Shown here one piece after another: positions 1-64,000 of a stretch of 64,000 bases of DNA. Positions within the stretch are counted from its first letter, which is position 1, and each line of letters begins with the position of its first letter. The notes beneath the pieces were generated by a model. The model ran no database searches, was not told the origin of the DNA, and saw only the letters and a program-made list of their open reading frames with translations. The DNA comes from a virus. The DNA lies in IMG/VR virus record IMGVR_UViG_3300036760_000327, positions 32,001 to 96,000 of that record. One strand, given 5' to 3'. The position numbers and the translations under genes were made by a program.

Positions 1-16
1 GTAATTAAAATATTAT

Positions 17-48
17 TTTTGTCACAAAAACAGAGAATTTACTATTAA
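17..48 (+). promoter_or_regulatory. Putative phage promoter motif TTTTGTCACAAA-N9-TTTACTATTAA
   Basis: Lies upstream of the AGGAGG RBS of the first gene. The same bipartite motif with the same spacer length recurs on the - strand at 23762-23793. Contains a -35-like TTGTCA and a -10-like TACTAT/TATTAA. Confidence 0.6.
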
Positions 49-66
49 CATAGTAGGAGGCATAAA

Positions 67-600
67 ATGAACGAAACAATTCAGAAGGATGTTGTTCGGA
101 AAGATATTGAAGGAGATTTAAAAAAAGAGTTAGAAATTAATGATGCTGATATTGCTACTGAACTTAGGGAACAATCTACTAAATTTTTCTTTTATGGTAC
201 ATTATGGGCCAGGGCTTTACGAGCAGAACGACAACAAAAATTAATTGTAGAAAGTCTTGAGGCATCTCTTAGTAAGGAATTCCGAGAACTTATGTTAAGG
301 ACAGAACCAGGAACAAGAGTTACTGAAAAAATGCTAAAAGAATATATATCAGGTGCTCCTTTGTATCAAGAAGCACAACAGAAGCTTATTAATGCTGGTT
401 ATTCTGCTGATCTATTTAATGTTGCCAAAACTGCATTTGAGTCACGAGGTCGTATGTTGTTAGAGTTGTCACGCCAGACTGGAGAAAATAAATTCTATGA
501 TCGAGAGTTTCTTAATATGAAGGATGAGTTTGAGCGGCGAGAAGAAAAGAAAGCTAAGGGAAGATCTAAAAAGGCCGAATCCAAAGGAATCGTGGAATAA
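67..600 (+). CDS. Recombination mediator, UvsY-like
   Basis: Helical protein with a 'L.I...DI..EL.EQ...F.FYG.L' start and 'AFESRGRML' end, as in UvsY-like proteins. Clustered with gp32, RecA and gp46/47. Strong RBS. Confidence 0.6.
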   Translation: MNETIQKDVVRKDIEGDLKKELEINDADIATELREQSTKFFFYGTLWARALRAERQQKLIVESLEASLSKEFRELMLRTEPGTRVTEKMLKEYISGAPLYQEAQQKLINAGYSADLFNVAKTAFESRGRMLLELSRQTGENKFYDREFLNMKDEFERREEKKAKGRSKKAESKGIVE

Positions 601-601
601 T

Positions 602-811
602 ATGAGCTCTTTTCACAAAGTTCCCTATTGCTGGGGAAAATTAAAATATACACAAGATGATATACATAATCTTGGTTCTATTATTTGTCCTCACTGTAAA
701 ATAACAATAACAAATCAAGATGTTGTTGATTCCTTACTTTTGGTCGATCTTATATCGTTGATAAAAGCAGCCGGAAGTAAACAAACCAATCTGTTCGAGG
801 GAATTAAATAA
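602..811 (+). CDS. Small hypothetical protein with CPHC motif
   Basis: The ATG at 602 directly follows the upstream stop. Cys pairs PYC and CPHC. The track start at 524 overlaps the previous gene. Confidence 0.5.
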   Translation: MSSFHKVPYCWGKLKYTQDDIHNLGSIICPHCKITITNQDVVDSLLLVDLISLIKAAGSKQTNLFEGIK

Positions 812-822
812 GGAGAATAAAA

Positions 823-1875
823 ATGACAGATAATGATTATCTTCAGGACATGAAAGATTTTTACACCCGAACCTTACAGACTAGTAATAAAATCTCAGGC
901 GTAGTTTGCCCTCACTCATTTGATACTCGAGACGAGAAAAATAATTGTGAATTATGTGAACTATGTAAAAATGTGCTTATTAATCGAGACACGCCTAAAA
1001 ATGATCCTTTGAAAGAGAAGGCCAGGACTATCAATTCTAAGAAAAAGTTTTATTCAAATATGGTTTTTATGGCCAATCCGTCTGAAGTTATTGTTCTTGC
1101 ATACGGAGAAAAAATATTTAATAAACTTATTGTAGGCCAAATGGACGAACTTAGTGAATGGAAAAATTTTATGCATCCGACACAAGGAAGAAATTTTTAT
1201 ATAACTAAAGTTAAAACTGGACCAGAAAAGAAAGATGTTGATTATAGCGTAGAACCGCGCATGGCAACAAGTCAATTGCCAGATCCATCAGTATTAGCCC
1301 GATTATATGATATTAATAATATAACAGCTCTCATAAAGTCAGGAGCTGTAAAACCGGTTCATCAATCCAAATTTGATTTTCAGAAAACCGAGGTTAGATT
1401 TCTTCCTAGTGGAGACAAAACCAGACCTTTAATGTTTTTTAAATTAGTTTTGTGGCATTATAATATTTCACCAGAAGAATTTACGGCTGTCCAGAACGGA
1501 CAATATAATCCAATTACTGGTCTTTATACAAAACAGACCCGTGAAATAACAGCCACAGAAATTGTTAAGATGCAAGAAAAAGCTAAAGATTTTAAAATTC
1601 CTTCTAGTACAAAAACTTTAGATAGTAAAGATTTATTGGCAGAATGGGGCGGAGAACTTGCGGATAATGATTTAACCGAGGATCCTTCTTTAACTGAAAA
1701 TGCTAATTTTGAGACAGAAATTGGAATAGAACCAATTTGTTTTGGCCAGTATGATAAAGATAATAAAACGTGTATAGGAAAATGTTCAGAAAATGAAGGA
1801 TGGGGAATAGCATGTCGTAAAATCGTAGAGGAAAGATTGGCCATGAGAGCAAGAGCAAAGAGATTAGTTAGATAA
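823..1875 (+). CDS. ssDNA-binding protein, T4 gp32-like (apparently permuted)
   Basis: Contains CP...CELC, KKKFYSN, YGEKIFNKL, HPTQGRNFYITK and EVRFLP, which match gp32-family motifs. Recombination-module context. Confidence 0.65.
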   Translation: MTDNDYLQDMKDFYTRTLQTSNKISGVVCPHSFDTRDEKNNCELCELCKNVLINRDTPKNDPLKEKARTINSKKKFYSNMVFMANPSEVIVLAYGEKIFNKLIVGQMDELSEWKNFMHPTQGRNFYITKVKTGPEKKDVDYSVEPRMATSQLPDPSVLARLYDINNITALIKSGAVKPVHQSKFDFQKTEVRFLPSGDKTRPLMFFKLVLWHYNISPEEFTAVQNGQYNPITGLYTKQTREITATEIVKMQEKAKDFKIPSSTKTLDSKDLLAEWGGELADNDLTEDPSLTENANFETEIGIEPICFGQYDKDNKTCIGKCSENEGWGIACRKIVEERLAMRARAKRLVR

Positions 1876-1901
1876 TTAATGTAAAATAAAAAGGAGCTAT
1901 A

Positions 1902-2063
1902 ATGCCTTATTTATGTTACCAATGTTATATTGAAAAGTTTAAAGAAGATAAATGGGATACTTTTGATTGTAATTTAGAAATTAGAAAAACTTGCGAAAAT
2001 TGTGGTTTACTAGGATTATATGTTAGAGAGATCAAAGAAACAGAGAAAGAAAGGAAAAACTGA
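1902..2063 (+). CDS. 53-aa zinc-finger-like protein (not in ORF track)
   Basis: AAGGAG RBS. Translates as MPYLCYQC...TCENCG...KERKN*, with two CxxC pairs. Confidence 0.55.
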   Translation: MPYLCYQCYIEKFKEDKWDTFDCNLEIRKTCENCGLLGLYVREIKETEKERKN

Positions 2064-2088
2064 TTTAACAAAAGGAGAAAAATATTAT

Positions 2089-2754
2089 ATGAGACCACCT
2101 GTATGGAGAATGCCAAAAAAGGAAATTGTACAACTTGCAAAATGGCGGTGTGTACATGGTGAAAGTGGACTATCACATTATAATTGCTTTTTAAGAGAAC
2201 ATCCTGATGTTCAAGAAAAAACAGGTTTTCTGGATATTGAAACATCTAATTTACATGCCACATTTGGCATTATTTTATCATATTCGATTAAAGAAAGAGG
2301 TGTGGATAATATTTATAGTCGAGTAATAACTGCCCATGAATTGCGTACATGTTTAGATAAGAATGTTGTTATGCAATGTGTAAGGGACATGCAAAAATTT
2401 GATCGAGTTATAACTTTTTATGGGACACGTTTTGATCTTCCGTTCATTCGGACAAGAGCTTTGGCTCTTGGAATAGATTTTCCTGAATATGGTCAATTAT
2501 ATCATAAGGATATATATTATATAGCTCGCAATAAACTTCGACTTCATTCCAATCGTCTGGATGCCGTTTGTCGTGCTCTTTTTGGCGATACAACCAAGAC
2601 TCGTATAGAACCTCAGCACTGGATCCAGGCATTGATGGGTAAAAAAGAAGCTTTAGATTATATTCTTGAACATAATAGGCAGGATGTGATTGAATTGGAG
2701 AGAGTGTATGATACATTAATTTGTTTTAATACAATTACTAATACAAGTATATAA
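2089..2754 (+). CDS. DEDD 3'-5' exonuclease (RNase H-like, PolB-exonuclease type)
   Basis: Exo I FLDIETS, Exo II FYGTRFDLPFI, Exo III HNRQDV. The AAAGGAG RBS supports the start at 2089. Confidence 0.85.
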   Translation: MRPPVWRMPKKEIVQLAKWRCVHGESGLSHYNCFLREHPDVQEKTGFLDIETSNLHATFGIILSYSIKERGVDNIYSRVITAHELRTCLDKNVVMQCVRDMQKFDRVITFYGTRFDLPFIRTRALALGIDFPEYGQLYHKDIYYIARNKLRLHSNRLDAVCRALFGDTTKTRIEPQHWIQALMGKKEALDYILEHNRQDVIELERVYDTLICFNTITNTSI

Positions 2755-2755
2755 G

Positions 2756-2896
2756 ATGTCAGAATATATATGGTGCGATAAACGGCAACAGCAAATTCAT
2801 GTGGACGTTTGTCAAAAATTAATATGCCGTAAAAGAAAAAAATGTGATGCGTGGATCCAGAAACAAAATAAACATAAGGAGGAACTGAATGACTAA
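2756..2896 (+). CDS. 46-aa Cys-containing hypothetical protein (not in ORF track)
   Basis: MSEYIWCDKRQQQIHVDVCQKLICRKRKKCDAW...; fills the gap between two genes exactly. Confidence 0.45.
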   Translation: MSEYIWCDKRQQQIHVDVCQKLICRKRKKCDAWIQKQNKHKEELND

Positions 2897-3278
2897 TTTT
2901 CCTGATGTAGCTGTTGGTGATGGTAATTTTCAAAATATCAGAAAAAATGCTATTCGAGATAGATTAAACGGAGCAAAAATTAAAATAGGAGGCACAAATT
3001 TCCTGGTTGGAGTAAAAAACAGAGTAATGGAAAGATTTAAAGTTGCAGGCCAGACAGATTTTTTCAATTCTACAATATTATTAGAGGCCAATTTGACAGA
3101 GGGTAATACCTTAATAACTCTTTTACACGAGATGATAGAATGTCTTTCACGTATCTATCATTTAGATTTACCTCATGAATTGATTGAGCAATTAGAGACA
3201 CTTTTATTTGAAGCCTTGGTTACCAATCCTCGTGTCTTACAAGAGTTATTAATTTATGCAAAGAAATTAAATGACTAA
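2889..3278 (+). CDS. Hypothetical protein with HExxE motif; possible paralog of 10978-11307
   Basis: KIKIGG...TLLHEMIE; AGGAGG RBS. Confidence 0.55.
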   Translation: MTNFPDVAVGDGNFQNIRKNAIRDRLNGAKIKIGGTNFLVGVKNRVMERFKVAGQTDFFNSTILLEANLTEGNTLITLLHEMIECLSRIYHLDLPHELIEQLETLLFEALVTNPRVLQELLIYAKKLND

Positions 3279-3585
3279 GCAACAAAAAGAACAAAGAAAA
3301 TTAGAGCGTAAGAAACTTAAAGAATGGAGTAAAGAAGTACGTACTAATGATGGTTGGCATTGTGTTTATTGCAATAAAGAAAATAAAAGACTTAATGCCC
3401 ATCATCTTTTACCAAAACAAATTTATCCTCAATTTAAATTTGACCCTAAAGTAGGAATTTCCCTTTGTCCATTTTCTTGTCATCGTAGACGAGCCCATTA
3501 TGATGGTGTAGCTTTTACAATTTGGCTTATGGAACATAGACCAGAACAGTTTGAATATATTAAAAGCTTATTGAAAACAAAATGA
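3271..3585 (+). CDS. HNH endonuclease
   Basis: CVYC...LNAHHLLP...GISLCPFSCH. Confidence 0.8.
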   Translation: MTKQQKEQRKLERKKLKEWSKEVRTNDGWHCVYCNKENKRLNAHHLLPKQIYPQFKFDPKVGISLCPFSCHRRRAHYDGVAFTIWLMEHRPEQFEYIKSLLKTK

Positions 3586-3914
3586 ATTTTTTTAATGAAC
3601 TTAAAAATTATTTTGGCAGAAAAATTTCTTTAGAATCTTATGGAGACAATTTTATAGCCCCTCCATGTCCGCTACAACTTCAAATAACTAAAACATGTGT
3701 TTGTATGACATGTGATTTAGTAAACAATTGTCCTATGGAAATATTGTGCAGACAACAAGGATGTGAAATGGTATTTATTAGAGGTTGTACTAGTTATACA
3801 AACAGGAAGGAAAAAAATTGTGAAGAAAAACGGGAAGTCTTTAGAGAAGGTTCCCACTTCGATGGAGGAGTCTTCTGTTTTAGAGGAAAACCCAAAACAA
3901 ATTCAACAATTTAA
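3582..3914 (+). CDS. Cys-rich hypothetical protein
   Basis: ATGA overlap with the upstream gene. Several Cys residues. Confidence 0.45.
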   Translation: MNFFNELKNYFGRKISLESYGDNFIAPPCPLQLQITKTCVCMTCDLVNNCPMEILCRQQGCEMVFIRGCTSYTNRKEKNCEEKREVFREGSHFDGGVFCFRGKPKTNSTI

Positions 3915-6039
3915 AAAGTTACTTGAAGCCGAGGATAATATATTTGGCACAACCCTATATTATTTACATTCAGGAAATCTAGCTTTGGATTATATTATTA
4001 GCGGGAAAGCTGATGGGACAGGCGGGTGGCCAGGTGGCAAAGTTGTAGAAATGTTTGGGGCACCATCTTGTTTGGTAGCTGGAACCAAAATTTGTTTGGC
4101 GAATGGCAGTATGGTTCCAATTGAAAGTCTAGGGCATAATCATTTAGACAATATTAATATTGATATATTATTAGATAAATATGGTAATAAAGCTAATGCT
4201 AAAATATTTCATAAGTTTGATAATCAAAATATAGTAGAAATATTAATGCAAGGGGGAACAATAATTAAAGGTACATATAATCATCCTTTATTAAAAGTTA
4301 TGGATGATTATAGTTTTGTATGGACTACACTAGATAAATTAAAAATCGGAGATAAATTAGCAACGATTACTTATATTCCGTGCTCAATCGTAGAAGAAAT
4401 AAATACCGATTTTCATTATTTACCTATAAGTAAATATTCTCCTAAATATAAATATAATATTCCTGAAAAAGTAACCGAGGAATTGGCCGCAATATTTGGG
4501 TATATTATAGGTGATGGTTGGATACAAAAAGATAAAAAATATGGTTATGGATTTAGAAGAGTGGCATTTCTTGTAAATGAATCAGAACAAGATATTTTAC
4601 CTATATTACTTAAATATGTAGAAAATACATTTGGTTGTCCTCCTCGTATCTCTGTTAGAGAACCAGATACTACTCCACGATTAATGAAAAGCGGGAAATA
4701 TATTGTTGGAAAACAAACACTAACAGACGTAACTTATAGTAGTGTGCCAATGGCAACTATTTTATCTTTTCTTATTAATAAAGAAGTTCCAGATTTAATA
4801 TTTCGATCTGGCAATAAAGTGGTGGCATCATTTATACGGTGGCTATTTGAAGCTGATGGACATGTAGATGATCCTACAAATTATACATCCCAAAGTACTC
4901 CGGGTATAGGATTAACTTCAAATTATCCGCAATTATTACAAGATATAAAACTTTTATTATTAAGATTTAAAATTAGGAGTCGAATATATAATAATAAATT
5001 ATATATTTCAGATGGTCAATCTATAATATATTATGCACAACATATTGGATTTGTTTCTAATAAAAAGAAAAATAGACTAATTCACTTAATGTCAGTAAGA
5101 CAAGATAGAAGGAAACAAACATATTCTGATTACGAAATTATTAAAGATATTAAGTATTTAAACGACAAAGAATCAGTTTATGATATTGAAGTTCTATATG
5201 AACATAGTTTTATAGCTAATGGTGTTATAAGTCACAATACTGGGAAGACGCTTCTTATTGATAAAGCTGGCGCGGAAATGCAAAAAATAGGGGGTGTATT
5301 TGTATTAGCTGATGTTGAAAATCGGTGGAACAAAGCATTTGCTAAAATGCATGGCGTGAATGTTGACAATGTTATTTGTTTTTCCCCGTCTACAGTTGAA
5401 GAATTTACTATTAAGATAGATAGATTGTTAGAAGCTGCTGAAGATACTAAATTTTTAATTGCATTAGATAGTCTTGCACGTTTATCAACTATTAAAGAAG
5501 TTGATGATGTAGGCGATGGTGATATTAAAGCAGACCAAGGAAGAAAGGCTCAAAAAATCCATGCTGCTATGAGAGTATTACCAGCCAAAATTAGCAAAAC
5601 AAATTCCATATTTATGGTAGCAAATCATATAATTGATAACCCGAATCAAATGTATTCTTCTATTAAACATACCCCAGGTGGACGTGGGATACCATTTCAG
5701 GCTACAGTACGGGTTGATTTATCTTCACCAACTACTATAGTACTGAAAGGAAGAAATCGTCCCATCGGGGTAGAATTGCATGCTAAATGTGTAAAGAATT
5801 CTGAAACAGTCCCCTTTGGAGAATGTGATATTAAAATGTTATGGAGCATAGGTATAAGTAAATATGCAGGTCTGGCTGATATTTTAGTGGATTGTGGTAT
5901 TATTAACAAAAATGGAGCGTGGTTAGAATTTCAAGGGCAAAAATTTTATGAAAGAGACATATCTAAAATTATAGAATCCCATCCTGAAATATTAACTGAT
6001 AAGCAATTAACAAATCCATATTTTATGCGGGAAGAATGA
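3820..6039 (+). CDS. recA: RecA/UvsX recombinase containing an intein
   Basis: SGNLALD, GG(W)PGGKVVEMFGAPS|intein|TGKT (split Walker A), ADVE, ALDSLA, ANH, TPGGRGIPF. A GTG at 3820 after AGGAAGG is the likely start. Confidence 0.92.
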   Translation: MKKNGKSLEKVPTSMEESSVLEENPKQIQQFKKLLEAEDNIFGTTLYYLHSGNLALDYIISGKADGTGGWPGGKVVEMFGAPSCLVAGTKICLANGSMVPIESLGHNHLDNINIDILLDKYGNKANAKIFHKFDNQNIVEILMQGGTIIKGTYNHPLLKVMDDYSFVWTTLDKLKIGDKLATITYIPCSIVEEINTDFHYLPISKYSPKYKYNIPEKVTEELAAIFGYIIGDGWIQKDKKYGYGFRRVAFLVNESEQDILPILLKYVENTFGCPPRISVREPDTTPRLMKSGKYIVGKQTLTDVTYSSVPMATILSFLINKEVPDLIFRSGNKVVASFIRWLFEADGHVDDPTNYTSQSTPGIGLTSNYPQLLQDIKLLLLRFKIRSRIYNNKLYISDGQSIIYYAQHIGFVSNKKKNRLIHLMSVRQDRRKQTYSDYEIIKDIKYLNDKESVYDIEVLYEHSFIANGVISHNTGKTLLIDKAGAEMQKIGGVFVLADVENRWNKAFAKMHGVNVDNVICFSPSTVEEFTIKIDRLLEAAEDTKFLIALDSLARLSTIKEVDDVGDGDIKADQGRKAQKIHAAMRVLPAKISKTNSIFMVANHIIDNPNQMYSSIKHTPGGRGIPFQATVRVDLSSPTTIVLKGRNRPIGVELHAKCVKNSETVPFGECDIKMLWSIGISKYAGLADILVDCGIINKNGAWLEFQGQKFYERDISKIIESHPEILTDKQLTNPYFMREE
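4069..5238 (+). mobile_element. Intein (390 aa) with LAGLIDADG homing endonuclease
   Basis: Begins CLVAGT. Block B TYNHP, LAGLIDADG-like FGYIIGDG and IRWLFEADG, block F VYDIEV, ends ISHN followed by Thr (+1). Confidence 0.93.
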
Positions 6040-6639
6040 ATGATTAAAAGTATTTCTTTCTCAAATACTGAAATTTTACAGAATATTTTAAAATTATACG
6101 TGCGCGCAGATCGTTTTGATCTTGATCCTACTTTCAGTAAAGGAAATTTCTATAAAAATATACTTGAACCTACTTACAAATCCGATTTAATTCCGCAGAG
6201 ACCAGATATAATTCCAGCAGATTTTACTAAATTACCGTTTAAAGATAATAGCATAAATTCTATATGCGCTGATCCCCCATTTGTCGTGGGTTTGCCGAAT
6301 AAATCTAAAGATACTGTTGGGTCTAATTTGATAAAAAATCGTTTTGGCGCTTTTAGGACTATAAAAGATTTAAAAAATATCTACGTAGCTGCCATTAAAG
6401 AATTTTATCGAGTATTAAAACCAGGCGGCTGGCTTGTGTGGAAATGCCAAGATACCGTATCTTCGGGTAAACAATACTGGAGCCATGTTGATAGTTACAA
6501 CATGGCTATAGTTGCTGGCTTTGAGGCTATTGATCTTTTTGTTTTATTGGCTAAGTCCCGCATGACCAGCAGCAAATGGAGGGGCCAGTATCATGCAAGA
6601 AAATTTCATAGTTTTTTCTGGGTCTTTAAAAAGATATGA
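6040..6639 (+). CDS. DNA amino-methyltransferase (DPPF type)
   Basis: DLDPTFSKG SAM-binding motif, ADPPF catalytic motif, EFYRVLKPGG. Confidence 0.75.
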   Translation: MIKSISFSNTEILQNILKLYVRADRFDLDPTFSKGNFYKNILEPTYKSDLIPQRPDIIPADFTKLPFKDNSINSICADPPFVVGLPNKSKDTVGSNLIKNRFGAFRTIKDLKNIYVAAIKEFYRVLKPGGWLVWKCQDTVSSGKQYWSHVDSYNMAIVAGFEAIDLFVLLAKSRMTSSKWRGQYHARKFHSFFWVFKKI

Positions 6640-7118
6640 TAAAAATGGGAAGGCGTGATATAAAATTTCATGCATTGAAAAAAGGAAGACGTATAAAATA
6701 CCCGAAACTACAGGAATTATTACATACCGATCTAAAAGAATATCATCGACAAGTAGAAATTATTAATAGAGAAAAACGTTCCTTGCAAAAAAGAATATAC
6801 AAGAAAGAACATAAAAAAGAAATAAATACAGCTCGCCGAAGCCATAGAGTCCAAAATAAAATCAATAATCTTGAATGGTTAAAAACTTATTTAAAAGTTA
6901 ATAAAATTTGTTGTCAAAGATGTGGATATAATAAAAGTTTTGAAGCCATTGATGGGCACCATAAAAATCCACTAGAAAAGAAGAGCAAACAAGATCATTT
7001 TAGCTATTGGATTCTAGAAACTCCTAGTAACTTTAAAAATAAAATAATTAATAATGATATATTATTTCTGTGTTCCAATTGCCATAGAGAACTTCACGCG
7101 GATTTATGGAGCATATAA
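6636..7118 (+). CDS. HNH homing endonuclease
   Basis: CQRCG...DGHH.NP...LCSNCHRELH with a basic N-terminus. Confidence 0.8.
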   Translation: MIKMGRRDIKFHALKKGRRIKYPKLQELLHTDLKEYHRQVEIINREKRSLQKRIYKKEHKKEINTARRSHRVQNKINNLEWLKTYLKVNKICCQRCGYNKSFEAIDGHHKNPLEKKSKQDHFSYWILETPSNFKNKIINNDILFLCSNCHRELHADLWSI

Positions 7119-8113
7119 TGCCACTTTGGATGATTTTTTCGGATGTCCATCTTAAAGAATGGCGCCCGTTTTCATCTATTTTATCCAACGGAATGAATTC
7201 CCGTTTAATGGAACAAGTTAAAGTTTTACAACGAGTAAAACAGATTGCTCAACAATATCATATTTCTCATATTTTTTTCTTGGGGGATTTGGTAGATTCC
7301 CTTTCTCCGACTATTTCTAAAATTGTTATCAATACTGCTTTTTATATGGTACAATCATTAGCAGAAATAGCCAATATTTATTTAATCGTGGGCAATCACG
7401 ATATTTTTGGTCAGATAAACACCCTTACTCCATTTTCTTCTATTCCAAGAGTTAAAATTATTAATGAGGTTACGGTTATAAAACTAGATGGAAAAACTAT
7501 AGATTTAATTCCGTGTTACGGGAAAATTCCGCAGAAAAAATCCGAGTACTGTTTCGGGCACTTCGGAATACAAGGAGCTACCATAGGAAATGGGGTCATA
7601 GTAGACGAGGAAATTGAACCTAAAATGTTAGTCGGATATAAATTAGTTCTTGCAGGACATTTCCATTCTAGACAGCAAGTAGCAGATAATGCTTATCAAG
7701 TTGGTAGTGTAATGGATATAAATTTTTCCAGTACAACAGAAGATAAAGGAGTATTTTTATTAAATCCTAAAAATGATGAACTTAAGTTTATACCTATTTT
7801 ATCTTCTAAATTCTATACTATTGAAATTAATAATAAAAAAGATTTAGAAGATTTTATAAAACAATATAATTGTCAAAAAACAAATGATTATTTTAAATTA
7901 CGAATTAAAACGGACAATATTACAGTGCCAGAACTTTCTAATAATGTTATTGTAGAATTTGATTTTGAACCCTCAATAAACGAAAAAGAACTTATAGATA
8001 CTCATGATATTACAAACTTACAACCAATTATAAAAGATTTTATTCAATCATCTAACACAGCTTTAAATAAAGATATTTTATATAAAAAAGCAATAGAGCT
8101 TTTAGAAATATAA
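7118..8113 (+). CDS. Mre11/SbcD (gp47-like) nuclease
   Basis: Metallophosphoesterase motifs SDVH, GDLVD, GNHD, GHFH. TAATG translational coupling. Confidence 0.9.
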   Translation: MPLWMIFSDVHLKEWRPFSSILSNGMNSRLMEQVKVLQRVKQIAQQYHISHIFFLGDLVDSLSPTISKIVINTAFYMVQSLAEIANIYLIVGNHDIFGQINTLTPFSSIPRVKIINEVTVIKLDGKTIDLIPCYGKIPQKKSEYCFGHFGIQGATIGNGVIVDEEIEPKMLVGYKLVLAGHFHSRQQVADNAYQVGSVMDINFSSTTEDKGVFLLNPKNDELKFIPILSSKFYTIEINNKKDLEDFIKQYNCQKTNDYFKLRIKTDNITVPELSNNVIVEFDFEPSINEKELIDTHDITNLQPIIKDFIQSSNTALNKDILYKKAIELLEI

Positions 8114-8944
8114 ATGATAGAAATAAATAAAACCTATAACGAGAATTGTTTGAATACAATGGCTAGAATGTATGATAATTTTATTGATTTGACGGTTACG
8201 TCTCCTCCTTACGATACTCTTCGTTCCTACAAAGGATATGAATTTGATTTTGAAAATATAGCCAAAGAACTTTATAGAGTAACAAAACAAAATGGAATTA
8301 TAGTTTGGGTAGTTGGAGATGCAACAGTAAATGGAAGTGAAACTGGCACATCTTTTAAACAAGCATTATATTTTAAACACATAGGTTTTAATTTACATGA
8401 TACTATGATTTATGAAAAATGTGGATTTCAATATCCTTCTAGTATCACTTCAAAACGGTATCATCAAGTTTTTGAATATGTTTTTATTTTATCTAAAGGT
8501 AAACCCAAAACATTTAATCCGATTTGTGATAGAGAAATTAAATGGCCAGAAGGTTCGTGGGGCAAATCCACTAGTAGACAAAAAGATGGAAGTTTAAAAG
8601 AAGGGCGTCGGACAAAACAAGATAGTAAAGAAAAAGGAAAAAGATTTAATATATGGACATATCCTGTGGGAAAAGGATTTGGAACTAAAGATATAATTGC
8701 TTATCAGCATCCTGCTAGATTTCCTGAAAAATTGGCCGAAGATCATATTATTAGTTGGAGCAATGAAGGAGATCTGGTTTATGATCCATTTATGGGTAGC
8801 GGTACGACAGCAAAAATGGCATTACTCAATAAACGTAATTATATTGGAAGTGAAATATCACAAGAATATTGTAAAATAATAGAGGAAAGACTAAATAATG
8901 TTTATATTAAAATCTCTCAAAATCAACAATTTTCTCTCCTTTGA
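8114..8944 (+). CDS. Beta-class N4-C/N6-A DNA methyltransferase
   Basis: TSPPY, HPARFP, YDPFMGSGTT. Confidence 0.92.
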   Translation: MIEINKTYNENCLNTMARMYDNFIDLTVTSPPYDTLRSYKGYEFDFENIAKELYRVTKQNGIIVWVVGDATVNGSETGTSFKQALYFKHIGFNLHDTMIYEKCGFQYPSSITSKRYHQVFEYVFILSKGKPKTFNPICDREIKWPEGSWGKSTSRQKDGSLKEGRRTKQDSKEKGKRFNIWTYPVGKGFGTKDIIAYQHPARFPEKLAEDHIISWSNEGDLVYDPFMGSGTTAKMALLNKRNYIGSEISQEYCKIIEERLNNVYIKISQNQQFSLL

Positions 8945-10703
8945 TACCCTAGAAATTGATTTTAGCCAGCACGGTTTTTGGGCCATAAGTGGGTTCAATA
9001 ATAAAGGGGGAGACTCGAATGGTTCCGGAAAATCGGCTTTATTGTCCAGTATTGTATGGGGACTATTTGGAAAAACTCAAAACGGACTATTTGGCAAAGA
9101 TGTAGTTAGATGGGGTCATGATGATTGTGCTGTGATCCTAACCTTTTCTAATGGTACAAATATTTATTCTATTAGCAGAACTCTTAAATCTGTTGATTTT
9201 TATATTAATGATCAACTCCAGCAGGGACATAAGAAAGATATTCAGGATCTGATTAATAAAACCTTCGGGACAGATTACCAGTTATTTCTAACTTTTAATA
9301 TTTTTACAAAAGCATGGGGTAATTTTATTACAGAAATTGGGGATGCTGGGCGTAAAAAATTATTTAAATCAATATTAATGTTAGATAAAATAGATAATGC
9401 TTTAAACAAGGCCAAAGAAATATATGTACAATTAAATGTTCAAGCCAATAAAACCGAGGGTATAATTAAACAATTATCTAATACCCTACCAGAATTAGAG
9501 GATATTCTCAATAAAAATAAAGAACTATCTGCAAACGAGGAGAGAATTAAACAAGAAGCTATTAAAGAACTAGAACAACAAAAGATACAATTAAAGCCAG
9601 AAGTAATTGACTTTACAGCTAGTATTGTTGCTTTGGATAAAGAAATTAAGGATCTGGTTGATCAAAAAACTTCTGATACTGCGGAATATAATGACATTAA
9701 ATTAACCAATATTAAAAATTTAATATTTCATGATAAGGCTACTTTAGTTCAGATAGAAGAGAAACTAAAAAATATTAATTTAATTGGGGGTGAGTGTCCT
9801 ACTTGTGGCCAAAAAATTCTGGCAAAGAATAAAAAAATGCATATTAGACATCTAGAAATTCTTAGAGATGAATGTATAGAATCATTAAAAAATAATGAAA
9901 CAACAGAGAAAAATATAAATAAAGAAATTTATGAAATTGACGCGATACAGCAAAAAATATCTGAATTAAATAAAAGAAAATCAGATATAGAACGGCAAAT
10001 ATGGGAACAGGATATTAAAATTCAAAAGTATAATGATTTTCTTCAAATGTCAGCAAAATCTTTAAATTATCTTAGAGATAACCAAACTGATTATTCTGAA
10101 TTAATAAAGGTTACTGAATCTAAAATAAATAAGGTTAAAACAGGAATTGAATATAACCAGAATTTACTTATTGGATATGCAAAAGAGATTGATGTATTTA
10201 ATTATCTTCAATGGTTATATGGACGACAAGGGGTAATCAACCTTATTATAGAAAAATGTTTTGCTAGATTGGCTTATTTATCCAATAGATATTTACGTAA
10301 GCTTTCTGGAGAATTTAAATTAGAAATTTCGGCCCAGAAAGAATTAAAGTCGGGAGTATATAAGGACGAAGTTGATATATTCGTATGGAACGAAGGAAAA
10401 AGAGTACAATATGCTAGTTTATCGGCCGGGCAACAACAAAGACTTAATATTGCCATGTTACTGGCTCTTTGCGATTGGGGCAAAGAAATTGGGGCTAACT
10501 CGTTTGATCTTCTTATGCTAGATGAAATTCTTGATCTATCTCTGGCAGAAAGAGGACAAGAAGAAACCTTGGATTTGTTATATTCTAAAAAACCAACCAT
10601 AAATCATATTATTTTGATCAGTCACAAAGACTTGTTAAAGGGTCAATTTGATAAAGAAATTAATATTTTACGAGGCGAAGATGGAATATCAAGAATTGGA
10701 TAA
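8898..10703 (+). CDS. Rad50/SbcC (gp46-like) ATPase
   Basis: Walker A GSGKS, zinc hook CPTCGQ, signature LSAGQ, Walker B LMLDE, ISH, coiled coils. Confidence 0.92.
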   Translation: MFILKSLKINNFLSFDTLEIDFSQHGFWAISGFNNKGGDSNGSGKSALLSSIVWGLFGKTQNGLFGKDVVRWGHDDCAVILTFSNGTNIYSISRTLKSVDFYINDQLQQGHKKDIQDLINKTFGTDYQLFLTFNIFTKAWGNFITEIGDAGRKKLFKSILMLDKIDNALNKAKEIYVQLNVQANKTEGIIKQLSNTLPELEDILNKNKELSANEERIKQEAIKELEQQKIQLKPEVIDFTASIVALDKEIKDLVDQKTSDTAEYNDIKLTNIKNLIFHDKATLVQIEEKLKNINLIGGECPTCGQKILAKNKKMHIRHLEILRDECIESLKNNETTEKNINKEIYEIDAIQQKISELNKRKSDIERQIWEQDIKIQKYNDFLQMSAKSLNYLRDNQTDYSELIKVTESKINKVKTGIEYNQNLLIGYAKEIDVFNYLQWLYGRQGVINLIIEKCFARLAYLSNRYLRKLSGEFKLEISAQKELKSGVYKDEVDIFVWNEGKRVQYASLSAGQQQRLNIAMLLALCDWGKEIGANSFDLLMLDEILDLSLAERGQEETLDLLYSKKPTINHIILISHKDLLKGQFDKEINILRGEDGISRIG

Positions 10704-10714
10704 AGGAGGAAAAT

Positions 10715-10969
10715 ATGAAATTGTGGTTATTGAGACCAAGAAAAGAATGTATTAAGAAAGATAATCCATGGGAGCCGTGGTATGATAAAGCGTTTGGATT
10801 TGTTATAAGAGCAAAAACAGAAAAAAAAGCTCGTTGTTTGGCTGATCAAGACGCGGGGGATGAAAATGACAATTTCTCTGCTTGGACAGACAAAAAATAT
10901 TCAACTTGTATTGAATTAACTCCATCAGGTAAAGAACAAATAATTCTGCGAGATTTTTACAGTGCTTAA
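10715..10969 (+). CDS. Hypothetical phage protein
   Basis: AGGAGG RBS. Last gene of the + strand arm. Confidence 0.65.
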   Translation: MKLWLLRPRKECIKKDNPWEPWYDKAFGFVIRAKTEKKARCLADQDAGDENDNFSAWTDKKYSTCIELTPSGKEQIILRDFYSA

Positions 10970-10977
10970 AATATAAA

Positions 10978-11307
10978 TCATTCCTTTAACAATCCAGCCG
11001 ATCTTAAAGCTCCCGTTAATACACGAGAAAATGGATTAACAATTAATTCTTCTATTTCGGCAAATTTAGCTGATACATCGGCTGGTATTACGGTTTCCAA
11101 ACTCCCGTGTATTAATTCATGAATTAAAGTTGAAATTTTTTCAGACGATGCCATTCTTTTTAATATATTTATTATTCTTTTATTAAAATCTATGTCACCT
11201 TTGGTTTCTATATCTTTATTCGAGTTAGAAATATGTTTCTTATATTTTATCTGATATAAAATCCCTCCAATTTCAACCGTCTTACCATTAAATCTACGAT
11301 TTTTCAT
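10978..11307 (-). CDS. Small HExxH metallopeptidase-like protein
   Basis: STLIHELIHG. Confidence 0.6.
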   Translation of the reverse strand: MKNRRFNGKTVEIGGILYQIKYKKHISNSNKDIETKGDIDFNKRIINILKRMASSEKISTLIHELIHGSLETVIPADVSAKFAEIEELIVNPFSRVLTGALRSAGLLKE

Positions 11308-11764
11308 TATTTTCCCCTAGTATAAATAATTTTGCTTCTCGTGCTCGTCTACCCATAAGACCTTTATTTATCTTTCCTCCGGCATATATCCAAGATAGCA
11401 TAGCTTCTGGAACTCTGCTATATTCACTCCTATTCAATCTAGACCTAGCCGTACTGGCCTGGAATCCTCCTGTCCCAATGTTAAAAACAAAGGAAAGAAG
11501 AGCCGCATATTGGTTATCCGTAAGAGGAACTCTAACTAATCTCATAATGGCCGTAGCTGTACGTAATAAATCTTTGCGCAATAAATCATCGGCTTGAGAT
11601 TCAGTTATGCCATCTTTAAATATAGTTTCTTCATTTGGCAATAAAAGATGTCCTACACCAATTGTTTTTTTGCCAGCTACATCAAGATAAATATGGAGGA
11701 CACAAGCTTCTTCTCGTTTAATAAACTCTATAGCAATTTGGGGTATTTGACGAACCGTTATCAT
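11294..11764 (-). CDS. Endolysin, GH24 lysozyme
   Basis: E-x8-D-x5-T triad (EACVLHIYLDVAGKKT), IGVGH, ALLSFVFNIG, GLMGRR. Confidence 0.92.
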   Translation of the reverse strand: MITVRQIPQIAIEFIKREEACVLHIYLDVAGKKTIGVGHLLLPNEETIFKDGITESQADDLLRKDLLRTATAIMRLVRVPLTDNQYAALLSFVFNIGTGGFQASTARSRLNRSEYSRVPEAMLSWIYAGGKINKGLMGRRAREAKLFILGENNEKS

Positions 11765-12285
11765 TTTTTAATTCCATTCTTCAATGCGCTTATTACAGAA
11801 GAAGATGGCATGGAAGTTCTGCCTAAACTATACCTCATAAAACGGGCTCCAAACCAAAATGCCAAAATTGTCGATAGTACAGCAAAGTCTTCGCTGTTCC
11901 ATATTTGCGTTCCGACTTCGTTCCATTTGGCCCCTGCTTGAACTAAAGAATAGATTAAAGAATATTTAACGTACATATAGAGCACCATAAAACCGTATGT
12001 GATCGTTGGACGTACTGAGGAATTGTATAATGATACGATTCCATCAATCCAGCGAACACCAGTGATCTTTTGTTCTGATGCTTTATAGATCGCTTCTGTT
12101 TCAGCTATATCAGCCTGCGCACCCAACTCCTCTAGTTTAATCTGGCCCTGTAACTTCGCGGCTTCCATCTGTAATTTTCCCATCTCTATTTCATGTTTAT
12201 GATCTTCTTTATTGTTCCAAAATTTCAAAATTTCGGGCAATAATGAACCTAACAAACCAAATATAGTACCTAAAAGTGTTAGCAT
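11761..12285 (-). CDS. Holin-like membrane protein
   Basis: SVRPTITY and AFWFGAR motifs with hydrophobic segments. Adjacent to the lysozyme. Confidence 0.7.
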   Translation of the reverse strand: MLTLLGTIFGLLGSLLPEILKFWNNKEDHKHEIEMGKLQMEAAKLQGQIKLEELGAQADIAETEAIYKASEQKITGVRWIDGIVSLYNSSVRPTITYGFMVLYMYVKYSLIYSLVQAGAKWNEVGTQIWNSEDFAVLSTILAFWFGARFMRYSLGRTSMPSSSVISALKNGIKK

Positions 12286-12288
12286 AAA

Positions 12289-12564
12289 TTATTTCACCTC
12301 TTTCGTTGTGTTATGATGGGGATAAAGGATCGTCTGTTGTGGGTGCATAATTTGAGCAATATGTGGATCCTCTGTTGTATTACAGTGGTAGAAGGACGGT
12401 GCGGGTAAAGGACCATTTGTTGTGGGTACAGGATTTGGCGGGTATACAGGACCACTTGGAAAAACTTCATAATTCCATATTGCTGGACTACAATCACATG
12501 TTTCTTTCCACGGTGCATTTACTCTACTACATCTTGGACAAATCCATCCATAATTTGATGACAT
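12289..12564 (-). CDS. Small zinc-ribbon phage protein
   Basis: GWICPRC..VNAP....CDC; GGAG RBS. Confidence 0.6.
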   Translation of the reverse strand: MSSNYGWICPRCSRVNAPWKETCDCSPAIWNYEVFPSGPVYPPNPVPTTNGPLPAPSFYHCNTTEDPHIAQIMHPQQTILYPHHNTTKEVK

Positions 12565-12584
12565 AAATTTATCCTCCTTTGATT

Positions 12585-13748
12585 TTATTTGTTTTCTTGA
12601 ATTTTTTCACATATAAACGATATATTATCTTCGGACAATTCTACATGCAATGGAAGACTAATACACCTTTCAAAAAATTTAATGGCCTCCTGGCAACCAT
12701 TATCGGTTTCGTATGTACGATACATTTTATAAAGATGATTCAGGCGATAATGAACGCCGCATTGTATCCCTTGTTCAGACAAATATTTCATTAATTTATC
12801 CCTGTTATTTACAAGAATTACAAATAAATGATTAGCAGATATTCTATCTGGAAATATTTTTAATAATTCAATCTGTTCTGTATTAGCTAATAATTTTCTA
12901 TATTTATCTACTAGCATTTGTCTATAGATTCTATCTTCTTCATAATGTTGCAACTGCCCTAATCCAATAGCTGCTTGTATATCATTCATATGATTTTTCC
13001 AACCCATTGATACTATATCATAGTCCCATGAATATTTTTCATTATTTGTTCGTTCGGATGTATTTTTATTTATGCCAAACCATCGCAATAATCTGGCCAT
13101 TTTATCAATTTCTGGATCATAGGTAGTTAACAAACCACCATCTCCGATAGCAAGTGGTTTAACAGAATGGAGACTAAAAGTGCAGAATCTAGAATGCAAA
13201 CATCCTATTTTCTCGTTTTGATACTCAGCGCCGAAAGCGTGAGAGCTATCCTCAATTACATCTAAATGATATTTAGTAGCTATATCATATATTGCATTCA
13301 TATCAACTGGCATACCGCCAAAATGGACAACCATAATTGCTTTTGCTCTAGAATTAATAAATGGATTGGTCATTAATCTTTCAATAGATTTTGGATCTAT
13401 GTTGCCGGTATCTGGTTCAATATCTGCAAAAACAGGATAGTAACCAGCTTGTAAAATACAATGATTTGTGGCAATAAAAGTCAACGGGGTCGTAATGACA
13501 TAAGAGCCTTTGGGAGCTTTAAGACAAGCTAAAGCTATTTGTATGGCCGCCGTGCCAGAATTAAGTGCAATTACATATGGAGTATTCAAATATTGGGATA
13601 CTGCCTGTTCAAACTCAGCAACACGAGGGCCAAGGCCGGTCCAGCCGCTTTTTAATACTTCTGTAACATTATCAATGCTTTTCTGGTAAACGTGGTGGCG
13701 GAATAAAGTTATCATTTTATTCTTTTTCCCCCAGATATTCATAGCCAA
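12585..13748 (-). CDS. DegT/DnrJ/EryC1/StrS PLP-dependent sugar aminotransferase
   Basis: NSGTAA, TFIAT, VHFGG, IEDSSHAFG, SLHSVKPL (PLP lysine), GDGG, ISLPLH. The real start is probably near 13715. Confidence 0.93.
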   Translation of the reverse strand: MAMNIWGKKNKMITLFRHHVYQKSIDNVTEVLKSGWTGLGPRVAEFEQAVSQYLNTPYVIALNSGTAAIQIALACLKAPKGSYVITTPLTFIATNHCILQAGYYPVFADIEPDTGNIDPKSIERLMTNPFINSRAKAIMVVHFGGMPVDMNAIYDIATKYHLDVIEDSSHAFGAEYQNEKIGCLHSRFCTFSLHSVKPLAIGDGGLLTTYDPEIDKMARLLRWFGINKNTSERTNNEKYSWDYDIVSMGWKNHMNDIQAAIGLGQLQHYEEDRIYRQMLVDKYRKLLANTEQIELLKIFPDRISANHLFVILVNNRDKLMKYLSEQGIQCGVHYRLNHLYKMYRTYETDNGCQEAIKFFERCISLPLHVELSEDNISFICEKIQENK

Positions 13749-13944
13749 ACGGACGAATTTCCCACATGTCCATTCCCAATGATTCTAAAGCACAATGGGC
13801 ACATAATACGCAATCTTTTCCCATTATATCAATTATCTTTTTCCAGTACTTATTACTAAGCTGATAATCATAGTGCATACGGGCATGGCATTTTTTACAT
13901 ACCATACCATTATGTAAGATTGTCTCTAGTATTTTTTTTCTCAT
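13717..13944 (-). CDS. Small Cys-motif protein
   Basis: CKKC...LCAHC. Confidence 0.5.
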   Translation of the reverse strand: MRKKILETILHNGMVCKKCHARMHYDYQLSNKYWKKIIDIMGKDCVLCAHCALESLGMDMWEIRPFGYEYLGEKE

Positions 13945-13951
13945 CTTTCCT

Positions 13952-14089
13952 TTATTTTTCTCGCATAGCCCATTGTATAAAACATTCTTTACTACAAAAA
14001 TAATATTTTTTATTATTTTTTATTACAACATATACCGGATATTTAATTCCTTGAGATAATTTTTCTAATCCACAATAAGCACATTTCAT
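13952..14089 (-). CDS. TRASH/YHS-like metal-binding miniprotein (not in ORF track)
   Basis: MKCAYCG...KKYYFCSKECF matches the CxxC...YYFCSxxC pattern. Confidence 0.6.
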   Translation of the reverse strand: MKCAYCGLEKLSQGIKYPVYVVIKNNKKYYFCSKECFIQWAMREK

Positions 14090-14284
14090 ATTTTTATCCT
14101 ATCCTACTTGGTTTTTCCACGTCTTCTAAACTATCAATCATTAGTTGAAGTAATGAAATTGATTTTTGATAATTAGGATAATTTTTAATTAAAGCCTGAA
14201 GTTGCTGGTCCAGATTTAATTTTATCATTTCCATTTTCATTTTAGAAGTCCAACTTCGTCTTAATTTCATGCTGTTTTACCTAG

Positions 14285-14815
14285 TTAGCACCTAGTAAAT
14301 CCACAAGAATAACATTTTGCACAACCTTCTTCCATAATTAAACCAGAACCACACTCTGGACAAGGCTCGGTAATAAATTTTGGGGTCTTTTTGACCGCAG
14401 TTTTTACTTCAGCAATAACTTTATCAAAATTGATCTTATGCACTTCTGGTAATTTTTCTTCTTTCTTTTCAATTATTGTTATAGATTTCTCTTGTTTTTT
14501 TCTGCTTTTAGCCAAACATTGAGCTACAGCATCAGCACAACTTAATGTTTTTGTATTTCCAAAACCATTAGATTGATGGCAACCTATACCTGCCAACTGT
14601 TTGATTATTGTTTCCATACTTGTTCCAGCTTTTAAAGCTAAACTAATAAGTCTTCCTAGAGCTTCAGATTGGCTGGCGGCACATCCTCCCGCCTTTCCTA
14701 AACGAATAAACACCTCCCACGGTTTTCCTTCAGCATCTTCATTTATAGTAATATATAAATTTCCACACCCCGTACTTATACGACGTGTATGTCCCCTAAG
14801 CACTTCTTCTCTCAT
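14285..14815 (-). CDS. Stand-alone TSCPD domain with zinc ribbon (class II ribonucleotide reductase C-terminal/NrdJb-like)
   Basis: TGCGNLYITIN, GKAGGC, LGRLISLAL, IGC, LSCADA, CPECG...EEGCAKCYSCGFTRC. Confidence 0.85.
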   Translation of the reverse strand: MREEVLRGHTRRISTGCGNLYITINEDAEGKPWEVFIRLGKAGGCAASQSEALGRLISLALKAGTSMETIIKQLAGIGCHQSNGFGNTKTLSCADAVAQCLAKSRKKQEKSITIIEKKEEKLPEVHKINFDKVIAEVKTAVKKTPKFITEPCPECGSGLIMEEGCAKCYSCGFTRC

Positions 14816-14816
14816 T

Positions 14817-15374
14817 TTACATGTCCTTGATATTTGTGGCCTGATTTTCATATGAATCTGATAGATCATCATAGCTGTAAATAACAGATGGTTTTTTTGA
14901 ATCAAAATTATGATTAATGGCCTCTAATAATTGAATAGGTTTTGTAACGGATTTAAATCCTGCTCTTGCATAGATAGCAATAGCATCTATATTGTCCATA
15001 TGGACTTCTACTCTAACTTTGTACAGTTTCATTTCTTCAAATGCAATACGGAGAATTCTTTTAACCATTTCTTCAGCATATCCATGTTGCCGAAATTCTT
15101 CTAATAATAATACTCTTCCTAATTTAGCCGTTCGACTAGTGATGTCAGTAGCATAAAGAGCGATAGTCCCGATCTTTTCACCGGATTTAAGCATTACAAT
15201 AAACATATTATCCGTACCAATATCCCTATATTTTTGATACCAAGCTTTTTGTTGTTCTTTGGTTATCTCATTTGCATCAAAAAAATGATCTCTATATTTA
15301 TTACGAGTTTCTCTTAACCATTCAATATCATTCTCATTTACGGGCTTAAAAACTAATCGTTCACTTTTTATCAT
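14817..15374 (-). CDS. GNAT N-acetyltransferase (RimJ/PseH-like)
   Basis: EITKEQQKAWY, EEFRQHGYA, NIDAIAIYARAGF. Lies near the sugar aminotransferase. Confidence 0.85.
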   Translation of the reverse strand: MIKSERLVFKPVNENDIEWLRETRNKYRDHFFDANEITKEQQKAWYQKYRDIGTDNMFIVMLKSGEKIGTIALYATDITSRTAKLGRVLLLEEFRQHGYAEEMVKRILRIAFEEMKLYKVRVEVHMDNIDAIAIYARAGFKSVTKPIQLLEAINHNFDSKKPSVIYSYDDLSDSYENQATNIKDM

Positions 15375-16245
15375 TTAATATTTCCTCCCATTTATGACCA
15401 ATTGTATCTATTGAATATTTATCCAGTACATCTTCTCTTGCCTGTTGTCCAATTTTAATTCGCAAATCTCTATTTTTTAATATCTCAAGATACATTGTCC
15501 ATTCGTTCTTTGAATTATTTAAACAAACAAATCCATTTTTGCCTTGACGAATGATCTCTGTATAAGCCGGAATTGGAGAAGTTATTACAGGCAACCCTAA
15601 TATCATTGACTGGGTTAAACGATTATTCCCCTTCGCAAGTTCAAATGGCGGCAGTTCACCGAGAAACGGTATTACAATAATATCTGAATCAATTAAATCT
15701 GACCATATAGTATCTAATCTCCATTGTTTTGTTGCTTCTTTACAGGCACTAATGGTAATATATTTAAAGCCCAGAGATTCTATTAATGGCCGTATGGTTT
15801 CGGCTTGGGGAAAATGAAGAAGAGTACCAAACCAAGAAATTATGAGATTATCTTCCCTGTGTTCTTTTTTATATAAATTTCTTGGGGTTTCATACGCGTC
15901 ATTTATCGTGTATAATTTAGCTTTTGTATAAGATTGAATCCATTCTCGGATGTACTCAGAGCCACAGACAACTTTATCAGCAATCTGGGCCATTGGAATA
16001 CCTTCAAAGTATAGATCATCCAGTATATAAATTACTTCTTTCCCCTTTTCTTGGCATTCTTTAGCCCTATTAATTTCAGTAAATATTTTTTGGAATATAA
16101 TAATATCATATAAATCAATATTATAGGGGGATATAAGTATATCCGAAATGATACCGTTTTGATTCATCCAGTTAGAAACATTTATACCCATAATACGACT
16201 GCTAGGAGTATTTTTATCACCAATTAAAATCCATCCTATATACAT
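15361..16245 (-). CDS. Glycosyltransferase (GT-B/GT4-like)
   Basis: SSRI, YILDD, KGNNRLTQSMILGLPVITSPIPAY, NGF. Confidence 0.8.
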   Translation of the reverse strand: MYIGWILIGDKNTPSSRIMGINVSNWMNQNGIISDILISPYNIDLYDIIIFQKIFTEINRAKECQEKGKEVIYILDDLYFEGIPMAQIADKVVCGSEYIREWIQSYTKAKLYTINDAYETPRNLYKKEHREDNLIISWFGTLLHFPQAETIRPLIESLGFKYITISACKEATKQWRLDTIWSDLIDSDIIVIPFLGELPPFELAKGNNRLTQSMILGLPVITSPIPAYTEIIRQGKNGFVCLNNSKNEWTMYLEILKNRDLRIKIGQQAREDVLDKYSIDTIGHKWEEILNDKK

Positions 16246-16766
16246 AAATTTACCAAATATAAAGTATGATTTCCTTTACTTTTAAGAGTATCTATTCCAA
16301 TAATTTCATTGGAACAAGATTCTAATTCAAATAATGCATCGCTACATATAAAATATCTAGTATGTTCTTTAAGCCAACAAATCAAATTTTTTCTCCATAC
16401 TAAATTTTCATCTGGTAACATATCCCATCGTCGCCACGTTTCTAGCATTAAAGTTAAATCAAAATTATTATTATAAGTATTAATAAAATCTTGAAATGTA
16501 GTATGATAAAATTTAATATTATTATATTTCGTCCATTCATCATATGTCCATATATCCACACCTTGACAAATAGTATTTGGAAATTTTTTGCTCAAACCGA
16601 AAAGAACATAACCCTTGCCACAGCACAAATCAAGTATATTATGAGGACGTATATTTCTATTTATAAGTGCTTCAAAGATTTTATATCCTCGTCCAATTCC
16701 TTCTTCTTCATTATTATTCTCGTCATTTCCCCATACTCTTTTAATTTCCATATCGCCTTCTGTCAA
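16236..16766 (-). CDS. Class I SAM methyltransferase
   Basis: ILDLCCGKG, GVD. Confidence 0.75.
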   Translation of the reverse strand: MTEGDMEIKRVWGNDENNNEEEGIGRGYKIFEALINRNIRPHNILDLCCGKGYVLFGLSKKFPNTICQGVDIWTYDEWTKYNNIKFYHTTFQDFINTYNNNFDLTLMLETWRRWDMLPDENLVWRKNLICWLKEHTRYFICSDALFELESCSNEIIGIDTLKSKGNHTLYLVNLCI

Positions 16767-16930
16767 TTTAATTCCTCCAATAATATATTACAAGGTTGCC
16801 CACATAAAGAACATATATAATAACAAGTGCCTATTTTTTGTTTCTTTACATCTTCTCCAATAAAATCAGGCATATCTGAAAATACTATTAATACTTCGGC
16901 TTGGCAACATGTACTTAGATTGGTATTCAT
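16763..16930 (-). CDS. 55-aa Cys-rich protein (not in ORF track)
   Basis: MNTNLSTCCQAEV...YICSLCGQPC; overlaps both neighbours by 4 nt. Confidence 0.5.
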   Translation of the reverse strand: MNTNLSTCCQAEVLIVFSDMPDFIGEDVKKQKIGTCYYICSLCGQPCNILLEELN

Positions 16931-17421
16931 TTTACTGCCCTTAAAATAAAGACTATATTATAAATTATATTTAAATAATGTTTTTTAGCAAATTCTAATT
17001 CTTTACCGGATAATTTTTGTCCCTCTGGTGTCAGGGTTTCAATTAATTGGACTAGATCAAATTTTCCAGTGTAAGTATAATGTGGAACTTGTTTTTGTCG
17101 GCAATCAAGATACTCATAGGTTCTGTGAGTCCAATACTTTTTATGTGTTGGATCTCTAAAGGCTGATTCGCAACCCCAATACGGCACTTGTATTTCAACC
17201 AAAGCTCCAGGCATACAAACGCGATAAATTTCTCCCATAATCCTTAAGGGGTTATCCACATGTTCAAAAAAGTAAATAGCTCTTACTGCTGCTACACTAT
17301 TGTCCTCAAAGGGTAAATCTTCATTTTCTAAATCACATATAATCTCAGCTGGTGGAAGTTTATCTACCCCAATCCATCCTGGTAAACATTGATTTCCACA
17401 ACCAATATCTAATTTAATCAT
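16927..17421 (-). CDS. Class I SAM methyltransferase (type 11-like)
   Basis: LDIGCG, LPFEDNSV, FEHV, EIYRVC.PG, DPTH. Confidence 0.88.
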   Translation of the reverse strand: MIKLDIGCGNQCLPGWIGVDKLPPAEIICDLENEDLPFEDNSVAAVRAIYFFEHVDNPLRIMGEIYRVCMPGALVEIQVPYWGCESAFRDPTHKKYWTHRTYEYLDCRQKQVPHYTYTGKFDLVQLIETLTPEGQKLSGKELEFAKKHYLNIIYNIVFILRAVK

Positions 17422-17544
17422 AAACGCACCATTTACATCCTATAGGATTATGTTTAGTAATAATATTTAAACGTATTAACACATGTTCAAAAAAGTCGCA
17501 AAAGTCTTTACCCTGGGATAATAAAGCATTAATTTCTTTTTCCG

Positions 17545-18921
17545 TCACATGCCCCTCTGAATAGGTATCTCGTCTTTTTCTCTACACTTCCAAAATTGAT
17601 TTATAAAATAATCCCATTTAAATTCCCACCCATGTTCGGGTAAAAATTTAACCATAAAAAAATTAATCATATCGCTAATTTCTCTACTGCACCAGGGAGG
17701 AACATATCGCAAAGTATATTCGCTCCATTCTTTTAATGTTTGTGGCATTTTATATCCTTGTTTTTTAAAATCATCGTATAATTTTGAACCTGGGTAGGGA
17801 CGAATATAGAAAAGTTTAAATTTCATATAAGGATTAATTCGATGGGCTTCTTGAAGCATTAATATTGTATCTTTAAAGTCTTCTAATTCATCTGAATCCG
17901 GAAAACCAGTCATAGTAGAAAGATCTGGAACCATTCCAAATTTAGTTATCTTTTCTACAAATTGTAATATATTATCTTTAGTTTGATGTTTCTTTAGTCG
18001 ATCTAAAATAATCTGATTTCCACTTTCCGCTCCAATTAATATTTCCTTAATTCCAGCCTGCGCTAATGTAAGATACATTTCATCTGAATATGTTAAAGCA
18101 GCTCTTACATGCACCAAAATAGAAATTGGAACAAAATTATATCCGGTTTTTATCCATTTTTCACAAAATTCCATGACTCTAGATTTTTTAAAAAACCATT
18201 CGTCATCATCAATATTTAAATGGGATATAGACTTCTTGTGAGTAAATATATATTTAAGATCATTAATAATCTCATCAATATCCCTAAATACATATTTATG
18301 TTTGGATATAACTTGCAAGCAACAAAACCGGCAGGTTTCATAACATCCAAAACTGGTTAAGTACCCGAAATAAGGACCATATTTATCTAAATCAATCATC
18401 TCCCATGGAATTTTTCCAAATTTTAATGGTAAACTGTCAAGACCTGTATCAATTATACCTTCTGGTTCTTTCCACAATACACCAGGACAAGACTTTTTAT
18501 TATTAGCTATATCATCTACTAGGTTAACAATTAGATGCTCAAACTGGCCTTTGGCCACAATATCTGCATAAGATTCTTGAATAATATTTTCTGGAATTAA
18601 GGAAGCAGCCCATCCCCCCCAGACAATCGGAATAGATTTATCAAATGATCTTATATACTTAGCAAAATTAATAGCTCCTCTTAATTGTTGTCCAATTAAA
18701 CTACTAATCCCCACAAATAAAGGTTTACTTTTAAGATAAGTACTTAATATTTCAGGATTATCAACTCGGGCATCGAATAGTTTAACCTCATATCCAGCTT
18801 CCACCAATGGTCCAGATAGATTTAAAATTGAATAAGGAACTCTATGTAAACCATCGGTTTTAATATACGATATTTCTGGATAATACAAAAGGATAGTTCC
18901 TTTACTTATGTTCCATCCCAT
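17545..18921 (-). CDS. Cobalamin-binding radical SAM enzyme
   Basis: N-terminal B12-binding domain (VGISS, IVWGG), GCYETCRFC, IGAESG, RPYPGSKLY. Confidence 0.9.
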   Translation of the reverse strand: MGWNISKGTILLYYPEISYIKTDGLHRVPYSILNLSGPLVEAGYEVKLFDARVDNPEILSTYLKSKPLFVGISSLIGQQLRGAINFAKYIRSFDKSIPIVWGGWAASLIPENIIQESYADIVAKGQFEHLIVNLVDDIANNKKSCPGVLWKEPEGIIDTGLDSLPLKFGKIPWEMIDLDKYGPYFGYLTSFGCYETCRFCCLQVISKHKYVFRDIDEIINDLKYIFTHKKSISHLNIDDDEWFFKKSRVMEFCEKWIKTGYNFVPISILVHVRAALTYSDEMYLTLAQAGIKEILIGAESGNQIILDRLKKHQTKDNILQFVEKITKFGMVPDLSTMTGFPDSDELEDFKDTILMLQEAHRINPYMKFKLFYIRPYPGSKLYDDFKKQGYKMPQTLKEWSEYTLRYVPPWCSREISDMINFFMVKFLPEHGWEFKWDYFINQFWKCREKDEIPIQRGM

Positions 18922-18923
18922 AA

Positions 18924-19793
18924 TTAATCCTCAAATGTTCCTGTTATATTTACTAGTTTACCTTGTTCACAGAAATTCCAATTTTCATTGCTGCCATTAA
19001 TATAAGACTTGCTTGCTGTATTCCATCCGCCAAATCTGGATTCAAGCATTATATTATTATCTTGAGTATAATAACTGTAATAAGCAGGTGATTTTATTAC
19101 ATTTTTATTATACAATGCCTTAGCTATCCATTTTCTAGGATGAATATTTTCTTCTAATTGATATTCATTTTGCTTGATAACACAATCCGGTAAATATATG
19201 TTTTTCAATGCTAACATGCTAATTCTAAGCGGCATATCAAGATCATCACATTGGAGATCTTCATTAAAAAATTGTAATTGATCTAACATCTCGCCCTTAA
19301 AGGCCCATACACACCCGACAACCCCCGCTCTATCCGGCGATATGTATATCCAGAAATGTGGTGCCCGTTCTTCAATTTTTATTTCCTTGTAGAAAAATTC
19401 TTTACGACCAGGAGAATCTACAAAAAATGTAGGTCGAATAGCTAAAGCTGATCCAATGTCAGGATAGGACAAAGCTTTTAATATTAAATTTAACCAATTA
19501 TCTGATTCAATAACTGAATCATCGTCCCATTTTATATAAATTTGTGAGGGTTGGCGTAATGACATTAAGAAATTATGTCCAAAGACTATACCCGTATTAA
19601 AAGAATTTTGTCCAATATAATCAAATTCTTTTCTATATTTATGGATAACTTCTTTAACTTCTGGAGTTGCATTTTGATCTAAAACAGCCCATTGAAATTT
19701 AGATCTGTCTGTATGTAATAATAAGGCTTTAATACATTTTTCAGTAGCTTGAGGACGACCAAGAACGCACATTCCAATCAAAGGCTTTTTCAT
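18924..19793 (-). CDS. Glycosyltransferase family 2-like
   Basis: GT-A pattern with VLDQN, NTGI, KWDDD and DDLD. Confidence 0.75.
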   Translation of the reverse strand: MKKPLIGMCVLGRPQATEKCIKALLLHTDRSKFQWAVLDQNATPEVKEVIHKYRKEFDYIGQNSFNTGIVFGHNFLMSLRQPSQIYIKWDDDSVIESDNWLNLILKALSYPDIGSALAIRPTFFVDSPGRKEFFYKEIKIEERAPHFWIYISPDRAGVVGCVWAFKGEMLDQLQFFNEDLQCDDLDMPLRISMLALKNIYLPDCVIKQNEYQLEENIHPRKWIAKALYNKNVIKSPAYYSYYTQDNNIMLESRFGGWNTASKSYINGSNENWNFCEQGKLVNITGTFED

Positions 19794-20335
19794 TTTATAC
19801 CCCGCACATAAATTTTTAATTGAATAAAGTCTTCTGGCGTAATTCCTTTAGCTTTTAATTCTACATCTTCTCGTAACATATCTAGTTGCTCCAAAGCTAC
19901 ATCTTTAACATTCGAAAATCCAACACTTTTTAATTCTTCTATTATCATACTTGGCCATAATAAAGACCGATGGTAATCATACGGAGTTTGTCCTTGACCG
20001 AGTATATTATATATAACATAGGAATAATATTTACCTTGGTGAAGTAAATGAACAGAACCTTCAAAATTGGGACAGGTAATAAATAATGTTCCGTTAGGAA
20101 CTAAAACTCTATAACATTCTTTTAAAAGTCTATAAATATCAGGTAATTCCAGATGTTCTATAAATTCTACTGATACAATATTGTCTATGGATTCATCTTT
20201 ATATGGAATTCCTTTTCTTAAATCCCAGATAATATCTACATTTGGATGTTCAATAATATCAATACCAATATAATCTTTATACTGATTATATCTATTCTTT
20301 AAAGGATTTATACCGCATCCAAGATCAAGATTCAT
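19790..20335 (-). CDS. Class I SAM methyltransferase (type 11-like)
   Basis: LDLGCG, WDLRKGIPY, FIEHL, ECYRVL.PNG. Confidence 0.88.
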   Translation of the reverse strand: MNLDLGCGINPLKNRYNQYKDYIGIDIIEHPNVDIIWDLRKGIPYKDESIDNIVSVEFIEHLELPDIYRLLKECYRVLVPNGTLFITCPNFEGSVHLLHQGKYYSYVIYNILGQGQTPYDYHRSLLWPSMIIEELKSVGFSNVKDVALEQLDMLREDVELKAKGITPEDFIQLKIYVRGIK

Positions 20336-22503
20336 ATTAATACCTCTAAGTATTTTTTAATCATAATTTCGGCTGTATAAGTATCCTGTATTTTTTTTAA
20401 TAATCCTTTTCTTATTGACTGTATAAATTCTTTGTCCTCTAATTGTACTTCAAAGATATATCGCAAATCATCTATTGTGTCAAATCCAAAAACTAAATCT
20501 TCTCCAAACATTTCGGGAACTACGTTACATTTTTTATTATAAATTATTGGACATTGACAAGCTGCTGCCTCGAGCGCTGTATTACTACATCCTTCATGTT
20601 CGCTAAGAAACAACATAGCATCTGTTGATCTATATAAATTTACTAATTGTTTTGGCGCTTTAACCGGCCCATAATACATAATATTAGGTAATTGTGAAAA
20701 TAATTCCATTGTTTTAGCCGTATCTAAACTAAAATAATTACCCACTAAATGAAAATCTATATTAGGATATTGTTTAGCAATTCCTTCAATTAAATCAGCA
20801 CGTTTGTGTGGAAATATACTCCAAGAATTTATTAAGATTTTTGTTTTATTACCTGGCAAAGAAATATGTGGTCCACTGGTATTAAAAATTTCTGTATCCA
20901 CGCCATTATAAATTACTACACTTTTCTTCGTAGTATCTACATAAGGCTCCCATACTTTCTTTGCAAATTCGGATTGCCATACAATTAAATCTGCTAGTTC
21001 ATAATTATCCTTCATTACTTTCAGTGCACATTCTTGTATCTCTCCTGGTTTCTGCCCAGAGTTATCTCCGAGGTACGAGACAAAGGGTAAACCATCCATT
21101 CGTTCTATAAATTTTATGCTTGGATCTCGCTTTTTGGCCGCTTGCAGAATTTCAGCATTTAAAAATGCTATCGAAAGTATATATTTAACTGCTGGTGAAT
21201 CTTGATCCACAATCTTATATTTATTATTGGTTAATCTAGGTATATATTTTTTTAATGTATTTCCAAAAGTTCCAGGACCACCGTCTGAGATTGCTGTTAA
21301 TATTCCGATACTATTATCTATTTCTTTATAATTTCCCATAATGGCATCACGATATAATGGATACCTTATTTTAATATCATAATTTTCTTCAATATCTTCT
21401 CTGGCCTGTAATCCGATTTTCGTGGATTCTATAGGATTTGCTTTACAATACAATATCTTATCCAGAAACTCATCTGCCGAACGAACAATAAATCCAGTTT
21501 TTCCATCTTGAATTGCTTCAGTATATGATCGACTAGGAGAAGAAATAATCGGTATTTTAGCCGCTCCGGCCATTGTATATTTTACTGCACTTTTAGAATC
21601 GAGCCATGTACTTTGCCACATGGGCGGCACGAGATAATCAATATCTTTATTACTAACAGGATTAATTATAAGATTCACTGATTTGCATAAACGGTAATAA
21701 TCTTCGATAGATAGCCAATCTATATAGGTTTTATATAAATTTCTAAATCCATTAATAAGTGTGCGCATCTGGGCCACGCCATTAGCATTTATAATCCATT
21801 CAATATCTTTAAATTCTTCCCATCGTGCATTGGCCTTCTCGCACATTTCAAATAATAAAGTTGCTCCAACTCTACCGCTACTGGTCATTAAAACTTTATA
21901 TTTAGAAATTTGACTAATCCAATCTAATTTTGGCAGGTAATCAAAGATCGGTAAATTAATATGTGTAGGTACATGAATAACTGGCACAGCAAAATTAGAT
22001 AATTTTTTAAAGAAATCCTTTAATTCAGAAGTAGCCACAATAACAGCATCACACATATTTGCAATTTGTATTGGAGCGTTCTGATTAGCATTAACCAGAA
22101 AATCATCAATATAATAAACTATTCTTACGCCAAGTTGTTGTAAATGTTTAACAATTCTTGTTACATTATTAAGACCAATTTCCTGACCAAATTCAGAATT
22201 TGTACCAACTCTTACCAAGACAACCCATTTAGGCACAAATTGAATGATTTCTTGCATGCCTTTTTGTAATGTAAATACAATTTGATATCCTTCTTTTTCA
22301 AAGAATGGCACATATTCTTTAACAATTTTGTCGATACAACAGTCACTTTTAGGGCCCACGAAGCAAATGGTCTTATCTGTGATTTTGATATCTCGTGCAG
22401 CCATTACTTGAGGCGGGGCTGTCAGATTAACCTTACATACTGGCAACTTAACATTATTTGCCCAATAAGGTCTAGCTATTTTGCGTCGTCTATGTTCTCC
22501 CAT
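20332..22503 (-). CDS. Tandem double glycosyltransferase (two GT4-like modules)
   Basis: First module: YYIDD...KSAVKY..AGAAKIPIISS...DGKTGF. Second module: GGPGTF...VIYNGVD...EGCSNTALEAAAC. Confidence 0.85.
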   Translation of the reverse strand: MGEHRRRKIARPYWANNVKLPVCKVNLTAPPQVMAARDIKITDKTICFVGPKSDCCIDKIVKEYVPFFEKEGYQIVFTLQKGMQEIIQFVPKWVVLVRVGTNSEFGQEIGLNNVTRIVKHLQQLGVRIVYYIDDFLVNANQNAPIQIANMCDAVIVATSELKDFFKKLSNFAVPVIHVPTHINLPIFDYLPKLDWISQISKYKVLMTSSGRVGATLLFEMCEKANARWEEFKDIEWIINANGVAQMRTLINGFRNLYKTYIDWLSIEDYYRLCKSVNLIINPVSNKDIDYLVPPMWQSTWLDSKSAVKYTMAGAAKIPIISSPSRSYTEAIQDGKTGFIVRSADEFLDKILYCKANPIESTKIGLQAREDIEENYDIKIRYPLYRDAIMGNYKEIDNSIGILTAISDGGPGTFGNTLKKYIPRLTNNKYKIVDQDSPAVKYILSIAFLNAEILQAAKKRDPSIKFIERMDGLPFVSYLGDNSGQKPGEIQECALKVMKDNYELADLIVWQSEFAKKVWEPYVDTTKKSVVIYNGVDTEIFNTSGPHISLPGNKTKILINSWSIFPHKRADLIEGIAKQYPNIDFHLVGNYFSLDTAKTMELFSQLPNIMYYGPVKAPKQLVNLYRSTDAMLFLSEHEGCSNTALEAAACQCPIIYNKKCNVVPEMFGEDLVFGFDTIDDLRYIFEVQLEDKEFIQSIRKGLLKKIQDTYTAEIMIKKYLEVLI

Positions 22504-22514
22504 CTTATCTCCAG

Positions 22515-23666
22515 TTAAATATCGTTGATCCCATTAACAACTACCAGATTTTGTATTCTTTCGGCTTCTTCAAAATTCCACACTTTATCTTCGTATCCAG
22601 GCACTTTAAGATTAGTGCCCTTCAATTTATTATACATTTCATAAAAAATAGCCGCGTGTTCTGCTATATAAGTATTGATATTATGGTGTTCTAATACATA
22701 ATAATATGCTCGTTTTGCCATTGCCTCTCTTTTCTCTTTATTTTCAATAAGATATGAAATAGCACTAATCCAATCTTCTGATGCATTACTCTTTGGAATA
22801 ACTGCGCATTTCTTCTCGTCCCAACCAAGATAAGGCAATACGGGAGATAATATCATTGGTATCCCCAAAATTGCATATTCTAGAGCTTTTCTATTTGTTT
22901 TACCCCAATTAAAGGCATTATCTTGTAATGGCGCTATTCCGATATCCATATCCAATGATGCTAGTGCAGGATAGAAAGCATCTACCGGAACAAAATTATA
23001 GTACTCGTACTTATTTTTAGGCAAAGTAGCAATTGATGGCGGCAGCCATCCCATCATAATCCATTTGACTTGCGGATAATGTTTAGTAATTTTAGGAACT
23101 ACATCCTTAATTATATCGGCATCTGGCTTATGATGTGGGGTTAAATGCCATCCAATTCTCAAAGTATTCTCGTCGTTTTTATCCCTTCCTGGACTTACAA
23201 ATTCATTTAAATGAGATTCAACTAAATTTCGCTCTACAAACACGTTTTGATTAAATTTTAAAGCAAGTTTTTTTAAATAAGGCGTAGAAGTCGTAAGAAA
23301 ATCAACCTCTTTAAGAACTTGTTCATATCGCGCAAGAACTTGTGGTGTATAAACAGATTTGGCTGGATTATCTGTGGGTAAATGCCATACATCGTCATCT
23401 ACATTACTGCCAAGTATAATTTCTTTTTGTTTGATTTTTCGTATATACATAATAATTTCAGGAACATACTGACGCTGCATCATAAAAATATCTGCATTCT
23501 CGGCTAGCGCTTGATCTAAAGTATAAATTAATTTTCCCTGAAGCAAATTAAACTTATGAAAGTATTGCAATGGTAAGAATTGAACGTGGTAGTTCTAATT
23601 AGGGCCAGAATTATCAGCTCCCACAAATAGAACTTTTAATAATTTTTTCTGGTCCATCATTGGCAT
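22515..23666 (-). CDS. Glycosyltransferase (GT4-like) with an in-frame TAG at codon 24
   Basis: AAAAGGAGAGTG-ATG at 23666 gives MPMMDQKKLLKVLFVGADNSGPN*NYHVQFLPLQYF..., in frame with track ORF 22515-23570. Motifs VDDD, DIGIAPL, FNWGK, LEYAILGIP. Confidence 0.8.
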
Positions 23667-23761
23667 CACTCTCCTTTTGATAAGGACAAATTCCTTTATT
23701 ATATTAATTAGTTATAATTTATTGGATTAACCAGGTAATATTACGAGGGCCTCTATATATA

Positions 23762-23793
23762 TTAATAGTAAAATGAGCTTATTTGTGACAAAA
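23762..23793 (-). promoter_or_regulatory. Second copy of the promoter motif TTTTGTCACAAA-N9-TTTACTATTAA
   Basis: Both blocks are identical to 17-48. Lies about 95 nt upstream of the first glycosyltransferase start. Confidence 0.6.
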
Positions 23794-23902
23794 TATTTTA
23801 TGCCCGCCAACCAAAAATTGCTTAATTGATCAACGGGCATATTTTATATTGTTCTGATTTAAGGTAGGACTTTAAGGTAGGTGTTTAAAATTGTTAAGAA
23901 GT

Positions 23903-24280
23903 TTACTTCCTCCCGTAACCAACGAATCTTACAGTAAATGCTGAAAGATTTGTTCCATTAGGAATTTCTACTGCCATTTGAGATGCCGGACCTCCAGATG
24001 TGTCTCCCAAAGCCATAACTTTAGCGTTGTTATAATCATATTGAGCAATAAAAGATTGCCCAAGATTAGTTGCACCAGCACTTGGTTCAACACTAAATGA
24101 AATGAATAGAATCTCTTCGAGATCAATATCCGAAGCTGCTAAAGACTCGCCGCCAGACGCGTAAGAAGAATCCATGGTAAATTCACCAATGACCATAGAT
24201 AAATCTGAAAAAGTCTTTGATCTAACCGGTCTTACACTACCACCAGGACTATATCCTGTTTTAGAAAAAGTAAGTGCCAT
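23903..24280 (-). CDS. Small virion structural/decoration-like protein
   Basis: MALTF...DSSYASGGESL...NGTNLS pattern seen in phage structural proteins. GGAGG RBS. Confidence 0.5.
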   Translation of the reverse strand: MALTFSKTGYSPGGSVRPVRSKTFSDLSMVIGEFTMDSSYASGGESLAASDIDLEEILFISFSVEPSAGATNLGQSFIAQYDYNNAKVMALGDTSGGPASQMAVEIPNGTNLSAFTVRFVGYGRK

Positions 24281-24358
24281 TAAAATCGCCTCCTTTCTAT
24301 TGTAATATTTTATCCAGAATACCTCTGGAAAGGAGATCTAATGATCCCCTTAGTTCAA

Positions 24359-24550
24359 TTACTTATAAATCGCTCCAGAGCCCATTTCTTTGCCTTTATG
24401 TTCTCCTCGCTCACTCCGTTCCCGCATATCTTTAAGTTTATTCTTCGCATTCTTGAGATCAGGAGCTGCAGGTACCCAATCGGGAATCCAGTCTATTATA
24501 TTTTCTAAAGTGCTTTTCTTTTTTGAAATTTCGTTATATGTTTCTTCCAT
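24359..24550 (-). CDS. Hypothetical protein
   Basis: ORF preceded by AAGGAG. Confidence 0.5.
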   Translation of the reverse strand: MEETYNEISKKKSTLENIIDWIPDWVPAAPDLKNAKNKLKDMRERSERGEHKGKEMGSGAIYK

Positions 24551-24554
24551 ATTA

Positions 24555-24857
24555 TTACTCCTTGGTTAAAATACGGTCAATAATTTTATACATAAAATCA
24601 AAAAGTATGGATTGTGTAGAAGTCATATAATCCAAGAAATCACTTAGACATATTGAATTATTATTTGTTTTCTTGGCAATCATATTAGAAAGAATGGTTT
24701 CTTTGGAGTTCTGCAAGCCAAGATTAAATTTTTTCAATGGACTTGTCCAATTAGGATCACGTATACTACCCCAATCATTAGTCCTATCTATTTCAACTTC
24801 ATCCTGATCAACAGGCAATATTCCAAAAACCTCTTCTATGGTTAGTTTATCTTTCAT
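24555..24857 (-). CDS. Hypothetical protein
   Basis: ORF preceded by GAGG. Confidence 0.5.
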   Translation of the reverse strand: MKDKLTIEEVFGILPVDQDEVEIDRTNDWGSIRDPNWTSPLKKFNLGLQNSKETILSNMIAKKTNNNSICLSDFLDYMTSTQSILFDFMYKIIDRILTKE

Positions 24858-24897
24858 ATTTCCTCTTAATTAAAAAATTTCTAAATCAGGAATATTA

Positions 24898-25770
24898 TTA
24901 TGAATATTGTTTGCCAATTATATAAATTACTTTTCCCTCTATGGCATCAAATCCAATTATTGTAACACTCTGACCTGGAATGGTTATACTGGCTGGTAAT
25001 CCTGTAATAATATAAGATCCAGGATTAGCAGAAAGAATATAGTTTACAATTACACCGATATCAATTCCAGTAACTATATAGATTCCTGGTTCAACATTCA
25101 ATAATCTATCTGTAATAAGACCAGCATTTACTCCCGTAACAGCATAAATACCATTTTCAGCATTAAGAATTCGGGTTGCATGTAACCCTGCTTCTGTTCC
25201 AATTACCAAATAACTACCCGAATCGGCTGTAAGTACATATGCTCCAACACCTGAATAAACTAAATCAGCAACAGATCCAGTTAAATTATAACTTCCCACT
25301 TCAGCGTTGAGCAATCTATCAGCAAGAATTTGAGCAGTTGCTCCCGTCACAAGGTAACTTCCTATATCTGCCGAGATAAGTCTCTGGGCAAGCAAGACCG
25401 CATCTGCACCCGTAATTGTGTAAACACCACCATCTGCTGAAATGAAATATCCACGAGCAAGCACGGCATCTGCACCCGTAATTGCATAAACACCACTATT
25501 TACCGAGATAAGTCTCTGGGCAAGCAAGCCGGCATCTACTCCAGTTAATACATAACTGTCTGACAATGCCGCTATAATTCGATCAGCTAATACACCTGAA
25601 GCTATCCCAGATACGGCATAGGAACCTGGATCGACAGATAAAAAATAACTTCCCGCCGCTGCCGGCCAAATAATCAAGCCATTTTCGGTTAATAATCCAC
25701 TCCAAACGAATCTACCAAATTCGTCTATTAAGTATCCCGTTAAAACAATTCTTCCATCTTCTACGATCAT
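24898..25770 (-). CDS. Repeat-containing tail/structural protein
   Basis: About nine ~26-aa repeats of the form (L/I)SA..G.Y..TG..A.L, with matching DNA-level duplications around 25370-25535. Confidence 0.65.
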   Translation of the reverse strand: MIVEDGRIVLTGYLIDEFGRFVWSGLLTENGLIIWPAAAGSYFLSVDPGSYAVSGIASGVLADRIIAALSDSYVLTGVDAGLLAQRLISVNSGVYAITGADAVLARGYFISADGGVYTITGADAVLLAQRLISADIGSYLVTGATAQILADRLLNAEVGSYNLTGSVADLVYSGVGAYVLTADSGSYLVIGTEAGLHATRILNAENGIYAVTGVNAGLITDRLLNVEPGIYIVTGIDIGVIVNYILSANPGSYIITGLPASITIPGQSVTIIGFDAIEGKVIYIIGKQYS

Positions 25771-26060
25771 GCTGACGTCACTATTCCATCGTAGCCGATC
25801 AGTTTCGCAAGCGAAGCATGAGTATTTTTTACCCTGAGATAACGGGTGTTATTAAGATGGAAAGCATAATAAGCCATAGCTCCTGCACCCTGCTCAGTTG
25901 TAAAAACAAGGCTATTTGTTCCATCATAAAGTTCAACCGTGATATCATATTCGTGGTAAATGTTATGAATAACCCATTCCACTCCCGCCCCAGGCTGTAT
26001 TGTTAAATAACCTGCTGAGGCTACTGAAGTAAGTGCAGAAATAACATCTCCTCTTGCCAT
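25767..26060 (-). CDS. Hypothetical structural protein
   Basis: AGGAGG RBS; beta-rich composition. Confidence 0.55.
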   Translation of the reverse strand: MARGDVISALTSVASAGYLTIQPGAGVEWVIHNIYHEYDITVELYDGTNSLVFTTEQGAGAMAYYAFHLNNTRYLRVKNTHASLAKLIGYDGIVTSA

Positions 26061-26069
26061 ATTAACCTC

Positions 26070-27110
26070 CTATACTTTCAATTTTCTCGTAAACCTTACC
26101 CCATCATCAAAAGAATCTACCAATAATGCCATCTGAACTCTTCTTAACGTATCCTGAGTCCATGCGCCTGCATCTGTTCGAGATGTTTGATAACACTTCT
26201 GCCCAAGAGAATAGGAATTCATCTGACCAGCAAGATCAACGGCAAAGTAAGATAAACCTATACTTGTAACTGTATTAGGGACTACCGTCATCCTATACCA
26301 GGTATCCTTCAATAAATTAACTGGAGTAGCAAAATAAGCCCAACATAAACCAACTGCCGTTCCAATTCTTTGGGCAAGGAGTAATTGTTTTGAAGCTAAG
26401 ACAGTGGTTCCGTCTGAATCATACAGAGTGAACGTAGCAGATTCGTCGAGATCACTATAAGCAACTATCCCCACTGCCCTACAAGGAAAGGGAATTTGAA
26501 AATAGTTTCCATATTCATCTGGAGACGATCCTGAATTGTAAGTGTAATAAGATAGAGTAGACATTGGATGAGTAAAACCAGAGGAATAAGAGCCATCAGA
26601 ATATTCGAGGGCTACATTGATTAAATTGGCACTTTTAGCCCACGCAGCTGTATATAAATCTGTATACACATTATAGTGGTTAGTCCCAATCCCTGTCCCA
26701 CCTGCTGAAATATTTAAGTTCCCTGCTACCCAAGCATTAAACTCAATGACGATAGCTATTGGGTCATTTTTTGTAACTGAGGCTCCAGCAACAAGGGTAA
26801 CAAGAAACCATGTATTATCATTGGTATCTGCAACAACCAGTGTCTGGTAAGCGTTTCCACTCGCAAGTATTGTTCCGTCAGGATTGCCTGAAGCATTAAC
26901 ACCCTGAAGAGATATTTTTAAAGTATCTCCTGTGGTGACTGTTCCAGTTCTAAATCCAACCTTTGAAATTGTTCCTGTCTTGGGGGCGTAGGTTATGAAT
27001 GCCGCTTTTTCAGCAGCAGCATCTATAAGCAGAGAACTCCAATAATAACTATGACAATAATCTATCAAACCAGGAATTAGTATGGGCGGATTAATTGCTT
27101 GTAACGTCAT
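26070..27110 (-). CDS. Putative tail/receptor-binding protein
   Basis: G/S/T/Y-rich beta-strand composition, located among tail genes. Confidence 0.5.
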   Translation of the reverse strand: MTLQAINPPILIPGLIDYCHSYYWSSLLIDAAAEKAAFITYAPKTGTISKVGFRTGTVTTGDTLKISLQGVNASGNPDGTILASGNAYQTLVVADTNDNTWFLVTLVAGASVTKNDPIAIVIEFNAWVAGNLNISAGGTGIGTNHYNVYTDLYTAAWAKSANLINVALEYSDGSYSSGFTHPMSTLSYYTYNSGSSPDEYGNYFQIPFPCRAVGIVAYSDLDESATFTLYDSDGTTVLASKQLLLAQRIGTAVGLCWAYFATPVNLLKDTWYRMTVVPNTVTSIGLSYFAVDLAGQMNSYSLGQKCYQTSRTDAGAWTQDTLRRVQMALLVDSFDDGVRFTRKLKV

Positions 27111-27352
27111 ACCTTAAACACCGTCCCTTCGATCAAAGTTTTTAAATTCGAGAGTGACACTAAAGGATTCTCAACAATTATTTTTCTCATCTGCCCAAAT
27201 AATAACTGCTCTACTTCATCAAGAGAATCAGGAACCAAAGCTTCCCTTAGTTCCTGAATCGTTGTAACTTTGGTCATGGTTTTTGTGCCCGATGTATAGG
27301 TTAATATTACATGAGAACACGGAAGCTTATTAATTTTTACTGTGACGTCCAT
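27107..27352 (-). CDS. Hypothetical protein
   Basis: Coupled ORF in the operon. Confidence 0.5.
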   Translation of the reverse strand: MDVTVKINKLPCSHVILTYTSGTKTMTKVTTIQELREALVPDSLDEVEQLLFGQMRKIIVENPLVSLSNLKTLIEGTVFKV

Positions 27353-27410
27353 ATCTATTTCCCTACTTTGATAATCTCAAATTTCCTGGGAGTGTAGCCG
27401 CCGATATTTT

Positions 27411-27728
27411 TTATCTCATTTCTTTTCCACTAACCCCCAATTTTCCAGCATCCATAGAAAGTTCAAAGTGTCTGCATTGACAAATCCGACATTTGAAAAT
27501 CGTAAGATCGGGTTTATCACTCGGTTGAAGTTCAAGATTTTCGGGATTTTTACAACAGTCCTTCCGTTTATCATCTTGTTCTTTTGCCAAAACCTCTAAC
27601 TCATGGGTGATCTCTATGATTGGATCATTATTATGATCCCCTTCTTCAGTTGAAATAAACCAATTATCATTTAGAATAGAAAGCAATCTTCCCATGAGTT
27701 CGGCTGAAATATTGTATGTCTTAATCAT
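27411..27728 (-). CDS. Hypothetical protein with CC...CRICQCRH motif
   Basis: The AAGGGG RBS supports a start at 27728. Confidence 0.5.
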   Translation of the reverse strand: MIKTYNISAELMGRLLSILNDNWFISTEEGDHNNDPIIEITHELEVLAKEQDDKRKDCCKNPENLELQPSDKPDLTIFKCRICQCRHFELSMDAGKLGVSGKEMR

Positions 27729-27738
27729 TTTGACCCCC

Positions 27739-28209
27739 TTATGCAAGTTGTTTACGTGGACGTGGGCCGATAAGTGGCCCATGTGCCCTATATTTTCGCA
27801 TATAACAAGTCTGACATAGTCCCATTCCAGCTATTCTTTTGTCTGGATGGCATGTTGCAGTCCAATGGATTCCTCGGGGAGCACGATGTGAAGTCATCTT
27901 TTTCCATTGTTCAATAATAAATCGAATCTTTTCCCTTCTTCTTTCACCCAAAAATTGATATAATGTCATCATCCATCCAATGGCTCGTGATCCATAAATC
28001 CCGCATTTCCATGTTGGTTTATGGTTTTTTCTTTTCCAATAGTAAGGCTTTTCTGGACTTTTTACTCCCAACAAAAAGGCTGCACGGATTACAATATCAC
28101 AATCTGTCATCTGCAAGCCTATGACGGGCCACTTTTTGTCTTTTAGACCGAACCAACCTTCACCCTCTAAAAGACCAGCTAACCATGCAATGTCCATTAT
28201 ACGTTTCAT
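27739..28209 (-). CDS. Free-standing LAGLIDADG homing endonuclease
   Basis: AWLAGLLEGEG; C-terminal CHPD...GLCQTCY. No flanking intron core seen. Confidence 0.8.
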   Translation of the reverse strand: MKRIMDIAWLAGLLEGEGWFGLKDKKWPVIGLQMTDCDIVIRAAFLLGVKSPEKPYYWKRKNHKPTWKCGIYGSRAIGWMMTLYQFLGERRREKIRFIIEQWKKMTSHRAPRGIHWTATCHPDKRIAGMGLCQTCYMRKYRAHGPLIGPRPRKQLA

Positions 28210-28213
28210 AGGT

Positions 28214-28648
28214 TTATGTCAAAGTCAGTATCGTTCCCGTTGTCTCTGATCCATCGAACTTGACCGAAAATGTCTCACCGACCTGTAAGGTTAAGGACGA
28301 ACCATAATCCCACCAGCTAACAAGAGGATCAGCAGGGCTAGTCTGAGTATCGTTATAAAGAACAACATACCGAAAAGCTGCCATTGCTGCTGTATCGCAT
28401 GTCCAAACTATTTTTGTTCCTGTTGCCGTTCCAGTTCCTCCCGTTTCAGCCCATGTAAGTTGTGCATCCTCACCACCTGCCGTATATCCATTGCCAGAAG
28501 CAACCTCGGTTAAATCGGCCTTGACGGAATTCGTTGCGGACGGCGCTGGAGTATTAACTAACATACATTTAAATACGGCTGTTCCAAGTACATGCTTACC
28601 TTGACCTAATTGATCAACAAAATCAAAAAATTTCTGATATGTAGCCAT
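28214..28648 (-). CDS. Virion structural protein
   Basis: TEVASGNGYTAGG, RYVVLYNDT, WWDYGS, GETF motifs typical of a phage tail-associated family. Confidence 0.6.
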   Translation of the reverse strand: MATYQKFFDFVDQLGQGKHVLGTAVFKCMLVNTPAPSATNSVKADLTEVASGNGYTAGGEDAQLTWAETGGTGTATGTKIVWTCDTAAMAAFRYVVLYNDTQTSPADPLVSWWDYGSSLTLQVGETFSVKFDGSETTGTILTLT

Positions 28649-28695
28649 TTTTCTCTCCTCTTTTCTCTCCTTAAATAAATTTTATTTTGTTCAAA

Positions 28696-28920
28696 TTAAA
28701 ACACATCATGAAAATAATTATAATCTAAACTTGCTCTATTATTCCAATCAGTTATATAACTTTCATTAGCGCTTCCTCTATAATATCTTGCAGTGGTATC
28801 CGTCATTGCTAATATGTAATAATTTCCAGTCTCGTCCAGAAAACCATAATATTTTGTAGTTCCAGACGCGTCTAAATCAGATATTGCATATCCATCTTTA
28901 ATAAAGAATTGTTTACTCAT
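28696..28920 (-). CDS. Hypothetical phage protein
   Basis: YYGF...G.YYI...WNNRASLDY. Confidence 0.55.
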   Translation of the reverse strand: MSKQFFIKDGYAISDLDASGTTKYYGFLDETGNYYILAMTDTTARYYRGSANESYITDWNNRASLDYNYFHDVF

Positions 28921-28926
28921 ATAGTA

Positions 28927-29175
28927 TTACCTATGTCCTGCTACTAGCCAACCTATTATGGCAATTATTATACTTGCAAGAAACCCCGCCATTGCTCCCC
29001 ATACAGAAGCTTTGCCCTTAATTGTGCTAACGTCTTCAATAGATTTCATTTTAAATGTATCTAAATCACCGGATATTTTATTTAAAACCACCAGTATCTC
29101 TTGATGTGCTATATCATTTTGGGCCAGCTTCGTGTCGATACAGCCTAGCCGATACTCTAGAGATTCATTTGTCAT
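28927..29175 (-). CDS. Small membrane protein (holin/XhlA-like)
   Basis: Coiled coil followed by a C-terminal transmembrane helix. Confidence 0.55.
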   Translation of the reverse strand: MTNESLEYRLGCIDTKLAQNDIAHQEILVVLNKISGDLDTFKMKSIEDVSTIKGKASVWGAMAGFLASIIIAIIGWLVAGHR

Positions 29176-29176
29176 A

Positions 29177-32100
29177 TTATTCCTCTTCTTCTGTTTTTTG
29201 TTCCCCCGACCACATAGATCGTCCGGCTACATTTTCTGCTTTACCAAATTTAGATGGCATTAATCCTTCTTCTAATTCCTGAATTCTTTTTTGCATTGCA
29301 GGACGTAAATGTTTTGGCAATCTTTTTAATTGTGCCTGCAAATAAGTTATGGTTTTATGTGTTCTATAATATTTTGACAATTCAGAATATGTTAATACAA
29401 TATTATTTTTTTGCGCCTTCTCAAAAACTTGACGCACATCTTCCATTTTACCTTTATCTAGAGCATTAATACCTTTTAATACTAAATCTTGTTTATCTTT
29501 TCGGTAGGTATAAGCTTCATCACGCATTTGTTGATATAAATCATAGGTTGCTTTAGATCCTACATACGGAAATCCTGTAAGATCCATAATGGCATGTAAT
29601 GGACTTGTTTCCATCGTCATTAATTGTTGTTTTCCCGCTGCTTTATATCCACGTTCTAAATCAGTTGCAGTCCTTAATGCTTTTGCTCCATATCTAAATT
29701 GCGGAATAGATATAATGCCCAAAGCATTTAGTAAATCATCTGCTCCAGAAGATTTGTCTTCTGCGCTTTGACCAAATGTGGCCTGATAAGCTCCTTTCAT
29801 AATTTCCCATGGAACGGATAATATTTTTACTGGCATTAACCCAACACCAAAAATTGAACTAACATCCATGCCCAATTGGGCCATGGCTGCTGCAATAGTA
29901 AGTTGAAATCCAGCGTATAAACCAAATCTTGCTAGTACACTTTTATCTCCACTTTTAATACCCTCGGTTAATCCACGAGCCATAAATTGAATTGTATTAG
30001 CAGGATATGACCAAAATATAGTACTTATTTTTGCCACCGGTCCACGTGTTAATGGATTTCTCATGGTTTTAGAATAACCATATTGTGATGTAATTGTAGA
30101 TTTAAAAGCATTAAAATAAGCATCAGGAATTATTAAATCTGGTATATCTTCCATACTTTTTAATAATCCTAATCTAACGCCCTTTTCAAAACTCCAACCT
30201 CTTTCTCCTGCTTCGCTTAAAGCAGTCTGAAACGCTAAAAATTTATTAAAATGTTCTGTAGCCCTCATTGGACTCATTGCCATATCGCTAATCCAATCAT
30301 AAAAAGCTAATCCTTTTCCAGGTAAGGTTTCTGCTCTGCCCAATCTTGCTTTTAATGCCTTGCCACCAGGCCCTACTTCTTCATAATATTCTTCTGCCCC
30401 TAATAACATATCGTACCATTTTTTAACTTCTGGATCCCCTTTTCCTTTAATATATTCAAGATAAGAATTTAATCCTTTGGCAAATTTTCCTGGTCCTTCA
30501 TTAACTAGTGTTTGAACTGATTGTAAAATATTACGAATTGCCGTATCTGGCCCAATAGCTCCTCTGGCCACTTGTCCTGCCAATCGACCAGCTATTATAT
30601 TTGGAAAATTAGGATTTAATACCTCTTGTCCTATAACATTATTTAATCTTTCCACCTCTTGTGATAGCCACCTTGCTCCCATAGTTCTAGTTCCTAAAGC
30701 CTGTTTTACTTGTTTTTCCATATACCATCTAACAGATCTAATAATATCACTTCTAGGATATTTATTAATTATGGGCATGACCTCTTGTTTAAATATCCTA
30801 TCACATTCTTTATTAATCATTGTATAAAGATATTGAGACAATACTTCTTGCGAATCATGTTTATATGACAGTAAATTTCCACCTGTTCTCTCTTGTAAAT
30901 GGGGGTTAAATGTCTTTTCTCTAGTTCTAGCCATTACATCAGAAGGCAAAAATGCCCATTGATCATAAATTCCTTCAAAATCAAGAACATTATATCTAAT
31001 TCTGTTCTTCTCAATAGGAGATAATTCTTTCCATGTTTTGTTAGCAGCAAAAATGGTTTTTAATTCTAAAAATTCTTCATTTGATAAGGCTGATTGTCCT
31101 GCTATAATATATCTACTAGGCAAACCACGCGGATTATTAATTTTATCATATGGTGCATTATTATCAAAATTTGCAAACATTCCTTTAACTTTAAGATAAG
31201 TATTCTCATTATCTACAATTAATGGAAAATACTCATCTATAAAAAATTTACGTTCTCGTAAATTATTCGCATCCCCAAACTTATCCAAAAAAGAACGAAT
31301 ATTGTTTTTTACCTCTAATACTAATAGATTATTTGGAATAGTCTTACGAATAAATGAATCAGATACTTGTTCTCTTAATTCTTGAGCATTAGACTGCTCA
31401 TTAATTTTCTTATATATGGTATTTAATACACTATTAGCATCATAAACTAATTTCTTTTTTAAATCTCGTTTACGCACTTCATTTAAAGTTGCTTTTTCAG
31501 CCACCGCACGAATATCTGGATTTGCATTTGCCATACTCTGTCCAAGCATATCTGTAGCTTTTACCATTGGAACATCACCCTTTGAAATACCCTCAGGAGC
31601 TCCCATAGTTGTTACTGGTACTTTTGTAATATCCTTAGCCATGCTTTCAGTATGCATTGCAGCTATCTCGGCATCAGATAGTTTTAACTTTTCTCCGTCC
31701 ATCGTATCTTTTAGAACAGATGGCATTTCTTCCCGAGATATCCGTTTATTTGTACCCTTTCGGTCAGCAAATCCTTGATAAATACTTATTGTTTTTTGTT
31801 TAAGTCGAGATGCCATTTCTTTGGCCAAATCAATATCTATACCAGTACGAAGTTTAAGTCCAGTAGGTCCTGGTAATCCAAACCCTTGTTTTTCATAATA
31901 ACTTTGAATACTATTTTTAAATTCTTCTTTAAAGAAATCTTGTTGTGGTATATCCAGAGTATTGGGAAAATCTATTTTTGTGGGTTTTCCATCAACCGTT
32001 TCAACCCTAGCTCTTCCAGCTATATTTAATCCCGTATCTCCAGGAATAGGGGATTGTCCCTCTTTGGTTAAAAGTTGAAATTCATCAATATTATTAGATA

Positions 32101-35014
32101 CTTTCTTTAATACAACAATGGCCCCATTATTATCCTTTACCAATGAAGAAAGTGATACAGAATCCCCCACTTTTAATGGAACATCGGCTTTCCTTTTTAA
32201 CTCATTTTGCCTTTTCTCTATTGCTTTTAAAGTATCAACTCTATTATTAATAATTAAATCCAGATCAGCTTTATCAATTAAATCAGCATCATAATCGGCC
32301 TGGGCCTTCATTTCTTTCCGTTTTAGTTCTGTGTATTTTCTTTTTAATCGAGTCAATTCAGAATCTATAACAGGATTTTTAGATATAATTTCATTATATG
32401 TTTTGGTCGCCTCAACTTTTTCCTTTTCTATTACTTTACCGATTTTCGTAGCTTTTTCTACATTCTGATCTGCATACTGTAAATATGTATTAATAGCATT
32501 ACGTTTATCAATATCTGGTAAAGCGGCAACGGTTTTATATGGTACGCCCATAAACTCGGCAGCAGCTCGTAATTGGCCTTCATCAATACCCGTAATAGTA
32601 GGTTTAATCTTATCTCGAACTTCAGCAGCTTCTGGTGTTGTGGTGCCCAATATAGTTGCTAAAGCTTTATCCCCTAGTTTAATTTTTATTAATTTACCAG
32701 TTGGTGTAATAGCAGCTTGTTCTGGAGTAATTTTATTTGTAACAATATCATGTAAATCCACATCTGATAACGTAGCTAGATCCATTCGCCGGTTGGGCCA
32801 CAGAACAGCAGCCTGATTAATATACGCATCCCTATCTGGCGCTTCCTCCAGAGCTTGAATTCGCTCCAATTCAGCTTTTACCCCAGCTATTTTTTCGGCC
32901 TCGGATTTTGGCGTCCTCTTCTCTTTTCCAAGAATCTTTTCCTCGGCCTTAGTAAGTTTGGTTAATTTATTATTTGTCTCTTGAATAGCATCTTGAATTT
33001 TCTTTAAAATAGCTTTATTTTCTGGAGTATCAACATATTTCTTAGCAATGGTCTCTTTATTTGTTAATTTAAGTAATTGGCCTTTTGTTTTATCTATTTC
33101 CTTTGTAATGGTTTTCCAAGCCTCTACATCTTTTCTTGCTTCAAACTTTTGAGTTTCTTTGGTTAATTGTGCTTCAGCTTTAGCTTCCTCGGTTGCCACA
33201 AACTCTGGTGTTTGTTTCTGTATATGCTTGGCTAAATTTTGGCCCTTTGGAAGTTGCGGAATTGATTCAAAAAATTTAGACGCATCTGTAGGAACCGTGA
33301 TACCCTTTTCTGCAAGTAACAGGGCTGATTTTTTAGCATCAGCATTAGTAATACCAAATTTCCATTTTAATTGATTAACTAATTCTTGATTAATAGGTTT
33401 TTTAACACCACTAATTAACTTATTTTCGATAACTTCAGGCGTTAATGATTCTTTTCCCGTAACCCCAAGATATGCTTCCACTTGCTCTCGCAACATTTGC
33501 TTTTTAAATGCTTGAGTTACATCTTTAACATCAATAGTTTTATATTGTTGCCATATCTTCCTGGCTTCTTGTTGGGATAAATTTTTACCAGTTGCAATAG
33601 CCTCTTCGGTAGTTGTGGGCATTTTTCCTTTCGGCAGCTCAACTTTAGGCGCAAATATATCTGGAGCAATCTTTATAATGGTCTCGATCATTTGATCTCG
33701 ATCCATGCCCTCCGTTTTAATGCCAGCAGCCGTAGCTTTAGCTTTAATCTCCGAGGTAGGCATGCCCTGATATGGTTCCATTAATTTTGCAACATCAACT
33801 CTTCCTAAATTAGTTTTAAGCGCGTCTACCATTGCTGCACTTTTAACTGGATCAACCGCAATATCTTCCACCGTCACTTGAGGTATAAATTTTTTGCCCT
33901 GGGATAATTCTATTGGTGGAGGCGCCATGTCTCTTGTGGGTTTACCTGTTAACGTTAATTGACCGGTAATACTATTCACTTTTACTGTAGTAGGATCATG
34001 CAAACTATTAACAATAGCTAATTTAGTCTCATAAGGCATTGCATATATTTGTTTATCCTCAAAACCTCTGGCAGATAGTATTTTGTCATAAATTAAACCT
34101 TGCGGATCAGTTATTGCTGCCTTGGCCGCGGCAGTTTGAGCTTCTTGTTCTTTATTTATTAAGCCAGACAAATCTCCATAAGTAACCGGTGAAACTGGAG
34201 TAGTTTCTGTAACTGGTTCTTGAGCTACAAATTTTTCTTTATTTTTAACTATTTCTCTAGCTCGTTTAACCGAAGTTTTATTAACAACCTCATTAGGATA
34301 TCCAAGTTTATTTAATTGTTTTTGTAATCCAGACGGCAGTTTAGGCCCAAGAGCGCCTAAGCCAAACATTGTAAGACCAGTAAGTGCCAAGTCTTCTGGC
34401 TTAGTTTCACCCCCAGCGGCAGCTATTGCTGTTGCTCCACCACCAACAACTCCAGCCCTAGGCCATCTGGCCAATTTACTTCCAACTGGCCCTAACAAAG
34501 TACCATAAGCCGCACCTCCTAATAGCGCCTTAGCTATATCTTTGGGTGGGGCATTTTGTCCCCAGGCTGTTGCTGCCTCTACACCAGCCATCGCTGGAAT
34601 TGCGGTTGCTGTCCCCAATCCCAAAGGACCTAGTGCGGCTATTGCCGAACCGTATTTTGGTAGCGCTACAGCTAAACCCCCAAAAACCCTTCCTATTTTT
34701 CTGGTAAGAGTTGGCTGGTCGTCCAAATCTTTAGGTTCAATTGTATCAGCTAGTTGTTTAAATATTTGTAAACGATCTACTTTGGCGCCCTCTGATGTGG
34801 CGGCATTACCAATAGCATCGGTAACTTTCTGTAGCACCTTTGGCAAATCTGCAACTCCAGATCTAAATGCCTCTATCGCGCCACCTGCTAAATCTAAGAA
34901 AAATCCTTGCGATTGCGCTGGTTGATTATAGGCTTCAAGTGGTAGCGAGGGTGCGCCTTCGGGAATCTGTAATCTGTTTCTTAATGTTTTTGCTAGATCT
35001 AATGGTTCTGCCAT
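29177..35014 (-). CDS. Large (1945 aa) internal virion / DNA-ejection protein
   Basis: Size, Gly/Ala hydrophobic N-terminal segment and position after the tail and smaller ejection-like genes. No catalytic motif recognised. Confidence 0.6.
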   Translation of the reverse strand: MAEPLDLAKTLRNRLQIPEGAPSLPLEAYNQPAQSQGFFLDLAGGAIEAFRSGVADLPKVLQKVTDAIGNAATSEGAKVDRLQIFKQLADTIEPKDLDDQPTLTRKIGRVFGGLAVALPKYGSAIAALGPLGLGTATAIPAMAGVEAATAWGQNAPPKDIAKALLGGAAYGTLLGPVGSKLARWPRAGVVGGGATAIAAAGGETKPEDLALTGLTMFGLGALGPKLPSGLQKQLNKLGYPNEVVNKTSVKRAREIVKNKEKFVAQEPVTETTPVSPVTYGDLSGLINKEQEAQTAAAKAAITDPQGLIYDKILSARGFEDKQIYAMPYETKLAIVNSLHDPTTVKVNSITGQLTLTGKPTRDMAPPPIELSQGKKFIPQVTVEDIAVDPVKSAAMVDALKTNLGRVDVAKLMEPYQGMPTSEIKAKATAAGIKTEGMDRDQMIETIIKIAPDIFAPKVELPKGKMPTTTEEAIATGKNLSQQEARKIWQQYKTIDVKDVTQAFKKQMLREQVEAYLGVTGKESLTPEVIENKLISGVKKPINQELVNQLKWKFGITNADAKKSALLLAEKGITVPTDASKFFESIPQLPKGQNLAKHIQKQTPEFVATEEAKAEAQLTKETQKFEARKDVEAWKTITKEIDKTKGQLLKLTNKETIAKKYVDTPENKAILKKIQDAIQETNNKLTKLTKAEEKILGKEKRTPKSEAEKIAGVKAELERIQALEEAPDRDAYINQAAVLWPNRRMDLATLSDVDLHDIVTNKITPEQAAITPTGKLIKIKLGDKALATILGTTTPEAAEVRDKIKPTITGIDEGQLRAAAEFMGVPYKTVAALPDIDKRNAINTYLQYADQNVEKATKIGKVIEKEKVEATKTYNEIISKNPVIDSELTRLKRKYTELKRKEMKAQADYDADLIDKADLDLIINNRVDTLKAIEKRQNELKRKADVPLKVGDSVSLSSLVKDNNGAIVVLKKVSNNIDEFQLLTKEGQSPIPGDTGLNIAGRARVETVDGKPTKIDFPNTLDIPQQDFFKEEFKNSIQSYYEKQGFGLPGPTGLKLRTGIDIDLAKEMASRLKQKTISIYQGFADRKGTNKRISREEMPSVLKDTMDGEKLKLSDAEIAAMHTESMAKDITKVPVTTMGAPEGISKGDVPMVKATDMLGQSMANANPDIRAVAEKATLNEVRKRDLKKKLVYDANSVLNTIYKKINEQSNAQELREQVSDSFIRKTIPNNLLVLEVKNNIRSFLDKFGDANNLRERKFFIDEYFPLIVDNENTYLKVKGMFANFDNNAPYDKINNPRGLPSRYIIAGQSALSNEEFLELKTIFAANKTWKELSPIEKNRIRYNVLDFEGIYDQWAFLPSDVMARTREKTFNPHLQERTGGNLLSYKHDSQEVLSQYLYTMINKECDRIFKQEVMPIINKYPRSDIIRSVRWYMEKQVKQALGTRTMGARWLSQEVERLNNVIGQEVLNPNFPNIIAGRLAGQVARGAIGPDTAIRNILQSVQTLVNEGPGKFAKGLNSYLEYIKGKGDPEVKKWYDMLLGAEEYYEEVGPGGKALKARLGRAETLPGKGLAFYDWISDMAMSPMRATEHFNKFLAFQTALSEAGERGWSFEKGVRLGLLKSMEDIPDLIIPDAYFNAFKSTITSQYGYSKTMRNPLTRGPVAKISTIFWSYPANTIQFMARGLTEGIKSGDKSVLARFGLYAGFQLTIAAAMAQLGMDVSSIFGVGLMPVKILSVPWEIMKGAYQATFGQSAEDKSSGADDLLNALGIISIPQFRYGAKALRTATDLERGYKAAGKQQLMTMETSPLHAIMDLTGFPYVGSKATYDLYQQMRDEAYTYRKDKQDLVLKGINALDKGKMEDVRQVFEKAQKNNIVLTYSELSKYYRTHKTITYLQAQLKRLPKHLRPAMQKRIQELEEGLMPSKFGKAENVAGRSMWSGEQKTEEEE

Positions 35015-35023
35015 AAATTTTCC

Positions 35024-36910
35024 TTATTTGGATAATGGAACCTTGTGCTCAATCAATATTTCTTGTACGGCCTGCCACAATAAAGCATCCTCGCCTCTAT
35101 CAGCAGCCGTGGCTATTCTTTGCATTTCTGTATCAGTTAATAATGGTTTTTTAGCATTTATTAACGTCTGATTAACTGCATCAAATATATCCTTATATTT
35201 ATTGATCATAATTGTTCGTATACTCTTCTGGATTTCAGGGTTTATATCTACCCACATCTTTAATTTATCGCCATCTTTTGCAGTATTAGGAGGGGCCATT
35301 TTGGCAGCCATTCCGTATGGCCATGGAAGTTGTATACCCGCTACACCACCCTTATATAAAAAATCCATGGGGGTAATTCCTTTATGTTTAGTTGTAAATG
35401 CTTTTTCTGCCGCTGGATTTCCTAGAGCTGCGCGAGCCTCCTGTTTTATTTGTTCGTCAACTTTAATTTCTCTCGGTGTTCTTTGTGGCGGCATCTTAGC
35501 CTTTTCTCCCTGTAAGGCTTGCAAATAAGTTTGACTTTTCATGTACTGAGCATCTTCTTTATTAGAAAACATTTTATCATAAATAGTTAGTTTCGGATCA
35601 TTTTTTATTAAATTCAATGCTTTTTCCTGTACTAGATCTCTTTGTGTAAATTCTTGATAAGTTCTAATTTGCGCCCCTATTTTTTCAGCCTTTTTTGTAT
35701 CATTATTCGTAATAGCATTCTGATATTGTTGACCCAAAAAATCAAATATTTCTTTACTGCCACCAGCAGCAATATAAGCAGCACGATCGGGCGGTACGCC
35801 CACATCTATAAGATTTTGCTTGGTCCAATTCATCAAAGCTTTTTGCTGTTGTATGAGTCTTTCCTCTGGCGGAACACTTAATTTTAATTCACCTGTAGTT
35901 GGATCATAAGATTCTCTGATTATTTTAGCAGCCTCAGATGGAGGTACTCCTAGGTTAGAAGCTGCTGCTTGCACAAAAGATAAATTATCCATTAATTCTG
36001 GTTTACTTTTGACCAGAAATTCTAACCATTTAGCATGGCGCTCTCTTTCAATATCTTCCCTTCTTACTTGTTCTTGCAAAGCTATAAGCTTTAAATTGGC
36101 TGTTTTAGATGCTCTATCAATAATATAATTTCTGGCTTCTTTAGTTTTGGCTTCCGCCTCTTGTTCTTCTGCCTTTATTACGGCGTAAGGATCTTTGCCA
36201 CTTCTTTGTAAAGCCATTAAACGACCAAATTCACCCAACCATTCTATTATATTAGTGGGTTTTTTATATTGTGCTTTAGGTAAATCTTCCTCTTTAGGAA
36301 TTGCCTCATCTAAAATCTGTTTAAAATTTTCCGTAAAATCTGTTTTTGGTTTCCAGGGAGTTATTCCAGCAGCAATTTGTTCTGTAGAAGGAATAGGTGC
36401 TGGCGCCCCAGCAGAAGGAGTTGTAGCAGAAACGGTTGATGGAGGAGCATTAGTATAGTTTTCAGCAGGAGCAGCCTCGTACGATGGATATGCTGGTTCA
36501 TTCCCAAGAACTTGTCCTAGTCCTGGGGCAGTATATTGTGGCATTCCAATCTGTTTGCCAGGCGCTGGAGTTTGAGGAATAGCTCGTTTGATAGGCGTTT
36601 CTGGTCGGATAATTGCTCCTGGCGGAGAAACCGCGGACGGAGGAGAAGGAGTTGCTGATTCTGTACCAAAACCAAACGAAATTGGCCATCCTTGAAATAA
36701 TCCTGGTTGAGGTTTTTTAACAACCTCGATTTTAGGAAAAAAATTATTTTCTATCCAGTCTCTAACGGTTTTATCAATAGATTTTAAATTTTGAAAAAAT
36801 CCAGTTTGTTGCACATTAGTTTCTGGTGGAGGTTGTTCCTCCTGTTGTTCAGGAGAAATATTTAACAATTGTTGATATATTTGTAATATATCTGGATTTA
36901 TATCTGCCAT
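35024..36910 (-). CDS. Putative ejection protein with Pro-rich N-terminus
   Basis: The AAGGAG RBS supports the start MADINPDIL at 36910. Podovirus-type gene order. Confidence 0.55.
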   Translation of the reverse strand: MADINPDILQIYQQLLNISPEQQEEQPPPETNVQQTGFFQNLKSIDKTVRDWIENNFFPKIEVVKKPQPGLFQGWPISFGFGTESATPSPPSAVSPPGAIIRPETPIKRAIPQTPAPGKQIGMPQYTAPGLGQVLGNEPAYPSYEAAPAENYTNAPPSTVSATTPSAGAPAPIPSTEQIAAGITPWKPKTDFTENFKQILDEAIPKEEDLPKAQYKKPTNIIEWLGEFGRLMALQRSGKDPYAVIKAEEQEAEAKTKEARNYIIDRASKTANLKLIALQEQVRREDIERERHAKWLEFLVKSKPELMDNLSFVQAAASNLGVPPSEAAKIIRESYDPTTGELKLSVPPEERLIQQQKALMNWTKQNLIDVGVPPDRAAYIAAGGSKEIFDFLGQQYQNAITNNDTKKAEKIGAQIRTYQEFTQRDLVQEKALNLIKNDPKLTIYDKMFSNKEDAQYMKSQTYLQALQGEKAKMPPQRTPREIKVDEQIKQEARAALGNPAAEKAFTTKHKGITPMDFLYKGGVAGIQLPWPYGMAAKMAPPNTAKDGDKLKMWVDINPEIQKSIRTIMINKYKDIFDAVNQTLINAKKPLLTDTEMQRIATAADRGEDALLWQAVQEILIEHKVPLSK

Positions 36911-36920
36911 AACTACTCCT

Positions 36921-37772
36921 TTATGCTTTTTGACCAGCCAGCGCACCTAGAACCGGCGCTAATTTACTCCAAATATCTTGATCAGTATAGTCTTGGCCAG
37001 AAATCATCTGTGGTTGGCCACCTTTTTCTAAAGTAGCAAGTAAATTATATAAATTTGCTATACTTGTTGTTGCTCCTTGTTGATAAGTTTGCGGATAATT
37101 TGCTAGACCTAGCAAGCTGGATAATTGAGTTGGTTGAGCCAGCGTGGCTGTCTGTTCTGCTTGCGCTCGTTGTGTCAATAAATTCGTTAGTAATTGTCGA
37201 GTTTGGTAATCAGTTGAAGCAACCTGTTTTATCATATCCTGAATATTTGTACCCATAGAATATGCACGAGGAGCCACTCGTCCTAACACCTGCGCCAAAT
37301 TAGCTTCCAGAGCGGTTTGTGTTGACGGTATGTTTGCTTCGGCTCTATTCCATATTTCTGCTGGAAATGCGTTCATATAATCAGATAAATTCATTTGTCC
37401 AAATAAATTTTGCGCCTGCGGAGATATCGTAGTTGGTAATGACATTGCCTGCCCGAACATTCCTGGCAAAAATGTTTGGCCGTATTGTCCTAGCGGCTGC
37501 GTGGTAGTTTGACTTAATTTTCTTGTATCGGGACTAGAAAGTAGTGAAGCGACACCGCCCCCAAGACCCAATAAACCCTTACCAGTACTTGAGCCAAGAA
37601 AGTTAAGTAAACTAGATCCGGCCGAACCTAATGTATTTAGAAGACCACTACTGGTATTCGCATAGTTTTCAGCAGGAGCAGCCTCGTAAGATGGAAAATT
37701 GTAATAATCGGACCAATTTGTAGAATAATCCGTATCTGCTGGATTGTAAAAATCATAATATTCATCAGCCAT
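36921..37772 (-). CDS. Putative ejection/pilot protein
   Basis: Gly/Ser/Leu- and Gln-rich composition typical of small internal core proteins. Confidence 0.55.
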   Translation of the reverse strand: MADEYYDFYNPADTDYSTNWSDYYNFPSYEAAPAENYANTSSGLLNTLGSAGSSLLNFLGSSTGKGLLGLGGGVASLLSSPDTRKLSQTTTQPLGQYGQTFLPGMFGQAMSLPTTISPQAQNLFGQMNLSDYMNAFPAEIWNRAEANIPSTQTALEANLAQVLGRVAPRAYSMGTNIQDMIKQVASTDYQTRQLLTNLLTQRAQAEQTATLAQPTQLSSLLGLANYPQTYQQGATTSIANLYNLLATLEKGGQPQMISGQDYTDQDIWSKLAPVLGALAGQKA

Positions 37773-37795
37773 TTTAATATATCTCCTTATTTTAT

Positions 37796-38038
37796 TTAAA
37801 ACTTATCACTTATATTGTTTTTATTATCTATTAAATCTTTTTCCACCTGAAATAATTCCCATGTTCTTTCATCCAATTTCCACTCTTCGGGATTGCACTT
37901 CAGACGTTTAAATTCTTCCTTAAGGACTCTATCTCTTTCTGCCATTATCTGATTCGCTTGCATTTGAAGAATTTGGAGAGATAAATTAGCATTTTGAAGT
38001 TTTAGTTTTGTTAATTCATTTATTGGTTTTCGCTTCAT
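37796..38038 (-). CDS. Small coiled-coil protein (possible tail-fibre chaperone)
   Basis: Follows the tail fibre gene; heptad pattern. Confidence 0.45.
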   Translation of the reverse strand: MKRKPINELTKLKLQNANLSLQILQMQANQIMAERDRVLKEEFKRLKCNPEEWKLDERTWELFQVEKDLIDNKNNISDKF

Positions 38039-38050
38039 AAGGACTCCTGA

Positions 38051-39289
38051 TTAAGCACATACCATAATCTTTCTTAATGTTCCTCCACCATCTTTTAGGG
38101 TAATAAACCCTGCGAATGCTTCTGCCCCCTTTGCGGTATAAGTTCCAAAACTTAAATACCCTCCTCCCTGTGGGGTAATGACTACATCGCCAGCGTCTGC
38201 CACTTGAATAATAGCTGCTGATATAGCATTATTTAGCAGTTGAAATCCCGACTCCCCGCCTTTTATTCTAAGCCAGGGACCTCCAGTATCTGACCAGATT
38301 GCCCCAGAGTTGCCAGAAGGCATCACAAATTCTAAGAACTTTGCACCTGAAAAGACCAAACCTCCACCAGCATTAAAATAAGACTTGTAGACTCCAACCG
38401 CTGTACCAATCCCCCAAATCATCTGTGCTCCATCATAGCCAACTCCTTCTGGGGTTTCAATAAACAATGCCTTTCGATTAGCTGTAAATTTTTGTAGAAG
38501 ATGATCACTATTAAGGTTGTTCTGTTTTCTTAAGTAGATTCCAACTGGGCCACCAGAGATATTAGTTTGACTCCAATCGTAAATTTGAATTCCATAACCC
38601 GTAAAAAGAGTCGAATTTTCAACAGACCCATTTCTATTCAAATCCACTCCAAGTCCAGTTGGGCTTGACGCAACTGCTCCAGCCTTACCCTTTACACTCA
38701 TATAAATTGTATCAGCTTTCCCTGAATTTGTTAGTCCGATGGCTCCACCCGTATCAATGGCATCAGAATCAAAGTTAATTACAAGTCCCCAAAGAAAACT
38801 ATTTGCATCAACAGTGTCAGTATTTTTAATATTCAAATTGATAAGGGACAAATTCTGTCCTACATTTGGAGTTACAGAAAGCTGAGAAGCATGTTTAATT
38901 AAAACTCCATCACCCTGCAAAGCAGTTGGATTGTCGAACAGAACCCCATCTGCTATTTTGATATTACCTTTTATGGGATGAGAAGTTGATTTTAAATAAA
39001 GATTTTCTCCAGAACCAATTCCGCCATAAAGAGTTTGACCGCCAGAACGACCAATAAGTTTTGCATAATCACTTAGATCTCCGCCCGTACCATCAGTACT
39101 ATGATCATGTTGGGCATTAGTAAAATCATCAATTAAAGGAACTTTAAGAACTTTACGCGATAAAGTTTGTATACTATCCGTATTAACAAAATTCTTGGAT
39201 AAAGAACGTTCTTTATCCATTTGTTCTTTAAACGCTTCTAATACTTTTATTTTTTCTTCTAATAGAGATATTTTATCTTGAATGATCAT
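38051..39289 (-). CDS. Tail fibre/spike protein
   Basis: QTLSRK.L..P.I.DFTNAQHDH, GRSGGQTLYGG, Gly-rich beta repeats. Confidence 0.7.
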   Translation of the reverse strand: MIIQDKISLLEEKIKVLEAFKEQMDKERSLSKNFVNTDSIQTLSRKVLKVPLIDDFTNAQHDHSTDGTGGDLSDYAKLIGRSGGQTLYGGIGSGENLYLKSTSHPIKGNIKIADGVLFDNPTALQGDGVLIKHASQLSVTPNVGQNLSLINLNIKNTDTVDANSFLWGLVINFDSDAIDTGGAIGLTNSGKADTIYMSVKGKAGAVASSPTGLGVDLNRNGSVENSTLFTGYGIQIYDWSQTNISGGPVGIYLRKQNNLNSDHLLQKFTANRKALFIETPEGVGYDGAQMIWGIGTAVGVYKSYFNAGGGLVFSGAKFLEFVMPSGNSGAIWSDTGGPWLRIKGGESGFQLLNNAISAAIIQVADAGDVVITPQGGGYLSFGTYTAKGAEAFAGFITLKDGGGTLRKIMVCA

Positions 39290-39291
39290 AT

Positions 39292-40908
39292 TTAAGAAAC
39301 TAGAGTCCTACCTTTTATAAGAAAATCTAATACAATTTTATGTATAGTTATTAATGCATTTAATTGATTAATTGATAATTTAAATTTAAAAGCTCTTCCA
39401 GGCAATGTAAAATCTAATCGTTTTTCCGCAATATCCTTATCAGCAGCAGTGGATGTAAATGTTATAGTCTTAGCTGCTGTAACGTCGTTCCAATCAGTAT
39501 ATACAGTAAGTGTAATCGTATATTCAGTAGCTCCGCTAGAATCTATGAATGCAGATGTTCTTAATATTCGTTTATTTCGGTCAGGATAGCCAATATCAAT
39601 CCAAGGACTAACCCAATAACTATTTATAGTGGCTCCCAAATCATTTTCACTTTCTCCAAATCTTTGAAGCTTACCATCGTAAGACCCAAATGCCAGAAAA
39701 GTATCCCCAGCGCCACCAGCTTCTCCAACTATCAGAGAATATGTTTCATATGCATTTGGAAAATCTATATACATTAAATTTGCGCCATACAATATGCTCG
39801 ACAAAGATGCTGCACTTACAGACCATTGAGTCCAATTTTTTACTGTTGGATCATAAATATATATTTTATTTTTCCGTTCGGATGAGCCCTCGGCTATGTT
39901 AAAGAAAATTTGTCCTTTCGTGTCAAAATTATCAGCTTCAAAAACGTGTATTTTGGATGAATTCATACGTTCTACCAATCGTTCGATCTTATCAGAAATC
40001 CTATAGGGAGGACTTGTACCATCGAAGGCATAAAATCCATCCGCCCCAATAAAATATAAAACTCCATCTTTTTCACATATGGCATTTGGTCCAACGCAAC
40101 CTACAGAATTATCTATCTTTTCCCAATCAAAAATTTGTGTTCCTCCCACATATTTAATGACATACGTTTTATATTTTTTAAACACGACAATTACATTTTT
40201 TAAAAGCCACATGGCTGTAATTACATCGCCTTCTTCACTATCTAAATCCATATAATTTGCGGCTGGCCATGTATCTTGATTTAAAGCATCATTCCATACC
40301 ACTCGATATCGGTATCGTATCCCGCCCACTAATACATTACCAGCAAATAAGTACGATCCCCACGCAGCAACTGTTTTTGCTCCAGAAGGATTGCCTGTTC
40401 CTAATATTGGAGCAATATAATCTCCTCCTGTATATACGGCCAGCGGAAGATTACCACCATAAGCCATTACCGCAGACCCTGCATAAGCCGTTATATCAAT
40501 CATATTATCAATTGACGGCGCCCAATTACTTAAAGCAGAACCTGACGCGGATACAGAAGCAAAAGTAGCCGAACCACCGGATACGGTTACTGTAGCAATA
40601 GCAGCAGATGCGGCGCCAGAAGTACATGAAAATACTAATGTAAATTCATTTGTGGATGCGCTCTGCCATTGATATATTCTAGTAATGGCAGAATCTTTCC
40701 ATGCGGTAGAATTTAAATTCTCTCTGCCTTGCATTTTATTTAATGCACCGCGAGTATAAAAATCCATGGCATTTATATCAGTAGCCGGACAGTCGGATAA
40801 ACGTACTTCTTGGCTACTAATACCTGGTTTAATATTAGCCAATCCCATACGAGTTATCGTATTTTCATCAACTAAACCTTGAGAGAATCCTTCAATAATT
40901 AATTTCAT
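39292..40908 (-). CDS. Tail nozzle/stabilisation protein (P22 gp10 / T7 gp12-like)
   Basis: Beta-propeller-like segments GDVITAM, VVFKK, VGCVGPNAI, YFIGADGFYAFDG, ISDKI. Confidence 0.7.
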   Translation of the reverse strand: MKLIIEGFSQGLVDENTITRMGLANIKPGISSQEVRLSDCPATDINAMDFYTRGALNKMQGRENLNSTAWKDSAITRIYQWQSASTNEFTLVFSCTSGAASAAIATVTVSGGSATFASVSASGSALSNWAPSIDNMIDITAYAGSAVMAYGGNLPLAVYTGGDYIAPILGTGNPSGAKTVAAWGSYLFAGNVLVGGIRYRYRVVWNDALNQDTWPAANYMDLDSEEGDVITAMWLLKNVIVVFKKYKTYVIKYVGGTQIFDWEKIDNSVGCVGPNAICEKDGVLYFIGADGFYAFDGTSPPYRISDKIERLVERMNSSKIHVFEADNFDTKGQIFFNIAEGSSERKNKIYIYDPTVKNWTQWSVSAASLSSILYGANLMYIDFPNAYETYSLIVGEAGGAGDTFLAFGSYDGKLQRFGESENDLGATINSYWVSPWIDIGYPDRNKRILRTSAFIDSSGATEYTITLTVYTDWNDVTAAKTITFTSTAADKDIAEKRLDFTLPGRAFKFKLSINQLNALITIHKIVLDFLIKGRTLVS

Positions 40909-40912
40909 AAAA

Positions 40913-42409
40913 TTACAGACAATCTACTGGCAAACGATGAATAGCCAAATAAGTAAATTGAGATGCCCCATAAAGTGTATCATCTATCATTGTTTTTGTA
41001 TAAGCAATTTTAATAGTATCTCCAGCAGATAAAAATATAATTGAAAAAATACTTCCTACTTGGTAAGATGCTATTCCAGGTTCTTTAATAGGACAATAAG
41101 TAGATTGATATAAATTATTATTCTTATAAATATGGACACCAATTACAGGTCTAGCAGGATACCAACTTAATGTCATATAACACTGGCTTATATCTGCCGA
41201 GCATCCAGTTGTTCCTTGCGCTGCCGTATAACCAAATCCTTGAATTCCCGATACTCCAGCAGCCGTCCATGGCAATCCAGTAGTCGGATCGTTTGCCCAT
41301 GTCTGATCATAATCTACAAAGGCAGTTGTCAATAAAGTTGTATCTCCAAAATAGTTAGTATTACTTTTGCGTAACACAGCCGCCGGTCTGGTGGTATCTT
41401 CGGAATAACAAACTTGATCACACGAGCATCCAGCAGAACCGTATACTGTAGCATTACAAGTACAACTAAAGGTATAGCATGTAAAATTACAAGAACATGC
41501 AGAGTAGCCATAACAAGTATTATTACAAGTACAACCACCGTAACCGTCCTGTGCATAACATGTATTATTACAGGAACATGCAGAATATCCATAACATGTA
41601 TTATAACAAGTACAACTTTCCCCGTAGCATGTATTGTTGCACGTACAACCTTCACCATAGCATGAAATATTACAAACGCATCCTCGTCGTCTGCTTCTAA
41701 ATCTTACGGATACATAAGTAGCCCCAGAATCTCCTGGTAACGTTGGCAGCGCACCACTAAACGTATCTGTGCTTCCGCTGGTTTGCGTAACATTTAAATC
41801 TGTATCAATAGCTGTTGGATATTCATCAATATTTTGATAATTTTCGGCCGCGCCACTTGGCGACCATGAATATGTGCCTAATCGTCCTGTTGCGGATGTA
41901 ATTCCTGTATCCGTTTGAGTTCCAGAGGCAACCATTGAAGCTTGCGCAATAACTATATAATATCCCGACGCCTTTGCCGTAAATATTCCTGTAGCATTAT
42001 CATATTCATTTAAAGTATCATAATCTTCGGTATCATAAATTAAGGTCTGAGCTGATGCGCCGGCTGTTACACTAGCGCCGCTAGACGCGTAAGCTCGTAC
42101 CCGTGACCAATAATTTGATCCTATATCATTCCAGGATGCGCCATCATATCTGCGTAATATCCCGACAGTTGTATCATATGAAAGCGCTCCAGATAGTGGG
42201 GAAGAACCCGTTAATTCGGCGGTTGTCCCTTCACCCACAATGCCTACAATTCCCAATTGATGCGCTCCTGATGTTGTATTCATTGACAAAGGACTATAAT
42301 GCTCTAATTCATACGCATCTTCAATTGCATCCAGATTGTCTTGTACAACCGCAGGTATATCTTTTATTTTATGTTCTGAATTTGGAAAAGTTTTTTGCCA
42401 ACTTCCCAT
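40913..42409 (-). CDS. C1q-like tail-associated protein with an inserted Cys/Tyr repeat cassette
   Basis: C1q-like strands (YDTEDYD..NEYDNATGIFTA..SGYY; IFLSAGDTI; YLAIHRL). N-terminus shared with two paralogs. Eight Cys repeats. Confidence 0.7.
   Translation of the reverse strand: MGSWQKTFPNSEHKIKDIPAVVQDNLDAIEDAYELEHYSPLSMNTTSGAHQLGIVGIVGEGTTAELTGSSPLSGALSYDTTVGILRRYDGASWNDIGSNYWSRVRAYASSGASVTAGASAQTLIYDTEDYDTLNEYDNATGIFTAKASGYYIVIAQASMVASGTQTDTGITSATGRLGTYSWSPSGAAENYQNIDEYPTAIDTDLNVTQTSGSTDTFSGALPTLPGDSGATYVSVRFRSRRRGCVCNISCYGEGCTCNNTCYGESCTCYNTCYGYSACSCNNTCYAQDGYGGCTCNNTCYGYSACSCNFTCYTFSCTCNATVYGSAGCSCDQVCYSEDTTRPAAVLRKSNTNYFGDTTLLTTAFVDYDQTWANDPTTGLPWTAAGVSGIQGFGYTAAQGTTGCSADISQCYMTLSWYPARPVIGVHIYKNNNLYQSTYCPIKEPGIASYQVGSIFSIIFLSAGDTIKIAYTKTMIDDTLYGASQFTYLAIHRLPVDCL
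41405..41680 (-). repeat. Eight tandem peptide repeats C-x-C-[N/D/Y]-x-x-C-Y (92 aa, 23 Cys)
   Basis: CVCNISCYGEG/CTCNNTCYGES/CTCYNTCYGYSA/CSCNNTCYAQDGYGG/CTCNNTCYGYSA/CSCNFTCYTFS/CTCNATVYGSAG/CSCDQVCY. Confidence 0.95.
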
Positions 42410-42417
42410 ATATTTCC

Positions 42418-43137
42418 TTACGACAGGCGATAAATGTGAATAAAATTTCTATCGCTGCCGCCTTCTAAGACAATACTTGTAGTTCTATTATGCCAAACCC
42501 AAGTTTTAATTTTATCCCCAGCCGACAAAGAGAATAAAACCGTGGTGCCTGTTGAAATCTCATCTGCTGATAATGTATATTTTAAATATGTACTATTATT
42601 AATTAATGCATCACTTGAATTATATTGCGCTATTTGTACTCCTATTTCAATTCCTCCAATAGCCGTAAAACTTGCCACTAGTCTAACATAGTAAAATCCA
42701 GCGGTTTTAGCAACAAAAACATAAGATGAAGCATCGTATTCACTTAATGTATCAAATTGTTCTGTATCAAAGGGTATAACTGCCGTAGTTCCGGTTGTGA
42801 CTAAATAATCAGTATTTCGATACGCGCTTACTTGACTATGCGCCAATAAATTAATCTGCTGCCAAGTACTGCCATCATATACTTTATGCATTCCTAAAGT
42901 CGTATCTTGATATAACGCTCCCGTGGCGGGTAGTGTTACTGCCGTTATAGCTGATGTTGCTGCTGATCCCATTGCTGGAGTTATACCAGGTTTATGTCTG
43001 CCAGAGAGTACATCAGTAAAAGTATAATGTTCTACGCCTAGAATATTCTCTATTGCGTTCCAATTATCGCCATATATTGTAGGAATATCTACAATATAAG
43101 ATCCAGTAACTGGGACTGTCTTTGACCAACCACCCAT
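42418..43137 (-). CDS. C1q-like tail-associated protein (paralog 2)
   Basis: MGGWSK..P...DNWNAIE...EH; IPFDTEQFD...YD...F.A..AGFY; LSAGDKI. Confidence 0.7.
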   Translation of the reverse strand: MGGWSKTVPVTGSYIVDIPTIYGDNWNAIENILGVEHYTFTDVLSGRHKPGITPAMGSAATSAITAVTLPATGALYQDTTLGMHKVYDGSTWQQINLLAHSQVSAYRNTDYLVTTGTTAVIPFDTEQFDTLSEYDASSYVFVAKTAGFYYVRLVASFTAIGGIEIGVQIAQYNSSDALINNSTYLKYTLSADEISTGTTVLFSLSAGDKIKTWVWHNRTTSIVLEGGSDRNFIHIYRLS

Positions 43138-43139
43138 TC

Positions 43140-43853
43140 CTAGCTTAACCTCATGATATGGATATTCCCGCCCACAATATCAACTGAAGATGTGTGTTCA
43201 TGATAACATGCTAATACTATATAATCTCCAGCAGCTAAGGATAAAATATCATTGACTTCAGTAGTAACTATTGACGCACCATGAAGAACAGATTTCGTAG
43301 TTAAAACACCGTTTTTGCCAATACCAACACCTTTTGTATAATTATCAGTCGTTACGGGAAATTTCGCCGCGCCTTTAACAAAATATGTCCCAGCCTGTGT
43401 GGCCGTAAATCGAAATGTAGTTGCATTCCATTCTCCAAGTGTGTCATAAGTGCCTGAAACAGTTGCCGAAGAGGCGCTCATAGTAGTCCATGCTGTCGTA
43501 GGAATAGTTTGGGTTCCAAATCCCTGTCGGATTCTAGAATATTTATTACTAGTTAACCGCACCCAACTAGTTCCGTTATACCGCAAAAGCTGGCCATTAG
43601 TTGTATCATATCCTATTGCTCCAGTGCCTGGCGATGTTAAAGCTGTAATGGCAGAATTAGCCGCGGTTATAAGAACTCCAAACTTGCCAAAAGTATGAGT
43701 GCCACTACCACCACTAGTAAAAGTACTATGCTCTACGTTCCACCAATCTTCTAGAGCCTCCCAATTATCCCTAACATTTTCGGTAGGATCTGTATGAGCA
43801 GAGCCACTTACTGAAGTGCTTGCTAAAGGAAAAAGCTTATTCCATCCCGACAT
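43140..43853 (-). CDS. C1q-like tail-associated protein (paralog 1)
   Basis: MSGWNK..P...DNWEALE...EH; YDTLGEWN...FTATQAGTY; LAAGDYI. Confidence 0.7.
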   Translation of the reverse strand: MSGWNKLFPLASTSVSGSAHTDPTENVRDNWEALEDWWNVEHSTFTSGGSGTHTFGKFGVLITAANSAITALTSPGTGAIGYDTTNGQLLRYNGTSWVRLTSNKYSRIRQGFGTQTIPTTAWTTMSASSATVSGTYDTLGEWNATTFRFTATQAGTYFVKGAAKFPVTTDNYTKGVGIGKNGVLTTKSVLHGASIVTTEVNDILSLAAGDYIVLACYHEHTSSVDIVGGNIHIMRLS

Positions 43854-44820
43854 ATCTATCCTTAATTTTTATTAACTTAGGAAATAACTTTTTAAATTCA
43901 TTACAAAATGGAGTTTTTTTATCGTATGTACCATATGCTAACTTACGCGTGTAAGGACAACCAGCCTGGCAAAGAGTGATCCACTCGCAACCTTGACATT
44001 CAAGAATATTTTTTGCACTCCAACGTTGGTGCATCTTTAATTCTTTCCAGTGTTTGTGTGTATAAATTGAACCTATTTTTGTATCTAAATCTGCATTGCA
44101 ACTTCTTAATGTTCCATCTGGATCAATAACAGCAAGCCATTTACCACAACTGTAACAATTTTTAGGACTCTGCCATGTTGGATAGGTTGACTCGATGATC
44201 CAGTTCGGCCACATTGGTTTTGGTGCTGTAAGTATTAAATCTAAAACTTTATCCATTTGCCTTCCATATTCTTTAACATATTCAGGATCTTTTCCTCCAT
44301 TATATAAACGATTTATCCGAATATGTCCATTATGTTTAATAATTAATTTTGTAAGATCTACAATACGAGGCAGATTCATTTCATCCAGAACTACTGCCAA
44401 ACTACATCCGTGACAAAAGTACTTAATATATTCGATCTTTTTTTCTACAATATCCAAATTATCATAAGTAGGATTTAACATGATATAAATCTGATGCTTT
44501 TTGCATTCCTTAAGGACATCCTCTGACAAATAATCTCCGTTAGTAAATACTAAAAATTGCCCATCTAGATATGCTTTAACATGTTCAGGCAACCTTGCCT
44601 GCAATGCATTGATAAAAAAGAAAACAGTATCAATGGCTATAAATGGTTCACCTCCTAAGAAATTAACTCTTAGGGATTTAACGTTTTCCTCTTTACATAT
44701 ATCCACTATCCAGTTCGCACTATCCAGCGCAACTTGAGGAGACATCGCGCTTTCACCGTGTGGCCAATAACAATATGGACACACACGATTACAATTATTT
44801 GTAATATAAACAAAAATCAT
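43837..44820 (-). CDS. Radical SAM/SPASM-domain enzyme
   Basis: CNRVCPYC, FLGGEP, TNG; SPASM cysteines CYSCG...RSC...CQGC..ITLCQAGCP...FC. Confidence 0.9.
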   Translation of the reverse strand: MIFVYITNNCNRVCPYCYWPHGESAMSPQVALDSANWIVDICKEENVKSLRVNFLGGEPFIAIDTVFFFINALQARLPEHVKAYLDGQFLVFTNGDYLSEDVLKECKKHQIYIMLNPTYDNLDIVEKKIEYIKYFCHGCSLAVVLDEMNLPRIVDLTKLIIKHNGHIRINRLYNGGKDPEYVKEYGRQMDKVLDLILTAPKPMWPNWIIESTYPTWQSPKNCYSCGKWLAVIDPDGTLRSCNADLDTKIGSIYTHKHWKELKMHQRWSAKNILECQGCEWITLCQAGCPYTRKLAYGTYDKKTPFCNEFKKLFPKLIKIKDRYVGME

Positions 44821-45521
44821 TAAAGCGTCGATTGAAAATCCCTCACTTGCTGTGCGGCCTTATTCATCTCTGACAGCCACTGTTCAATCTTATTTTCAGA
44901 ACGACCAGGAACAGCCATCATATATTTTTTTAAATCCATATTTTTATATATATCGCCATTTATTTCGATTAAAATATAAGGATAACTCAAAACATTAAAC
45001 CTTTTTTTAATTAGAATATATTTTTGGACATTTATCCCGTCGCTTTCAAATCTTGGACTAGCGCATGTAAGCATATCTCTATTGATTGCGTCCATAAAAA
45101 ATTCTGAGTTATTTTTAACCGGCACATAACAATATAAATTATTACCCATGCCAGACATAAAAATAATATGTAATAGATCAGCTATCGCATATCTAGAATA
45201 TTTTGTATGAATATACTCTTTCCGCACTAATTTAAAATAATAAAAATCGTTATTAGAATAACCATCGGGATTGTCTAAAAATTCCATAAGTACGATACTA
45301 CAAATATTAGAATCATTCTTTTTTACTCTAACACAATATTGCCTGCTCATTCTTTTACCCTTAGGAATATATCCCCCAATTTTATTAAGAACTATTTGGC
45401 ACGGGTCATGTTCAAAATAATATTTGACTTTATTACTTTCTTTTTCAGGAATATCGTGTATATCTATATAATGAACTCCTGTCATATAACATCCACCAGG
45501 AGGTAATAACCTATCATACAT
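44820..45521 (-). CDS. Hypothetical protein, possibly GNAT-like fold
   Basis: KLVRKEYIHTKYSRYAIADLL weakly resembles GNAT motif A. Confidence 0.4.
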   Translation of the reverse strand: MYDRLLPPGGCYMTGVHYIDIHDIPEKESNKVKYYFEHDPCQIVLNKIGGYIPKGKRMSRQYCVRVKKNDSNICSIVLMEFLDNPDGYSNNDFYYFKLVRKEYIHTKYSRYAIADLLHIIFMSGMGNNLYCYVPVKNNSEFFMDAINRDMLTCASPRFESDGINVQKYILIKKRFNVLSYPYILIEINGDIYKNMDLKKYMMAVPGRSENKIEQWLSEMNKAAQQVRDFQSTL

Positions 45522-46149
45522 AAAATTTATATTTCCTGCATGTTCCTAGATCTATAATTTGATTTGGTATAGGCATATTTGAATCCGTATAATTAACTGG
45601 CAATATTTGATATATTTCTTTCTTATTTAAGTAATTAAAACAAAAGGTTAAAAATTCTTTACTGCATTCTTGCATAATATTATCATTTCTTAGAGTTACT
45701 GGGCGATACCACAAAGCCTTGTCTCGATAATGAAATAAAATTTCCTTTGAAACCGCCTGCCCATCATAAATAATATACCAAGAATCTGCTGCATCATAAA
45801 CAACATCATCAACTAAAAAAGATAACAAATAATCCGTAGACGCGTGATCTTCTTTAAAATCCATTCTAGTTTGTCTGCTGGCCGCTACAAAACTCAATAT
45901 CTCTATGTTCCCGTTTTTATATCTTATATTTGGAACTTCCGTATCTATTGTAATTTGACCCGAAACATATCTTTTAATCATATCCTCAATAGAATAATTA
46001 TCTAGAGATAAGGCAGTATATTTATTAACTAATTCAATCCAAGGAGTAATTGTAATTAAACTAATATTATCTTCTTCCAATGCAGGAATAGGATAATTAA
46101 TATTTTTTCTTAGACGTAACGAATTAGCAAATGGATAAAGTCTTGGCAT
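45514..46149 (-). CDS. Hypothetical protein, possibly GNAT-like C-terminus
   Basis: ECSKEFLTFCFNYLNKKEIY resembles the RimJ/L-type helix; weak match. Confidence 0.35.
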   Translation of the reverse strand: MPRLYPFANSLRLRKNINYPIPALEEDNISLITITPWIELVNKYTALSLDNYSIEDMIKRYVSGQITIDTEVPNIRYKNGNIEILSFVAASRQTRMDFKEDHASTDYLLSFLVDDVVYDAADSWYIIYDGQAVSKEILFHYRDKALWYRPVTLRNDNIMQECSKEFLTFCFNYLNKKEIYQILPVNYTDSNMPIPNQIIDLGTCRKYKFYV

Positions 46150-46154
46150 AATTT

Positions 46155-46949
46155 TTAATTATAATAATCAACCTCTTCAACAATTGATGTTCCACGATCT
46201 GTCAAAAACTCGAATAGTACCATTTCCAGTCGTCCTGGTACCATTCCTCCTTCATATACTGCAACAGCTTTTATATTCCAAGGTTTACTACTATAAGCAC
46301 TATTTAACTCGGCTATCAAATCATGATTTTTACCAGGTTTAAAATAAGGTTTTGCGCCATCTATAACAGAACGTAACCGATTAATATGTGCATTACAAAA
46401 AGATGGCAAATAATCAAGAGAACCTTGTTCTTTAATTTTATTCTCTTTATTTTTAATTATTTTAGAATAAATTTTTACTTCCGGACCGCCGATCAATTTC
46501 CGAACTGAATTTTGAAAGAACGATACTAATTCTGGACCTCTTACATATACATCGCTTCTGGAAATGGTTGAATGTGTAAAAGCAAATAATCCCATTAAAA
46601 GTACGGTAGCTCTCCATTTATATTCGTCTAAAAGTAAGGCATCATTATAAAGCGACACTAGAGCACTAGCCTTTTTGTACATAGCCGCTCTTTGTGGTTC
46701 TGGAATTGGTTGAACATTTACTTCTTCCATTGGAACATTTATTTTATTAATATCCTTATACATTTTTGGCGATACTGGTTGAGGAATAAACGGGCCCCCA
46801 TGCGTGAGGTGTTGCCTCCAATTTCTTGCATCCTTAATAACTTTAATAATTGGATTGCCTGGAAATTCCTTAGCAAAATTAATTACTTGTAAATGTCCAT
46901 TATGTAATCCTGATACATGATCTGCTATAGGTATTATTACTCTGCTCAT
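46155..46949 (-). CDS. HxGH nucleotidyltransferase-superfamily protein, divergent pantothenate-synthetase-like
   Basis: SGLHNGHLQVINFAKE near the N-terminus. Length and C-terminal GRLE are reminiscent of PanC. Confidence 0.5.
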   Translation of the reverse strand: MSRVIIPIADHVSGLHNGHLQVINFAKEFPGNPIIKVIKDARNWRQHLTHGGPFIPQPVSPKMYKDINKINVPMEEVNVQPIPEPQRAAMYKKASALVSLYNDALLLDEYKWRATVLLMGLFAFTHSTISRSDVYVRGPELVSFFQNSVRKLIGGPEVKIYSKIIKNKENKIKEQGSLDYLPSFCNAHINRLRSVIDGAKPYFKPGKNHDLIAELNSAYSSKPWNIKAVAVYEGGMVPGRLEMVLFEFLTDRGTSIVEEVDYYN

Positions 46950-48196
46950 TTAATTTTTTTCTCTAATACAGCGATCCTATTATTCAAATCTGATACCAAT
47001 AAAGCTAAAGTTTCTACAGTTATTTGAGGATGATTAGTTGGCCCAGTATAATTTGCATTATAACAATCACAACTAAATCTTTCGCCTTGATATGGCATGC
47101 AACTTACATCCTTTGTATTTTCCACCATTCTCTCTTTATAATATTGGGATACTCTTTTTTGCATCTCAACATATCTACATACCTGAAAATAAGGTTTAGT
47201 AATATCTTTATTAAAATCCCAGTTTACCATATAGCACCCGCCCCAGCACGGACTTGTTCCCCAGCATCCCTTACCTTTACATTCAGGCTCAAAATTAATA
47301 AATTTCTCCCGAATTTCTGGTTTAGTAATCCCTTGGTCAATATGTCCTAAACATAATTCTTGTTCTATAAAAGGTCGATTATCATTAAATTTTTCGGCAC
47401 GATGACAACTAAAAATATATCCCTCATGATTAATATGACAATAATTACGACCACTTCCGCAGGGCCAGCGGCTATTATCTGGACCAATATAGGATTTAAA
47501 ATGTTCTATTTCAACCTTTCTTCCTTTTAATTTAAGTTCTGCCATATAATCTACAACTTGTTTACATTGATTTTCCCATATATTCCATTTTTCTTCTGTC
47601 CAATTTGATTCGTAGACAGGCGAAAACATTAAATAATTACATCCAAGATCAAAAATATATTTACAATCTTCATAAAAATGATCTATTCTTTCAGCAAAAG
47701 GAGACATCCGTACTCTATAAAAGGGCCACTTGTTTAATATTTGCTTTAAATTTTTTTCTACAATTGCATGAGATCCAAAACCTTGTTTTGTCTTTCTATG
47801 ATAATCATGTGTTTCTTTTGTCCCGTCAAAACTGATCATAAAAAATATTTTATGTTCGTCTAAGAAAGAAAAACGCTCTGGAACTAACAAAGTTCCATTA
47901 GTTGTGCCTCCAAATTGAATAGGAATAGCTGTTCTTTTCGACATGTCTTCTGCATATAGTGTAATATCTTTTAATAAATCCCACTTTAATAAAGGCTCGC
48001 CCCCCCAAAAAGAAATTTCAACTTGTCGTTCATTTTCATCCGCCAATAAAGCATTAGTAAATAACCATTCTATTGCTTTAAACGCTATTTCTTTGGACAT
48101 ATCCCCTTCTGTGCAACCATAAGTAAAGCACGGATAAGTACACCTAAGATTACACGAACGAGTTAAATTAAAAGAAGCCCGAGTTAAATTATACAT
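46946..48196 (-). CDS. Radical SAM/SPASM-domain enzyme with atypical Cx3Cx3C motif
   Basis: CNLRCTYPC, FWGGEPLL, TTNGTL, ISFDG; SPASM CGSG...FSCH...CKGKGC...CWGGC...C. Confidence 0.9.
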   Translation of the reverse strand: MYNLTRASFNLTRSCNLRCTYPCFTYGCTEGDMSKEIAFKAIEWLFTNALLADENERQVEISFWGGEPLLKWDLLKDITLYAEDMSKRTAIPIQFGGTTNGTLLVPERFSFLDEHKIFFMISFDGTKETHDYHRKTKQGFGSHAIVEKNLKQILNKWPFYRVRMSPFAERIDHFYEDCKYIFDLGCNYLMFSPVYESNWTEEKWNIWENQCKQVVDYMAELKLKGRKVEIEHFKSYIGPDNSRWPCGSGRNYCHINHEGYIFSCHRAEKFNDNRPFIEQELCLGHIDQGITKPEIREKFINFEPECKGKGCWGTSPCWGGCYMVNWDFNKDITKPYFQVCRYVEMQKRVSQYYKERMVENTKDVSCMPYQGERFSCDCYNANYTGPTNHPQITVETLALLVSDLNNRIAVLEKKIK

Positions 48197-48207
48197 CTTG
48201 TACCTTT

Positions 48208-49281
48208 TTACTTATGAGATATTTGAGTTGGTGGTCCTTTACTTGATGGTGGCAACGCATTTCCCAAAGGCAATAAAGTATCAATATAATCTAATACACC
48301 TCCGGGCTGGTAGAAAAAATTAATATCCTCTTGGGATAGGCCAGCAAATGGATTTACTCCCATGTATGAAATTAAAGGCCCACTTACATCACCCCCGACA
48401 ATACCCCTTCCAGGAGTATAATATGCCGATATCAATGATTTTTCCCCCCCAGCTCCTTTTCCTAAACTAGCTGGTTGATTAGCTTTATCTCTTGCTTCTA
48501 ATATCTTCCACCATTTTTCAAGAGGAGAACCAACGGGAGGAGTCCATGGTGTAAGCGTATCAAGGCTTTCGCTTTGATATCCTCCTTGACCTATTAGTTC
48601 CATCAATCCATGGGGAGAGAACAATTGTGAAGCGTAAGGCGCCCAATCTTGCAAATACCATTGTGAACTAGCAGCATCGGTTGGTCGCGCCAACGTAGGA
48701 GCGGGCTTCCCATATCCAGCTTTTGTGGTAGGATCATATTCCTCTTTCCACGTTCCCTGGGACCCCCACCTAGGATCTAAATACTTTCTTTGCTGTGCTG
48801 CAAACCAGTCTGGTGATATTGGTTCATTTGCAAGAGGATCTTTACCGCCCAGAACACCCTGCAATAATCCTCCTAGTACAGAACCAACAAACGGAATAGC
48901 AGACAGATAGCTACTATATGGATTAGTAAAAGTATTTTGTCCTGCCATAAATGCTCCCAAACCACCTAGGGTTGCTCCTCCCAGAGAAGCGGCTGGCAGA
49001 ACGCCAAGTTGTTGTCCTACGGTAGAACCCAAATTACTAGTTATGTAATTCAAAGCCGGATTGCTATTAGGTATAGCTGTATTTAATATAGATGACAAAA
49101 AGCCAGGAGCACCGCCAGCTAAAGCCGCGGATAAATCTTGATTGCCCAATAATGTATTTCCTAAAACACTTCCAGCATATTTTCCAATAGGACTGGTATA
49201 TTTTCGTTCTTCTCCACCTAAAATATTTCCAAGTAATCCTCCTGCTGTGCTTCCAAGTTGGCTATAATTTATATTAACCAT
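48208..49281 (-). CDS. Gly-rich putative internal virion protein
   Basis: Gly/Leu amphipathic repeats; follows the adaptor gene. Confidence 0.5.
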   Translation of the reverse strand: MVNINYSQLGSTAGGLLGNILGGEERKYTSPIGKYAGSVLGNTLLGNQDLSAALAGGAPGFLSSILNTAIPNSNPALNYITSNLGSTVGQQLGVLPAASLGGATLGGLGAFMAGQNTFTNPYSSYLSAIPFVGSVLGGLLQGVLGGKDPLANEPISPDWFAAQQRKYLDPRWGSQGTWKEEYDPTTKAGYGKPAPTLARPTDAASSQWYLQDWAPYASQLFSPHGLMELIGQGGYQSESLDTLTPWTPPVGSPLEKWWKILEARDKANQPASLGKGAGGEKSLISAYYTPGRGIVGGDVSGPLISYMGVNPFAGLSQEDINFFYQPGGVLDYIDTLLPLGNALPPSSKGPPTQISHK

Positions 49282-49294
49282 TTTCTCCTTTGCC

Positions 49295-50008
49295 TTAATT
49301 ATTCATCTTGGTAATTCGTTTAAATTGTTCTACATTAAAATCTTTATAGGATTTCATTCGTACCATTACATCACTAGATTTCCTATCCTTTTCTCGTTTT
49401 ATCATTCGTTGAATCTCACTAGCATATACTCCAGCAAATTTTTGTGCTTTAGCATCATCCTCTAAGTATATAGCCCCACGTAAAACAGCCCCAAATATTA
49501 CAGCCTCAGTATGAAATGTGGATATATAATCATACTCGGCATCCAATGTCCAATCCGCTGGATTAGCATAATATTTTATAGTAAGGGTATAAGTAGCATC
49601 AGGAATAGGATATAAATCAAATTCCATACCTCGATCAATATAATAATCCGGTTCCCCTGTTTCAGATGAGCTCGTAGTAAATAATTTCTCTGGAGAACTA
49701 TCTGTAGATGCAATATCCGAATCACTACCATGAATTGAATCAAACTCATTTGGCAATATTCTAATTAATTTTTTAGTCCCAAGAAATATATTCAAATGAC
49801 CTAGATAGTCGGAAGGCAGTGCATATCTTGCAGTGCTGGCTGATACGGTAGCAGTAGATTCAGTGTATAAATAATTAAAATTATATTCTCCCGCCAGCGC
49901 TCTTCGTGCATCATTGATCCACTGCCCGATTTCGGTATCTATGTCTGTCCGATTGTCCAAATAGGATTTAACTCTGGTTTTTATAGTTCCAAAATCATTA
50001 AAACTCAC
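49295..50008 (-). CDS. Head-tail adaptor / tail tubular protein A-like
   Basis: WINDA, RYALPSDY, GEPDYY, LYPIPDATY. Confidence 0.7.
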   Translation of the reverse strand: MSFNDFGTIKTRVKSYLDNRTDIDTEIGQWINDARRALAGEYNFNYLYTESTATVSASTARYALPSDYLGHLNIFLGTKKLIRILPNEFDSIHGSDSDIASTDSSPEKLFTTSSSETGEPDYYIDRGMEFDLYPIPDATYTLTIKYYANPADWTLDAEYDYISTFHTEAVIFGAVLRGAIYLEDDAKAQKFAGVYASEIQRMIKREKDRKSSDVMVRMKSYKDFNVEQFKRITKMNN

Positions 50009-50066
50009 ATCAATTCTCCTTATAAAAAGGGCAGTTTATAGCCTCATGCCCAGGAGGATTGTCTGG

Positions 50067-50636
50067 TTAAATCTCCGATATATGTTTCTCCTTTTTATGA
50101 GCACCAAGTTCAATACCACTTCTAAATATTTCCCCGCAACCAGGAACAGGACATGTAAAAACCTTTTTAGGTTTTTCTGCCTTAACTTCCGGCGTGGCAA
50201 GTAACCGATCTAATTTTTCGGATAAAGAATTAAATTTCTCGCCAATCTTCTTGTCAATAATTTCTTCAATATTAACCACCGGATCTGGAACTCTTGCGGG
50301 AATATGAGATCTGGCCGCACTCAATAGAGGAGCAGATGCTGAATTAATTGTTGCTACAGCACCCGTAATCATCTCAATCGCAGGTTTAAAATATTCTGGA
50401 TGAGCAATCTTCCATTCTTTCTCGTCCTCTACTGCTGCAAACTTGATATTACAATAATCGTGCTTAAGCATTAATGCAATAGTATCAGGATCTTCAATCT
50501 CTATTCTTCCATTCATAAATTCGACTGTTTTTCCTGGAATTTGTACCCGCTGTCCATTAGCATCTAAAATATAAAAAGCGGGTTTCAATATTACTCGTAA
50601 TCGTTTTGCTTTTGCCATAAAAATCATCTTTGTCAC
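50067..50636 (-). CDS. Hypothetical protein with C-terminal C2H2 zinc finger
   Basis: FTCPVPGCGEIFRSGIELGAHKKEKH. Confidence 0.65.
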   Translation of the reverse strand: MTKMIFMAKAKRLRVILKPAFYILDANGQRVQIPGKTVEFMNGRIEIEDPDTIALMLKHDYCNIKFAAVEDEKEWKIAHPEYFKPAIEMITGAVATINSASAPLLSAARSHIPARVPDPVVNIEEIIDKKIGEKFNSLSEKLDRLLATPEVKAEKPKKVFTCPVPGCGEIFRSGIELGAHKKEKHISEI

Positions 50637-50645
50637 CGTTTCCTT

Positions 50646-51035
50646 TCACTCACCCATATCATCTCTTTTTAAGAGGTTTAGGCGCGTTTTTAATGGTTGT
50701 ACATAATCTTTAGGATCGTTGGTTGTGAATTTAAATTCTTGAAATTCGATACCAACTTCTGCCTGGTCCCTTTTGATAATCAAATGTGGAAGCATAATTT
50801 TTAATAGTCTATATGCTTGTTCATCTTTCCATTTTGCCCTAAATTGTCCCCCAGAAATTCTACCAATAATAGCATCAAACATTTGTAAGAATTTCATAAG
50901 TTCCGTATATTTAGAGGTGATCCATACATATAATGATGAATCAGATAAATTTTTCTTGTCTACAATTATCTTGATGCTCCCATGAATATCAAAAATTCCT
51001 GCCGTATAAGCAATTTCGGATCTATTGTACCTCAT
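50646..51035 (-). CDS. Free-standing LAGLIDADG endonuclease (degenerate motif)
   Basis: IAYTAGIFDIHGSI; LKIMLPHLIIKRDQA. Confidence 0.7.
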   Translation of the reverse strand: MRYNRSEIAYTAGIFDIHGSIKIIVDKKNLSDSSLYVWITSKYTELMKFLQMFDAIIGRISGGQFRAKWKDEQAYRLLKIMLPHLIIKRDQAEVGIEFQEFKFTTNDPKDYVQPLKTRLNLLKRDDMGE

Positions 51036-51059
51036 ATATCCTCCATTGAATTTTAAGTG

Positions 51060-51105
51060 CTGGAGGCTTCTGCTTTCTTTCGATTGCTTTTAATGAAGCC
51101 TCCAG
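51060..51105 (-). terminator. 11-bp inverted repeat between two endonuclease genes
   Basis: CTGGAGGCTTC (51060-70) pairs with GAAGCCTCCAG (51095-105). The loop is long and the U-tract weak, so it may be an RNA stabilising or processing hairpin instead. Confidence 0.35.
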
Positions 51106-51127
51106 GTTAAAGGTTAAAAACTAAATG

Positions 51128-51592
51128 CTAAAGACTCAGTTTTTTAAGTTCACTAAGTTTTACTCGCAAAGATTCTCGATAAACGATAGTATCTTCCGAT
51201 AGACCACGTGCACCATTAGATGTCCCCATTAAATCCTTATGTTTCTGTAAAGTTAAGCCAACCAAGGCTTCTTCTTTCTTTACAATTAAATAAGGTAAAA
51301 TCAATGTTAACATCTTTGCTGCCTTTCGATCCATCATAACTGCAACCCAGCATCGTTTCCAATGCGGTAATTGAGATTTCGCTGTACGCTCTCGAATATA
51401 AAATCCAAGTTCCTTAAGAAAAATCATCAATTTAGCAGATGTATTAGTAATTTGCAACTTCAATCGGTATCGCTTACTACGATAACCTTTATTAACTTTA
51501 GCTGCATTAATTCTAATACAACCCTCGCCATCTACAATCCCCGCAAGATATATTATCTTAGTGGTCGCTTCATCCATTGTAACCACCTCCAT
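51128..51592 (-). CDS. Free-standing LAGLIDADG homing endonuclease
   Basis: IYLAGIVDGEGCI; LILPYLIVKKEEA. The start may be the ATG near 51577 after GGAGG. Confidence 0.88.
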   Translation of the reverse strand: MEVVTMDEATTKIIYLAGIVDGEGCIRINAAKVNKGYRSKRYRLKLQITNTSAKLMIFLKELGFYIRERTAKSQLPHWKRCWVAVMMDRKAAKMLTLILPYLIVKKEEALVGLTLQKHKDLMGTSNGARGLSEDTIVYRESLRVKLSELKKLSL

Positions 51593-51619
51593 AATAAAAT
51601 ACTCAATGATTTCAATAAC

Positions 51620-54600
51620 TTAGCCGGTTACCCCGGTCAACAACCCGTGCTTTTCTTCGTTGTGGAATTCAAATCCGACTTCGCAGATGTATTGCAATTT
51701 GTTGCTGTCTTTTCAGACGAGTCAAACATTTCTGTTGACTTCTTAATGTTCCCATTAAGTTCGGACTGTGTCTTCTGATCATTAAGATCTGGGCTATGTA
51801 CAGTCTCTACAGGAATTATAAGATCATAAGTTCTATTAATTTTATCTACTTTTTTGATTAAAGAATTAAACGCTTTTGTATATTCTTTATCATGCACATA
51901 TCCATTGTCTTTAACTAATGTATTTCTATAATTTAAGAAACTACATATCAAATCAGCAATGGATTTTTTTAAGCCCACCATACATTTCCTAGTAATGTTT
52001 AAAATTCTATGAACATCATTAAACTTTGATATTACCAAACGGTAACATTGTCTAGTTCTTAGTCCATTTGGATTGGATACTGAATATATTTTAACTGGAT
52101 GCTCTAGTTCTTTCTCAAAAACTGATTTAGCCCAATTAATAATACCTATATCAGTATTACTAATCTCTATTCCAAGATGCGGCGAACTTAAACAATTCTC
52201 ACCAGTTCGTTTGTATGGTCTGCATACTCTAATTGAACCTTCTGATTCAATCAACATGCTTAATCTGGCGACGTCTTTAAGCTTCATAAAAAGCACCTCC
52301 TTGGCATGTCTTACGATCTGATTATTTCCCTCGGCGTTGTCCATTCTAGGACTTTCACCGATTAAATAGCCTTTTACAAGGACCAATTGTCGATCCTTCA
52401 CGAAATCGTCCCCTGGATGTTGAATATCAGCTTCCATGGTCACGTCTCTATTTTGTAAGAAACGATAGACCATTTCATCTAACTTCAATCCAAAGGCATA
52501 TCCACCATAAAGAGCGGTATTGCTAACAGAACCAGCATTCTCTAACATATAATCCTTAATCAGATTCAAGGTTCCATGAGGAGAAAGGTATTGCGCTATC
52601 GCAATTCCGTACGTTCTATCTTTGGGGTACATTTGAAGTTTTCCTTGTGCCCACTGGCTGATTACTGAAATAATCAGCGGGGATGCAAACAGATAAACTT
52701 CATCTCCACCAAAGCGCGTCACTGTCCTAATGAATGCCTCAAAATCTGCTTCAGTAAGGATTCCACCCACTGCTGTAACGTTAGTGTTGATAAAGAAATC
52801 AGCTCCACCAGATGTCCGTCTAGCATGGGTAATAGTAGAATCTAATCCCGAAGAAGTGTCTTCTAATCTTTCTCCGTACAAAGCCATTCGCTCGATGTCG
52901 CGCATAAGCTCGATGCCTTTAACTTTCCGCTCGTATGCACGGTAATTTCCGCCATCAATTGTGTTATTCTGAATCCTTAAGATTCAACTCTTTGCATCGC
53001 TGCAAAGTTCGGACTGTATCATCATCCATCCCTAATGGAATGGATGCCTTACGTGCGGTCTCTGAGGAAATATATTTAGGTTTGCGCTGTATTTCATACC
53101 GTTCAAACCAACGATTAATTTGTTCTTCAGAAATTGTTTTTCGTAAATTCGTATAGCCTTGTTGTTGCCTCCACTTAATATATTCTAGCAAAAACATAGC
53201 TAAGTATTTCTTATTTCGCAAATAGGGTAAAATAGCATTTAAAAACTTTTTACAGGTATTTAGCCCATTTGATTCGATCTTAAGAGCCATATTCCATTTT
53301 TTATTTCTAAGATTATTCTTTTGCAAACTAAAATGAAAGTTAATGCTTAAAGCATACAAAATATTACTAATTTCCTTAATCATTATTTCATCACAGTTCG
53401 TAACAGAAATACCTGTCGCTATCCATCCATATTTATGACCGGATGATTTATCCATATCTTTCTTTCTGAAAAACATGATGGAACCTTCTCCATCAATAAT
53501 ACCAGCTAACCAAGCTAAATCGGTATCTTTTATAATCATTTTATATCTCCTGCTGATTAACCCCACCTTTCTCTTTTACCAAACAGGTGGAAAGGATACT
53601 GGGTTTTTCCAGCATTTTATAAGGTTTTCATTATATCATTACTGATATACGCTGCATGCCTTATACAGCTCGGAATTTAACATAGTATTAGTCACCTCAA
53701 CGGATTTTCTAATAGTCTGTAAATAGTTATAGACTCTTGCGGCTTTGCGACTCTTTGTATAAAGAGCAGTAGAAGGAGATCCTTCTTCAAAGGCTGCACC
53801 GATGATCACCATCGTTGCTGCATTGGCTGCCGAGGCCGCGGCTGTAGCACCATAAGCTCTAATAGCTGTTACAGCGCACGCTGCTGTAGCTGTTACTAAA
53901 ATAACTTCGCCGGTTGAAGGAATTTTAACCAAGTCATACTTGTTAAAATAATTACCTTCGCCCGAGGCTACAGTTAATCCAGTAGCTGCTGACGTAGCAG
54001 AAGCTGCTAATGAAGACCAACTCGGATTAAGATCCAGATGTGTATTCTAGTCATTACTGACTAGCTCGGACTTTATCATCATCTTGCGATGTTTCACGTA
54101 AAGTCTCTGAGGAACGGAGTTTTGTCAAATCAAGTACGCTATTAGCCAATCGTGGAAGATGTAACATATTATATCTTTCTGCTTTTGCGAGTTTATGTTT
54201 CTCTATTAACTGATTAACATAATCTCGATCAATATAATCTTTATATCTCCCATCAGGTCCGCGGTTTTTTATTAATTGTTCGCGATAATTTGCGTATTCT
54301 AGCATGATATCTACTTCTGCTTGTTTGGTTTTTAAGTAAGGACGTATCATTTCTATTAATTTTCTACAACTCCCCGTACTATTACAAACTATTGTAATAG
54401 CATGATTTTGTTTACCGTGTAAATTATAAGCATTAATAGTATAATGAAATTTTAGTCCTAACTTATGCCACATTTCACTAACAGCTCTAATCATATATGG
54501 ATTAGTATTACAAACCGTAACTATCATAGAGATAAATGTTGCCATATCACTCTTATTTAATTGTTTTCTTGATTGGTAACACAACATTAAACATCCTTCT

Positions 54601-55326
54601 CCTTCTATGATAGCCGCTAGCCATGCTTTATCTTGCTCTGACAACATATAATTTCCTTTCCTGCTGATTGTCCCGCCAAAGGAATTGTCACATAATGTAT
54701 CCTTGACATAGGAGTTTCCAGCATATGGTGAAATTTTATGAGAACAATGTTGTTTATTCTCAGGCCATTCTACTGTAGTGTTGATGGCTACCCTTTTGTT
54801 AAGCTTTGAAACCAAAACGTACAAAGGCATAAATGTTAACTGCAATTTCGTATTACGATTATTTTTGCAGATCAGACTGTCGCATCATCTTTCGATGTCT
54901 CCTCGCTCAGTCGTTCACGGTGCTTTCGCTTCCGCCCTGTTGTCCATCTCTGGATGTCCAAGTCAATCAGAGGAGATTTATAGCGGCCCGCTTTGTCAAG
55001 CCGCCTCTGGCTGTAAAAGATAAATTTTATCCAAATTTGTTAATGATTTCAATAAGTTATGAAATCATGCTTGCTCATTTCTGTCAAGCTCTGCATATTC
55101 ATTTATATGCAGTTCAGACTGTCGCTTCTACTTTCGTAGTCTCTCCACTCAGTCGTTGCAACTGCACGGCTTTCGCCTGCTTGTTGAGGGTTGCCATCTC
55201 AGGTGTTCCCCATTAATCAGGAGAGATTTTATATGACCAAGTAGTTTACCAAGCCATATCCACCACACGTAGATTTGACAATATGTTTTGTGAGCCTGTT
55301 CCGCCCGTTACCATTGTTGCTGCCAT
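51620..55326 (-). CDS. Major capsid protein (SU10 MCP/DUF5309-like), 6 exons, 395 aa after splicing
   Basis: Exons 55326-55252, 55031-54999, 54827-54756, 54034-53665, 52955-52393 and 51694-51620 total 1188 nt and join without stops: MAATMV...VVDMA|DKIYLLQPEAA|PLYVLV...VEWPEN|DLNP...NYLQTIRKSVEVTNT...L Y|GGNYRAYE...ELMRDIERMALYG...DDFVKD|QYICEVGFEFHNEEKHGLLTGVTG*. Follows the scaffold gene; GGAGGTG RBS. Confidence 0.9.
51637..52287 (-). CDS. Intron 5-encoded LAGLIDADG endonuclease
   Basis: AGGAGG RBS, ARLSMLIESEGSI, IEISNTD. The frame runs 58 nt into exon 6. Confidence 0.8.
   Translation of the reverse strand: MKLKDVARLSMLIESEGSIRVCRPYKRTGENCLSSPHLGIEISNTDIGIINWAKSVFEKELEHPVKIYSVSNPNGLRTRQCYRLVISKFNDVHRILNITRKCMVGLKKSIADLICSFLNYRNTLVKDNGYVHDKEYTKAFNSLIKKVDKINRTYDLIIPVETVHSPDLNDQKTQSELNGNIKKSTEMFDSSEKTATNCNTSAKSDLNSTTKKSTGC
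51695..52392 (-). mobile_element. Group I intron 5 of the capsid gene (698 nt)
   Basis: P1 aaggaU/Guccuu; core GUAGAGACUG...ACACAGUCCG; terminal G. Confidence 0.88.
52956..53664 (-). mobile_element. Group I intron 4 of the capsid gene (709 nt, phase 1)
   Basis: P1 gcugU/Gcagc; AAUGCUGGAA...AAUCAGCAGG (P/Q); UCAGAGACCG...AUACAGUCCG (R/S); terminal G. Splicing restores the Tyr codon T|AT. Confidence 0.9.
52964..53539 (-). CDS. Intron 4-encoded LAGLIDADG endonuclease
   Basis: LAWLAGIIDGEGSI; AILPYLRNK. Confidence 0.9.
   Translation of the reverse strand: MIIKDTDLAWLAGIIDGEGSIMFFRKKDMDKSSGHKYGWIATGISVTNCDEIMIKEISNILYALSINFHFSLQKNNLRNKKWNMALKIESNGLNTCKKFLNAILPYLRNKKYLAMFLLEYIKWRQQQGYTNLRKTISEEQINRWFERYEIQRKPKYISSETARKASIPLGMDDDTVRTLQRCKELNLKDSE
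54035..54755 (-). mobile_element. Group I intron 3 of the capsid gene (721 nt)
   Basis: P1 gagaaU/Guucuc; AUGCUGGAAA...AAUCAGCAGG; UCAGAGACUU...AUAAAGUCCG; terminal G. Confidence 0.9.
54054..54647 (-). CDS. Intron 3-encoded LAGLIDADG endonuclease
   Basis: AWLAAIIEGEGCL; IRPYLKTK. In frame with exon 3. Confidence 0.88.
   Translation of the reverse strand: MLSEQDKAWLAAIIEGEGCLMLCYQSRKQLNKSDMATFISMIVTVCNTNPYMIRAVSEMWHKLGLKFHYTINAYNLHGKQNHAITIVCNSTGSCRKLIEMIRPYLKTKQAEVDIMLEYANYREQLIKNRGPDGRYKDYIDRDYVNQLIEKHKLAKAERYNMLHLPRLANSVLDLTKLRSSETLRETSQDDDKVRASQ
54828..54998 (-). ncRNA. Group I intron 2 of the capsid gene (171 nt, ORF-less)
   Basis: P1 gcggcU/Ggccgc; P3 UCUCCUC/GAGGAGA; P7 GACUG/CAGUC; P8 CAUC-GAAA-GAUG; terminal G. 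Confidence 0.85.
55032..55251 (-). ncRNA. Group I intron 1 of the capsid gene (220 nt, ORF-less)
   Basis: P1 auauggcU/Ggucauau; P3 UCUCUCC/GGAGAGA; P7 GACUG/CAGUC; P8 CUAC-GAAA-GUAG; terminal G. Confidence 0.87.
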
Positions 55327-55371
55327 ATAATTTTTCACCTCCTTCTGTCATAGAATAAAATTACAACTGGA

Positions 55372-56388
55372 CTATTTCTTCGATGCTAAATCAAGTCCAT
55401 GCAAGAAATTAGCCGAGACTGGTCCAGCTTTTAACATGTCATCAAACATCTTTTCTTCCTCTGTCATAGGCACTGTGGCATCACGAGGAGCCATCCTATT
55501 TGTAGGAGTAATAGGCATTGTCTGATTAGATGTTAATGGAACCGAGGCATTCCTTCGTTTACGAATCTGTTCTTTCAATCTTTGTTCAAGTTTTGAAAGA
55601 ATTTCTTCTTCTGATAATCTTGGCGCAGCCTGTACAGTAGGAGGTACAGAAGTTATAGGAATATTTAATTCCCGTTTCATTGCTTCTAAAGCAGCAGTTT
55701 TACGTCTTTTGGCTTCATCATACACACGAGGAAGCGCATTAGGATTATCATTAACTGATGGATTTTCAGCCACAATTTGACGCATAAGAGGTCTTAATTC
55801 ATCAAAATCTGTGTGTTCAGATCTGAATCTATTTACAAAATCTCTTGTGTTTCTAATATTATCGTATTCTGAAAAAGCTGCTGGCAAAGCAGTCTGGAGC
55901 ACCGCACGAACAGTCTTTACGACATTTTCTTTTGGTGACTGAATGATTGCCTGATCATCAATTTCATCCAGAGGATCTGGTTGTGACCTATTTAGCTCTG
56001 TTCCAGTTGCCTGAGATTTCTTTAAAAGTTCCTGAACAATCAGTGATAATTGTGCAATTTGATTGTTGGTTTCTTTTAAAGAATTTTCTAAGTCATTAGA
56101 CTTATCAGAAGTTGGCACTTCTGGCCGTGGGGGCTCAGGCTGGGCTACCACGTGCGTTGGTACAACCACGTCTGCTGTTGGTACCGTTGGTTCGGTAACA
56201 GGAGGCGTTGGCGTCACCGGCTCTACAGTCGGGGTGGCAGTTGCTGGAGTTGGACTTGGGGTTGGTTCTTCAACCTTCTTATCCTCAAAAAGCAATTGCA
56301 AATCTGCATCGGAAATTCCGAAGTTACTTGATAGTGTGTCATCCACAATCTGATCAAGTGTTTTTTTAGGTCTACTTTCTTCTGCCAT
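55372..56388 (-). CDS. Capsid scaffolding protein
   Basis: Acidic, Pro/Thr-rich N-terminus plus helical body, immediately upstream of the capsid gene. Confidence 0.7.
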   Translation of the reverse strand: MAEESRPKKTLDQIVDDTLSSNFGISDADLQLLFEDKKVEEPTPSPTPATATPTVEPVTPTPPVTEPTVPTADVVVPTHVVAQPEPPRPEVPTSDKSNDLENSLKETNNQIAQLSLIVQELLKKSQATGTELNRSQPDPLDEIDDQAIIQSPKENVVKTVRAVLQTALPAAFSEYDNIRNTRDFVNRFRSEHTDFDELRPLMRQIVAENPSVNDNPNALPRVYDEAKRRKTAALEAMKRELNIPITSVPPTVQAAPRLSEEEILSKLEQRLKEQIRKRRNASVPLTSNQTMPITPTNRMAPRDATVPMTEEEKMFDDMLKAGPVSANFLHGLDLASKK

Positions 56389-56414
56389 AATAATTTCTCC
56401 TTCTTTTTTGTTTG

Positions 56415-56720
56415 CTATTTCTTTAGCATTTTAAAAGCCTTTTCACCTTCCTCAATCTTTTTATTAACAAAATTGAGCAAGTCGAAAATTTCCCGTTGTG
56501 CTGCTCTAATATCAGTTAATTCTTCAGCCTTGGCCATTAAATATCTTTCTTGAGATATTCTCCGATTAATGAAATTTTCCATCAAATGTTTCCATCCTGA
56601 AGAACTTACCAAAGCTAAGTACATCCCTCCATCGTCGCAGCTCTTCCTCAGTTTTGATTCCTGTTCTGTTGTTAACTCAACAGATTTAGTATCATTCATT
56701 AATAAATCTTTACGATCCAC
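56415..56720 (-). CDS. Conserved head-module hypothetical protein
   Basis: LVSSSGWKHL motif; lies between portal and scaffold; AAGGAGG RBS. Confidence 0.55.
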   Translation of the reverse strand: MDRKDLLMNDTKSVELTTEQESKLRKSCDDGGMYLALVSSSGWKHLMENFINRRISQERYLMAKAEELTDIRAAQREIFDLLNFVNKKIEEGEKAFKMLKK

Positions 56721-56732
56721 ATTACCTCCTTT

Positions 56733-58709
56733 TTAAAATTCCCACTTTCGAGCACCCGTTTTAGGATCATAACTTGTAGGGCTCGGCAATTCTTCTAAAT
56801 ATGGACTTATCTTTCCTGTTTTATTAACAATCAGTCCGCTACCTTTTCGTGAACCACCACTCATCGGAATATATTTTCCGATCTCTTCTTTAATCATATC
56901 TATTATTTCTTTGTTTTTTATAATATCCTTCTGTTCTTTAACTGCTTGCCGTCCGATAGGTTTATTACTAAACGAACCCCGTTCTGATTTCAACAGAGGC
57001 CCTGGTGTGCCTTCTGATTTAGATCCAACTTTTTCAAAAAATGTCTGATAAGCGCCTGGCTTAACTTGATTGGATAAATGGGACTTAATATATTCGGGAT
57101 CCCATCCCTCGGCTTGCGCCCAATCATTCCAATCAAATCCCTTTTCTAGTTTTTTTATCCTGGTTATTCTATACACATCTCCAGATTCATCAAATTTTAC
57201 CACATCCCCAATCTTTCCAAGAGGTTGACTACGAGTAGTTGCGGTTCTAACCCCATCCTTAATCATTTGCAAAGTAGACGTGCCTTCTGGATATAAATTA
57301 TATAAATCTGTACGTACTCCTTCCGCAGGAACCTTATAATACATGGGTTTATATACGGCCATTTCTTTAGAAACAACCCCTGTGATTTTTCCACCAGGAG
57401 GATTTAATATAACATACTTTGTCCCACCACCCGTTGTGCTTTCTCCAGATACACTCCATCCTTTTTCTATCCATTGATTTGCTTTATCTTTAGTTACACG
57501 AATTGGGCCACCCTTAGATTTTAATAAAGGCCCTTCTTCTAATTTACTCCATAATTTATCAATTATCTTATTAGCATCTGTTTCACCAAATTCTGCTTTA
57601 AGAAGATCTTCGTATTTTTTAGCCTGTAATCTTGTATTTAAATGTACATCTTGGGCAATTAATTCTAATTTTAAGGCGGATTTTGGATCTTTAGGATCTG
57701 TAATACTAGTAATATCTTTCATTAATTTATTTTTAAAAGGACTATCATCAAAATTATTTATTTTAGTCTTTAGGTCATTGGTAAATCTAACCCTGGCAAA
57801 TGGATCAGTTTCTATTTTGGACCTAATCGGATTAGATTCAGTGGTAAAAGTCACAACATCATTATATAAATTTAACAACTTATCTGAAGTACTAAGTGGT
57901 TTAGTTTTAGATAAACCTTGTACTGTACTTTTTATACCCGTTTCTGTTCTAGTGCCTGGAGTTTGTAATAATTTCCACATTTCCTCTTTAGCTTCTGGAG
58001 TAAATGGAATTGGTCCAGACGAAAGCGGCAAATCTAATTTCTTGGCCACTTGTTCCGCCAAAGTATCCTCTATAAGTCTGGCCCCGAATTCTTCTCTTAA
58101 TAAATTAGGAGGTACGCCTAATTTAGTTAATGCAGTTTCAGTACCAGTTGGTGATTTCATATATAAATCGTACACTAAATTTTTAATTTCTGGATCCATG
58201 GCCTGTAATCCATGCCCAGCTCCTTCATGCAACAAAGCCGTAGGATCAGGTCTATATATATTTGCAGTACCTAATGGTCGTAATGGAGAAGGTGAAAGAT
58301 ATTCAGCAATTGAACTTGGGCGCCTTTCTAAAGGTTGAAATAAATTTACCGGCATTTCCTTTGTAATAGCTCCAACACGAGGAGCTATTTCTTCAGCCGC
58401 CGCACCAACCCGTTTAATTGTATCCAGTGATTTTAATATCTGGGGTGATGTTAATGGGGATGTTTTATAAATAAAACCAGCGGGACCACCCATCATTCCA
58501 GATGGGTCAGCCAACCCTAAGGCTCGTGCAAGACCATATATAAGTTTAGGCAAATCTGGTCCTATATTTGGTCCTGGTTGTTGTCCCAATAATGATTGAT
58601 ATTTATTGCCTTGTGTAAATGGACCCAGTACTGCATTCTTAATTTGTTCTGCTATTTCCTGTCCACTTTCTGGAGGCGACATTTGAATAGGTGCTAATAA
58701 ATCTGCCAT
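56733..58709 (-). CDS. Multidomain protein with HExxxH metallopeptidase-like motif and ASCH-like domain
   Basis: ALLHEGAGHGLQ...EEFGAR; STLQMIKDGVRTATTRS..GKIGDVVKF...WAQAEGW. Confidence 0.55.
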   Translation of the reverse strand: MADLLAPIQMSPPESGQEIAEQIKNAVLGPFTQGNKYQSLLGQQPGPNIGPDLPKLIYGLARALGLADPSGMMGGPAGFIYKTSPLTSPQILKSLDTIKRVGAAAEEIAPRVGAITKEMPVNLFQPLERRPSSIAEYLSPSPLRPLGTANIYRPDPTALLHEGAGHGLQAMDPEIKNLVYDLYMKSPTGTETALTKLGVPPNLLREEFGARLIEDTLAEQVAKKLDLPLSSGPIPFTPEAKEEMWKLLQTPGTRTETGIKSTVQGLSKTKPLSTSDKLLNLYNDVVTFTTESNPIRSKIETDPFARVRFTNDLKTKINNFDDSPFKNKLMKDITSITDPKDPKSALKLELIAQDVHLNTRLQAKKYEDLLKAEFGETDANKIIDKLWSKLEEGPLLKSKGGPIRVTKDKANQWIEKGWSVSGESTTGGGTKYVILNPPGGKITGVVSKEMAVYKPMYYKVPAEGVRTDLYNLYPEGTSTLQMIKDGVRTATTRSQPLGKIGDVVKFDESGDVYRITRIKKLEKGFDWNDWAQAEGWDPEYIKSHLSNQVKPGAYQTFFEKVGSKSEGTPGPLLKSERGSFSNKPIGRQAVKEQKDIIKNKEIIDMIKEEIGKYIPMSGGSRKGSGLIVNKTGKISPYLEELPSPTSYDPKTGARKWEF

Positions 58710-60553
58710 TATTCACTAACTCCTGGAGCTTGTCCACTAACTGGCTGTGGTGATAATCCAGCTCTATTAAGTAATCCGCCGCCCGCGACACGACTCATTT
58801 CTTGCATTTGTTGTACTGCCGGAACAGGAGGACTTCCTGGAGGAGGTACATTTGGAACATTACCAGGCCCACCTGGTCTTTCTTGTGGCTTACCGCCGCC
58901 CTTTGTTCCCTGGCCTTTAAGCTGGTTTTCCATTTGCATTAACATTAATTTTTGTTGCAATGCTTGCTGTTGTTCTTGCTGTATTTGTTCGGGTGATTTT
59001 AATAATCTATTAATATTTTTTATATCCAACACATCCAAAACCATTTTTCTTAATTCCAATTGGTTAATTGCAGGATCCTGATTAAATAATTTATAAGCTT
59101 GCATTAATTGTTGAATTCGCACTTCTTTTATTGCCGTAGTAGAAGAACCCATTGGCTGAAAATTATATTGCTTAAGAATTTCATTAATATCCTGTTGATA
59201 AAATGATGTTCCATTATATCGTTGAAATTCTTCTATACCCACAATTCTAGCAAACTCCTCAGGGGGTAAAAAATGATAATCTAGCCATATGAACATTTTA
59301 GCCATAGCTCTTAATACAGTAAATTCCAACATCTTAACAACTGTATCAAATCGTATGTTGCTCGCCTGCTGTAATCTAACAATACCTGTAGCTGTTTCTC
59401 TTCTTTCTGGCAGTCCGCCACGAGAGTACAAAGATTCTCCACTAGCATCGTCAATATCTTTTTTAATTATACTTTCTTCTACATAAGCTGATTTAGTAAC
59501 ATCCCGAGTATCCAGTGACTTAATAGCATTAATATCATTAGACAATATAACATTTCCTGGATAAGATACCATATTATCAAAATCAATATCAGCATATTTA
59601 TTAGCAATCCACATACGGTTAATAATTAAATTAACATTATCCATGCGTTGATTTCTAACACTATTCAACTCTTCTTGTAAATTTTCAGAAACTTCAGGAA
59701 TTCCTATCCCATATAATTCATGCGGAACCGGAATATATCTTGCCATAATAAAAGGCAATAAACCCTGAAAAGGATTGTCTTCAATTTTTAATACAAAATT
59801 TCTTGCTCCTACAACAATAATCTTATCCCTATCCCAATATTCTAATATTTCTACAATTTGCCGATTACTATCAAAACCATATTCATCCAATATACCAACA
59901 CTAGATAATCTTTCTTTCTTATAAGAATCTACAGTGGCCATAGATTCTGTATGGTTCAATAATTCTGGAACATTTTCATAAAACCCCTGGTCATATAATC
60001 TTTGTAATTCATCATAATCAACATAAGAAAGATGGATAATGTATTTCATTCGACGGACAGACTTGGCCCTATAATCTGGAAAAACATTAAAAATATCAAG
60101 TGGTTCAATATCTATATAATTAAAACTTACAATTTCATCATCATTAAATTTAGGAATTACTTTAGCAAATGAAGTTCCGTACATTACTGTTTCTTTAAAA
60201 AACTCCATGATTTTATTAAATAATTCTAATTGTTCTTCATCTAATTGATATTCAAGTAATCTTTCTAATAAGACAGACATTCCTTCAGCAGCACCCTTGC
60301 GAGGAATAACCGAAAGAATAGGACGAACATTAAATATCGTGCCCAACATTTTTGGTGTAATACTCTCAACAATTGCAAATATGTAAGGAACAAAAATATT
60401 AGATTTAAAGGGAGTAATGGTCACGTCTCTCCAACTGCGATATAATTTATAAAAACGTTTCCAACGTTCCTCGTAAGGTGCCCGCCACTGCTTAGCAGCT
60501 TCGTAAGTAGTGGTAACAAACAAACTTGGATTCTCATCTCTATTGATCGGCAT
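58709..60553 (-). CDS. Portal protein (SU10/P22-like)
   Basis: KSNIFVP, MYGTS, ILEYW, YGIGIPE, QEELN..RNQRMDN, RETATG. Follows the terminase. Confidence 0.88.
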   Translation of the reverse strand: MPINRDENPSLFVTTTYEAAKQWRAPYEERWKRFYKLYRSWRDVTITPFKSNIFVPYIFAIVESITPKMLGTIFNVRPILSVIPRKGAAEGMSVLLERLLEYQLDEEQLELFNKIMEFFKETVMYGTSFAKVIPKFNDDEIVSFNYIDIEPLDIFNVFPDYRAKSVRRMKYIIHLSYVDYDELQRLYDQGFYENVPELLNHTESMATVDSYKKERLSSVGILDEYGFDSNRQIVEILEYWDRDKIIVVGARNFVLKIEDNPFQGLLPFIMARYIPVPHELYGIGIPEVSENLQEELNSVRNQRMDNVNLIINRMWIANKYADIDFDNMVSYPGNVILSNDINAIKSLDTRDVTKSAYVEESIIKKDIDDASGESLYSRGGLPERRETATGIVRLQQASNIRFDTVVKMLEFTVLRAMAKMFIWLDYHFLPPEEFARIVGIEEFQRYNGTSFYQQDINEILKQYNFQPMGSSTTAIKEVRIQQLMQAYKLFNQDPAINQLELRKMVLDVLDIKNINRLLKSPEQIQQEQQQALQQKLMLMQMENQLKGQGTKGGGKPQERPGGPGNVPNVPPPGSPPVPAVQQMQEMSRVAGGGLLNRAGLSPQPVSGQAPGVSE

Positions 60554-60579
60554 TATTTATTATCCTTTATATCTTAATC

Positions 60580-61536
60580 TTACTTTAAATAATCAGATAA
60601 GAACGGTAATGACGGAAAAAGATCAGGCATACCAGATTGTCCTATTGGTACTGCTGCCGTTTCACCTGATTGTGCAAAAGGACTTAAACCAAGATTTAAT
60701 CGTTTCATAGCATGTTCAACTGCCTTATCTACTATTGCTTGCGTTGGAGTTCCACCACCCAACAAATAATCAATTTCCTTTTTAGTTAATGTTGGAACAA
60801 GAGTTGGCACTTCTGTTTCTTTTCCCTGAATTGGCACTCCAATTGATATTTCGGTAGATACTCCCTTATCCGGTCTGGTTAATGTACCCCAAAAACCTGG
60901 ACCCTTCTGCCTTACTTTAGGTATATTACTCGGTAATACATCAGATAATTTTGGTTCAAATAATCCAGTAAGTTCTGGATTTTCTCTTAATAAATTAGCA
61001 ATTCCAACAATTCTATTTGCTTGAGGCTTATCTTTCCAAAAATTTATTTTTTGATACGGCTTTCCAAATACCCGCGTTGTATCAAGTTGATATTTAACAA
61101 CATCAGGATGACCAGTATAAATAGTTTTTCCTGTTCCTGAATAAGCCTGCAAAGCTGATAACAAATCTCCTGAATAACGTTTAAATTGATCAGCTAAATA
61201 CTTAGCCCCATAATCAATTATCGTTTGTCGTTGTTTTTCTAATTGCGTATCCGGTATTTTCTCCATTTGTTTTTGTAATTCAGGATGCTTGTTCCAGAAT
61301 ATATGAACAGGATTACCATAATCCTGATTACCTAATCCACTTTCTGAAATACCAAGAGCCGTATAAAGAGAAGGATCTACTTCATGGCGTTTGGCTGCAT
61401 CTATAAAATCTAGCATTGCATTTAAACTATACCAATCTGCCAATTTAGGATGTTCTAGATAAACCCAACTCGAGGGATCCTCGTGCGCTCCAGTTTCATA
61501 AAATCTTTTTGTTTTCCAATCTTTATAATCAGGCAT
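60580..61536 (-). CDS. Lytic transglycosylase-like (SLT) domain protein
   Basis: AAKRHEVDP....ALGISESG...IDYGAKYL....GDLLSALQAYSG. The TAATG overlap gives a start at 61536. Confidence 0.65.
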   Translation of the reverse strand: MPDYKDWKTKRFYETGAHEDPSSWVYLEHPKLADWYSLNAMLDFIDAAKRHEVDPSLYTALGISESGLGNQDYGNPVHIFWNKHPELQKQMEKIPDTQLEKQRQTIIDYGAKYLADQFKRYSGDLLSALQAYSGTGKTIYTGHPDVVKYQLDTTRVFGKPYQKINFWKDKPQANRIVGIANLLRENPELTGLFEPKLSDVLPSNIPKVRQKGPGFWGTLTRPDKGVSTEISIGVPIQGKETEVPTLVPTLTKKEIDYLLGGGTPTQAIVDKAVEHAMKRLNLGLSPFAQSGETAAVPIGQSGMPDLFPSLPFLSDYLK

Positions 61537-62903
61537 TAGAAATATCCTGTCACTCGACTTATTTTTACTGGAGTTTTGGGAATTGCGTGAAAATCTGGAT
61601 GTCGATAAACTATTGGGACCATGCACGCGTAGCGCAATGCATCGAGTATATGATTATCTTTTTTTAATATTCTCTCTTTTGGATCTCTTTGATCTCTATT
61701 ACGCGCCCAATTATCCCAAATTAAATGATGAAATTGTCTTATTGTATTTACACAATTCCGAGTTACAAATAATCTTGGCCTTTTATTTTTTCCCTGATCT
61801 AATAATGCATTTAATTCCAAAATACCCTCGGATACTCTTTTATCTGCATCCTGACAATATAAACCATACGGCATCAACATTTCTTTATAACTTTTACCAG
61901 ATGTTGCTTGTACAATATTACCTGATGTATCCATTACGCATAATTGCGGTTTTCTTCCTTTTAATTTTTTAAGTATTTCCTCTGCAATTTCAGGAACTGT
62001 GCCTGCCTGTAATATTTCATCATAAACAATATATTCATTTTCTCGATTAAATGCTATAAAAGGAATCCCCCACGGATTTCGATCATGTGGATCAATACCA
62101 AGAATAATCATATGATCATTTGTTATAACCATAGGTTCAATTATATTTTTATCCGAAAATGATTTAAAAACTAATCCACTTTTAGGTATAAATTCACCCA
62201 TTAACGCGGCGTCTAAATTATCCCGCATCGCAGGATTGGCTTTAACCGCCTCAATCTCATCTTTAGAAATATGCGGATTTTCATCTGTTCTAACATGCCA
62301 ATGCTCTACCGCTGGCGGAACAGCATCTGGATTATCATATAATTCTGAATACAACCAGGAAAGCCCGTGGATCGGCGTACAACTTATAATTAATTTTCCC
62401 CCGACATCTACTGTTCGCATAAAGTTACTTTGAAAAATATCCAATGGAGGTTCTTCATCCATTCCAACGATTTGACGACTGGTTCCTTCAAAAGACTCAA
62501 GTTCAGATTCAAATGATTTTAATTCAATCTCGGTTCCATTTCTCAATAATATAATTGGACGTTCTTTACTACAATGACCATCCCATGCCCAAGGATATAA
62601 GAACCGTTTAAAATATGGTAAAGCAATTCTAAATATTGCATTAAAATCTACTGTACAATATCGAATTTGCAAAGGGGGCGGGGGATACGGTAAGAATGGA
62701 TGAATACCAGTTGCCGCCCAACAAATTTCTACAATATGCGAATAAGTTTTGCCGGATCGTTTTCCCCCGAGCAATAATCTCGTTTTAGAATTACTCTTGT
62801 GGAAAGCCAACATCTTATTATTATTCGGCTTATAAGAAAGTAAATCTGTAGATTGTTCTAGTTTAGATTGAGTTAAAGGATCATAATTTTCTATATTCAT
62901 CAT
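61536..62903 (-). CDS. Terminase large subunit
   Basis: Walker A GGKRSGKT, Walker B VGMDEEP, TP motif, nuclease GIDPH and NHILDALRY. Confidence 0.92.
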   Translation of the reverse strand: MMNIENYDPLTQSKLEQSTDLLSYKPNNNKMLAFHKSNSKTRLLLGGKRSGKTYSHIVEICWAATGIHPFLPYPPPPLQIRYCTVDFNAIFRIALPYFKRFLYPWAWDGHCSKERPIILLRNGTEIELKSFESELESFEGTSRQIVGMDEEPPLDIFQSNFMRTVDVGGKLIISCTPIHGLSWLYSELYDNPDAVPPAVEHWHVRTDENPHISKDEIEAVKANPAMRDNLDAALMGEFIPKSGLVFKSFSDKNIIEPMVITNDHMIILGIDPHDRNPWGIPFIAFNRENEYIVYDEILQAGTVPEIAEEILKKLKGRKPQLCVMDTSGNIVQATSGKSYKEMLMPYGLYCQDADKRVSEGILELNALLDQGKNKRPRLFVTRNCVNTIRQFHHLIWDNWARNRDQRDPKERILKKDNHILDALRYACMVPIVYRHPDFHAIPKTPVKISRVTGYF

Positions 62904-64000
62904 TAAAATTTTATATTAATTTGCTGGGACAAAGCGGCCAATTCTTTTATTCCCTCGTCTAAACTATCCGTAAAAGTATCTATATAATATCCTTCAACCT
63001 GGGAAGCATATTCTTTAACTTTCCCGATTGCTTCTTCTATTGTATCTCCAACAGCTACCACAGCCGCAATTTCGGGTATTCCTACTAGTTGTGGAACAAC
63101 ATAATATTCTTTGTTAATAATGGTTAAATTTCTAAGTTTTATATTTTTTCGTATGCCAGAAGGAAATTGCACAGCTTGCCAATTCTTATCTGCCCACATA
63201 GACTGTATTAACAATTCTGCGCCGTACGTATATGAACAAATAGGATCAATTAATTTACCGTTTGCTCCGTTCCATATAATATCCGACAAATTCTCTATCA
63301 TAATTTGGTATAACTCGCCAGGCGGACTTCCCATACGAGTGCAGGGATCTAAAAAATATGGTATCTTATTTTTTATACGTAACTCAGATGAAAAAAAATT
63401 TCTATATCTATAACTTTTTAAAACGGGAGATAAGCGCTCATTAACATAAGAAATCTGTTTAGGCATTTTAGAAGCATCTGTAAATTTTTCTAAATAACCT
63501 TTGTCCTTAACTTCTATTCCATAAAAAGCACTTCTTGGAAATTGTCCGTCAATTGTATATCCATCATAACCAATCTCTATGGCATCATCTATGGCATCCT
63601 CGACAATAAACTTCGTAATACTATTTTTTGCCCCCAATAAATATTCTATTTCATTTAATTTTGGTTCAATTAATTTATAATTTTTAGACGGAAAGGTTTC
63701 AAAATCTCCACGAGTAACATTTATTTTTATCCATTTATTATCATTCAATTTCAAATATTTACGAAGATTATCCATTCCAATAATAACTTCATATTTATTT
63801 ATGGGAATTTTTAAACTTTTAAAAAGTTGTTTTGTTTTATCCCTTTGTAATTCTAATTGTTCTCCCTTCCGGCTTCCCCATACTCTTTTTCCTAATTTTT
63901 CCAAATGTAATTGCAGCGGACCAAAATATATATCAGGAAATACAAATAAATCTATATCATCAATAATACTCCAGAAATCATTAACTCTAGTGATTCCAGG
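62903..64000 (-). CDS. ATP-grasp ligase, PurD/GARS-like (5' end lies beyond the window)
   Basis: The frame is open to position 64000. GEQLELQRDKTK, KWIK, FIVEDAID..IEIG, GIEVK, PCTRMGSP, VVAVGDTIEEA. Confidence 0.7.
   Translation of the reverse strand, partial: PGITRVNDFWSIIDDIDLFVFPDIYFGPLQLHLEKLGKRVWGSRKGEQLELQRDKTKQLFKSLKIPINKYEVIIGMDNLRKYLKLNDNKWIKINVTRGDFETFPSKNYKLIEPKLNEIEYLLGAKNSITKFIVEDAIDDAIEIGYDGYTIDGQFPRSAFYGIEVKDKGYLEKFTDASKMPKQISYVNERLSPVLKSYRYRNFFSSELRIKNKIPYFLDPCTRMGSPPGELYQIMIENLSDIIWNGANGKLIDPICSYTYGAELLIQSMWADKNWQAVQFPSGIRKNIKLRNLTIINKEYYVVPQLVGIPEIAAVVAVGDTIEEAIGKVKEYASQVEGYYIDTFTDSLDEGIKELAALSQQINIKF

What the first reader, a model, noticed from the sequence alone, without database searches (positions are those of the whole stretch)
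40913..48196. Candidate RiPP-like virion maturation system: two radical SAM/SPASM enzymes next to a tail protein with eight CxC[N/D/Y]xxCY repeats
Seen in sequence: five enzyme-like genes sit inside the structural operon, between the adaptor (49295-50008) and the nozzle (39292-40908). They are rSAM/SPASM 46946-48196, an HxGH protein, two possible GNAT-like proteins and rSAM/SPASM 43837-44820. They are tightly coupled to three paralogous C1q-like genes. The last of these has a 92-aa cassette (41405-41680) of eight Cys/Tyr repeats, preceded by RSRRRG and inserted into an otherwise Cys-poor protein. Five repeats contain N-x-x-C and one contains D-x-x-C. Established: SPASM-domain rSAM enzymes install thioether cross-links on Cys-rich substrates (ranthipeptide maturases, QhpD, and NxxcB, which links Cys to the Asn beta-carbon in an NxxC motif) or form aromatic cyclophanes. 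Inference: the phage enzymatically staples a domain of a virion fibre or spike instead of making a free peptide, perhaps as a substitute for disulfides in a reducing, anaerobic cytoplasm. I know of no characterised example.
Basis: partly seen in the sequence, partly recalled or inferred. Interest (0 to 1): 0.92.

Follow-up and report, generated by a model that had tools for sequence, protein, structure and literature searches.

The report
Radical-SAM enzymes for cysteine-repeat tail proteins
A sediment phage, like at least nine other uncultured phages, keeps peptide-cross-linking radical-SAM enzymes together with a cysteine-rich 12-residue repeat built into its tail proteins, so these viruses probably staple part of their own tail covalently, which I found described in no paper.

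Summary

The enzyme-repeat link holds up in other phages. A DNA scan for the motif alone found ten real arrays in IMG/VR, all on contigs that also carry one of the two enzyme families. The arrays sit in unrelated carriers: a C1q-like fibre, a J-like central tail fibre, a baseplate-associated protein and small all-repeat proteins.

The system splits into two modules:
- rSAM1 (closest to PapB, CteB and QhpD thioether enzymes, no RRE) with a PanC-fold ligase-like protein.
- A GNAT-fold protein with the orphan SPASM enzyme rSAM2.

One complete phage genome has only the first module and another only the second. Tyrosine at unit position 8 is kept only where the second module is present (one genome of each kind).

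Best reading (about 0.6): enzymatic covalent cross-linking, most likely by thioethers, of a repeat array that stays in the tail. The chemistry is untested, and the roles of the PanC-like and GNAT-like proteins are unknown.

The closest precedents are CrpC/CrpA (2026) and QhpD/QHNDH; none involves a virus particle. This scan has noted analogous phage radical-SAM/cysteine-repeat fibre systems on other DNA.

The parts
46946..48196 (-). rSAM1: radical SAM/SPASM enzyme (416 aa) without an N-terminal RRE. Its closest relatives are the PapB, SCIFF-maturase (CteB) and QhpD thioether-forming enzymes. In this phage the cluster motif is CX3CX3C because of a one-residue Pro insertion.
   Evidence: Pfam Radical_SAM 37.8 bits. 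NCBIfam PapB family E 4.9e-61 over model positions 6-330 of 330, but 207 bits against a 340 cut-off. CteB 5WGG E 2e-29, aligned from CteB residue 101. The Pro insertion is unique among 7 homologues, and 7 SPASM Cys are conserved.
47045..47101 (-). C-terminal tail of rSAM1 carrying a repeat-like unit (…C-x-C-Y-N-x-N-Y…), a possible pseudo-substrate or docking element.
   Evidence: Such units are present after the SPASM domain in 5 of 7 aligned rSAM1 homologues and in the G005 enzyme.
46155..46949 (-). HxGH protein (264 aa) with a pantothenate-synthetase (PanC) two-domain fold; a putative ATP-dependent adenylate-forming ligase. It is translationally coupled to rSAM1.
   Evidence: AF2 model pLDDT 95.9. 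The Foldseek top 50 are all PanC, E from 3e-9. VIA Z 16.7 and 15.9 for PanC against 8.1 for the next fold. The family has 69 representative clusters. No Pfam hit.
45514..46149 (-). Orphan ORF (211 aa) specific to this phage. It is not part of the conserved cassette.
   Evidence: No Pfam, PHROG or NCBIfam hit. Unrelated to the GNAT-like family. Absent from L001, L002, L004 and L017.
44820..45521 (-). X: GNAT-fold protein (233 aa), always immediately upstream of rSAM2.
   Evidence: AF2 pLDDT 86. Foldseek matches to GNAT acetyltransferases at E 3e-6. VIA Z 10-12. X-rSAM2 adjacency seen in 9 of 9 loci.
43837..44820 (-). rSAM2: radical SAM/SPASM enzyme (327 aa), an orphan family without an RRE.
   Evidence: Pfam Radical_SAM 33.8 bits. 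SPASM model TIGR04085 42.3 bits against a cut-off of 27, with the best named family reaching only E 2e-18. Canonical CX3CX2C and CX2CX5CX3C motifs.
43140..43853 (-). C1q-like tail-fibre paralogue 1 (237 aa).
   Evidence: phrog_35360 tail fibre, E 5.5e-7. Shares its N-terminal module with the other two paralogues.
42418..43137 (-). C1q-like tail-fibre paralogue 2 (239 aa).
   Evidence: BclA_C E 3e-5 and C1q E 8e-4, both below the cut-off. phrog_13286 tail protein.
40913..42409 (-). Carrier: C1q-like tail protein (498 aa). Its jelly-roll domain is split by an insertion of about 265 residues that holds the repeat array.
   Evidence: Pfam C1q 23.9 bits against a 23.7 cut-off. Alignment with the paralogues. 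Homologues of 736 and 621 aa carry 28 and about 17 units.
41405..41680 (-). Repeat array: eight units of C-[ST]-C-[N/D]-x-[TS]-C-Y with a period of 11-15 residues; the proposed substrate.
   Evidence: At the DNA level it is a diverged 33-bp tandem repeat.

Best explanation
The repeat array C-[S/T]-C-[N>D,E]-x-[T/S]-C-Y (period 11-12 residues) is the substrate of the phage's own radical SAM/SPASM enzymes. They install covalent intramolecular cross-links while the array remains part of a tail protein.

Proposed course (inferred): the tail protein is made in the host cytoplasm. rSAM1, a leader-independent relative of the PapB, CteB and QhpD thioether synthases, abstracts a hydrogen from an acceptor side chain in each unit and joins it to a cysteine sulfur. 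Candidate geometries are C1-x-x-N/D4, N4-x-x-C7 and C1-x4-T6. rSAM2, together with the GNAT-fold protein X, makes a second kind of link that depends on Tyr8.

The product would be a non-reducible, protease-resistant rod or knob on the fibre or tail tip. Its length would be set by the number of units, which ranges from 4 to 28.

The system has two separable modules: rSAM1 with a PanC-fold ligase-like protein, and X with rSAM2. The PanC-like protein probably performs an ATP-dependent adenylation or ligation step, and X an acyl transfer or substrate presentation. Both roles are guesses.

My sub-probabilities: the array is the rSAM substrate, about 0.8. The rSAM1 product is a thioether, given that, about 0.7. 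The modified array stays in the virion, about 0.75.
For: Shown here:
- Forward test. Every relative of the cassette with enough flanking DNA has an array in a structural protein: the window, L001 (28 units), L002 (about 17), L004/L005 and L017 (4 units each in a J-like central tail fibre, phrog_31 E 5e-35).
- Reverse test. A scan of IMG/VR for two motif units, blind to the enzymes, gave 13 stretches. Three are out-of-frame chance hits from one sequence family. All 10 genuine arrays lie on contigs with an rSAM1- or rSAM2-family gene.
- The carriers are unrelated proteins from podo-, sipho- and contractile-type tail modules, plus small all-repeat proteins placed after fibre genes. The only constant partners of the array are the SPASM enzymes.
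- Minimal systems exist in genomes rated complete. G005 has an array and rSAM1 only. G006 has an array, X and rSAM2 only.
- Tyr at unit position 8 is found in 2 of 12 units in G005, 16 of 16 in G006 and 51 of 56 in two-enzyme loci.
- rSAM1's best named relatives are all Cys cross-linking maturases: PapB E 5e-61, SCIFF 4e-42, QhpD 1e-40, and CteB structure 2e-29.
- rSAM1 carries one or two repeat-like units in its own C-terminal tail.
- More distant phage relatives of rSAM1 sit beside classic Cys-rich precursors, SCIFF-like and CXXX-repeat.
- The array lies inside a split C1q-like domain.

Established elsewhere:
- SPASM enzymes make Cys-to-Thr (Cys32-Thr37, i.e. i to i+5) and Cys-to-Asp/Glu thioethers (PMC8172795).
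- CrpC cross-links the 28.8-kDa repeat protein CrpA at C-x-x-Q/D motifs (PMC13692751).
Against: - No biochemical, proteomic or expression data exist for any member.
- Both enzymes fall far below every NCBIfam equivalog cut-off, so the reaction type cannot be transferred from a named family.
- PapB's strict Cys-X3-Asp motif is absent from the units.
- Neither enzyme has an RRE and the carriers have no leader, so the mode of substrate recognition is unknown.
- In this phage rSAM1 has CX3CX3C instead of CX3CX2C, which could impair SAM-cluster binding.
- Three Cys per unit could equally bind metals or form disulfides after lysis.
- The Tyr8 covariation rests on one genome of each kind, and units within a protein are not independent.
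- On contig G001 the rSAM1 gene lies outside the 14.6-kb locus that holds the carriers, so it is not their neighbour there.
Confidence: 0.6

Rival explanations
1. The enzymes do act on the array, but the chemistry is not thioether formation. Alternatives include C-C or C-O cyclophane-type links to Tyr, epimerisation, Cys oxidation to formylglycine or a dehydro form, or methylation-like edits.
For: rSAM2 belongs to no named family. Its weak hits include the cyclophane-forming YhhB (E 2.8e-14), DynA and XyeB. Tyr8 is invariant only where X and rSAM2 are present. SPASM enzymes are chemically diverse, which is established knowledge.
Against: For rSAM1 the top three named relatives are all thioether synthases, at E values 20 or more orders of magnitude better than those of the cyclophane and sulfatase families. 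Three invariant Cys per unit are most simply explained as sulfur donors.
Confidence: 0.15
2. The arrays are unmodified structural or metal-binding modules: Zn or Fe-S sites, or a disulfide-braced solenoid formed after lysis. The rSAM enzymes would then act on something else, such as another protein, a small molecule or a host target.
For: C-x-C and C-x3-C spacings are common in metal sites. A 12-residue period with Cys six residues apart recalls disulfide-braced beta-helical antifreeze proteins; that comparison is from memory and was not tested here. No modification has been measured.
Against: It does not explain why 10 of 10 genuine arrays co-occur with these two SPASM families across unrelated carriers and tail types. 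It also does not explain why rSAM1 carries a copy of the unit, or why Tyr8 tracks one enzyme module. No alternative Cys-rich or peptide substrate gene is conserved in the cassette.
Confidence: 0.1
3. The arrays are RiPP precursors that are cut out and released as free cross-linked peptides, for example a phage-encoded bacteriocin or signal. The structural proteins would serve only as carriers.
For: Small stand-alone all-repeat proteins of 97-284 aa exist. More distant phage relatives of the enzyme sit next to genuine small SCIFF-like peptides. The window protein has an Arg-rich stretch just before the array.
Against: The Arg-rich stretch is not conserved. In the C1q-like and J-like carriers the array is internal, and essential-looking domain segments follow it. 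No protease or exporter is conserved in the cassette. The small proteins sit directly after fibre-tip genes.
Confidence: 0.1
4. In this particular phage the system is partly decayed. rSAM1 would be inactive because of the Pro insertion in its SAM-cluster motif, leaving only the X-rSAM2 module working.
For: CX3CX3C appears only in the window enzyme; six homologues have CX3CX2C. This phage also has the shortest array (8 units) of the three C1q-type carriers.
Against: The ORF is intact and well conserved overall (60% identity to the L001 enzyme), and all SPASM Cys are retained. Non-canonical cluster spacings are tolerated in some radical SAM enzymes, which is established knowledge.
Confidence: 0.05

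Closest known systems
CrpC/CrpA of Methanococcus voltae (TIGR04463 family; PMC13692751, 2026)
   Same: A SPASM radical SAM enzyme encoded next to a protein, not a peptide, that carries tandem Cys-rich repeats. The repeats have a Cys followed by an acceptor three residues later (C-x-x-Q/D there, C-x-x-N/D here). Ranthionine cross-links were shown by mass spectrometry for CrpA.
   Different: CrpC has an RRE and CrpA a leader-like N-terminus; neither exists here. The similarity is weak: TIGR04463 scores 39.6 and 38.3 bits against a 525 cut-off. The repeat family differs (17 residues against 11-12). That system is cellular, not viral. It has no PanC-like or GNAT-like partner and no second rSAM.
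PapB/PapA (freyrasin) ranthipeptide system
   Same: It is the best-scoring named family for rSAM1, with full-length alignment at E 5e-61. One enzyme processes many tandem Cys-containing motifs.
   Different: The score is 207 bits against a 340 cut-off. PapB needs Cys-X3-Asp strictly (PMC8172795), and that motif is absent from the units. PapA is a small peptide with a leader.
CteB/CteA and Tte1186/Tte1186a (SCIFF maturases)
   Same: CteB is the best solved-structure relative of rSAM1 (5WGG, E 2e-29), including the SPASM domain. Their Cys32-Thr37 link (i to i+5; PMC8172795) has the same spacing as C1 to T6 of the unit.
   Different: The N-terminal RRE, about 100 residues, is absent. The score is below the family cut-off (145 against 425 bits). 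The substrate is an internal array in a large protein.
QhpD/QhpC (quinohemoprotein amine dehydrogenase gamma subunit)
   Same: A SPASM enzyme makes Cys-to-Asp/Glu thioethers in a polypeptide that stays part of a protein complex. It is the third-best family for rSAM1 in G005 (E 6e-42).
   Different: The score is below the cut-off (140-144 against 453 bits). QhpC has single sites rather than tandem repeats. It is a periplasmic enzyme subunit, not a virion part.
Pantothenate synthetase PanC
   Same: The HxGH protein has the whole two-domain PanC fold (Z 16.7, 219 of 264 residues aligned) and the HxGH signature.
   Different: Identity is 11-13% and there is no Pfam Pantoate_ligase hit. The family is phage-only: nothing was found in 185,579 prokaryote species genomes with the patterns used. 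Its substrate is unknown.
HK97-type capsid chainmail (autocatalytic isopeptide cross-links)
   Same: Covalent cross-linking of a virion protein for stability. This comparison is from established knowledge and was not tested here.
   Different: That chemistry is autocatalytic, acts on the capsid and links Lys to Asn. Here dedicated radical enzymes are proposed to act on tail proteins.

Membership tests
Radical SAM superfamily (PF04055) | Profile score above the gathering threshold | tested here: met
   rSAM1 37.8 bits and rSAM2 33.8 bits against 29.5.
Radical SAM superfamily (PF04055) | CX3CX2C motif for the SAM-binding [4Fe-4S] cluster | tested here: inconclusive
   rSAM2 has C10-x3-C14-x2-C17. 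The window rSAM1 has C15-x3-C19-x3-C23 because of a Pro insertion, while six homologues are canonical.
SPASM subfamily | C-terminal seven-Cys domain for two auxiliary clusters | tested here: met
   rSAM2 scores 42.3 bits on TIGR04085 against 27, with CX2CX5CX3C at residues 275-288. rSAM1 aligns through the SPASM domains of CteB and PapB, and Cys 246, 264, 317, 321 and 340 are invariant, with two more conserved.
PapB-family ranthipeptide maturase (NF047865) | Equivalog score of at least 340 bits | tested here: not met
   206.8 bits for rSAM1 and 66.9 bits for rSAM2.
PapB-family ranthipeptide maturase (NF047865) | Substrate motif Cys-X3-Asp | tested here: not met
   Unit position 5, four residues after C1, is N, A or S and never Asp in the listed counts. 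Position 7, four residues after C3, is Cys.
SCIFF maturase (TIGR03974; CteB) | Equivalog score of at least 425 bits and an N-terminal RRE | tested here: not met
   144.6 bits. The alignment starts at CteB residue 101, and rSAM1 has only 14 residues before its cluster motif.
Canonical RiPP pathway | Precursor with a leader recognised by an RRE, and a core released by proteolysis | tested here: not met
   Neither enzyme has an RRE. The arrays are internal to tail proteins of 498-793 aa. No protease is conserved in the cassette. Release itself is not testable with these tools.
CrpC-type protein cross-linking rSAM (TIGR04463) | Equivalog score of at least 525 bits | tested here: not met
   39.6 and 38.3 bits; 76.9 bits for the G005 enzyme.
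CrpC-type protein cross-linking rSAM (TIGR04463) | Cys-rich tandem-repeat protein encoded with the enzyme | tested here: met
   10 of 10 genuine arrays lie on contigs with the enzyme families.
Any thioether-forming rSAM system | Enzyme-dependent -2 Da per link with loss of free thiol | not testable with these tools
   Requires anaerobic co-expression and mass spectrometry.
Pantothenate synthetase (PanC) | Two-domain PanC fold with an HxGH motif | tested here: met
   VIA Z 16.7 (rmsd 3.0, 219 residues aligned). The next non-PanC fold scores 8.1. H16 and H19 are nearly invariant to invariant in 55 sequences.
Pantothenate synthetase (PanC) | Sequence membership (Pfam Pantoate_ligase) | tested here: not met
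   No Pfam family at E 0.1 or better. The profile search against PDB reaches PanC only at E 0.33-1.3, over the HxGH region.
GNAT acyltransferases | GNAT fold | tested here: met
   Foldseek probability 1.00, E 3e-6. VIA Z 10-12 over about 150-160 residues.
GNAT acyltransferases | Acyl-CoA pyrophosphate-binding loop (Q/R-x-x-G-x-G/A) | tested here: inconclusive
   By position in the model, the conserved loop after strand 4 reads Y-R-H-T-K-Y-S-R-Y and has no Gly. CoA binding was neither shown nor excluded. No Pfam hit.
C1q/TNF-like domain | Pfam C1q score above the threshold | tested here: met
   The carrier scores 23.9 bits against 23.7, over the N-terminal half of the domain only. Paralogue 2 scores 20.1 bits, below the cut-off.

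The most novel reading that the evidence does not exclude
Tailed phages of several morphotypes share a mobile 'tail-hardening' kit. It consists of a tandem 12-residue Cys/Asn/Thr/Tyr array that can be inserted into any tail protein, plus two orthogonal leader-independent radical SAM/SPASM cross-linkers. Each cross-linker has its own non-RRE partner, a PanC-fold ligase and a GNAT-fold protein. Together they would convert the array into a doubly stapled, non-reducible rod. This would be the first enzyme-installed radical cross-link in a virus particle, and a new route of substrate recognition for RiPP-type enzymes.
Probability: 0.4. Interest if true: 0.9.

Novelty: new variant of a known kind. 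Interest (0 to 1): 0.8.

Why it matters
If the reading is right, some phages use radical chemistry to mature their own tail proteins after translation. The only covalent virion cross-links I know of are autocatalytic isopeptides and disulfides.

It would matter in four ways:
- It extends RiPP-type SPASM enzymology from peptides to domains embedded in large proteins, without a leader or RRE. That makes leader-independent recognition testable.
- It offers compact, portable staple tags (11-12 residues) with matching enzymes for protein engineering.
- It gives a concrete hypothesis for how phages from anoxic sediments stabilise receptor-binding structures where disulfides cannot form.
- The split into two modules, and the two natural one-module genomes (G005 and G006), provide minimal systems ready for biochemistry.

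Tried and rejected
- Co-fold of rSAM1 (residues 1-362, 7-row alignment) with residues 236-304 of the carrier, three 4Fe-4S clusters and SAM: no verdict. This is not evidence either way.
The genomic context of the roughly 60 further PanC-like family members, and of P0004-P0007, could not be read.
- The search for related loci with the broad PanC-like alignments A5 and A6 failed because no stretch was conserved enough. Single distant members P0052 and P0012 found nothing in IMG/VR.
- Scans of 185,579 prokaryote species genomes with patterns from X and from the HxGH protein found no relative, so no host or prophage was identified.
- The sequencing-run search gave one DNA holder, a sediment metagenome that is probably the source sample. 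No RNA holder was listed.
- The repeat array matches no Pfam, NCBIfam or PDB sequence family.
- The carrier has no tblastn match among GenBank phage records.
- The idea that ORF 45514-46149 is a second GNAT-like protein was rejected.
- The idea that the window's B12-binding rSAM (17545-18921) is related to the third rSAM of L018 was rejected (BLASTP E 0.087).
- I first read G005 as lacking any HxGH protein. The gene next to its rSAM1 has an HxGH motif and weak similarity to the family's N-terminus (hhalign probability 38%), so absence cannot be claimed.
- The N-x-T/S sequon inside the unit raised N-glycosylation as an idea. No glycosyltransferase travels with the cassette in the other loci, so I did not pursue it.
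- Both structure-prediction jobs went on the two accessory proteins, so the carrier and the array itself were not folded.
- Literature searches for phage or virion radical-SAM cross-linking found nothing relevant.

Full report
**Observation**

The region 40913-48196 holds eight tightly packed minus-strand ORFs.
- rSAM1 (46946-48196) and rSAM2 (43837-44820) both pass the Pfam Radical_SAM threshold.
- rSAM2 passes the SPASM domain model. rSAM1 aligns end to end with the PapB-family model (E 4.9e-61, but 207 bits against a 340-bit cut-off).
- rSAM1 also aligns with the CteB structure 5WGG (E 2e-29) from CteB residue 101 onward, so it lacks the RRE.
- The last of three C1q-like paralogues (40913-42409, 498 aa) carries eight units of C-x-C-N-x-T-C-Y at residues 244-335, which is nt 41405-41680. 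These 92 residues hold 23 of the protein's 27 Cys.
- The motif is absent from the other five reading frames of the window.
- At the DNA level the array is a diverged 33-36-bp tandem repeat.
- Alignment with the two paralogues places the array inside an insertion of about 265 residues that splits the C1q-like domain.
- The cassette lies in the structural operon, downstream of terminase and portal. It sits between proteins that match virion structural and tail PHROGs. A PDB match for the 'nozzle' candidate is to a chain present in six copies.

**The accessory genes**

- *HxGH protein (46155-46949).* It has no Pfam family. An exhaustive profile search found 69 representative clusters. With 55 of them the AlphaFold model reaches pLDDT 95.9. 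It has the complete two-domain pantothenate-synthetase fold. The Foldseek top 50 are all PanC. VIA gives Z 16.7 and 15.9 for PanC against 8.1 for the next fold.
- *Protein X (44820-45521).* It models at pLDDT 86 and has a GNAT fold. The loop where GNATs bind the CoA pyrophosphate has an unusual conserved sequence without glycine.
- *ORF 45514-46149.* It is unrelated to X and absent from all other loci, so the conserved cassette has four genes, not five.

**Is the enzyme-repeat link real? Forward test**

- Relatives of rSAM1, the HxGH protein and X are very rare. X has 7 clusters in the word-indexed 5.8-billion-protein search. IMG/VR and JGI metagenomes hold only a handful of loci.
- Every locus with enough flanking DNA has an array. 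L001 has the same gene order and a 736-aa carrier with 28 units. L002 has a 621-aa carrier with about 17 units. L002 also has a second enzyme set next to a 97-aa Cys-rich ORF.
- L004/L005 and L017 are phages of a different type, with a tape-measure protein, a DUF2460 protein, a hub protein and an NlpC/P60 protein. There, four units sit in the N-terminal third of a J-like central tail fibre (phrog_31 E 5e-35; Pfam Phage-tail_3). The same four-gene cassette follows the fibre genes.

**Reverse test**

- I scanned IMG/VR for two consecutive units at the DNA level, with no reference to the enzymes. Of 13 stretches, three are out-of-frame hits from one sequence family.
- The other ten are genuine arrays. 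All lie on contigs that carry an rSAM1- or rSAM2-family gene.
- The new carriers are:
  - a 284-aa protein (G005);
  - a 204-aa protein made almost wholly of 16 units, placed directly after a fibre-tip gene (G006);
  - a 185-aa protein (G007);
  - two proteins of 793 and 362 aa that follow a baseplate wedge gene (G001; phrog_6);
  - another J-like protein (G008).
- The array therefore occurs in at least four unrelated carrier families and three tail types. Its only constant companions are these SPASM enzymes.
- More distant phage relatives of rSAM1 (under 30% identity) sit beside classic small Cys-rich precursors. One is a SCIFF-like peptide in MT835472, another a CXXX-repeat protein in MT835573. 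That fits the family's general habit of acting on a neighbouring Cys-rich sequence.

**Two modules**

- X is always immediately upstream of rSAM2, usually with overlapping stop and start codons. This holds in 9 of 9 loci.
- rSAM1 is followed by the PanC-like gene in 5 of 5 cassettes.
- G005 (69 kb, rated complete) has rSAM1 but no X or rSAM2. The gene next to its rSAM1 is a 300-aa protein with an HxGH motif and weak similarity to the family's N-terminus (hhalign probability 38%).
- G006 (37.7 kb, rated complete) has X and rSAM2 but no rSAM1.
- Across 56 units from two-enzyme loci, the conservation by unit position is:

| Position | Residue(s) | Share of units |
|---|---|---|
| 1 | C | 100% |
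| 2 | S/T | 88% |
| 3 | C | 100% |
| 4 | N / D / E | 79% / 14% / 2% |
| 6 | T/S | 86% |
| 7 | C | 88% |
| 8 | Y | 91% |

- In the rSAM1-only genome Tyr8 drops to 2 of 12 units, while C1, C3, N/D4 and C7 stay invariant. In the genome with only X and rSAM2, Tyr8 is 16 of 16.
- This suggests that Tyr8 serves the X-rSAM2 module. It rests on one genome of each kind, and the units within a protein are not independent, so it is a lead only.
- rSAM1 enzymes also carry one or two repeat-like units after their SPASM domain: 5 of 7 aligned homologues and the G005 enzyme. This is a second, independent tie between enzyme and motif.

**Mechanism (inferred)**

- rSAM1's nearest named relatives are all Cys-to-side-chain thioether synthases: PapB, the SCIFF maturase and QhpD.
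- The unit offers three geometries with precedent:
  - C1-x-x-N/D4, like the C-x-x-Q/D of CrpA (PMC13692751);
  - C1-x4-T6, like Cys32-Thr37 of Tte1186a and CteA (PMC8172795);
The review PMC8172795 has no occurrence of 'NxxC', and I read no paper on NxxcB.
- PapB's strict Cys-X3-Asp motif is absent.
- I propose leader-independent, processive stapling of each unit by rSAM1, and a second Tyr8-dependent link by rSAM2 with X. The array would remain in the tail protein.
- The PanC-fold protein implies an ATP-dependent adenylation or ligation step, and X an acyl transfer or a substrate-presenting role. I cannot say which.
- The window's rSAM1 has CX3CX3C because of a Pro insertion that six homologues lack. 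Its activity here is an open point.
- The only run that holds this DNA is a sediment metagenome, probably the source sample itself. I did not test whether the habitat is anoxic or whether the host cytoplasm is reducing.

**Comparison with what is known, and novelty**

- The closest characterised systems are CrpC/CrpA (2026; a 28.8-kDa Cys-repeat protein with ranthionine links) and QhpD/QHNDH. PapB/PapA and CteB/CteA are the nearest relatives by sequence.
- Neither enzyme here reaches any equivalog cut-off. The RRE-leader logic is missing. The repeat has no Pfam, NCBIfam or PDB family. The PanC-like and GNAT-like partners have no counterpart in the systems I compared.
- I found no paper describing radical-SAM modification of a virion protein.
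- This scan's earlier notes report analogous phage rSAM/Cys-repeat fibre systems on other DNA. They also record a related genome with the same three C1q-like paralogues. Those are unchecked AI notes and I do not count them as evidence.
- I class the finding as a new variant of a known kind: SPASM maturation of Cys-rich repeats, here in a new biological setting.

**Limits**

- All evidence is comparative and structural prediction. No expression, proteomic or chemical data exist.
- The co-fold gave no verdict.
- No host was found.

Noticed in passing
window 12585-23570 (minus strand): A separate sugar- or small-molecule-modification block. It holds a DegT-like aminotransferase-looking ORF, a GNAT-looking ORF, three group-1 glycosyltransferases (15361-16245, 20332-22503, 22515-23570), several methyltransferases and a B12-binding radical SAM enzyme (17545-18921). 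It is not shared with the other cassette loci.
   Followed up: partly
L002:6661-6954 and L024:2912-3526: Small proteins made almost entirely of the repeat. They share the ends MGMP…C and …KYAPDVWL[FL]Y. Each is encoded directly after a homologous fibre-tip gene and before an X-rSAM2 pair. They may be a free-standing fibre cap or decoration.
   Followed up: partly
L022:4659-5690: In G005 a multi-pass membrane protein lies between the repeat protein and the enzyme genes. It has a weak MFS_1 match (E 6e-4, below the cut-off). An exporter here would favour a secreted product in that phage.
   Followed up: no
L018:1959-3227: A third radical SAM gene (422 aa; weak Radical_SAM hit, CxxxCxxC present) lies between rSAM2 and an rSAM1 paralogue on a 5.7-kb metagenome contig. 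It is unrelated to the window's B12-rSAM.
   Followed up: partly
L011:11405-11617; L013:10430-11020; L010:13423-13656: GenBank human-gut phage records (MT835472, MT835573, Phass-1) encode Cys-rich sequences next to distant relatives of rSAM1: a SCIFF-like peptide, a 197-aa CXXX-repeat protein and a small Cys-rich ORF. They look like phage-borne RiPP-type systems.
   Followed up: partly
L001:5416-7137 and L002:13798-14247, 2292-2675; window 50646-51035: LAGLIDADG-like ORFs are scattered through the structural operons of these phages. In L001 the capsid-like ORF continues into an endonuclease-like C-terminal part.
   Followed up: no
L024:4581-7577: A 998-aa tail fibre made of hundreds of G-Y-S-G-type collagen-like triplets lies just upstream of the all-repeat protein in G006.
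   Followed up: no

Follow-up and report, generated by a model that had tools for sequence, protein, structure and literature searches.

The major capsid gene of an environmental phage appears to be a single SU10/HK97-type gene into which five group I introns, falling into two structural classes, have been inserted, all of which would have to be spliced from its transcript, a reading to which we assign a probability of nearly nine in ten. The gene was found in a window of 64,000 nt (the whole stretch of DNA analysed, positions 32,001 to 96,000 of the virus record IMGVR_UViG_3300036760_000327) within a complete genome of 106,486 bp with terminal repeats, where it occupies positions 55326-51620 of the window, 3707 nt in total; this and all the features of the locus described below lie on the minus strand. 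A first, sequence-only reading had noted that no intact capsid ORF follows a scaffold-like gene and that six segments can be joined into a stop-free SU10-type protein of 395 amino acids, and both observations were recovered when exon coordinates were derived afresh from the sequence, independently of that reading, and then checked by script. The segments (75+33+72+370+563+75 nt) form a coding sequence of 1188 nt, specifying 395 amino acids and a stop with no internal stops, and the introns (220+171+721+709+698 nt) amount to 2519 of the 3707 nt, the same 68% as first calculated. The prediction that standard gene callers would miss such a gene was also borne out, as the protein collection holds from this genome only a 416-aa fragment spanning exon 5 (P0005).

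Exon 1 (55252..55326, 75 nt, amino acids 1-25) is preceded by an AAGGAGG ribosome-binding site and lines up with the N-terminal ends of intact homologues. It is followed by a micro-exon of 33 nt (exon 2, 54999..55031), which encodes amino acids 26-36 (DKIYLLQPEAA), 11 residues that are nearly invariant among capsid homologues. Exon 3 (54756..54827, 72 nt) supplies amino acids 37-60, exon 4 (53665..54034, 370 nt) begins with amino acid 61 and ends one base into codon 184, exon 5 (52393..52955, 563 nt) covers codons 184-371, and exon 6 (51620..51694, 75 nt including the stop) ends the protein with amino acids 372-395. A separate 44-aa ORF resembles the capsid N-terminus and reads W-K-I after DMA, the W corresponding to the first intron codon and K-I to exon 2; the DNA around its W-K-I matches two alternative origins at 7 of 10 and 6 of 10 bases, respectively.

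The capsid identity of the gene is based on both profile and full-length homology. The SU10_MCP profile (PF17236) matches the exon-5 ORF at 48.1 bits, above its cut-off of 24.1, and the exon-4 ORF weakly, and it reaches 62.3 bits at the capsid locus in a genome-wide search; an SU10 adaptor gene lies downstream. Since the spliced protein cannot be read off the DNA letter for letter, an intact homologue that is 91-94% identical (P0004) took its place in structure and large-database searches, and it matches phrog_1328, 'major head protein', with an E value of 3e-30. Full-length single-ORF homologues make up 73 of the 103 homologues; for the truncated ones P0052, P0080 and P0091-93 the encoding DNA was recovered only in part, by way of a metagenome scan. 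When the spliced protein was aligned with 15 intact homologues (384-405 aa), all five junctions were crossed without a gap, and no second capsid locus is present in the 106,486-bp genome; on both counts the refuting outcome named by the first reading failed to appear. A tblastn search of GenBank phages with exon 5 gave no match, and neither a cultured relative nor an annotated homologous intron was found in the GenBank-phage searches.

Five insertions in one essential gene resemble decay, and one could view the locus as a decaying capsid pseudogene, its genome defective or wrongly assembled and its inserts never removed, the more so as the sequence was assembled from a metagenome and splicing is predicted here from DNA. 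This is very unlikely. Compared with the closest relative (L003, 94% identical), the exons give a dN of 0.068 and, with dS saturated at 2.6, a dN/dS of 0.027, and none of the six carries a frameshift or stop; the capsid exons are under strong purifying selection. Moreover, the six exons remain in register and stop-free, the junctions are nucleotide-exact relative to the homologues, there is no second capsid gene to replace this one, the genome has terminal repeats and is complete, and in L003 itself the intron-2 site is occupied by an intron of independent origin. The viability of this exact sequence is nevertheless presumed, because the genome is a metagenome assembly.

The inserts share group I intron hallmarks, and the rules that the first reading had applied to the junctions stood up throughout: at all five the upstream exon ends in U and the intron ends in G, and a P1 helix with a terminal U·G pair can be drawn. 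Counting that pair, P1 comprises 8, 7, 7, 5 and 6 bp in introns 1 to 5, lengths equalled in 0.4%, 2.2%, 0.7%, 11% and 3.7%, respectively, of 20,000 trials in which the first 35 intron bases were shuffled. The conserved core (the P3-P8 pseudoknot, P7 and P4-P6) was found in each of the five, with the caveat that P7 of intron 4 includes C·A mismatches. Convincing P10 pairings were seen in introns 2 and 5 only. No further intron core was detected elsewhere in the genome.

That the inserts are removed by some other route, as inteins, as group II introns, by translational bypassing or by excision at the DNA level, is scarcely credible. At the 5' junction, introns 3 and 5 share the reading frame of the exon before them, yet their 3' sides are out of frame, and in-frame stops follow the 5' junction at the second codon of intron 1, the first of intron 2 and codon 9 of intron 4, which together make protein splicing impossible; the inserts are not open and in frame on both sides, as inteins would be. 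A weak match to the group II model RF01998 occurs at 52950-53011 (E 0.91), but neither a reverse transcriptase nor a domain V is present, and inserts of 171-721 nt far exceed known ribosomal bypass. Group I cores, on the other hand, account for all of the boundaries.

Under the group I reading, introns 1 and 2 are predicted to be small ribozymes that have no ORF and come from a compact family not recognised by Rfam. Intron 1 (55032..55251, 220 nt, terminal G at 55032) would pair P1 as AUGGCU/GGUCAU (55257-55252 with 55238-55233), P3 as 55226-55220 with 55146-55140, and P7 as GACUG/CAGUC (55154-55150 with 55121-55117), followed by P8 (55139-55128), P9 (55112-55091) and two more 3' hairpins; its P5 is a weak helix of 2 bp and its P4-P6 region aligns poorly. 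Intron 2 (54828..54998, 171 nt) has P1 GCGGCU/GGCCGC and a 6-bp candidate P10 formed by ACAAAG (54996-54991) and CUUUGU of exon 3, as well as P3 (54976-54970 with 54904-54898), P4, P5 (54954-54943), P6 (54935-54917), P7 (54912-54908 with 54879-54875), P8 (54897-54886) and P9 (54870-54840). At least 33 viral contigs carry members of this compact family, and a comparison of 23 sequences showed 96.6% pairing over 28 pairs, with compensatory changes in 17 of the 28; the covariation score was matched by none of 500 shuffles, and slid controls paired at 39-53%. A model (R1) built from 21 other viral contigs, with the window excluded, recovered intron 2 at 134.5 bits (E 2.9e-39) and intron 1 at 95.7 bits (E 2.3e-27), and in the rest of the window it found weak similarity to introns 5, 3 and 4 in their 3' cores (E 0.002-0.02) and nothing more. 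Near the genome end, R1 also gave a weak match (L085 10435-10508, E 0.004) that includes an R-like GACUAUAC; this was treated as noise because an S element and P8 are absent. A search of GenBank phages with intron 2 returned one match, an unannotated metagenomic phage. The group I identity of introns 1 and 2, as judged from these alignments, is thus supported by a covarying P3-P8/P7 core common to 21 independent viral-contig relatives.

Introns 3 to 5 are of the classical P/Q/R/S type, and each contains a predicted endonuclease gene of the single-motif (I-CreI-like) LAGLIDADG kind, apparently inserted between P6 and P7 so as to overlap the 3' core. Intron 3 (54035..54755, 721 nt; P1 GAGAAU/GUUCUC) displays P3 UUUCAC/GUGAAA (54733-54728 with 54097-54092), P (54723-54715), Q (54669-54660), R (54110-54098), P8 (54091-54080), S (54077-54066) and P9 (54065-54047). 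In intron 4 (52956..53664, 709 nt; P1 GCUGU/GCAGC, P3 CCUUAU/GUAAGG) a P2 hairpin (53649-53632) precedes P (53614-53606), Q (53558-53549), R (53065-53053), P8 (53046-53023), S (53020-53009) and P9 (53007-52990), and the extended P7 has two C·A mismatches. Intron 5 (51695..52392, 698 nt; P1 AAGGAU/GUCCUU, P3 GGCUAU/AUAGCC) shows a candidate P10, AUUG/CAAU, adjacent to P1, together with R (51810-51798), P8 (51791-51775), S (51772-51761) and P9 (51759-51742). When the 3' cores were aligned with MAFFT, gaps in P8 and P9 were too many to allow pairs to be counted formally, so P3 was inspected in a fixed register in these three introns and five from relatives; a perfect 6-bp helix was present in seven of the eight, with six distinct sequences (UUUCAC, CCUUAU, GGCUAU, CUCUCU, CAACAC and UCUAAC).

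Searches with group I models, which the first reading had proposed as a check, were successful in part, giving sub-threshold matches to RF00028 for introns 3 to 5 and none for introns 1 and 2. Intron 4 scored 39.4 bits (E 6e-10) and intron 5 21.2 bits (E 1.7e-4) genome-wide, and the 3' core of intron 3 scored 27.6 bits (E 1.9e-5) in a 231-nt search, so that none of the five reached the gathering score of 50 bits. For introns 3 to 5 the shortfall is ascribed to ORFs of about 550 nt that split the cores; introns 1 and 2, whose compact class lies outside the model, did not match even at an E value of 10, and Rfam searches of 13 related loci likewise returned nothing. It took the genome search or a narrow window for the RF00028 matches to surface, and Rfam cmscan listed no Intron_gpI for the whole window at the gathering score or for 50000-56500 at an E value of 10, probably a filter effect of the long ORF inserts. 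The group I identity of introns 3 to 5 is therefore supported, as a sequence-level assignment, by significant if sub-threshold RF00028 matches and textbook P, Q, R and S elements.

The three intron ORFs are intact and retain the catalytic Glu. That of intron 3 (54054..54647, 197 aa, motif IIEGEG; phrog_5046, E 2.5e-8) shares the reading frame of exon 3 and extends over R, P3', P8 and S, that of intron 4 (52964..53539, 191 aa) has the motif LAGIIDGEGS and matches PF00961 at 19.6 bits (cut-off 23.1), and the LAGLIDADG-like ORF of intron 5 (51637..52287, 216 aa, motif LIESEGS) is in frame with exon 5, has its own AAGGAGG site and matched nothing in Pfam or PHROG. The capsid gene is followed immediately downstream by a free-standing gene for a putative LAGLIDADG endonuclease (51128..51592, 154 aa, motif LAGIVDGEG) that is found in some relatives only, and then by a 129-aa LAGLIDADG-fold gene (50646..51035), which lacks the catalytic acidic residue and has a predicted fold with a TM score of 0.79 to I-CreI; judging by that missing residue, its product is probably nuclease-dead. 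For the LAGLIDADG ORFs, PF00961 scores were 19.6-22.6 bits, under the cut-off of 23.1, and sequence matches in the PDB were to I-CreI, I-MsoI and I-CvuI (E 1e-3 to 1e-2).

The dead protein bears on whether each ribozyme would be self-sufficient. Bacterial group I introns are documented to be helped by LAGLIDADG maturases and by StpA or S12 (PMC3984707), and it is possible, if on balance doubtful, that one or more of the five introns need a LAGLIDADG maturase, a host RNA chaperone or a neighbouring ribozyme to splice. The candidates would be intron 4, with the C·A mismatches in P7, and intron 1, with its 2-bp P5, and a conserved LAGLIDADG-fold protein that is probably nuclease-dead is encoded just downstream. 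However, cores are complete in all five introns, intron 4 has the top Rfam score, and the dead gene is kept beside the capsid gene equally well whether or not a relative's capsid gene has an intron, which implies that these introns are not the reason for its presence.

If the five introns do self-splice, the locus would be transcribed as one late unit, a pre-mRNA of about 3.7 kb in which each intron would fold, guanosine would be bound at P7, cleavage would occur after the U of the P1 U·G pair, and ligation of the exons after each terminal G of the introns would yield the 1188-nt mRNA for the 395-aa capsid protein. Spread would have been by homing, in which intron-borne or adjacent free-standing endonucleases recognise conserved capsid DNA, and this may be why the codons at which the introns are inserted are highly conserved. 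At some 40 related capsid loci there is at most one intron each; these single introns are homologous, lie at other conserved capsid codons and have matching internal guide sequences. The five introns would have been gained separately and not by recent duplication.

Homing without an internal ORF has precedents in 'collaborative' or trans homing, as with the psbA intron of cyanophage S-PM2, which adjoins the free-standing F-CphI, and with mobE and I-TevIII of T4 (PMC6083498, PMC2790892). The ORF-less introns 1 and 2 are similarly placed, in a gene flanked by free-standing LAGLIDADG genes (51128-51592 and 50646-51035), except that the endonuclease family is here LAGLIDADG, as predicted from sequence, and that one of the flanking genes has no catalytic residue and also occurs beside intron-less capsid genes. 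A bolder and rather improbable proposal is that the capsid gene is a battleground of homing endonucleases, in which intron-borne and free-standing enzymes cut the intron-less alleles of co-infecting relatives, introns 1 and 2 protect their own gene, five ribozymes gate the supply of capsid, and the 171-nt class is an undescribed minimal group I subclass. This would liken the locus to the intron endonuclease of PhiPA3, for which interference competition has been demonstrated (PMC11620839).

Textbook splicing and single capsid introns are already known. The capsid gene of mycobacteriophage LittleE contains an I-CreI-like LAGLIDADG group I intron (Pope et al. 2013, PMC3706429), whose splicing during late expression was demonstrated in the same work (PMC3706429). 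The two genes are alike in having a LAGLIDADG-bearing group I intron in a major capsid gene, with a U at the exon end and a G at the intron end, but in LittleE there is a single intron, whose endonuclease gene lies on the other strand, whereas the gene in the window has five introns of two classes, sense-strand endonuclease genes that overlap the core, and a 33-nt exon. Lactococcal phage Tuc2009, as cited there (PMC3706429), likewise has a group I intron in a capsid-subunit gene, a single one. Three group I introns whose splicing was reported occur in orf142 of Staphylococcus phage Twort (Landthaler and Shub 1999, PMC22036); orf142 is not a capsid gene and its introns are not known to carry LAGLIDADG genes, and the splicing reported there is here predicted. 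The title of that report refers to exon skipping by ribozymes (PMC22036), which would be a risk for the 33-nt exon as well. The intron load that the sequence-only reading called extreme is fairly so described: against at most one intron at the related loci, and, in the literature found, capsid genes with one intron and phage genes with no more than three, this is the most intron-dense phage gene among those found described, even though the introns themselves are mobile elements of a known kind.

In fungal mitochondria, genes including cox1 are crowded with LAGLIDADG-bearing group I introns. An intron-rich mitogenome provides an example (PMC6279837), yet the setting there is an organelle in which transcription and translation are not tightly coupled, whereas here it is a bacterial virus with an abundant late mRNA that needs five splicings. 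Five ribozyme reactions would be required on what is presumably the most abundant late message, where translation normally tracks transcription closely, and the gene therefore tests the limit of the group I intron load that an essential gene can bear. Phages of this kind would be annotated as being without a major capsid protein. The locus would also offer a natural case for splice order, for exon skipping at the 33-nt exon and for competition among homing endonucleases, and the compact class of 171-220 nt, invisible to Rfam and present across those viral contigs, would provide a ready set of small candidate ribozymes.

The window covers bases 32001-96000 of a 106,486-bp genome that has direct terminal repeats and 34% G+C, and the split capsid gene sits on its minus strand, within a block of head genes. 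Ahead of it come genes of 658 and 101 aa and a scaffold-like gene of 338 aa (55372-56388) that matched no family in a family search; after it come two genes of LAGLIDADG type, then a gene of 189 aa and one for an SU10-type adaptor (profile match to PF24175, E 2e-27); related viral contigs keep the same gene order. As the sequence-only reading had claimed, no capsid ORF in one piece was found after the scaffold-like gene, and PF17236 (SU10 major capsid protein) matches two separate ORFs at this locus, the sole PF17236 locus in the whole genome. Exon boundaries, placed by reading the minus-strand sequence, are 55326-55252 (exon 1, 75 nt), 55031-54999 (exon 2, 33 nt), 54827-54756 (exon 3, 72 nt), 54034-53665 (exon 4, 370 nt), 52955-52393 (exon 5, 563 nt) and 51694-51620 (exon 6, 75 nt). 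This placement, made anew, reproduces the product first read: the joined exons (1188 nt) encode 395 aa without an internal stop, and introns account for the same 2519 of the 3707 nt. Outside the window, a 44-aa minus-strand ORF with a good ribosome-binding site (genome positions 103789-103920; about 7889-8020 of L085, the end portion of the same genome) carries a copy of capsid exon 1, with about 18 of 25 residues shared, before running on as WKIVSKKRKKKSKRTNKKNV.

Exon 5, used as a query, retrieved 103 capsid proteins, most of them 384-405 aa long, and with 73 of these the spliced product aligns end to end as a single segment. In a MAFFT alignment with 15 homologues (39-94% identity) the product is contiguous across the junctions, as the sequence-only reading required, with no gap at any of the five, all of which lie where conservation is highest (VDMA|DKIYLL, PEAA|PLYVL, WPEN|DLNPSW, SELY|GG and FVKD|QYICE). 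The closest relative, contig L003, is 92-94% identical in amino acids but only about 78% identical in nucleotides, and comparison of the capsid exons, all in register, gives dN 0.068, dS 2.6 (saturated) and dN/dS 0.027. Given the gap-free alignment, the low dN/dS and the preserved register, the capsid gene is, on these comparisons, under strong selection as a spliced unit. An intact capsid gene elsewhere would have counted against the sequence-only reading; a tblastn search of the entire genome with the spliced protein found no second one. The split gene is confirmed, and its interpretation as interrupted by group I introns is supported.

The junction rules first proposed hold at all five introns: the 5' exon ends in U, which pairs with G as the terminal pair of P1, a helix of 5-8 bp between the exon and a guide sequence lying 8-20 nt into the intron, and the last intron base is G. 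A stop codon follows the 5' splice site within one codon in intron 2, two in intron 1 and nine in intron 4; bacterial group I introns commonly have stops soon after this site (PMC3984707). Pattern scans of the genome for the conserved elements R and S found cores only at these five introns, which fall into two structural classes, ORF-bearing (introns 3, 4 and 5) and compact, ORF-less (introns 1 and 2).

Introns 3 (721 nt), 4 (709 nt) and 5 (698 nt) carry the classical elements P (UGCUGGAAA), Q (AAUCAGCAGG), R (UCAGAGACnnnAC) and S (GAUAnAGUCCGA); a P8 hairpin separates R from S, and S is followed by a P9 hairpin. Infernal searches, proposed earlier as a check, matched Rfam Intron_gpI to the 3' cores of intron 4 (39.4 bits, E 6e-10 genome-wide), intron 3 (27.6 bits, E 1.9e-5, 231-nt search) and intron 5 (21.2 bits, E 1.7e-4 genome-wide), all below the curated cut-off of 50 bits, as is expected since an ORF of about 550 nt parts the two halves of each core; the confident alignment coincides exactly with R, P3', P8, S and P9. 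Five homologous introns of this class occur at four sites in the capsid genes of relatives. When P3 is read in a fixed register, four bases upstream of P and five bases after the GAC of R, all six of its base pairs form in seven of the eight introns, with six different helix sequences among them, and each of the relatives' guide sequences is complementary to its own exon; this amounts to covariation in P1 and P3. Intron 4 has C·A mismatches in outer P7. Convincing P10 pairings are confined to introns 2 (6 bp) and 5 (4 bp).

Introns 1 (220 nt) and 2 (171 nt) found no match in Rfam even at E 10 (446-nt search). They share a core of P3, P4, P5, P6 (GAAA loop), P7 (GACUG/CAGUC), P8 (GAAA loop) and P9; in intron 1, P5 is only 2 bp and P4-P6 align poorly. 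A pattern drawn from their P8-S region retrieved 33 viral contigs, and in an alignment of both introns with 21 of these, 96.6% of pairs are standard over the 28 pairs of the P3-P8/P7 pseudoknot, 17 of the 28 with compensatory changes; none of 500 shuffles attained the observed score, and slid registers were only 39-53% paired. A covariance model derived solely from the 21 foreign sequences gave 134.5 bits (E 2.9e-39) for intron 2 and 95.7 bits (E 2.3e-27) for intron 1, and also weak matches in introns 5, 3 and 4, at their 3' cores (E 0.002-0.02), a chain of matches that ties the compact class to the one recognised by Rfam. It had no further match in the window and only a noise-level match in the genome beyond. 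This compact group I-like family (about 140-200 nt, with invariant CUGAUUG, AACGACUGAG and GCGACAGUCUGA) occurs widely in viral contigs and escapes Rfam; contig L048 bears it twice, 850 nt apart.

The ORFs of introns 3 (197 aa), 4 (191 aa) and 5 (216 aa) are intact; each has a ribosome-binding site and encodes a single LAGLIDADG-type helix and the catalytic Glu. Those of introns 3 and 4 match phrog_5046, and that of intron 4 weakly matches PF00961 and I-MsoI/I-SmaMI-type LAGLIDADG enzymes; family searches with the intron-5 ORF gave no match. As the three are only about 29% identical to one another, introns 3-5 are not recent copies. Free-standing LAGLIDADG genes are unusual in phages. Here one of 154 aa with a canonical LAGIVDGEG (51128-51592, minus strand) gives the clearer matches, to I-CreI and I-CvuI; it sits between the capsid gene and a 129-aa paralogue and is present in only some relatives (L003, L068 and L081). 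The 129-aa LAGLIDADG-fold protein (50646-51035, minus strand; AlphaFold pLDDT 90.9, TM 0.79 to I-CreI) is kept directly downstream of the capsid gene in at least eight relatives, among them some whose capsid gene has no intron. Where I-CreI has its catalytic acidic residue (D20), nine of nine orthologues have H, I, V, A, G or L, and the protein looks like a domesticated, nuclease-dead homing-endonuclease fold. A third free-standing ORF (156 aa, LAGLLEGEG; 27739-28209, minus strand) lies among tail genes, with no intron core nearby.

Of the related capsid loci compared, about 40 on viral and metagenome contigs, most are intron-less. Single introns occur after codon 31 (L012, L015, L066, L071 and L075), codon 36 (L003) and codon 300 (L081) and at about codon 316 (L072); none of the loci has two or more, which bears out the earlier description of five as extreme. 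At the same nucleotide position after codon 36, this genome has compact, ORF-less intron 2 (171 nt, 54828-54998) whereas L003 has a classical, ORF-bearing intron of 750 nt (4807-5556), so two different introns occupy one site. From single introns at varied sites in relatives and the five here, this lineage's capsid gene is, by comparison of loci, a recurrent intron target in which eight or more sites have taken insertions, this genome being the extreme. A distant capsid relative (43% identity) lies at the end of L077, a 613,528-bp contig; its protein P0094 bears the UniRef name phage capsid, of Eiseniibacteriota bacterium. The locus is possibly a prophage, a hint at the wider family's host range.

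Each of the five introns is individually a known kind of element. Mycobacteriophage LittleE has a capsid-gene group I intron with a LAGLIDADG ORF, for which splicing was shown, and a passage of the same paper places a group I intron in the capsid gene of Tuc2009 (PMC3706429); for Twort, three introns are reported in one phage gene. According to a review, phage intron endonucleases are mostly GIY-YIG, HNH, PD-(D/E)xK or EDxHD rather than LAGLIDADG (PMC3984707). A targeted literature search found no report of a phage capsid gene with more than one intron, and five in one such gene, two of them compact ribozymes on either side of a 33-nt exon, are exceptional but mechanistically ordinary. Most likely the late transcript would undergo five guanosine-initiated splicing events, and the introns would be kept and spread by homing at conserved capsid codons. 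With two flanking free-standing LAGLIDADG genes and two ORF-less introns, the arrangement resembles those published for 'collaborative homing' (PMC6083498, PMC2790892), which may operate here too. A plausible pay-off, by analogy with PhiPA3, for which it was shown (PMC11620839), would be interference with co-infecting relatives.

What the first reader, a model, noticed from the sequence alone, without database searches (positions are those of the whole stretch)
54828..54998. A 171-nt minimal group I intron
Seen in sequence: intron 2 keeps P1, P3 (UCUCCUC/GAGGAGA), a short P5 (UCCA-GAGA-UGGA), P6 with a GAAA loop, P7 (GACUG/CAGUC), P8 (CAUC-GAAA-GAUG) and P9. It has no apparent P2 or peripheral domains. 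It shares sequence blocks with the 220-nt intron 1 (GAGAUGG, GCGAAAGC, AACGACUGAG, GCGACAGUCUGA), suggesting a common origin. Established: the ~205-nt Azoarcus intron is the standard example of a very small self-splicing group I intron. Inference: this is either an even smaller natural ribozyme or one that depends on the neighbouring intron or a LAGLIDADG maturase.
Basis: partly seen in the sequence, partly recalled or inferred. Interest (0 to 1): 0.7.

Follow-up and report, generated by a model that had tools for sequence, protein, structure and literature searches.

The report
Very small phage group I intron
A 171-base self-splicing-type (group I) intron really does interrupt this phage's capsid gene; it keeps the whole catalytic core, but it is a trimmed member of a very common phage intron family and not a size record.

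Summary
On the minus strand, 54998-54828 is an intervening sequence of exactly 171 nt. Removing it joins two capsid exons into a sequence colinear with uninterrupted homologues. A related metagenomic phage has the same 23 nt around the junction with nothing inserted.

There is no P2 and nothing after P9.

It belongs to a large family of compact phage introns, found in at least 120 IMG/VR stretches. Rfam does not detect this family. In 85 members, 29 of 37 core pairs covary. A covariance model built only from other contigs scores intron 2 at 137 bits (E 6e-32).

Its core has the family's usual size. It is short only because the P9.1/P9.2 hairpins are missing. It is the shortest of my sample; the next are about 178-194 nt.

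It is not a record. I checked Staphylococcus phage MarsHill and found a 158-nt intron of the same build, whose removal restores the RNA polymerase ADFDGD motif. Earlier notes of this scan reported similar miniature phage introns on other DNA.

Intron 1 is a distant family member (59% core identity), not a local duplicate. Self-splicing is untested.

The parts
54828..54998 (-). Intron 2, 171 nt, the whole intervening sequence
   Evidence: Exon joining matches uninterrupted homologues. Empty-site allele in L225. Covariance model hit E 6e-32.
54999..55031 (-). Capsid exon 2 (33 nt, DKIYLLQPEAA). Its last 6 nt, GCGGCU (55004-54999), are the 5' strand of P1.
   Evidence: Translation and comparison with P0006, P0009 and others. 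Pairing read from the sequence.
54983..54988 (-). Internal guide sequence GGCCGC, the 3' strand of P1. G at 54988 pairs with the splice-site U at 54999.
   Evidence: Sequence.
54991..54996 (-). P10 guide ACAAAG in the P1 loop. It pairs with exon 3 bases 54826-54821 (CUUUGU).
   Evidence: Sequence. 6 Watson-Crick pairs.
54970..54976 (-). P3 5' strand, UCUCCUC
   Evidence: Pairs with 54904-54898. 6 of 7 pairs covary in the family.
54898..54904 (-). P3 3' strand, GAGGAGA
54936..54962 (-). P4 (CUUG 54962-54959 with CAGG 54939-54936) enclosing P5 (UCCA-GAGA-UGGA, 54954-54943), with A-rich J4/5 and J5/4
   Evidence: Covariation in 3 of 4 P4 pairs and 4 of 4 P5 pairs.
54917..54935 (-). P6/P6a with a GAAA tetraloop
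   Evidence: All 6 pairs covary, 100% of cells paired.
54908..54913 (-). P7 5' strand, CGACUG, in the invariant block AACGACUGAG (likely guanosine-binding helix)
   Evidence: Pairs with 54879-54873. The last pair is A-U in 71 members and G-C in 14, never broken.
54873..54885 (-). J8/7 (AUGCGA, 54885-54880) and P7 3' strand CAGUC-U-G (54879-54873)
   Evidence: Invariant in 85 members.
54886..54897 (-). P8, CAUC-GAAA-GAUG
   Evidence: 4 of 4 pairs covary.
54840..54870 (-). P9, CUGCAA...UUGCAG, with a 19-nt loop
   Evidence: 5 of 6 pairs covary.
54828..54839 (-). 3' tail UUAACAUUUAUG ending in the terminal G (54828). It matches the family's 3'-end motif UAACA-N(2-6)-G.
   Evidence: Family tails. 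The same motif ends window intron 1, the L122 intron and the MarsHill intron.
54756..54827 (-). Capsid exon 3 (72 nt, PLYVLVSKLNKRVAINTTVEWPEN)
55032..55251 (-). Intron 1 (220 nt). Same family but a different sub-lineage; it keeps the P9.1 and P9.2 hairpins.
   Evidence: 104 bits.

Best explanation
54998-54828 (minus strand) is a genuine, structurally complete group I intron of 171 nt in the major capsid gene of a complete 106.5-kb phage genome.

It should be removed from the capsid pre-mRNA by the standard group I route. The internal guide GGCCGC pairs with the end of exon 2 (P1, U.G at the cleavage site). An external guanosine bound in P7 attacks after U54999. The P1-loop segment ACAAAG then holds the start of exon 3 (P10). 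The terminal G54828 takes the guanosine site, and the exons are ligated.

The intron is a member of a very large family of compact, P2-less phage introns of the IA type, and its core is of normal size for that family. It is short only because the hairpins that usually follow P9 (P9.1/P9.2) are absent, so P9 runs straight into the family's 3'-end motif.

It has no endonuclease gene. It probably spreads, if at all, by co-conversion with the endonuclease-bearing introns next to it.

Shown: the boundaries, the helices and family membership. Inferred: the chemistry. I lean (about 55%) to the RNA being catalytically self-sufficient.
For: Boundaries. Exons 1-3 join to MAATMVTGGTGSQNILSNLRVVDMA|DKIYLLQPEAA|PLYVLVSKLNKRVAINTTVEWPEN, colinear with uninterrupted 390-397-aa SU10-type capsid proteins. 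Intron-less alleles have the same junction codons. One metagenomic relative (L225) carries the identical 23-nt junction uninterrupted.

Structure. RNAalifold on 85 family members predicts P3, P4, P5, P6, P8 and P9, with compensatory changes in 28 of 31 pairs. With P7 added as a pseudoknot, 98.1% of cells pair, against 76% in shuffles and about 40% when the partners are slid. 29 of 37 pairs covary. The variable P7 pair is A-U 71 times and G-C 14 times, and never broken.

Membership. A model built from 58 members of other contigs gives intron 2 the top score, 136.8 bits, E 6e-32, over its full length. Intron 2 has the modal core spacings of the family.

Function. The gene is the capsid gene of a complete genome with terminal repeats, and its exons are 90-100% conserved, so the intron must come out.

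Core-only introns elsewhere. A 158-nt relative restores the ADFDGD motif of the RNA polymerase of cultured phage MarsHill.
Against: No splicing data exist for this intron or any family member I could find.

Rfam's group I model does not recognise it, even at E <= 10 on 501 nt.

It lacks both P2 and P9.1/P9.2, and at least one of these is present in nearly every other family member sampled. The naked RNA may therefore fold poorly.

The single-sequence minimum-energy fold is only modestly better than shuffles (z = -1.87).

The genome is a metagenomic assembly, so the phage's viability is assumed.
Confidence: 0.85

Rival explanations
1. It is a group I intron that cannot fold or splice alone. It needs a helper: a LAGLIDADG protein from the neighbouring introns acting as a maturase, a host or phage RNA chaperone, or stabilisation by the adjacent intron 1.
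For: It lacks every peripheral element. Most relatives keep P9.1/P9.2, and those without them keep an extra 5' hairpin. Three intronic and two free-standing LAGLIDADG ORFs lie within 4 kb. Intron 1 sits only 33 nt upstream.
Against: No maturase-type feature was tested or seen. The same core-only architecture occurs in MarsHill polymerase genes, where a 158-nt intron has no such neighbour in the stretches I read. L149 looks like a second core-only member in another phage. The core itself is fully canonical, with three GNRA-type loops.
Confidence: 0.3
2. The true intron is longer, or its splice sites lie elsewhere. For example, the hairpin next to P3 could be P2, with the real 5' splice site further upstream, as in the tape-measure-gene introns.
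For: In the related tape-measure-gene introns, the hairpin next to P3 turned out not to be P1. Their 5' splice site lies 26 nt upstream.
Against: Here the 5' strand of that hairpin encodes conserved residues (QPEAA) present in all homologues. The empty-site allele L225 is contiguous exactly at GCGGCT|CCTTTG. Any frame-preserving shift keeps the length at 171 nt.
Confidence: 0.02
3. It is a decaying, inactive intron remnant in a defective or mis-assembled genome, so the capsid gene is dead.
For: The source is a metagenome-assembled genome. The gene carries an unusual load of five introns. The peripheral hairpins have been lost.
Against: All invariant family positions are intact, and its model score is the highest in the window. 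P1 and P10 fit the flanking exons perfectly. The exons carry no stops or frameshifts and are near-identical to those of relatives. The genome is complete with terminal repeats.
Confidence: 0.05

Closest known systems
Phage group I introns of the IA type (T4 td, Staphylococcus phage Twort orf142 and K-like phages)
   Same: The J8/7-P7'-P9 segment gives blastn matches to introns of Twort/K-like Staphylococcus phages, one of them annotated Intron_gpI. From my own knowledge, the AACGACU...AUAGUCUG P7 blocks and a 3' end of the form ...AACAnnAUG resemble T4 td. Both sit in phage protein-coding genes, often several per gene.
   Different: It has no P2 and no P7.1/P7.2 between P3' and P8, so it does not meet the IA2 definition. 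At 171 nt it is far smaller than those introns, which from my own knowledge are about 250 nt or more. Rfam's RF00028 does not detect it.
[quoted passage not shown]
   Same: Both are compact, ORF-less bacterial-type group I introns with short helices capped by GNRA loops. Azoarcus is the usual benchmark for small size ('compact 205 nt intron', PMC13168695).
   Different: Azoarcus has P2 and sits in a tRNA anticodon loop. It belongs to a different subgroup with different core sequences, and it is proven to self-splice. Intron 2 is 34 nt shorter, sits in an mRNA and is untested.
Miniature introns of Staphylococcus jumbo phage MarsHill (MW248466). The introns were noted, without sizes, by Korn et al., bioRxiv 10.1101/2020.12.14.422802.
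   Same: The architecture is the same: P1 directly before P3, AACGACUAA...GAUAUAGUCUGA for P7, a single P9, and a 3' end AUAACAUAAAUG. The example at 112884-113041 is 158 nt, and its removal restores GADFDG|DMISIRSLW. The family model R1 detects these introns weakly (31-15 bits).
   Different: They are AT-rich (about 25% GC) and very divergent in sequence. They lie in polymerase and terminase-region genes of a cultured Staphylococcus phage, and they are even shorter.
'Degenerate' small group I introns of fungal nuclear SSU rDNA (56-81 nt, PMC3160393)
   Same: They are discussed as unusually small group I introns.
   Different: Those lack most of the catalytic core. Intron 2 keeps all of P3-P9.

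Membership tests
Group I intron | P1 helix between the 5' exon end and an internal guide sequence, with a U.G wobble at the cleavage site | tested here: met
   GCGGCU (exon) pairs with GGCCGC (intron positions 11-16), and U54999 pairs with G54988. The register is fixed by protein homology and the empty-site allele.
Group I intron | Intron ends in G (omega-G), and the 3' exon is aligned by P10 | tested here: met
   G54828 is the last base. Intron ACAAAG forms 6 bp with exon 3 CUUUGU.
Group I intron | Conserved core fold: P3-P8 and P4-P6 domains, with P7 forming a pseudoknot with P3 | tested here: met
   Covariation in 85 relatives: 98.1% of cells paired, 29 of 37 pairs with compensatory changes, P7 pair A-U/G-C never broken.
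Group I intron | Match to the curated covariance model (Rfam RF00028 Intron_gpI) | tested here: not met
   No hit at the gathering score or at E <= 10, for the window or for 16 family loci. I read this as low sensitivity of the model for this phage family, not as evidence against the fold.
Group I intron | Guanosine-dependent self-splicing | not testable with these tools
   Needs an in vitro splicing assay or RNA data.
Subgroup IA2 (T4 td / Twort type) | Extra helices P7.1/P7.2 between P3' and P8, and a P2 | tested here: not met
   P3' (54904-54898) abuts P8 (54897-54886) directly. J1/3 (UAUAAA) joins P1 to P3 with no P2.
Compact phage intron family defined here (CUGAUUGACUUGGA ... AACGACURAG ... 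GCGAYAGUCUGA ... UAACA-N-G) | All invariant blocks, the family spacing, and a significant score against a model built without the query | tested here: met
   All 32 invariant columns are, by definition, shared by intron 2, which is a row of that alignment. Modal spacings of 55 and 44 nt. 136.8 bits, E 6e-32.
Compact phage intron family defined here | P9.1/P9.2 hairpins between P9 and the 3'-end motif (present in most members) | tested here: not met
   Only 12 nt follow P9. This loss is what makes the intron 171 nt.

The most novel reading that the evidence does not exclude
Intron 2 is a fully autonomous ribozyme: a 171-nt RNA with only P1 and P3-P9 that self-splices without protein. It would then be smaller than any group I intron shown by experiment to self-splice that I know of. 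It would also come with a deep natural alignment (hundreds of covarying relatives) to guide structural and engineering work, for example on compact circular-RNA scaffolds.
Probability: 0.5. Interest if true: 0.55.

Novelty: new member of a known kind. Interest (0 to 1): 0.35.

Why it matters
It shows that phage group I introns can be stripped to the bare P1 and P3-P9 core, at 171 nt here and 158 nt in phage MarsHill, while still sitting in essential genes. This is well below the 205-nt Azoarcus benchmark. It also shows that a very abundant family of such introns is invisible to the standard Rfam model, so phage capsid, tape-measure and other genes get annotated as fragments.

For this particular intron the value is modest. 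It is a clean, well-bounded candidate for testing how small a natural self-splicing group I ribozyme can be, backed by a large covarying alignment. It is not a new kind of element and not the smallest example.

Tried and rejected
- Rfam at the gathering score and at E <= 10 gave no group I hit for the window or for 16 family loci.
- tblastn of exon 4 against cultured phages gave nothing.
I used the search for related loci and a metagenome pattern scan instead.
- My automatic 5'/3' splice-site and ORF-continuity script was unreliable. It shifted intron 2's own 5' site by 1 nt and mis-placed the tape-measure introns, so the family lengths it gave are estimates only.
- I first took the tape-measure-gene introns (L007, L063, L085, L090, L101) for 176-181-nt equals of intron 2. 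An uninterrupted homologue (Javan278...MLDNLKLGYGGT...) showed that their 5' splice site is 26 nt further upstream, which makes them about 202 nt with an extra hairpin.
- Literature searches for 'smallest/minimal/small group I intron' returned almost nothing usable beyond the fungal 56-81-nt degenerate introns and the Azoarcus length.
- The group I intron database paper gives no minimum length in its text.
- A Pfam DNA_pol_A search of MarsHill found nothing. A self-blastn found the intron family instead.
- The idea that intron 2 is a local duplicate of intron 1 was rejected on identity ranks.

Full report
**Setting**

The window is bases 32001-96000 of a complete 106,486-bp virus record with direct terminal repeats. 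The head module lies on the minus strand. It comprises a portal gene (58709-60553), a scaffold-like ORF (55372-56388) and then a capsid gene that starts at ATG 55326 but has no long ORF. Exon-sized pieces hit Pfam SU10_MCP. The finding concerns the second intervening sequence of that gene.

**Boundaries**

The three N-terminal pieces are 55326-55252, 55031-54999 and 54827-54756. They translate to MAATMVTGGTGSQNILSNLRVVDMA, DKIYLLQPEAA and PLYVLVSKLNKRVAINTTVEWPEN.

- Joined, they are colinear and nearly identical with the N-termini of many uninterrupted 390-397-aa homologues. For example, P0009 reads MAATMVTGATGSQNILSNLRVVDMADKIYLLQPEAAPLYVLVSRLNKR....
- Intron-less alleles in IMG/VR contigs read ...GCGGCT|CCTTTA... 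at the same place.
- A scan of metagenome contigs for the predicted spliced junction CCAGAGGCGGCT|CCTTTGTACGT found one contig, L225. It is a related capsid gene in which these 23 nt are contiguous.

The insertion is therefore exactly the 171 nt 54998-54828. Only the register with U at the exon end and G at the intron end obeys the group I rules, and any other frame-preserving register has the same length.

**Anatomy (numbering from intron position 1 = 54998)**

- P1: exon GCGGCU with intron 11-16 GGCCGC, U.G at the splice site.
- P10: intron 3-8 ACAAAG with exon 3 bases 2-7 CUUUGU, 6 bp.
- J1/3: UAUAAA. There is no P2.
- P3: 23-29 UCUCCUC with 95-101 GAGGAGA.
- J3/4: UGAUUGA.
- P4: 37-40 CUUG with 60-63 CAGG.
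- P5: UCCA-GAGA-UGGA.
- P6/P6a: 64-82, with a GAAA loop.
- P7: 86-91 CGACUG with 120-126 CAGUC(U)G.
- P8: CAUC-GAAA-GAUG, directly after P3', so there is no P7.1/7.2.
- J8/7: AUGCGA.
- P9: 129-159.
- 3' tail: a 12-nt tail UUAACAUUUAUG ending in the terminal G.

**A large family**

The block AACGACTRAG-N15-40-GCGAYAGTCTGA occurs twice in the window, in introns 1 and 2, against 0 expected. It occurs nowhere else in the genome.

An alignment of 85 distinct members (A1) shows invariant blocks: CUGAUUGACUUGGA, ACArGG, GUGAACGACUrAG and GCGAyAGUCUGA.

- RNAalifold recovers P3, P4, P5, P6, P8 and P9, with compensatory changes in 28 of 31 pairs.
- With P7 added as a pseudoknot, 98.1% of cells pair. 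The figures are 76.1% in shuffles and about 40% with slid partners.
- 29 of 37 pairs show double changes.
- The one variable P7 pair is A-U in 71 members and G-C in 14, and is never broken. The search pattern would have allowed the non-pairing combinations.

A covariance model built from 58 members of other contigs (A2/R1) places intron 2 first among 341 kb searched, at 136.8 bits, E 6e-32, full length. Intron 1 is second at 104 bits. Rfam does not detect any of these.

**Why it is short**

The core of intron 2 has the family's modal spacings: 55 nt from J3/4 to the P7 block, and 44 nt between the two P7 blocks. The core is not reduced.

Nearly all members end with the motif UAACA-N(2-6)-G, most often AGUAACAGAAUG. 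Between P9 and this motif they carry one to three hairpins: P9.1 with a CCGAAGAGG or GCAGAAAUG loop, P9.2, and sometimes a third. Intron 1 has P9.1 and P9.2. In intron 2, P9 runs directly into UUAACAUUUAUG.

A second scan for this short 3' architecture found 65 distinct sequences. Almost all are one intron in phage tape-measure genes. An uninterrupted homologue, Streptococcus phage Javan278, reads ...QNYTMLDNLKLGYGGT.... This places their 5' splice site 26 nt upstream of the hairpin that abuts P3. They therefore have a P2-like hairpin and are about 202 nt long.

L165 is about 183 nt. L149 (about 178 nt, exon frames unverified) seems to share intron 2's bare architecture. My rough estimates put most members at 200-250 nt and the shortest others at about 189-194 nt. 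Intron 2 is thus the shortest in my sample, but it sits at the end of a continuum.

**Not a record**

Earlier notes of this scan claimed 140-185-nt group I introns in Staphylococcus jumbo phages. I tested this on phage MarsHill (MW248466). Its describers noted intron-split genes but gave no sizes.

A self-blastn shows a dispersed repeat of about 125 nt in at least 9 copies. The copy at 112884-113041 is a 158-nt intervening sequence. Its removal restores ...GADFDG|DMISIRSLW..., the catalytic ADFDGD motif of the RNA polymerase beta' subunit. That this motif is universal is from my own knowledge.

The 158-nt intron has these features:
- P1 is ACGGU/GCCGU.
- There is no P2.
- P7 is formed by AACGACUAA ... 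GAUAUAGUCUGA.
- There is one P9.
- The 3' end is AUAACAUAAAUG.

Model R1 detects the MarsHill copies weakly (31-15 bits). So full-core phage group I introns shorter than 171 nt already sit in a public genome. The fungal 56-81-nt 'degenerate' introns (PMC3160393) are a different matter, because they lack the core.

**Relation to intron 1 and to neighbours**

The two window introns are only 59% identical over the core. Intron 1 ranks 79th of 84 among intron 2's relatives, whose nearest are 79-81% identical and lie in other contigs. Intron 1 belongs to the sub-lineage with UGAUUAAUGGGG...CCCUCA.

The two introns are therefore separate arrivals from one family, not a local duplication.

- The close relative L122 (capsid 93% identical) lacks introns 1 and 3. 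At exactly intron 2's site it carries a different, roughly 745-nt LAGLIDADG-bearing intron.
- L225 has an empty site 2 and an ORF-bearing version of intron 1.
- The N-terminal 60 codons of this capsid family are an insertion hot spot.

**Mechanism and open points**

The sequence supports ordinary group I splicing, as set out in the best explanation. The intron interrupts the capsid gene of a complete genome, and its exons are intact, so it must be removed in vivo.

Whether the bare RNA suffices is unknown. It lacks both P2 and P9.1/P9.2, at least one of which nearly all relatives keep. That argues for lower stability. Against that stand the canonical core, its three GNRA-type loops and the existence of the still smaller MarsHill introns. 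I put autonomy at about 55% and helper dependence at about 30%.

**Verdict**

This is a new, well-bounded, very small member of a known kind. Similar miniature phage introns have been noted before in this scan on other DNA.

Noticed in passing
L122:3762-4508 (IMGVR_UViG_3300031949_000008): A close relative (capsid 93% identical) has a different, roughly 745-nt LAGLIDADG-encoding group I intron at exactly intron 2's insertion site (GCCGCT|CCTTTG). It lacks introns 1 and 3. Two intron lineages use the same site.
   Followed up: partly
L225 (Ga0335081_10300073), whole 2129 nt: This related capsid gene has empty sites for introns 2, 3 and 4. At site 1 it has an ORF-bearing (LAGLIDADG) intron whose last 94 nt are 90% identical to window intron 1. 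Window intron 1 therefore looks like an endonuclease-less version of it.
   Followed up: partly
L007, L063, L085, L090, L101 and about 50 further loci (L143-L211): One intron of this family is very widespread in phage tape-measure genes. It always splits the conserved ...MLDNL|KLGYGGT... motif. It starts UAACACAAUGGGGG and ends UAACAC..AUG, so a near-repeat sits at both ends.
   Followed up: partly
L214:8285-8782 (MarsHill 58285-58782): Three tandem mini-introns lie within about 500 nt, separated by tiny exons. The first seems to end right after P7 (...GATATAGTCTAAAATAG), with no P9, which would make it only about 125 nt. Exon junctions were not verified.
   Followed up: no
window 54054-54845 (-): The LAGLIDADG ORF of intron 3 is in frame with exon 3 and reads through the intron's P7-P9 core, ending 13-15 nt before the next exon. 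Model R1 weakly matches this 3' core (54023-54108, E 0.04).
   Followed up: no
whole family (A1), 3' ends: A conserved UAACA-N(2-6)-G motif ends nearly every member. It also ends the L122 intron and the MarsHill introns. Its structural role (P9.0, or docking) is unexplained.
   Followed up: no
window 56008-56093 (+): A long AT-rich hairpin inside the scaffold-like ORF gives weak Rfam hits to plant miRNA precursor models (E 0.006). This is almost certainly a chance match to a hairpin, but the hairpin itself is real.
   Followed up: no
L001:2945-3205 (MW202674.1, Podoviridae sp. ctn9Y15): A P22-type coat gene annotated as two CDSs plus a 'hypothetical protein' is in fact split by a family member of about 230-260 nt (estimated). 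This is an example of the mis-annotation caused by Rfam missing the family.
   Followed up: partly
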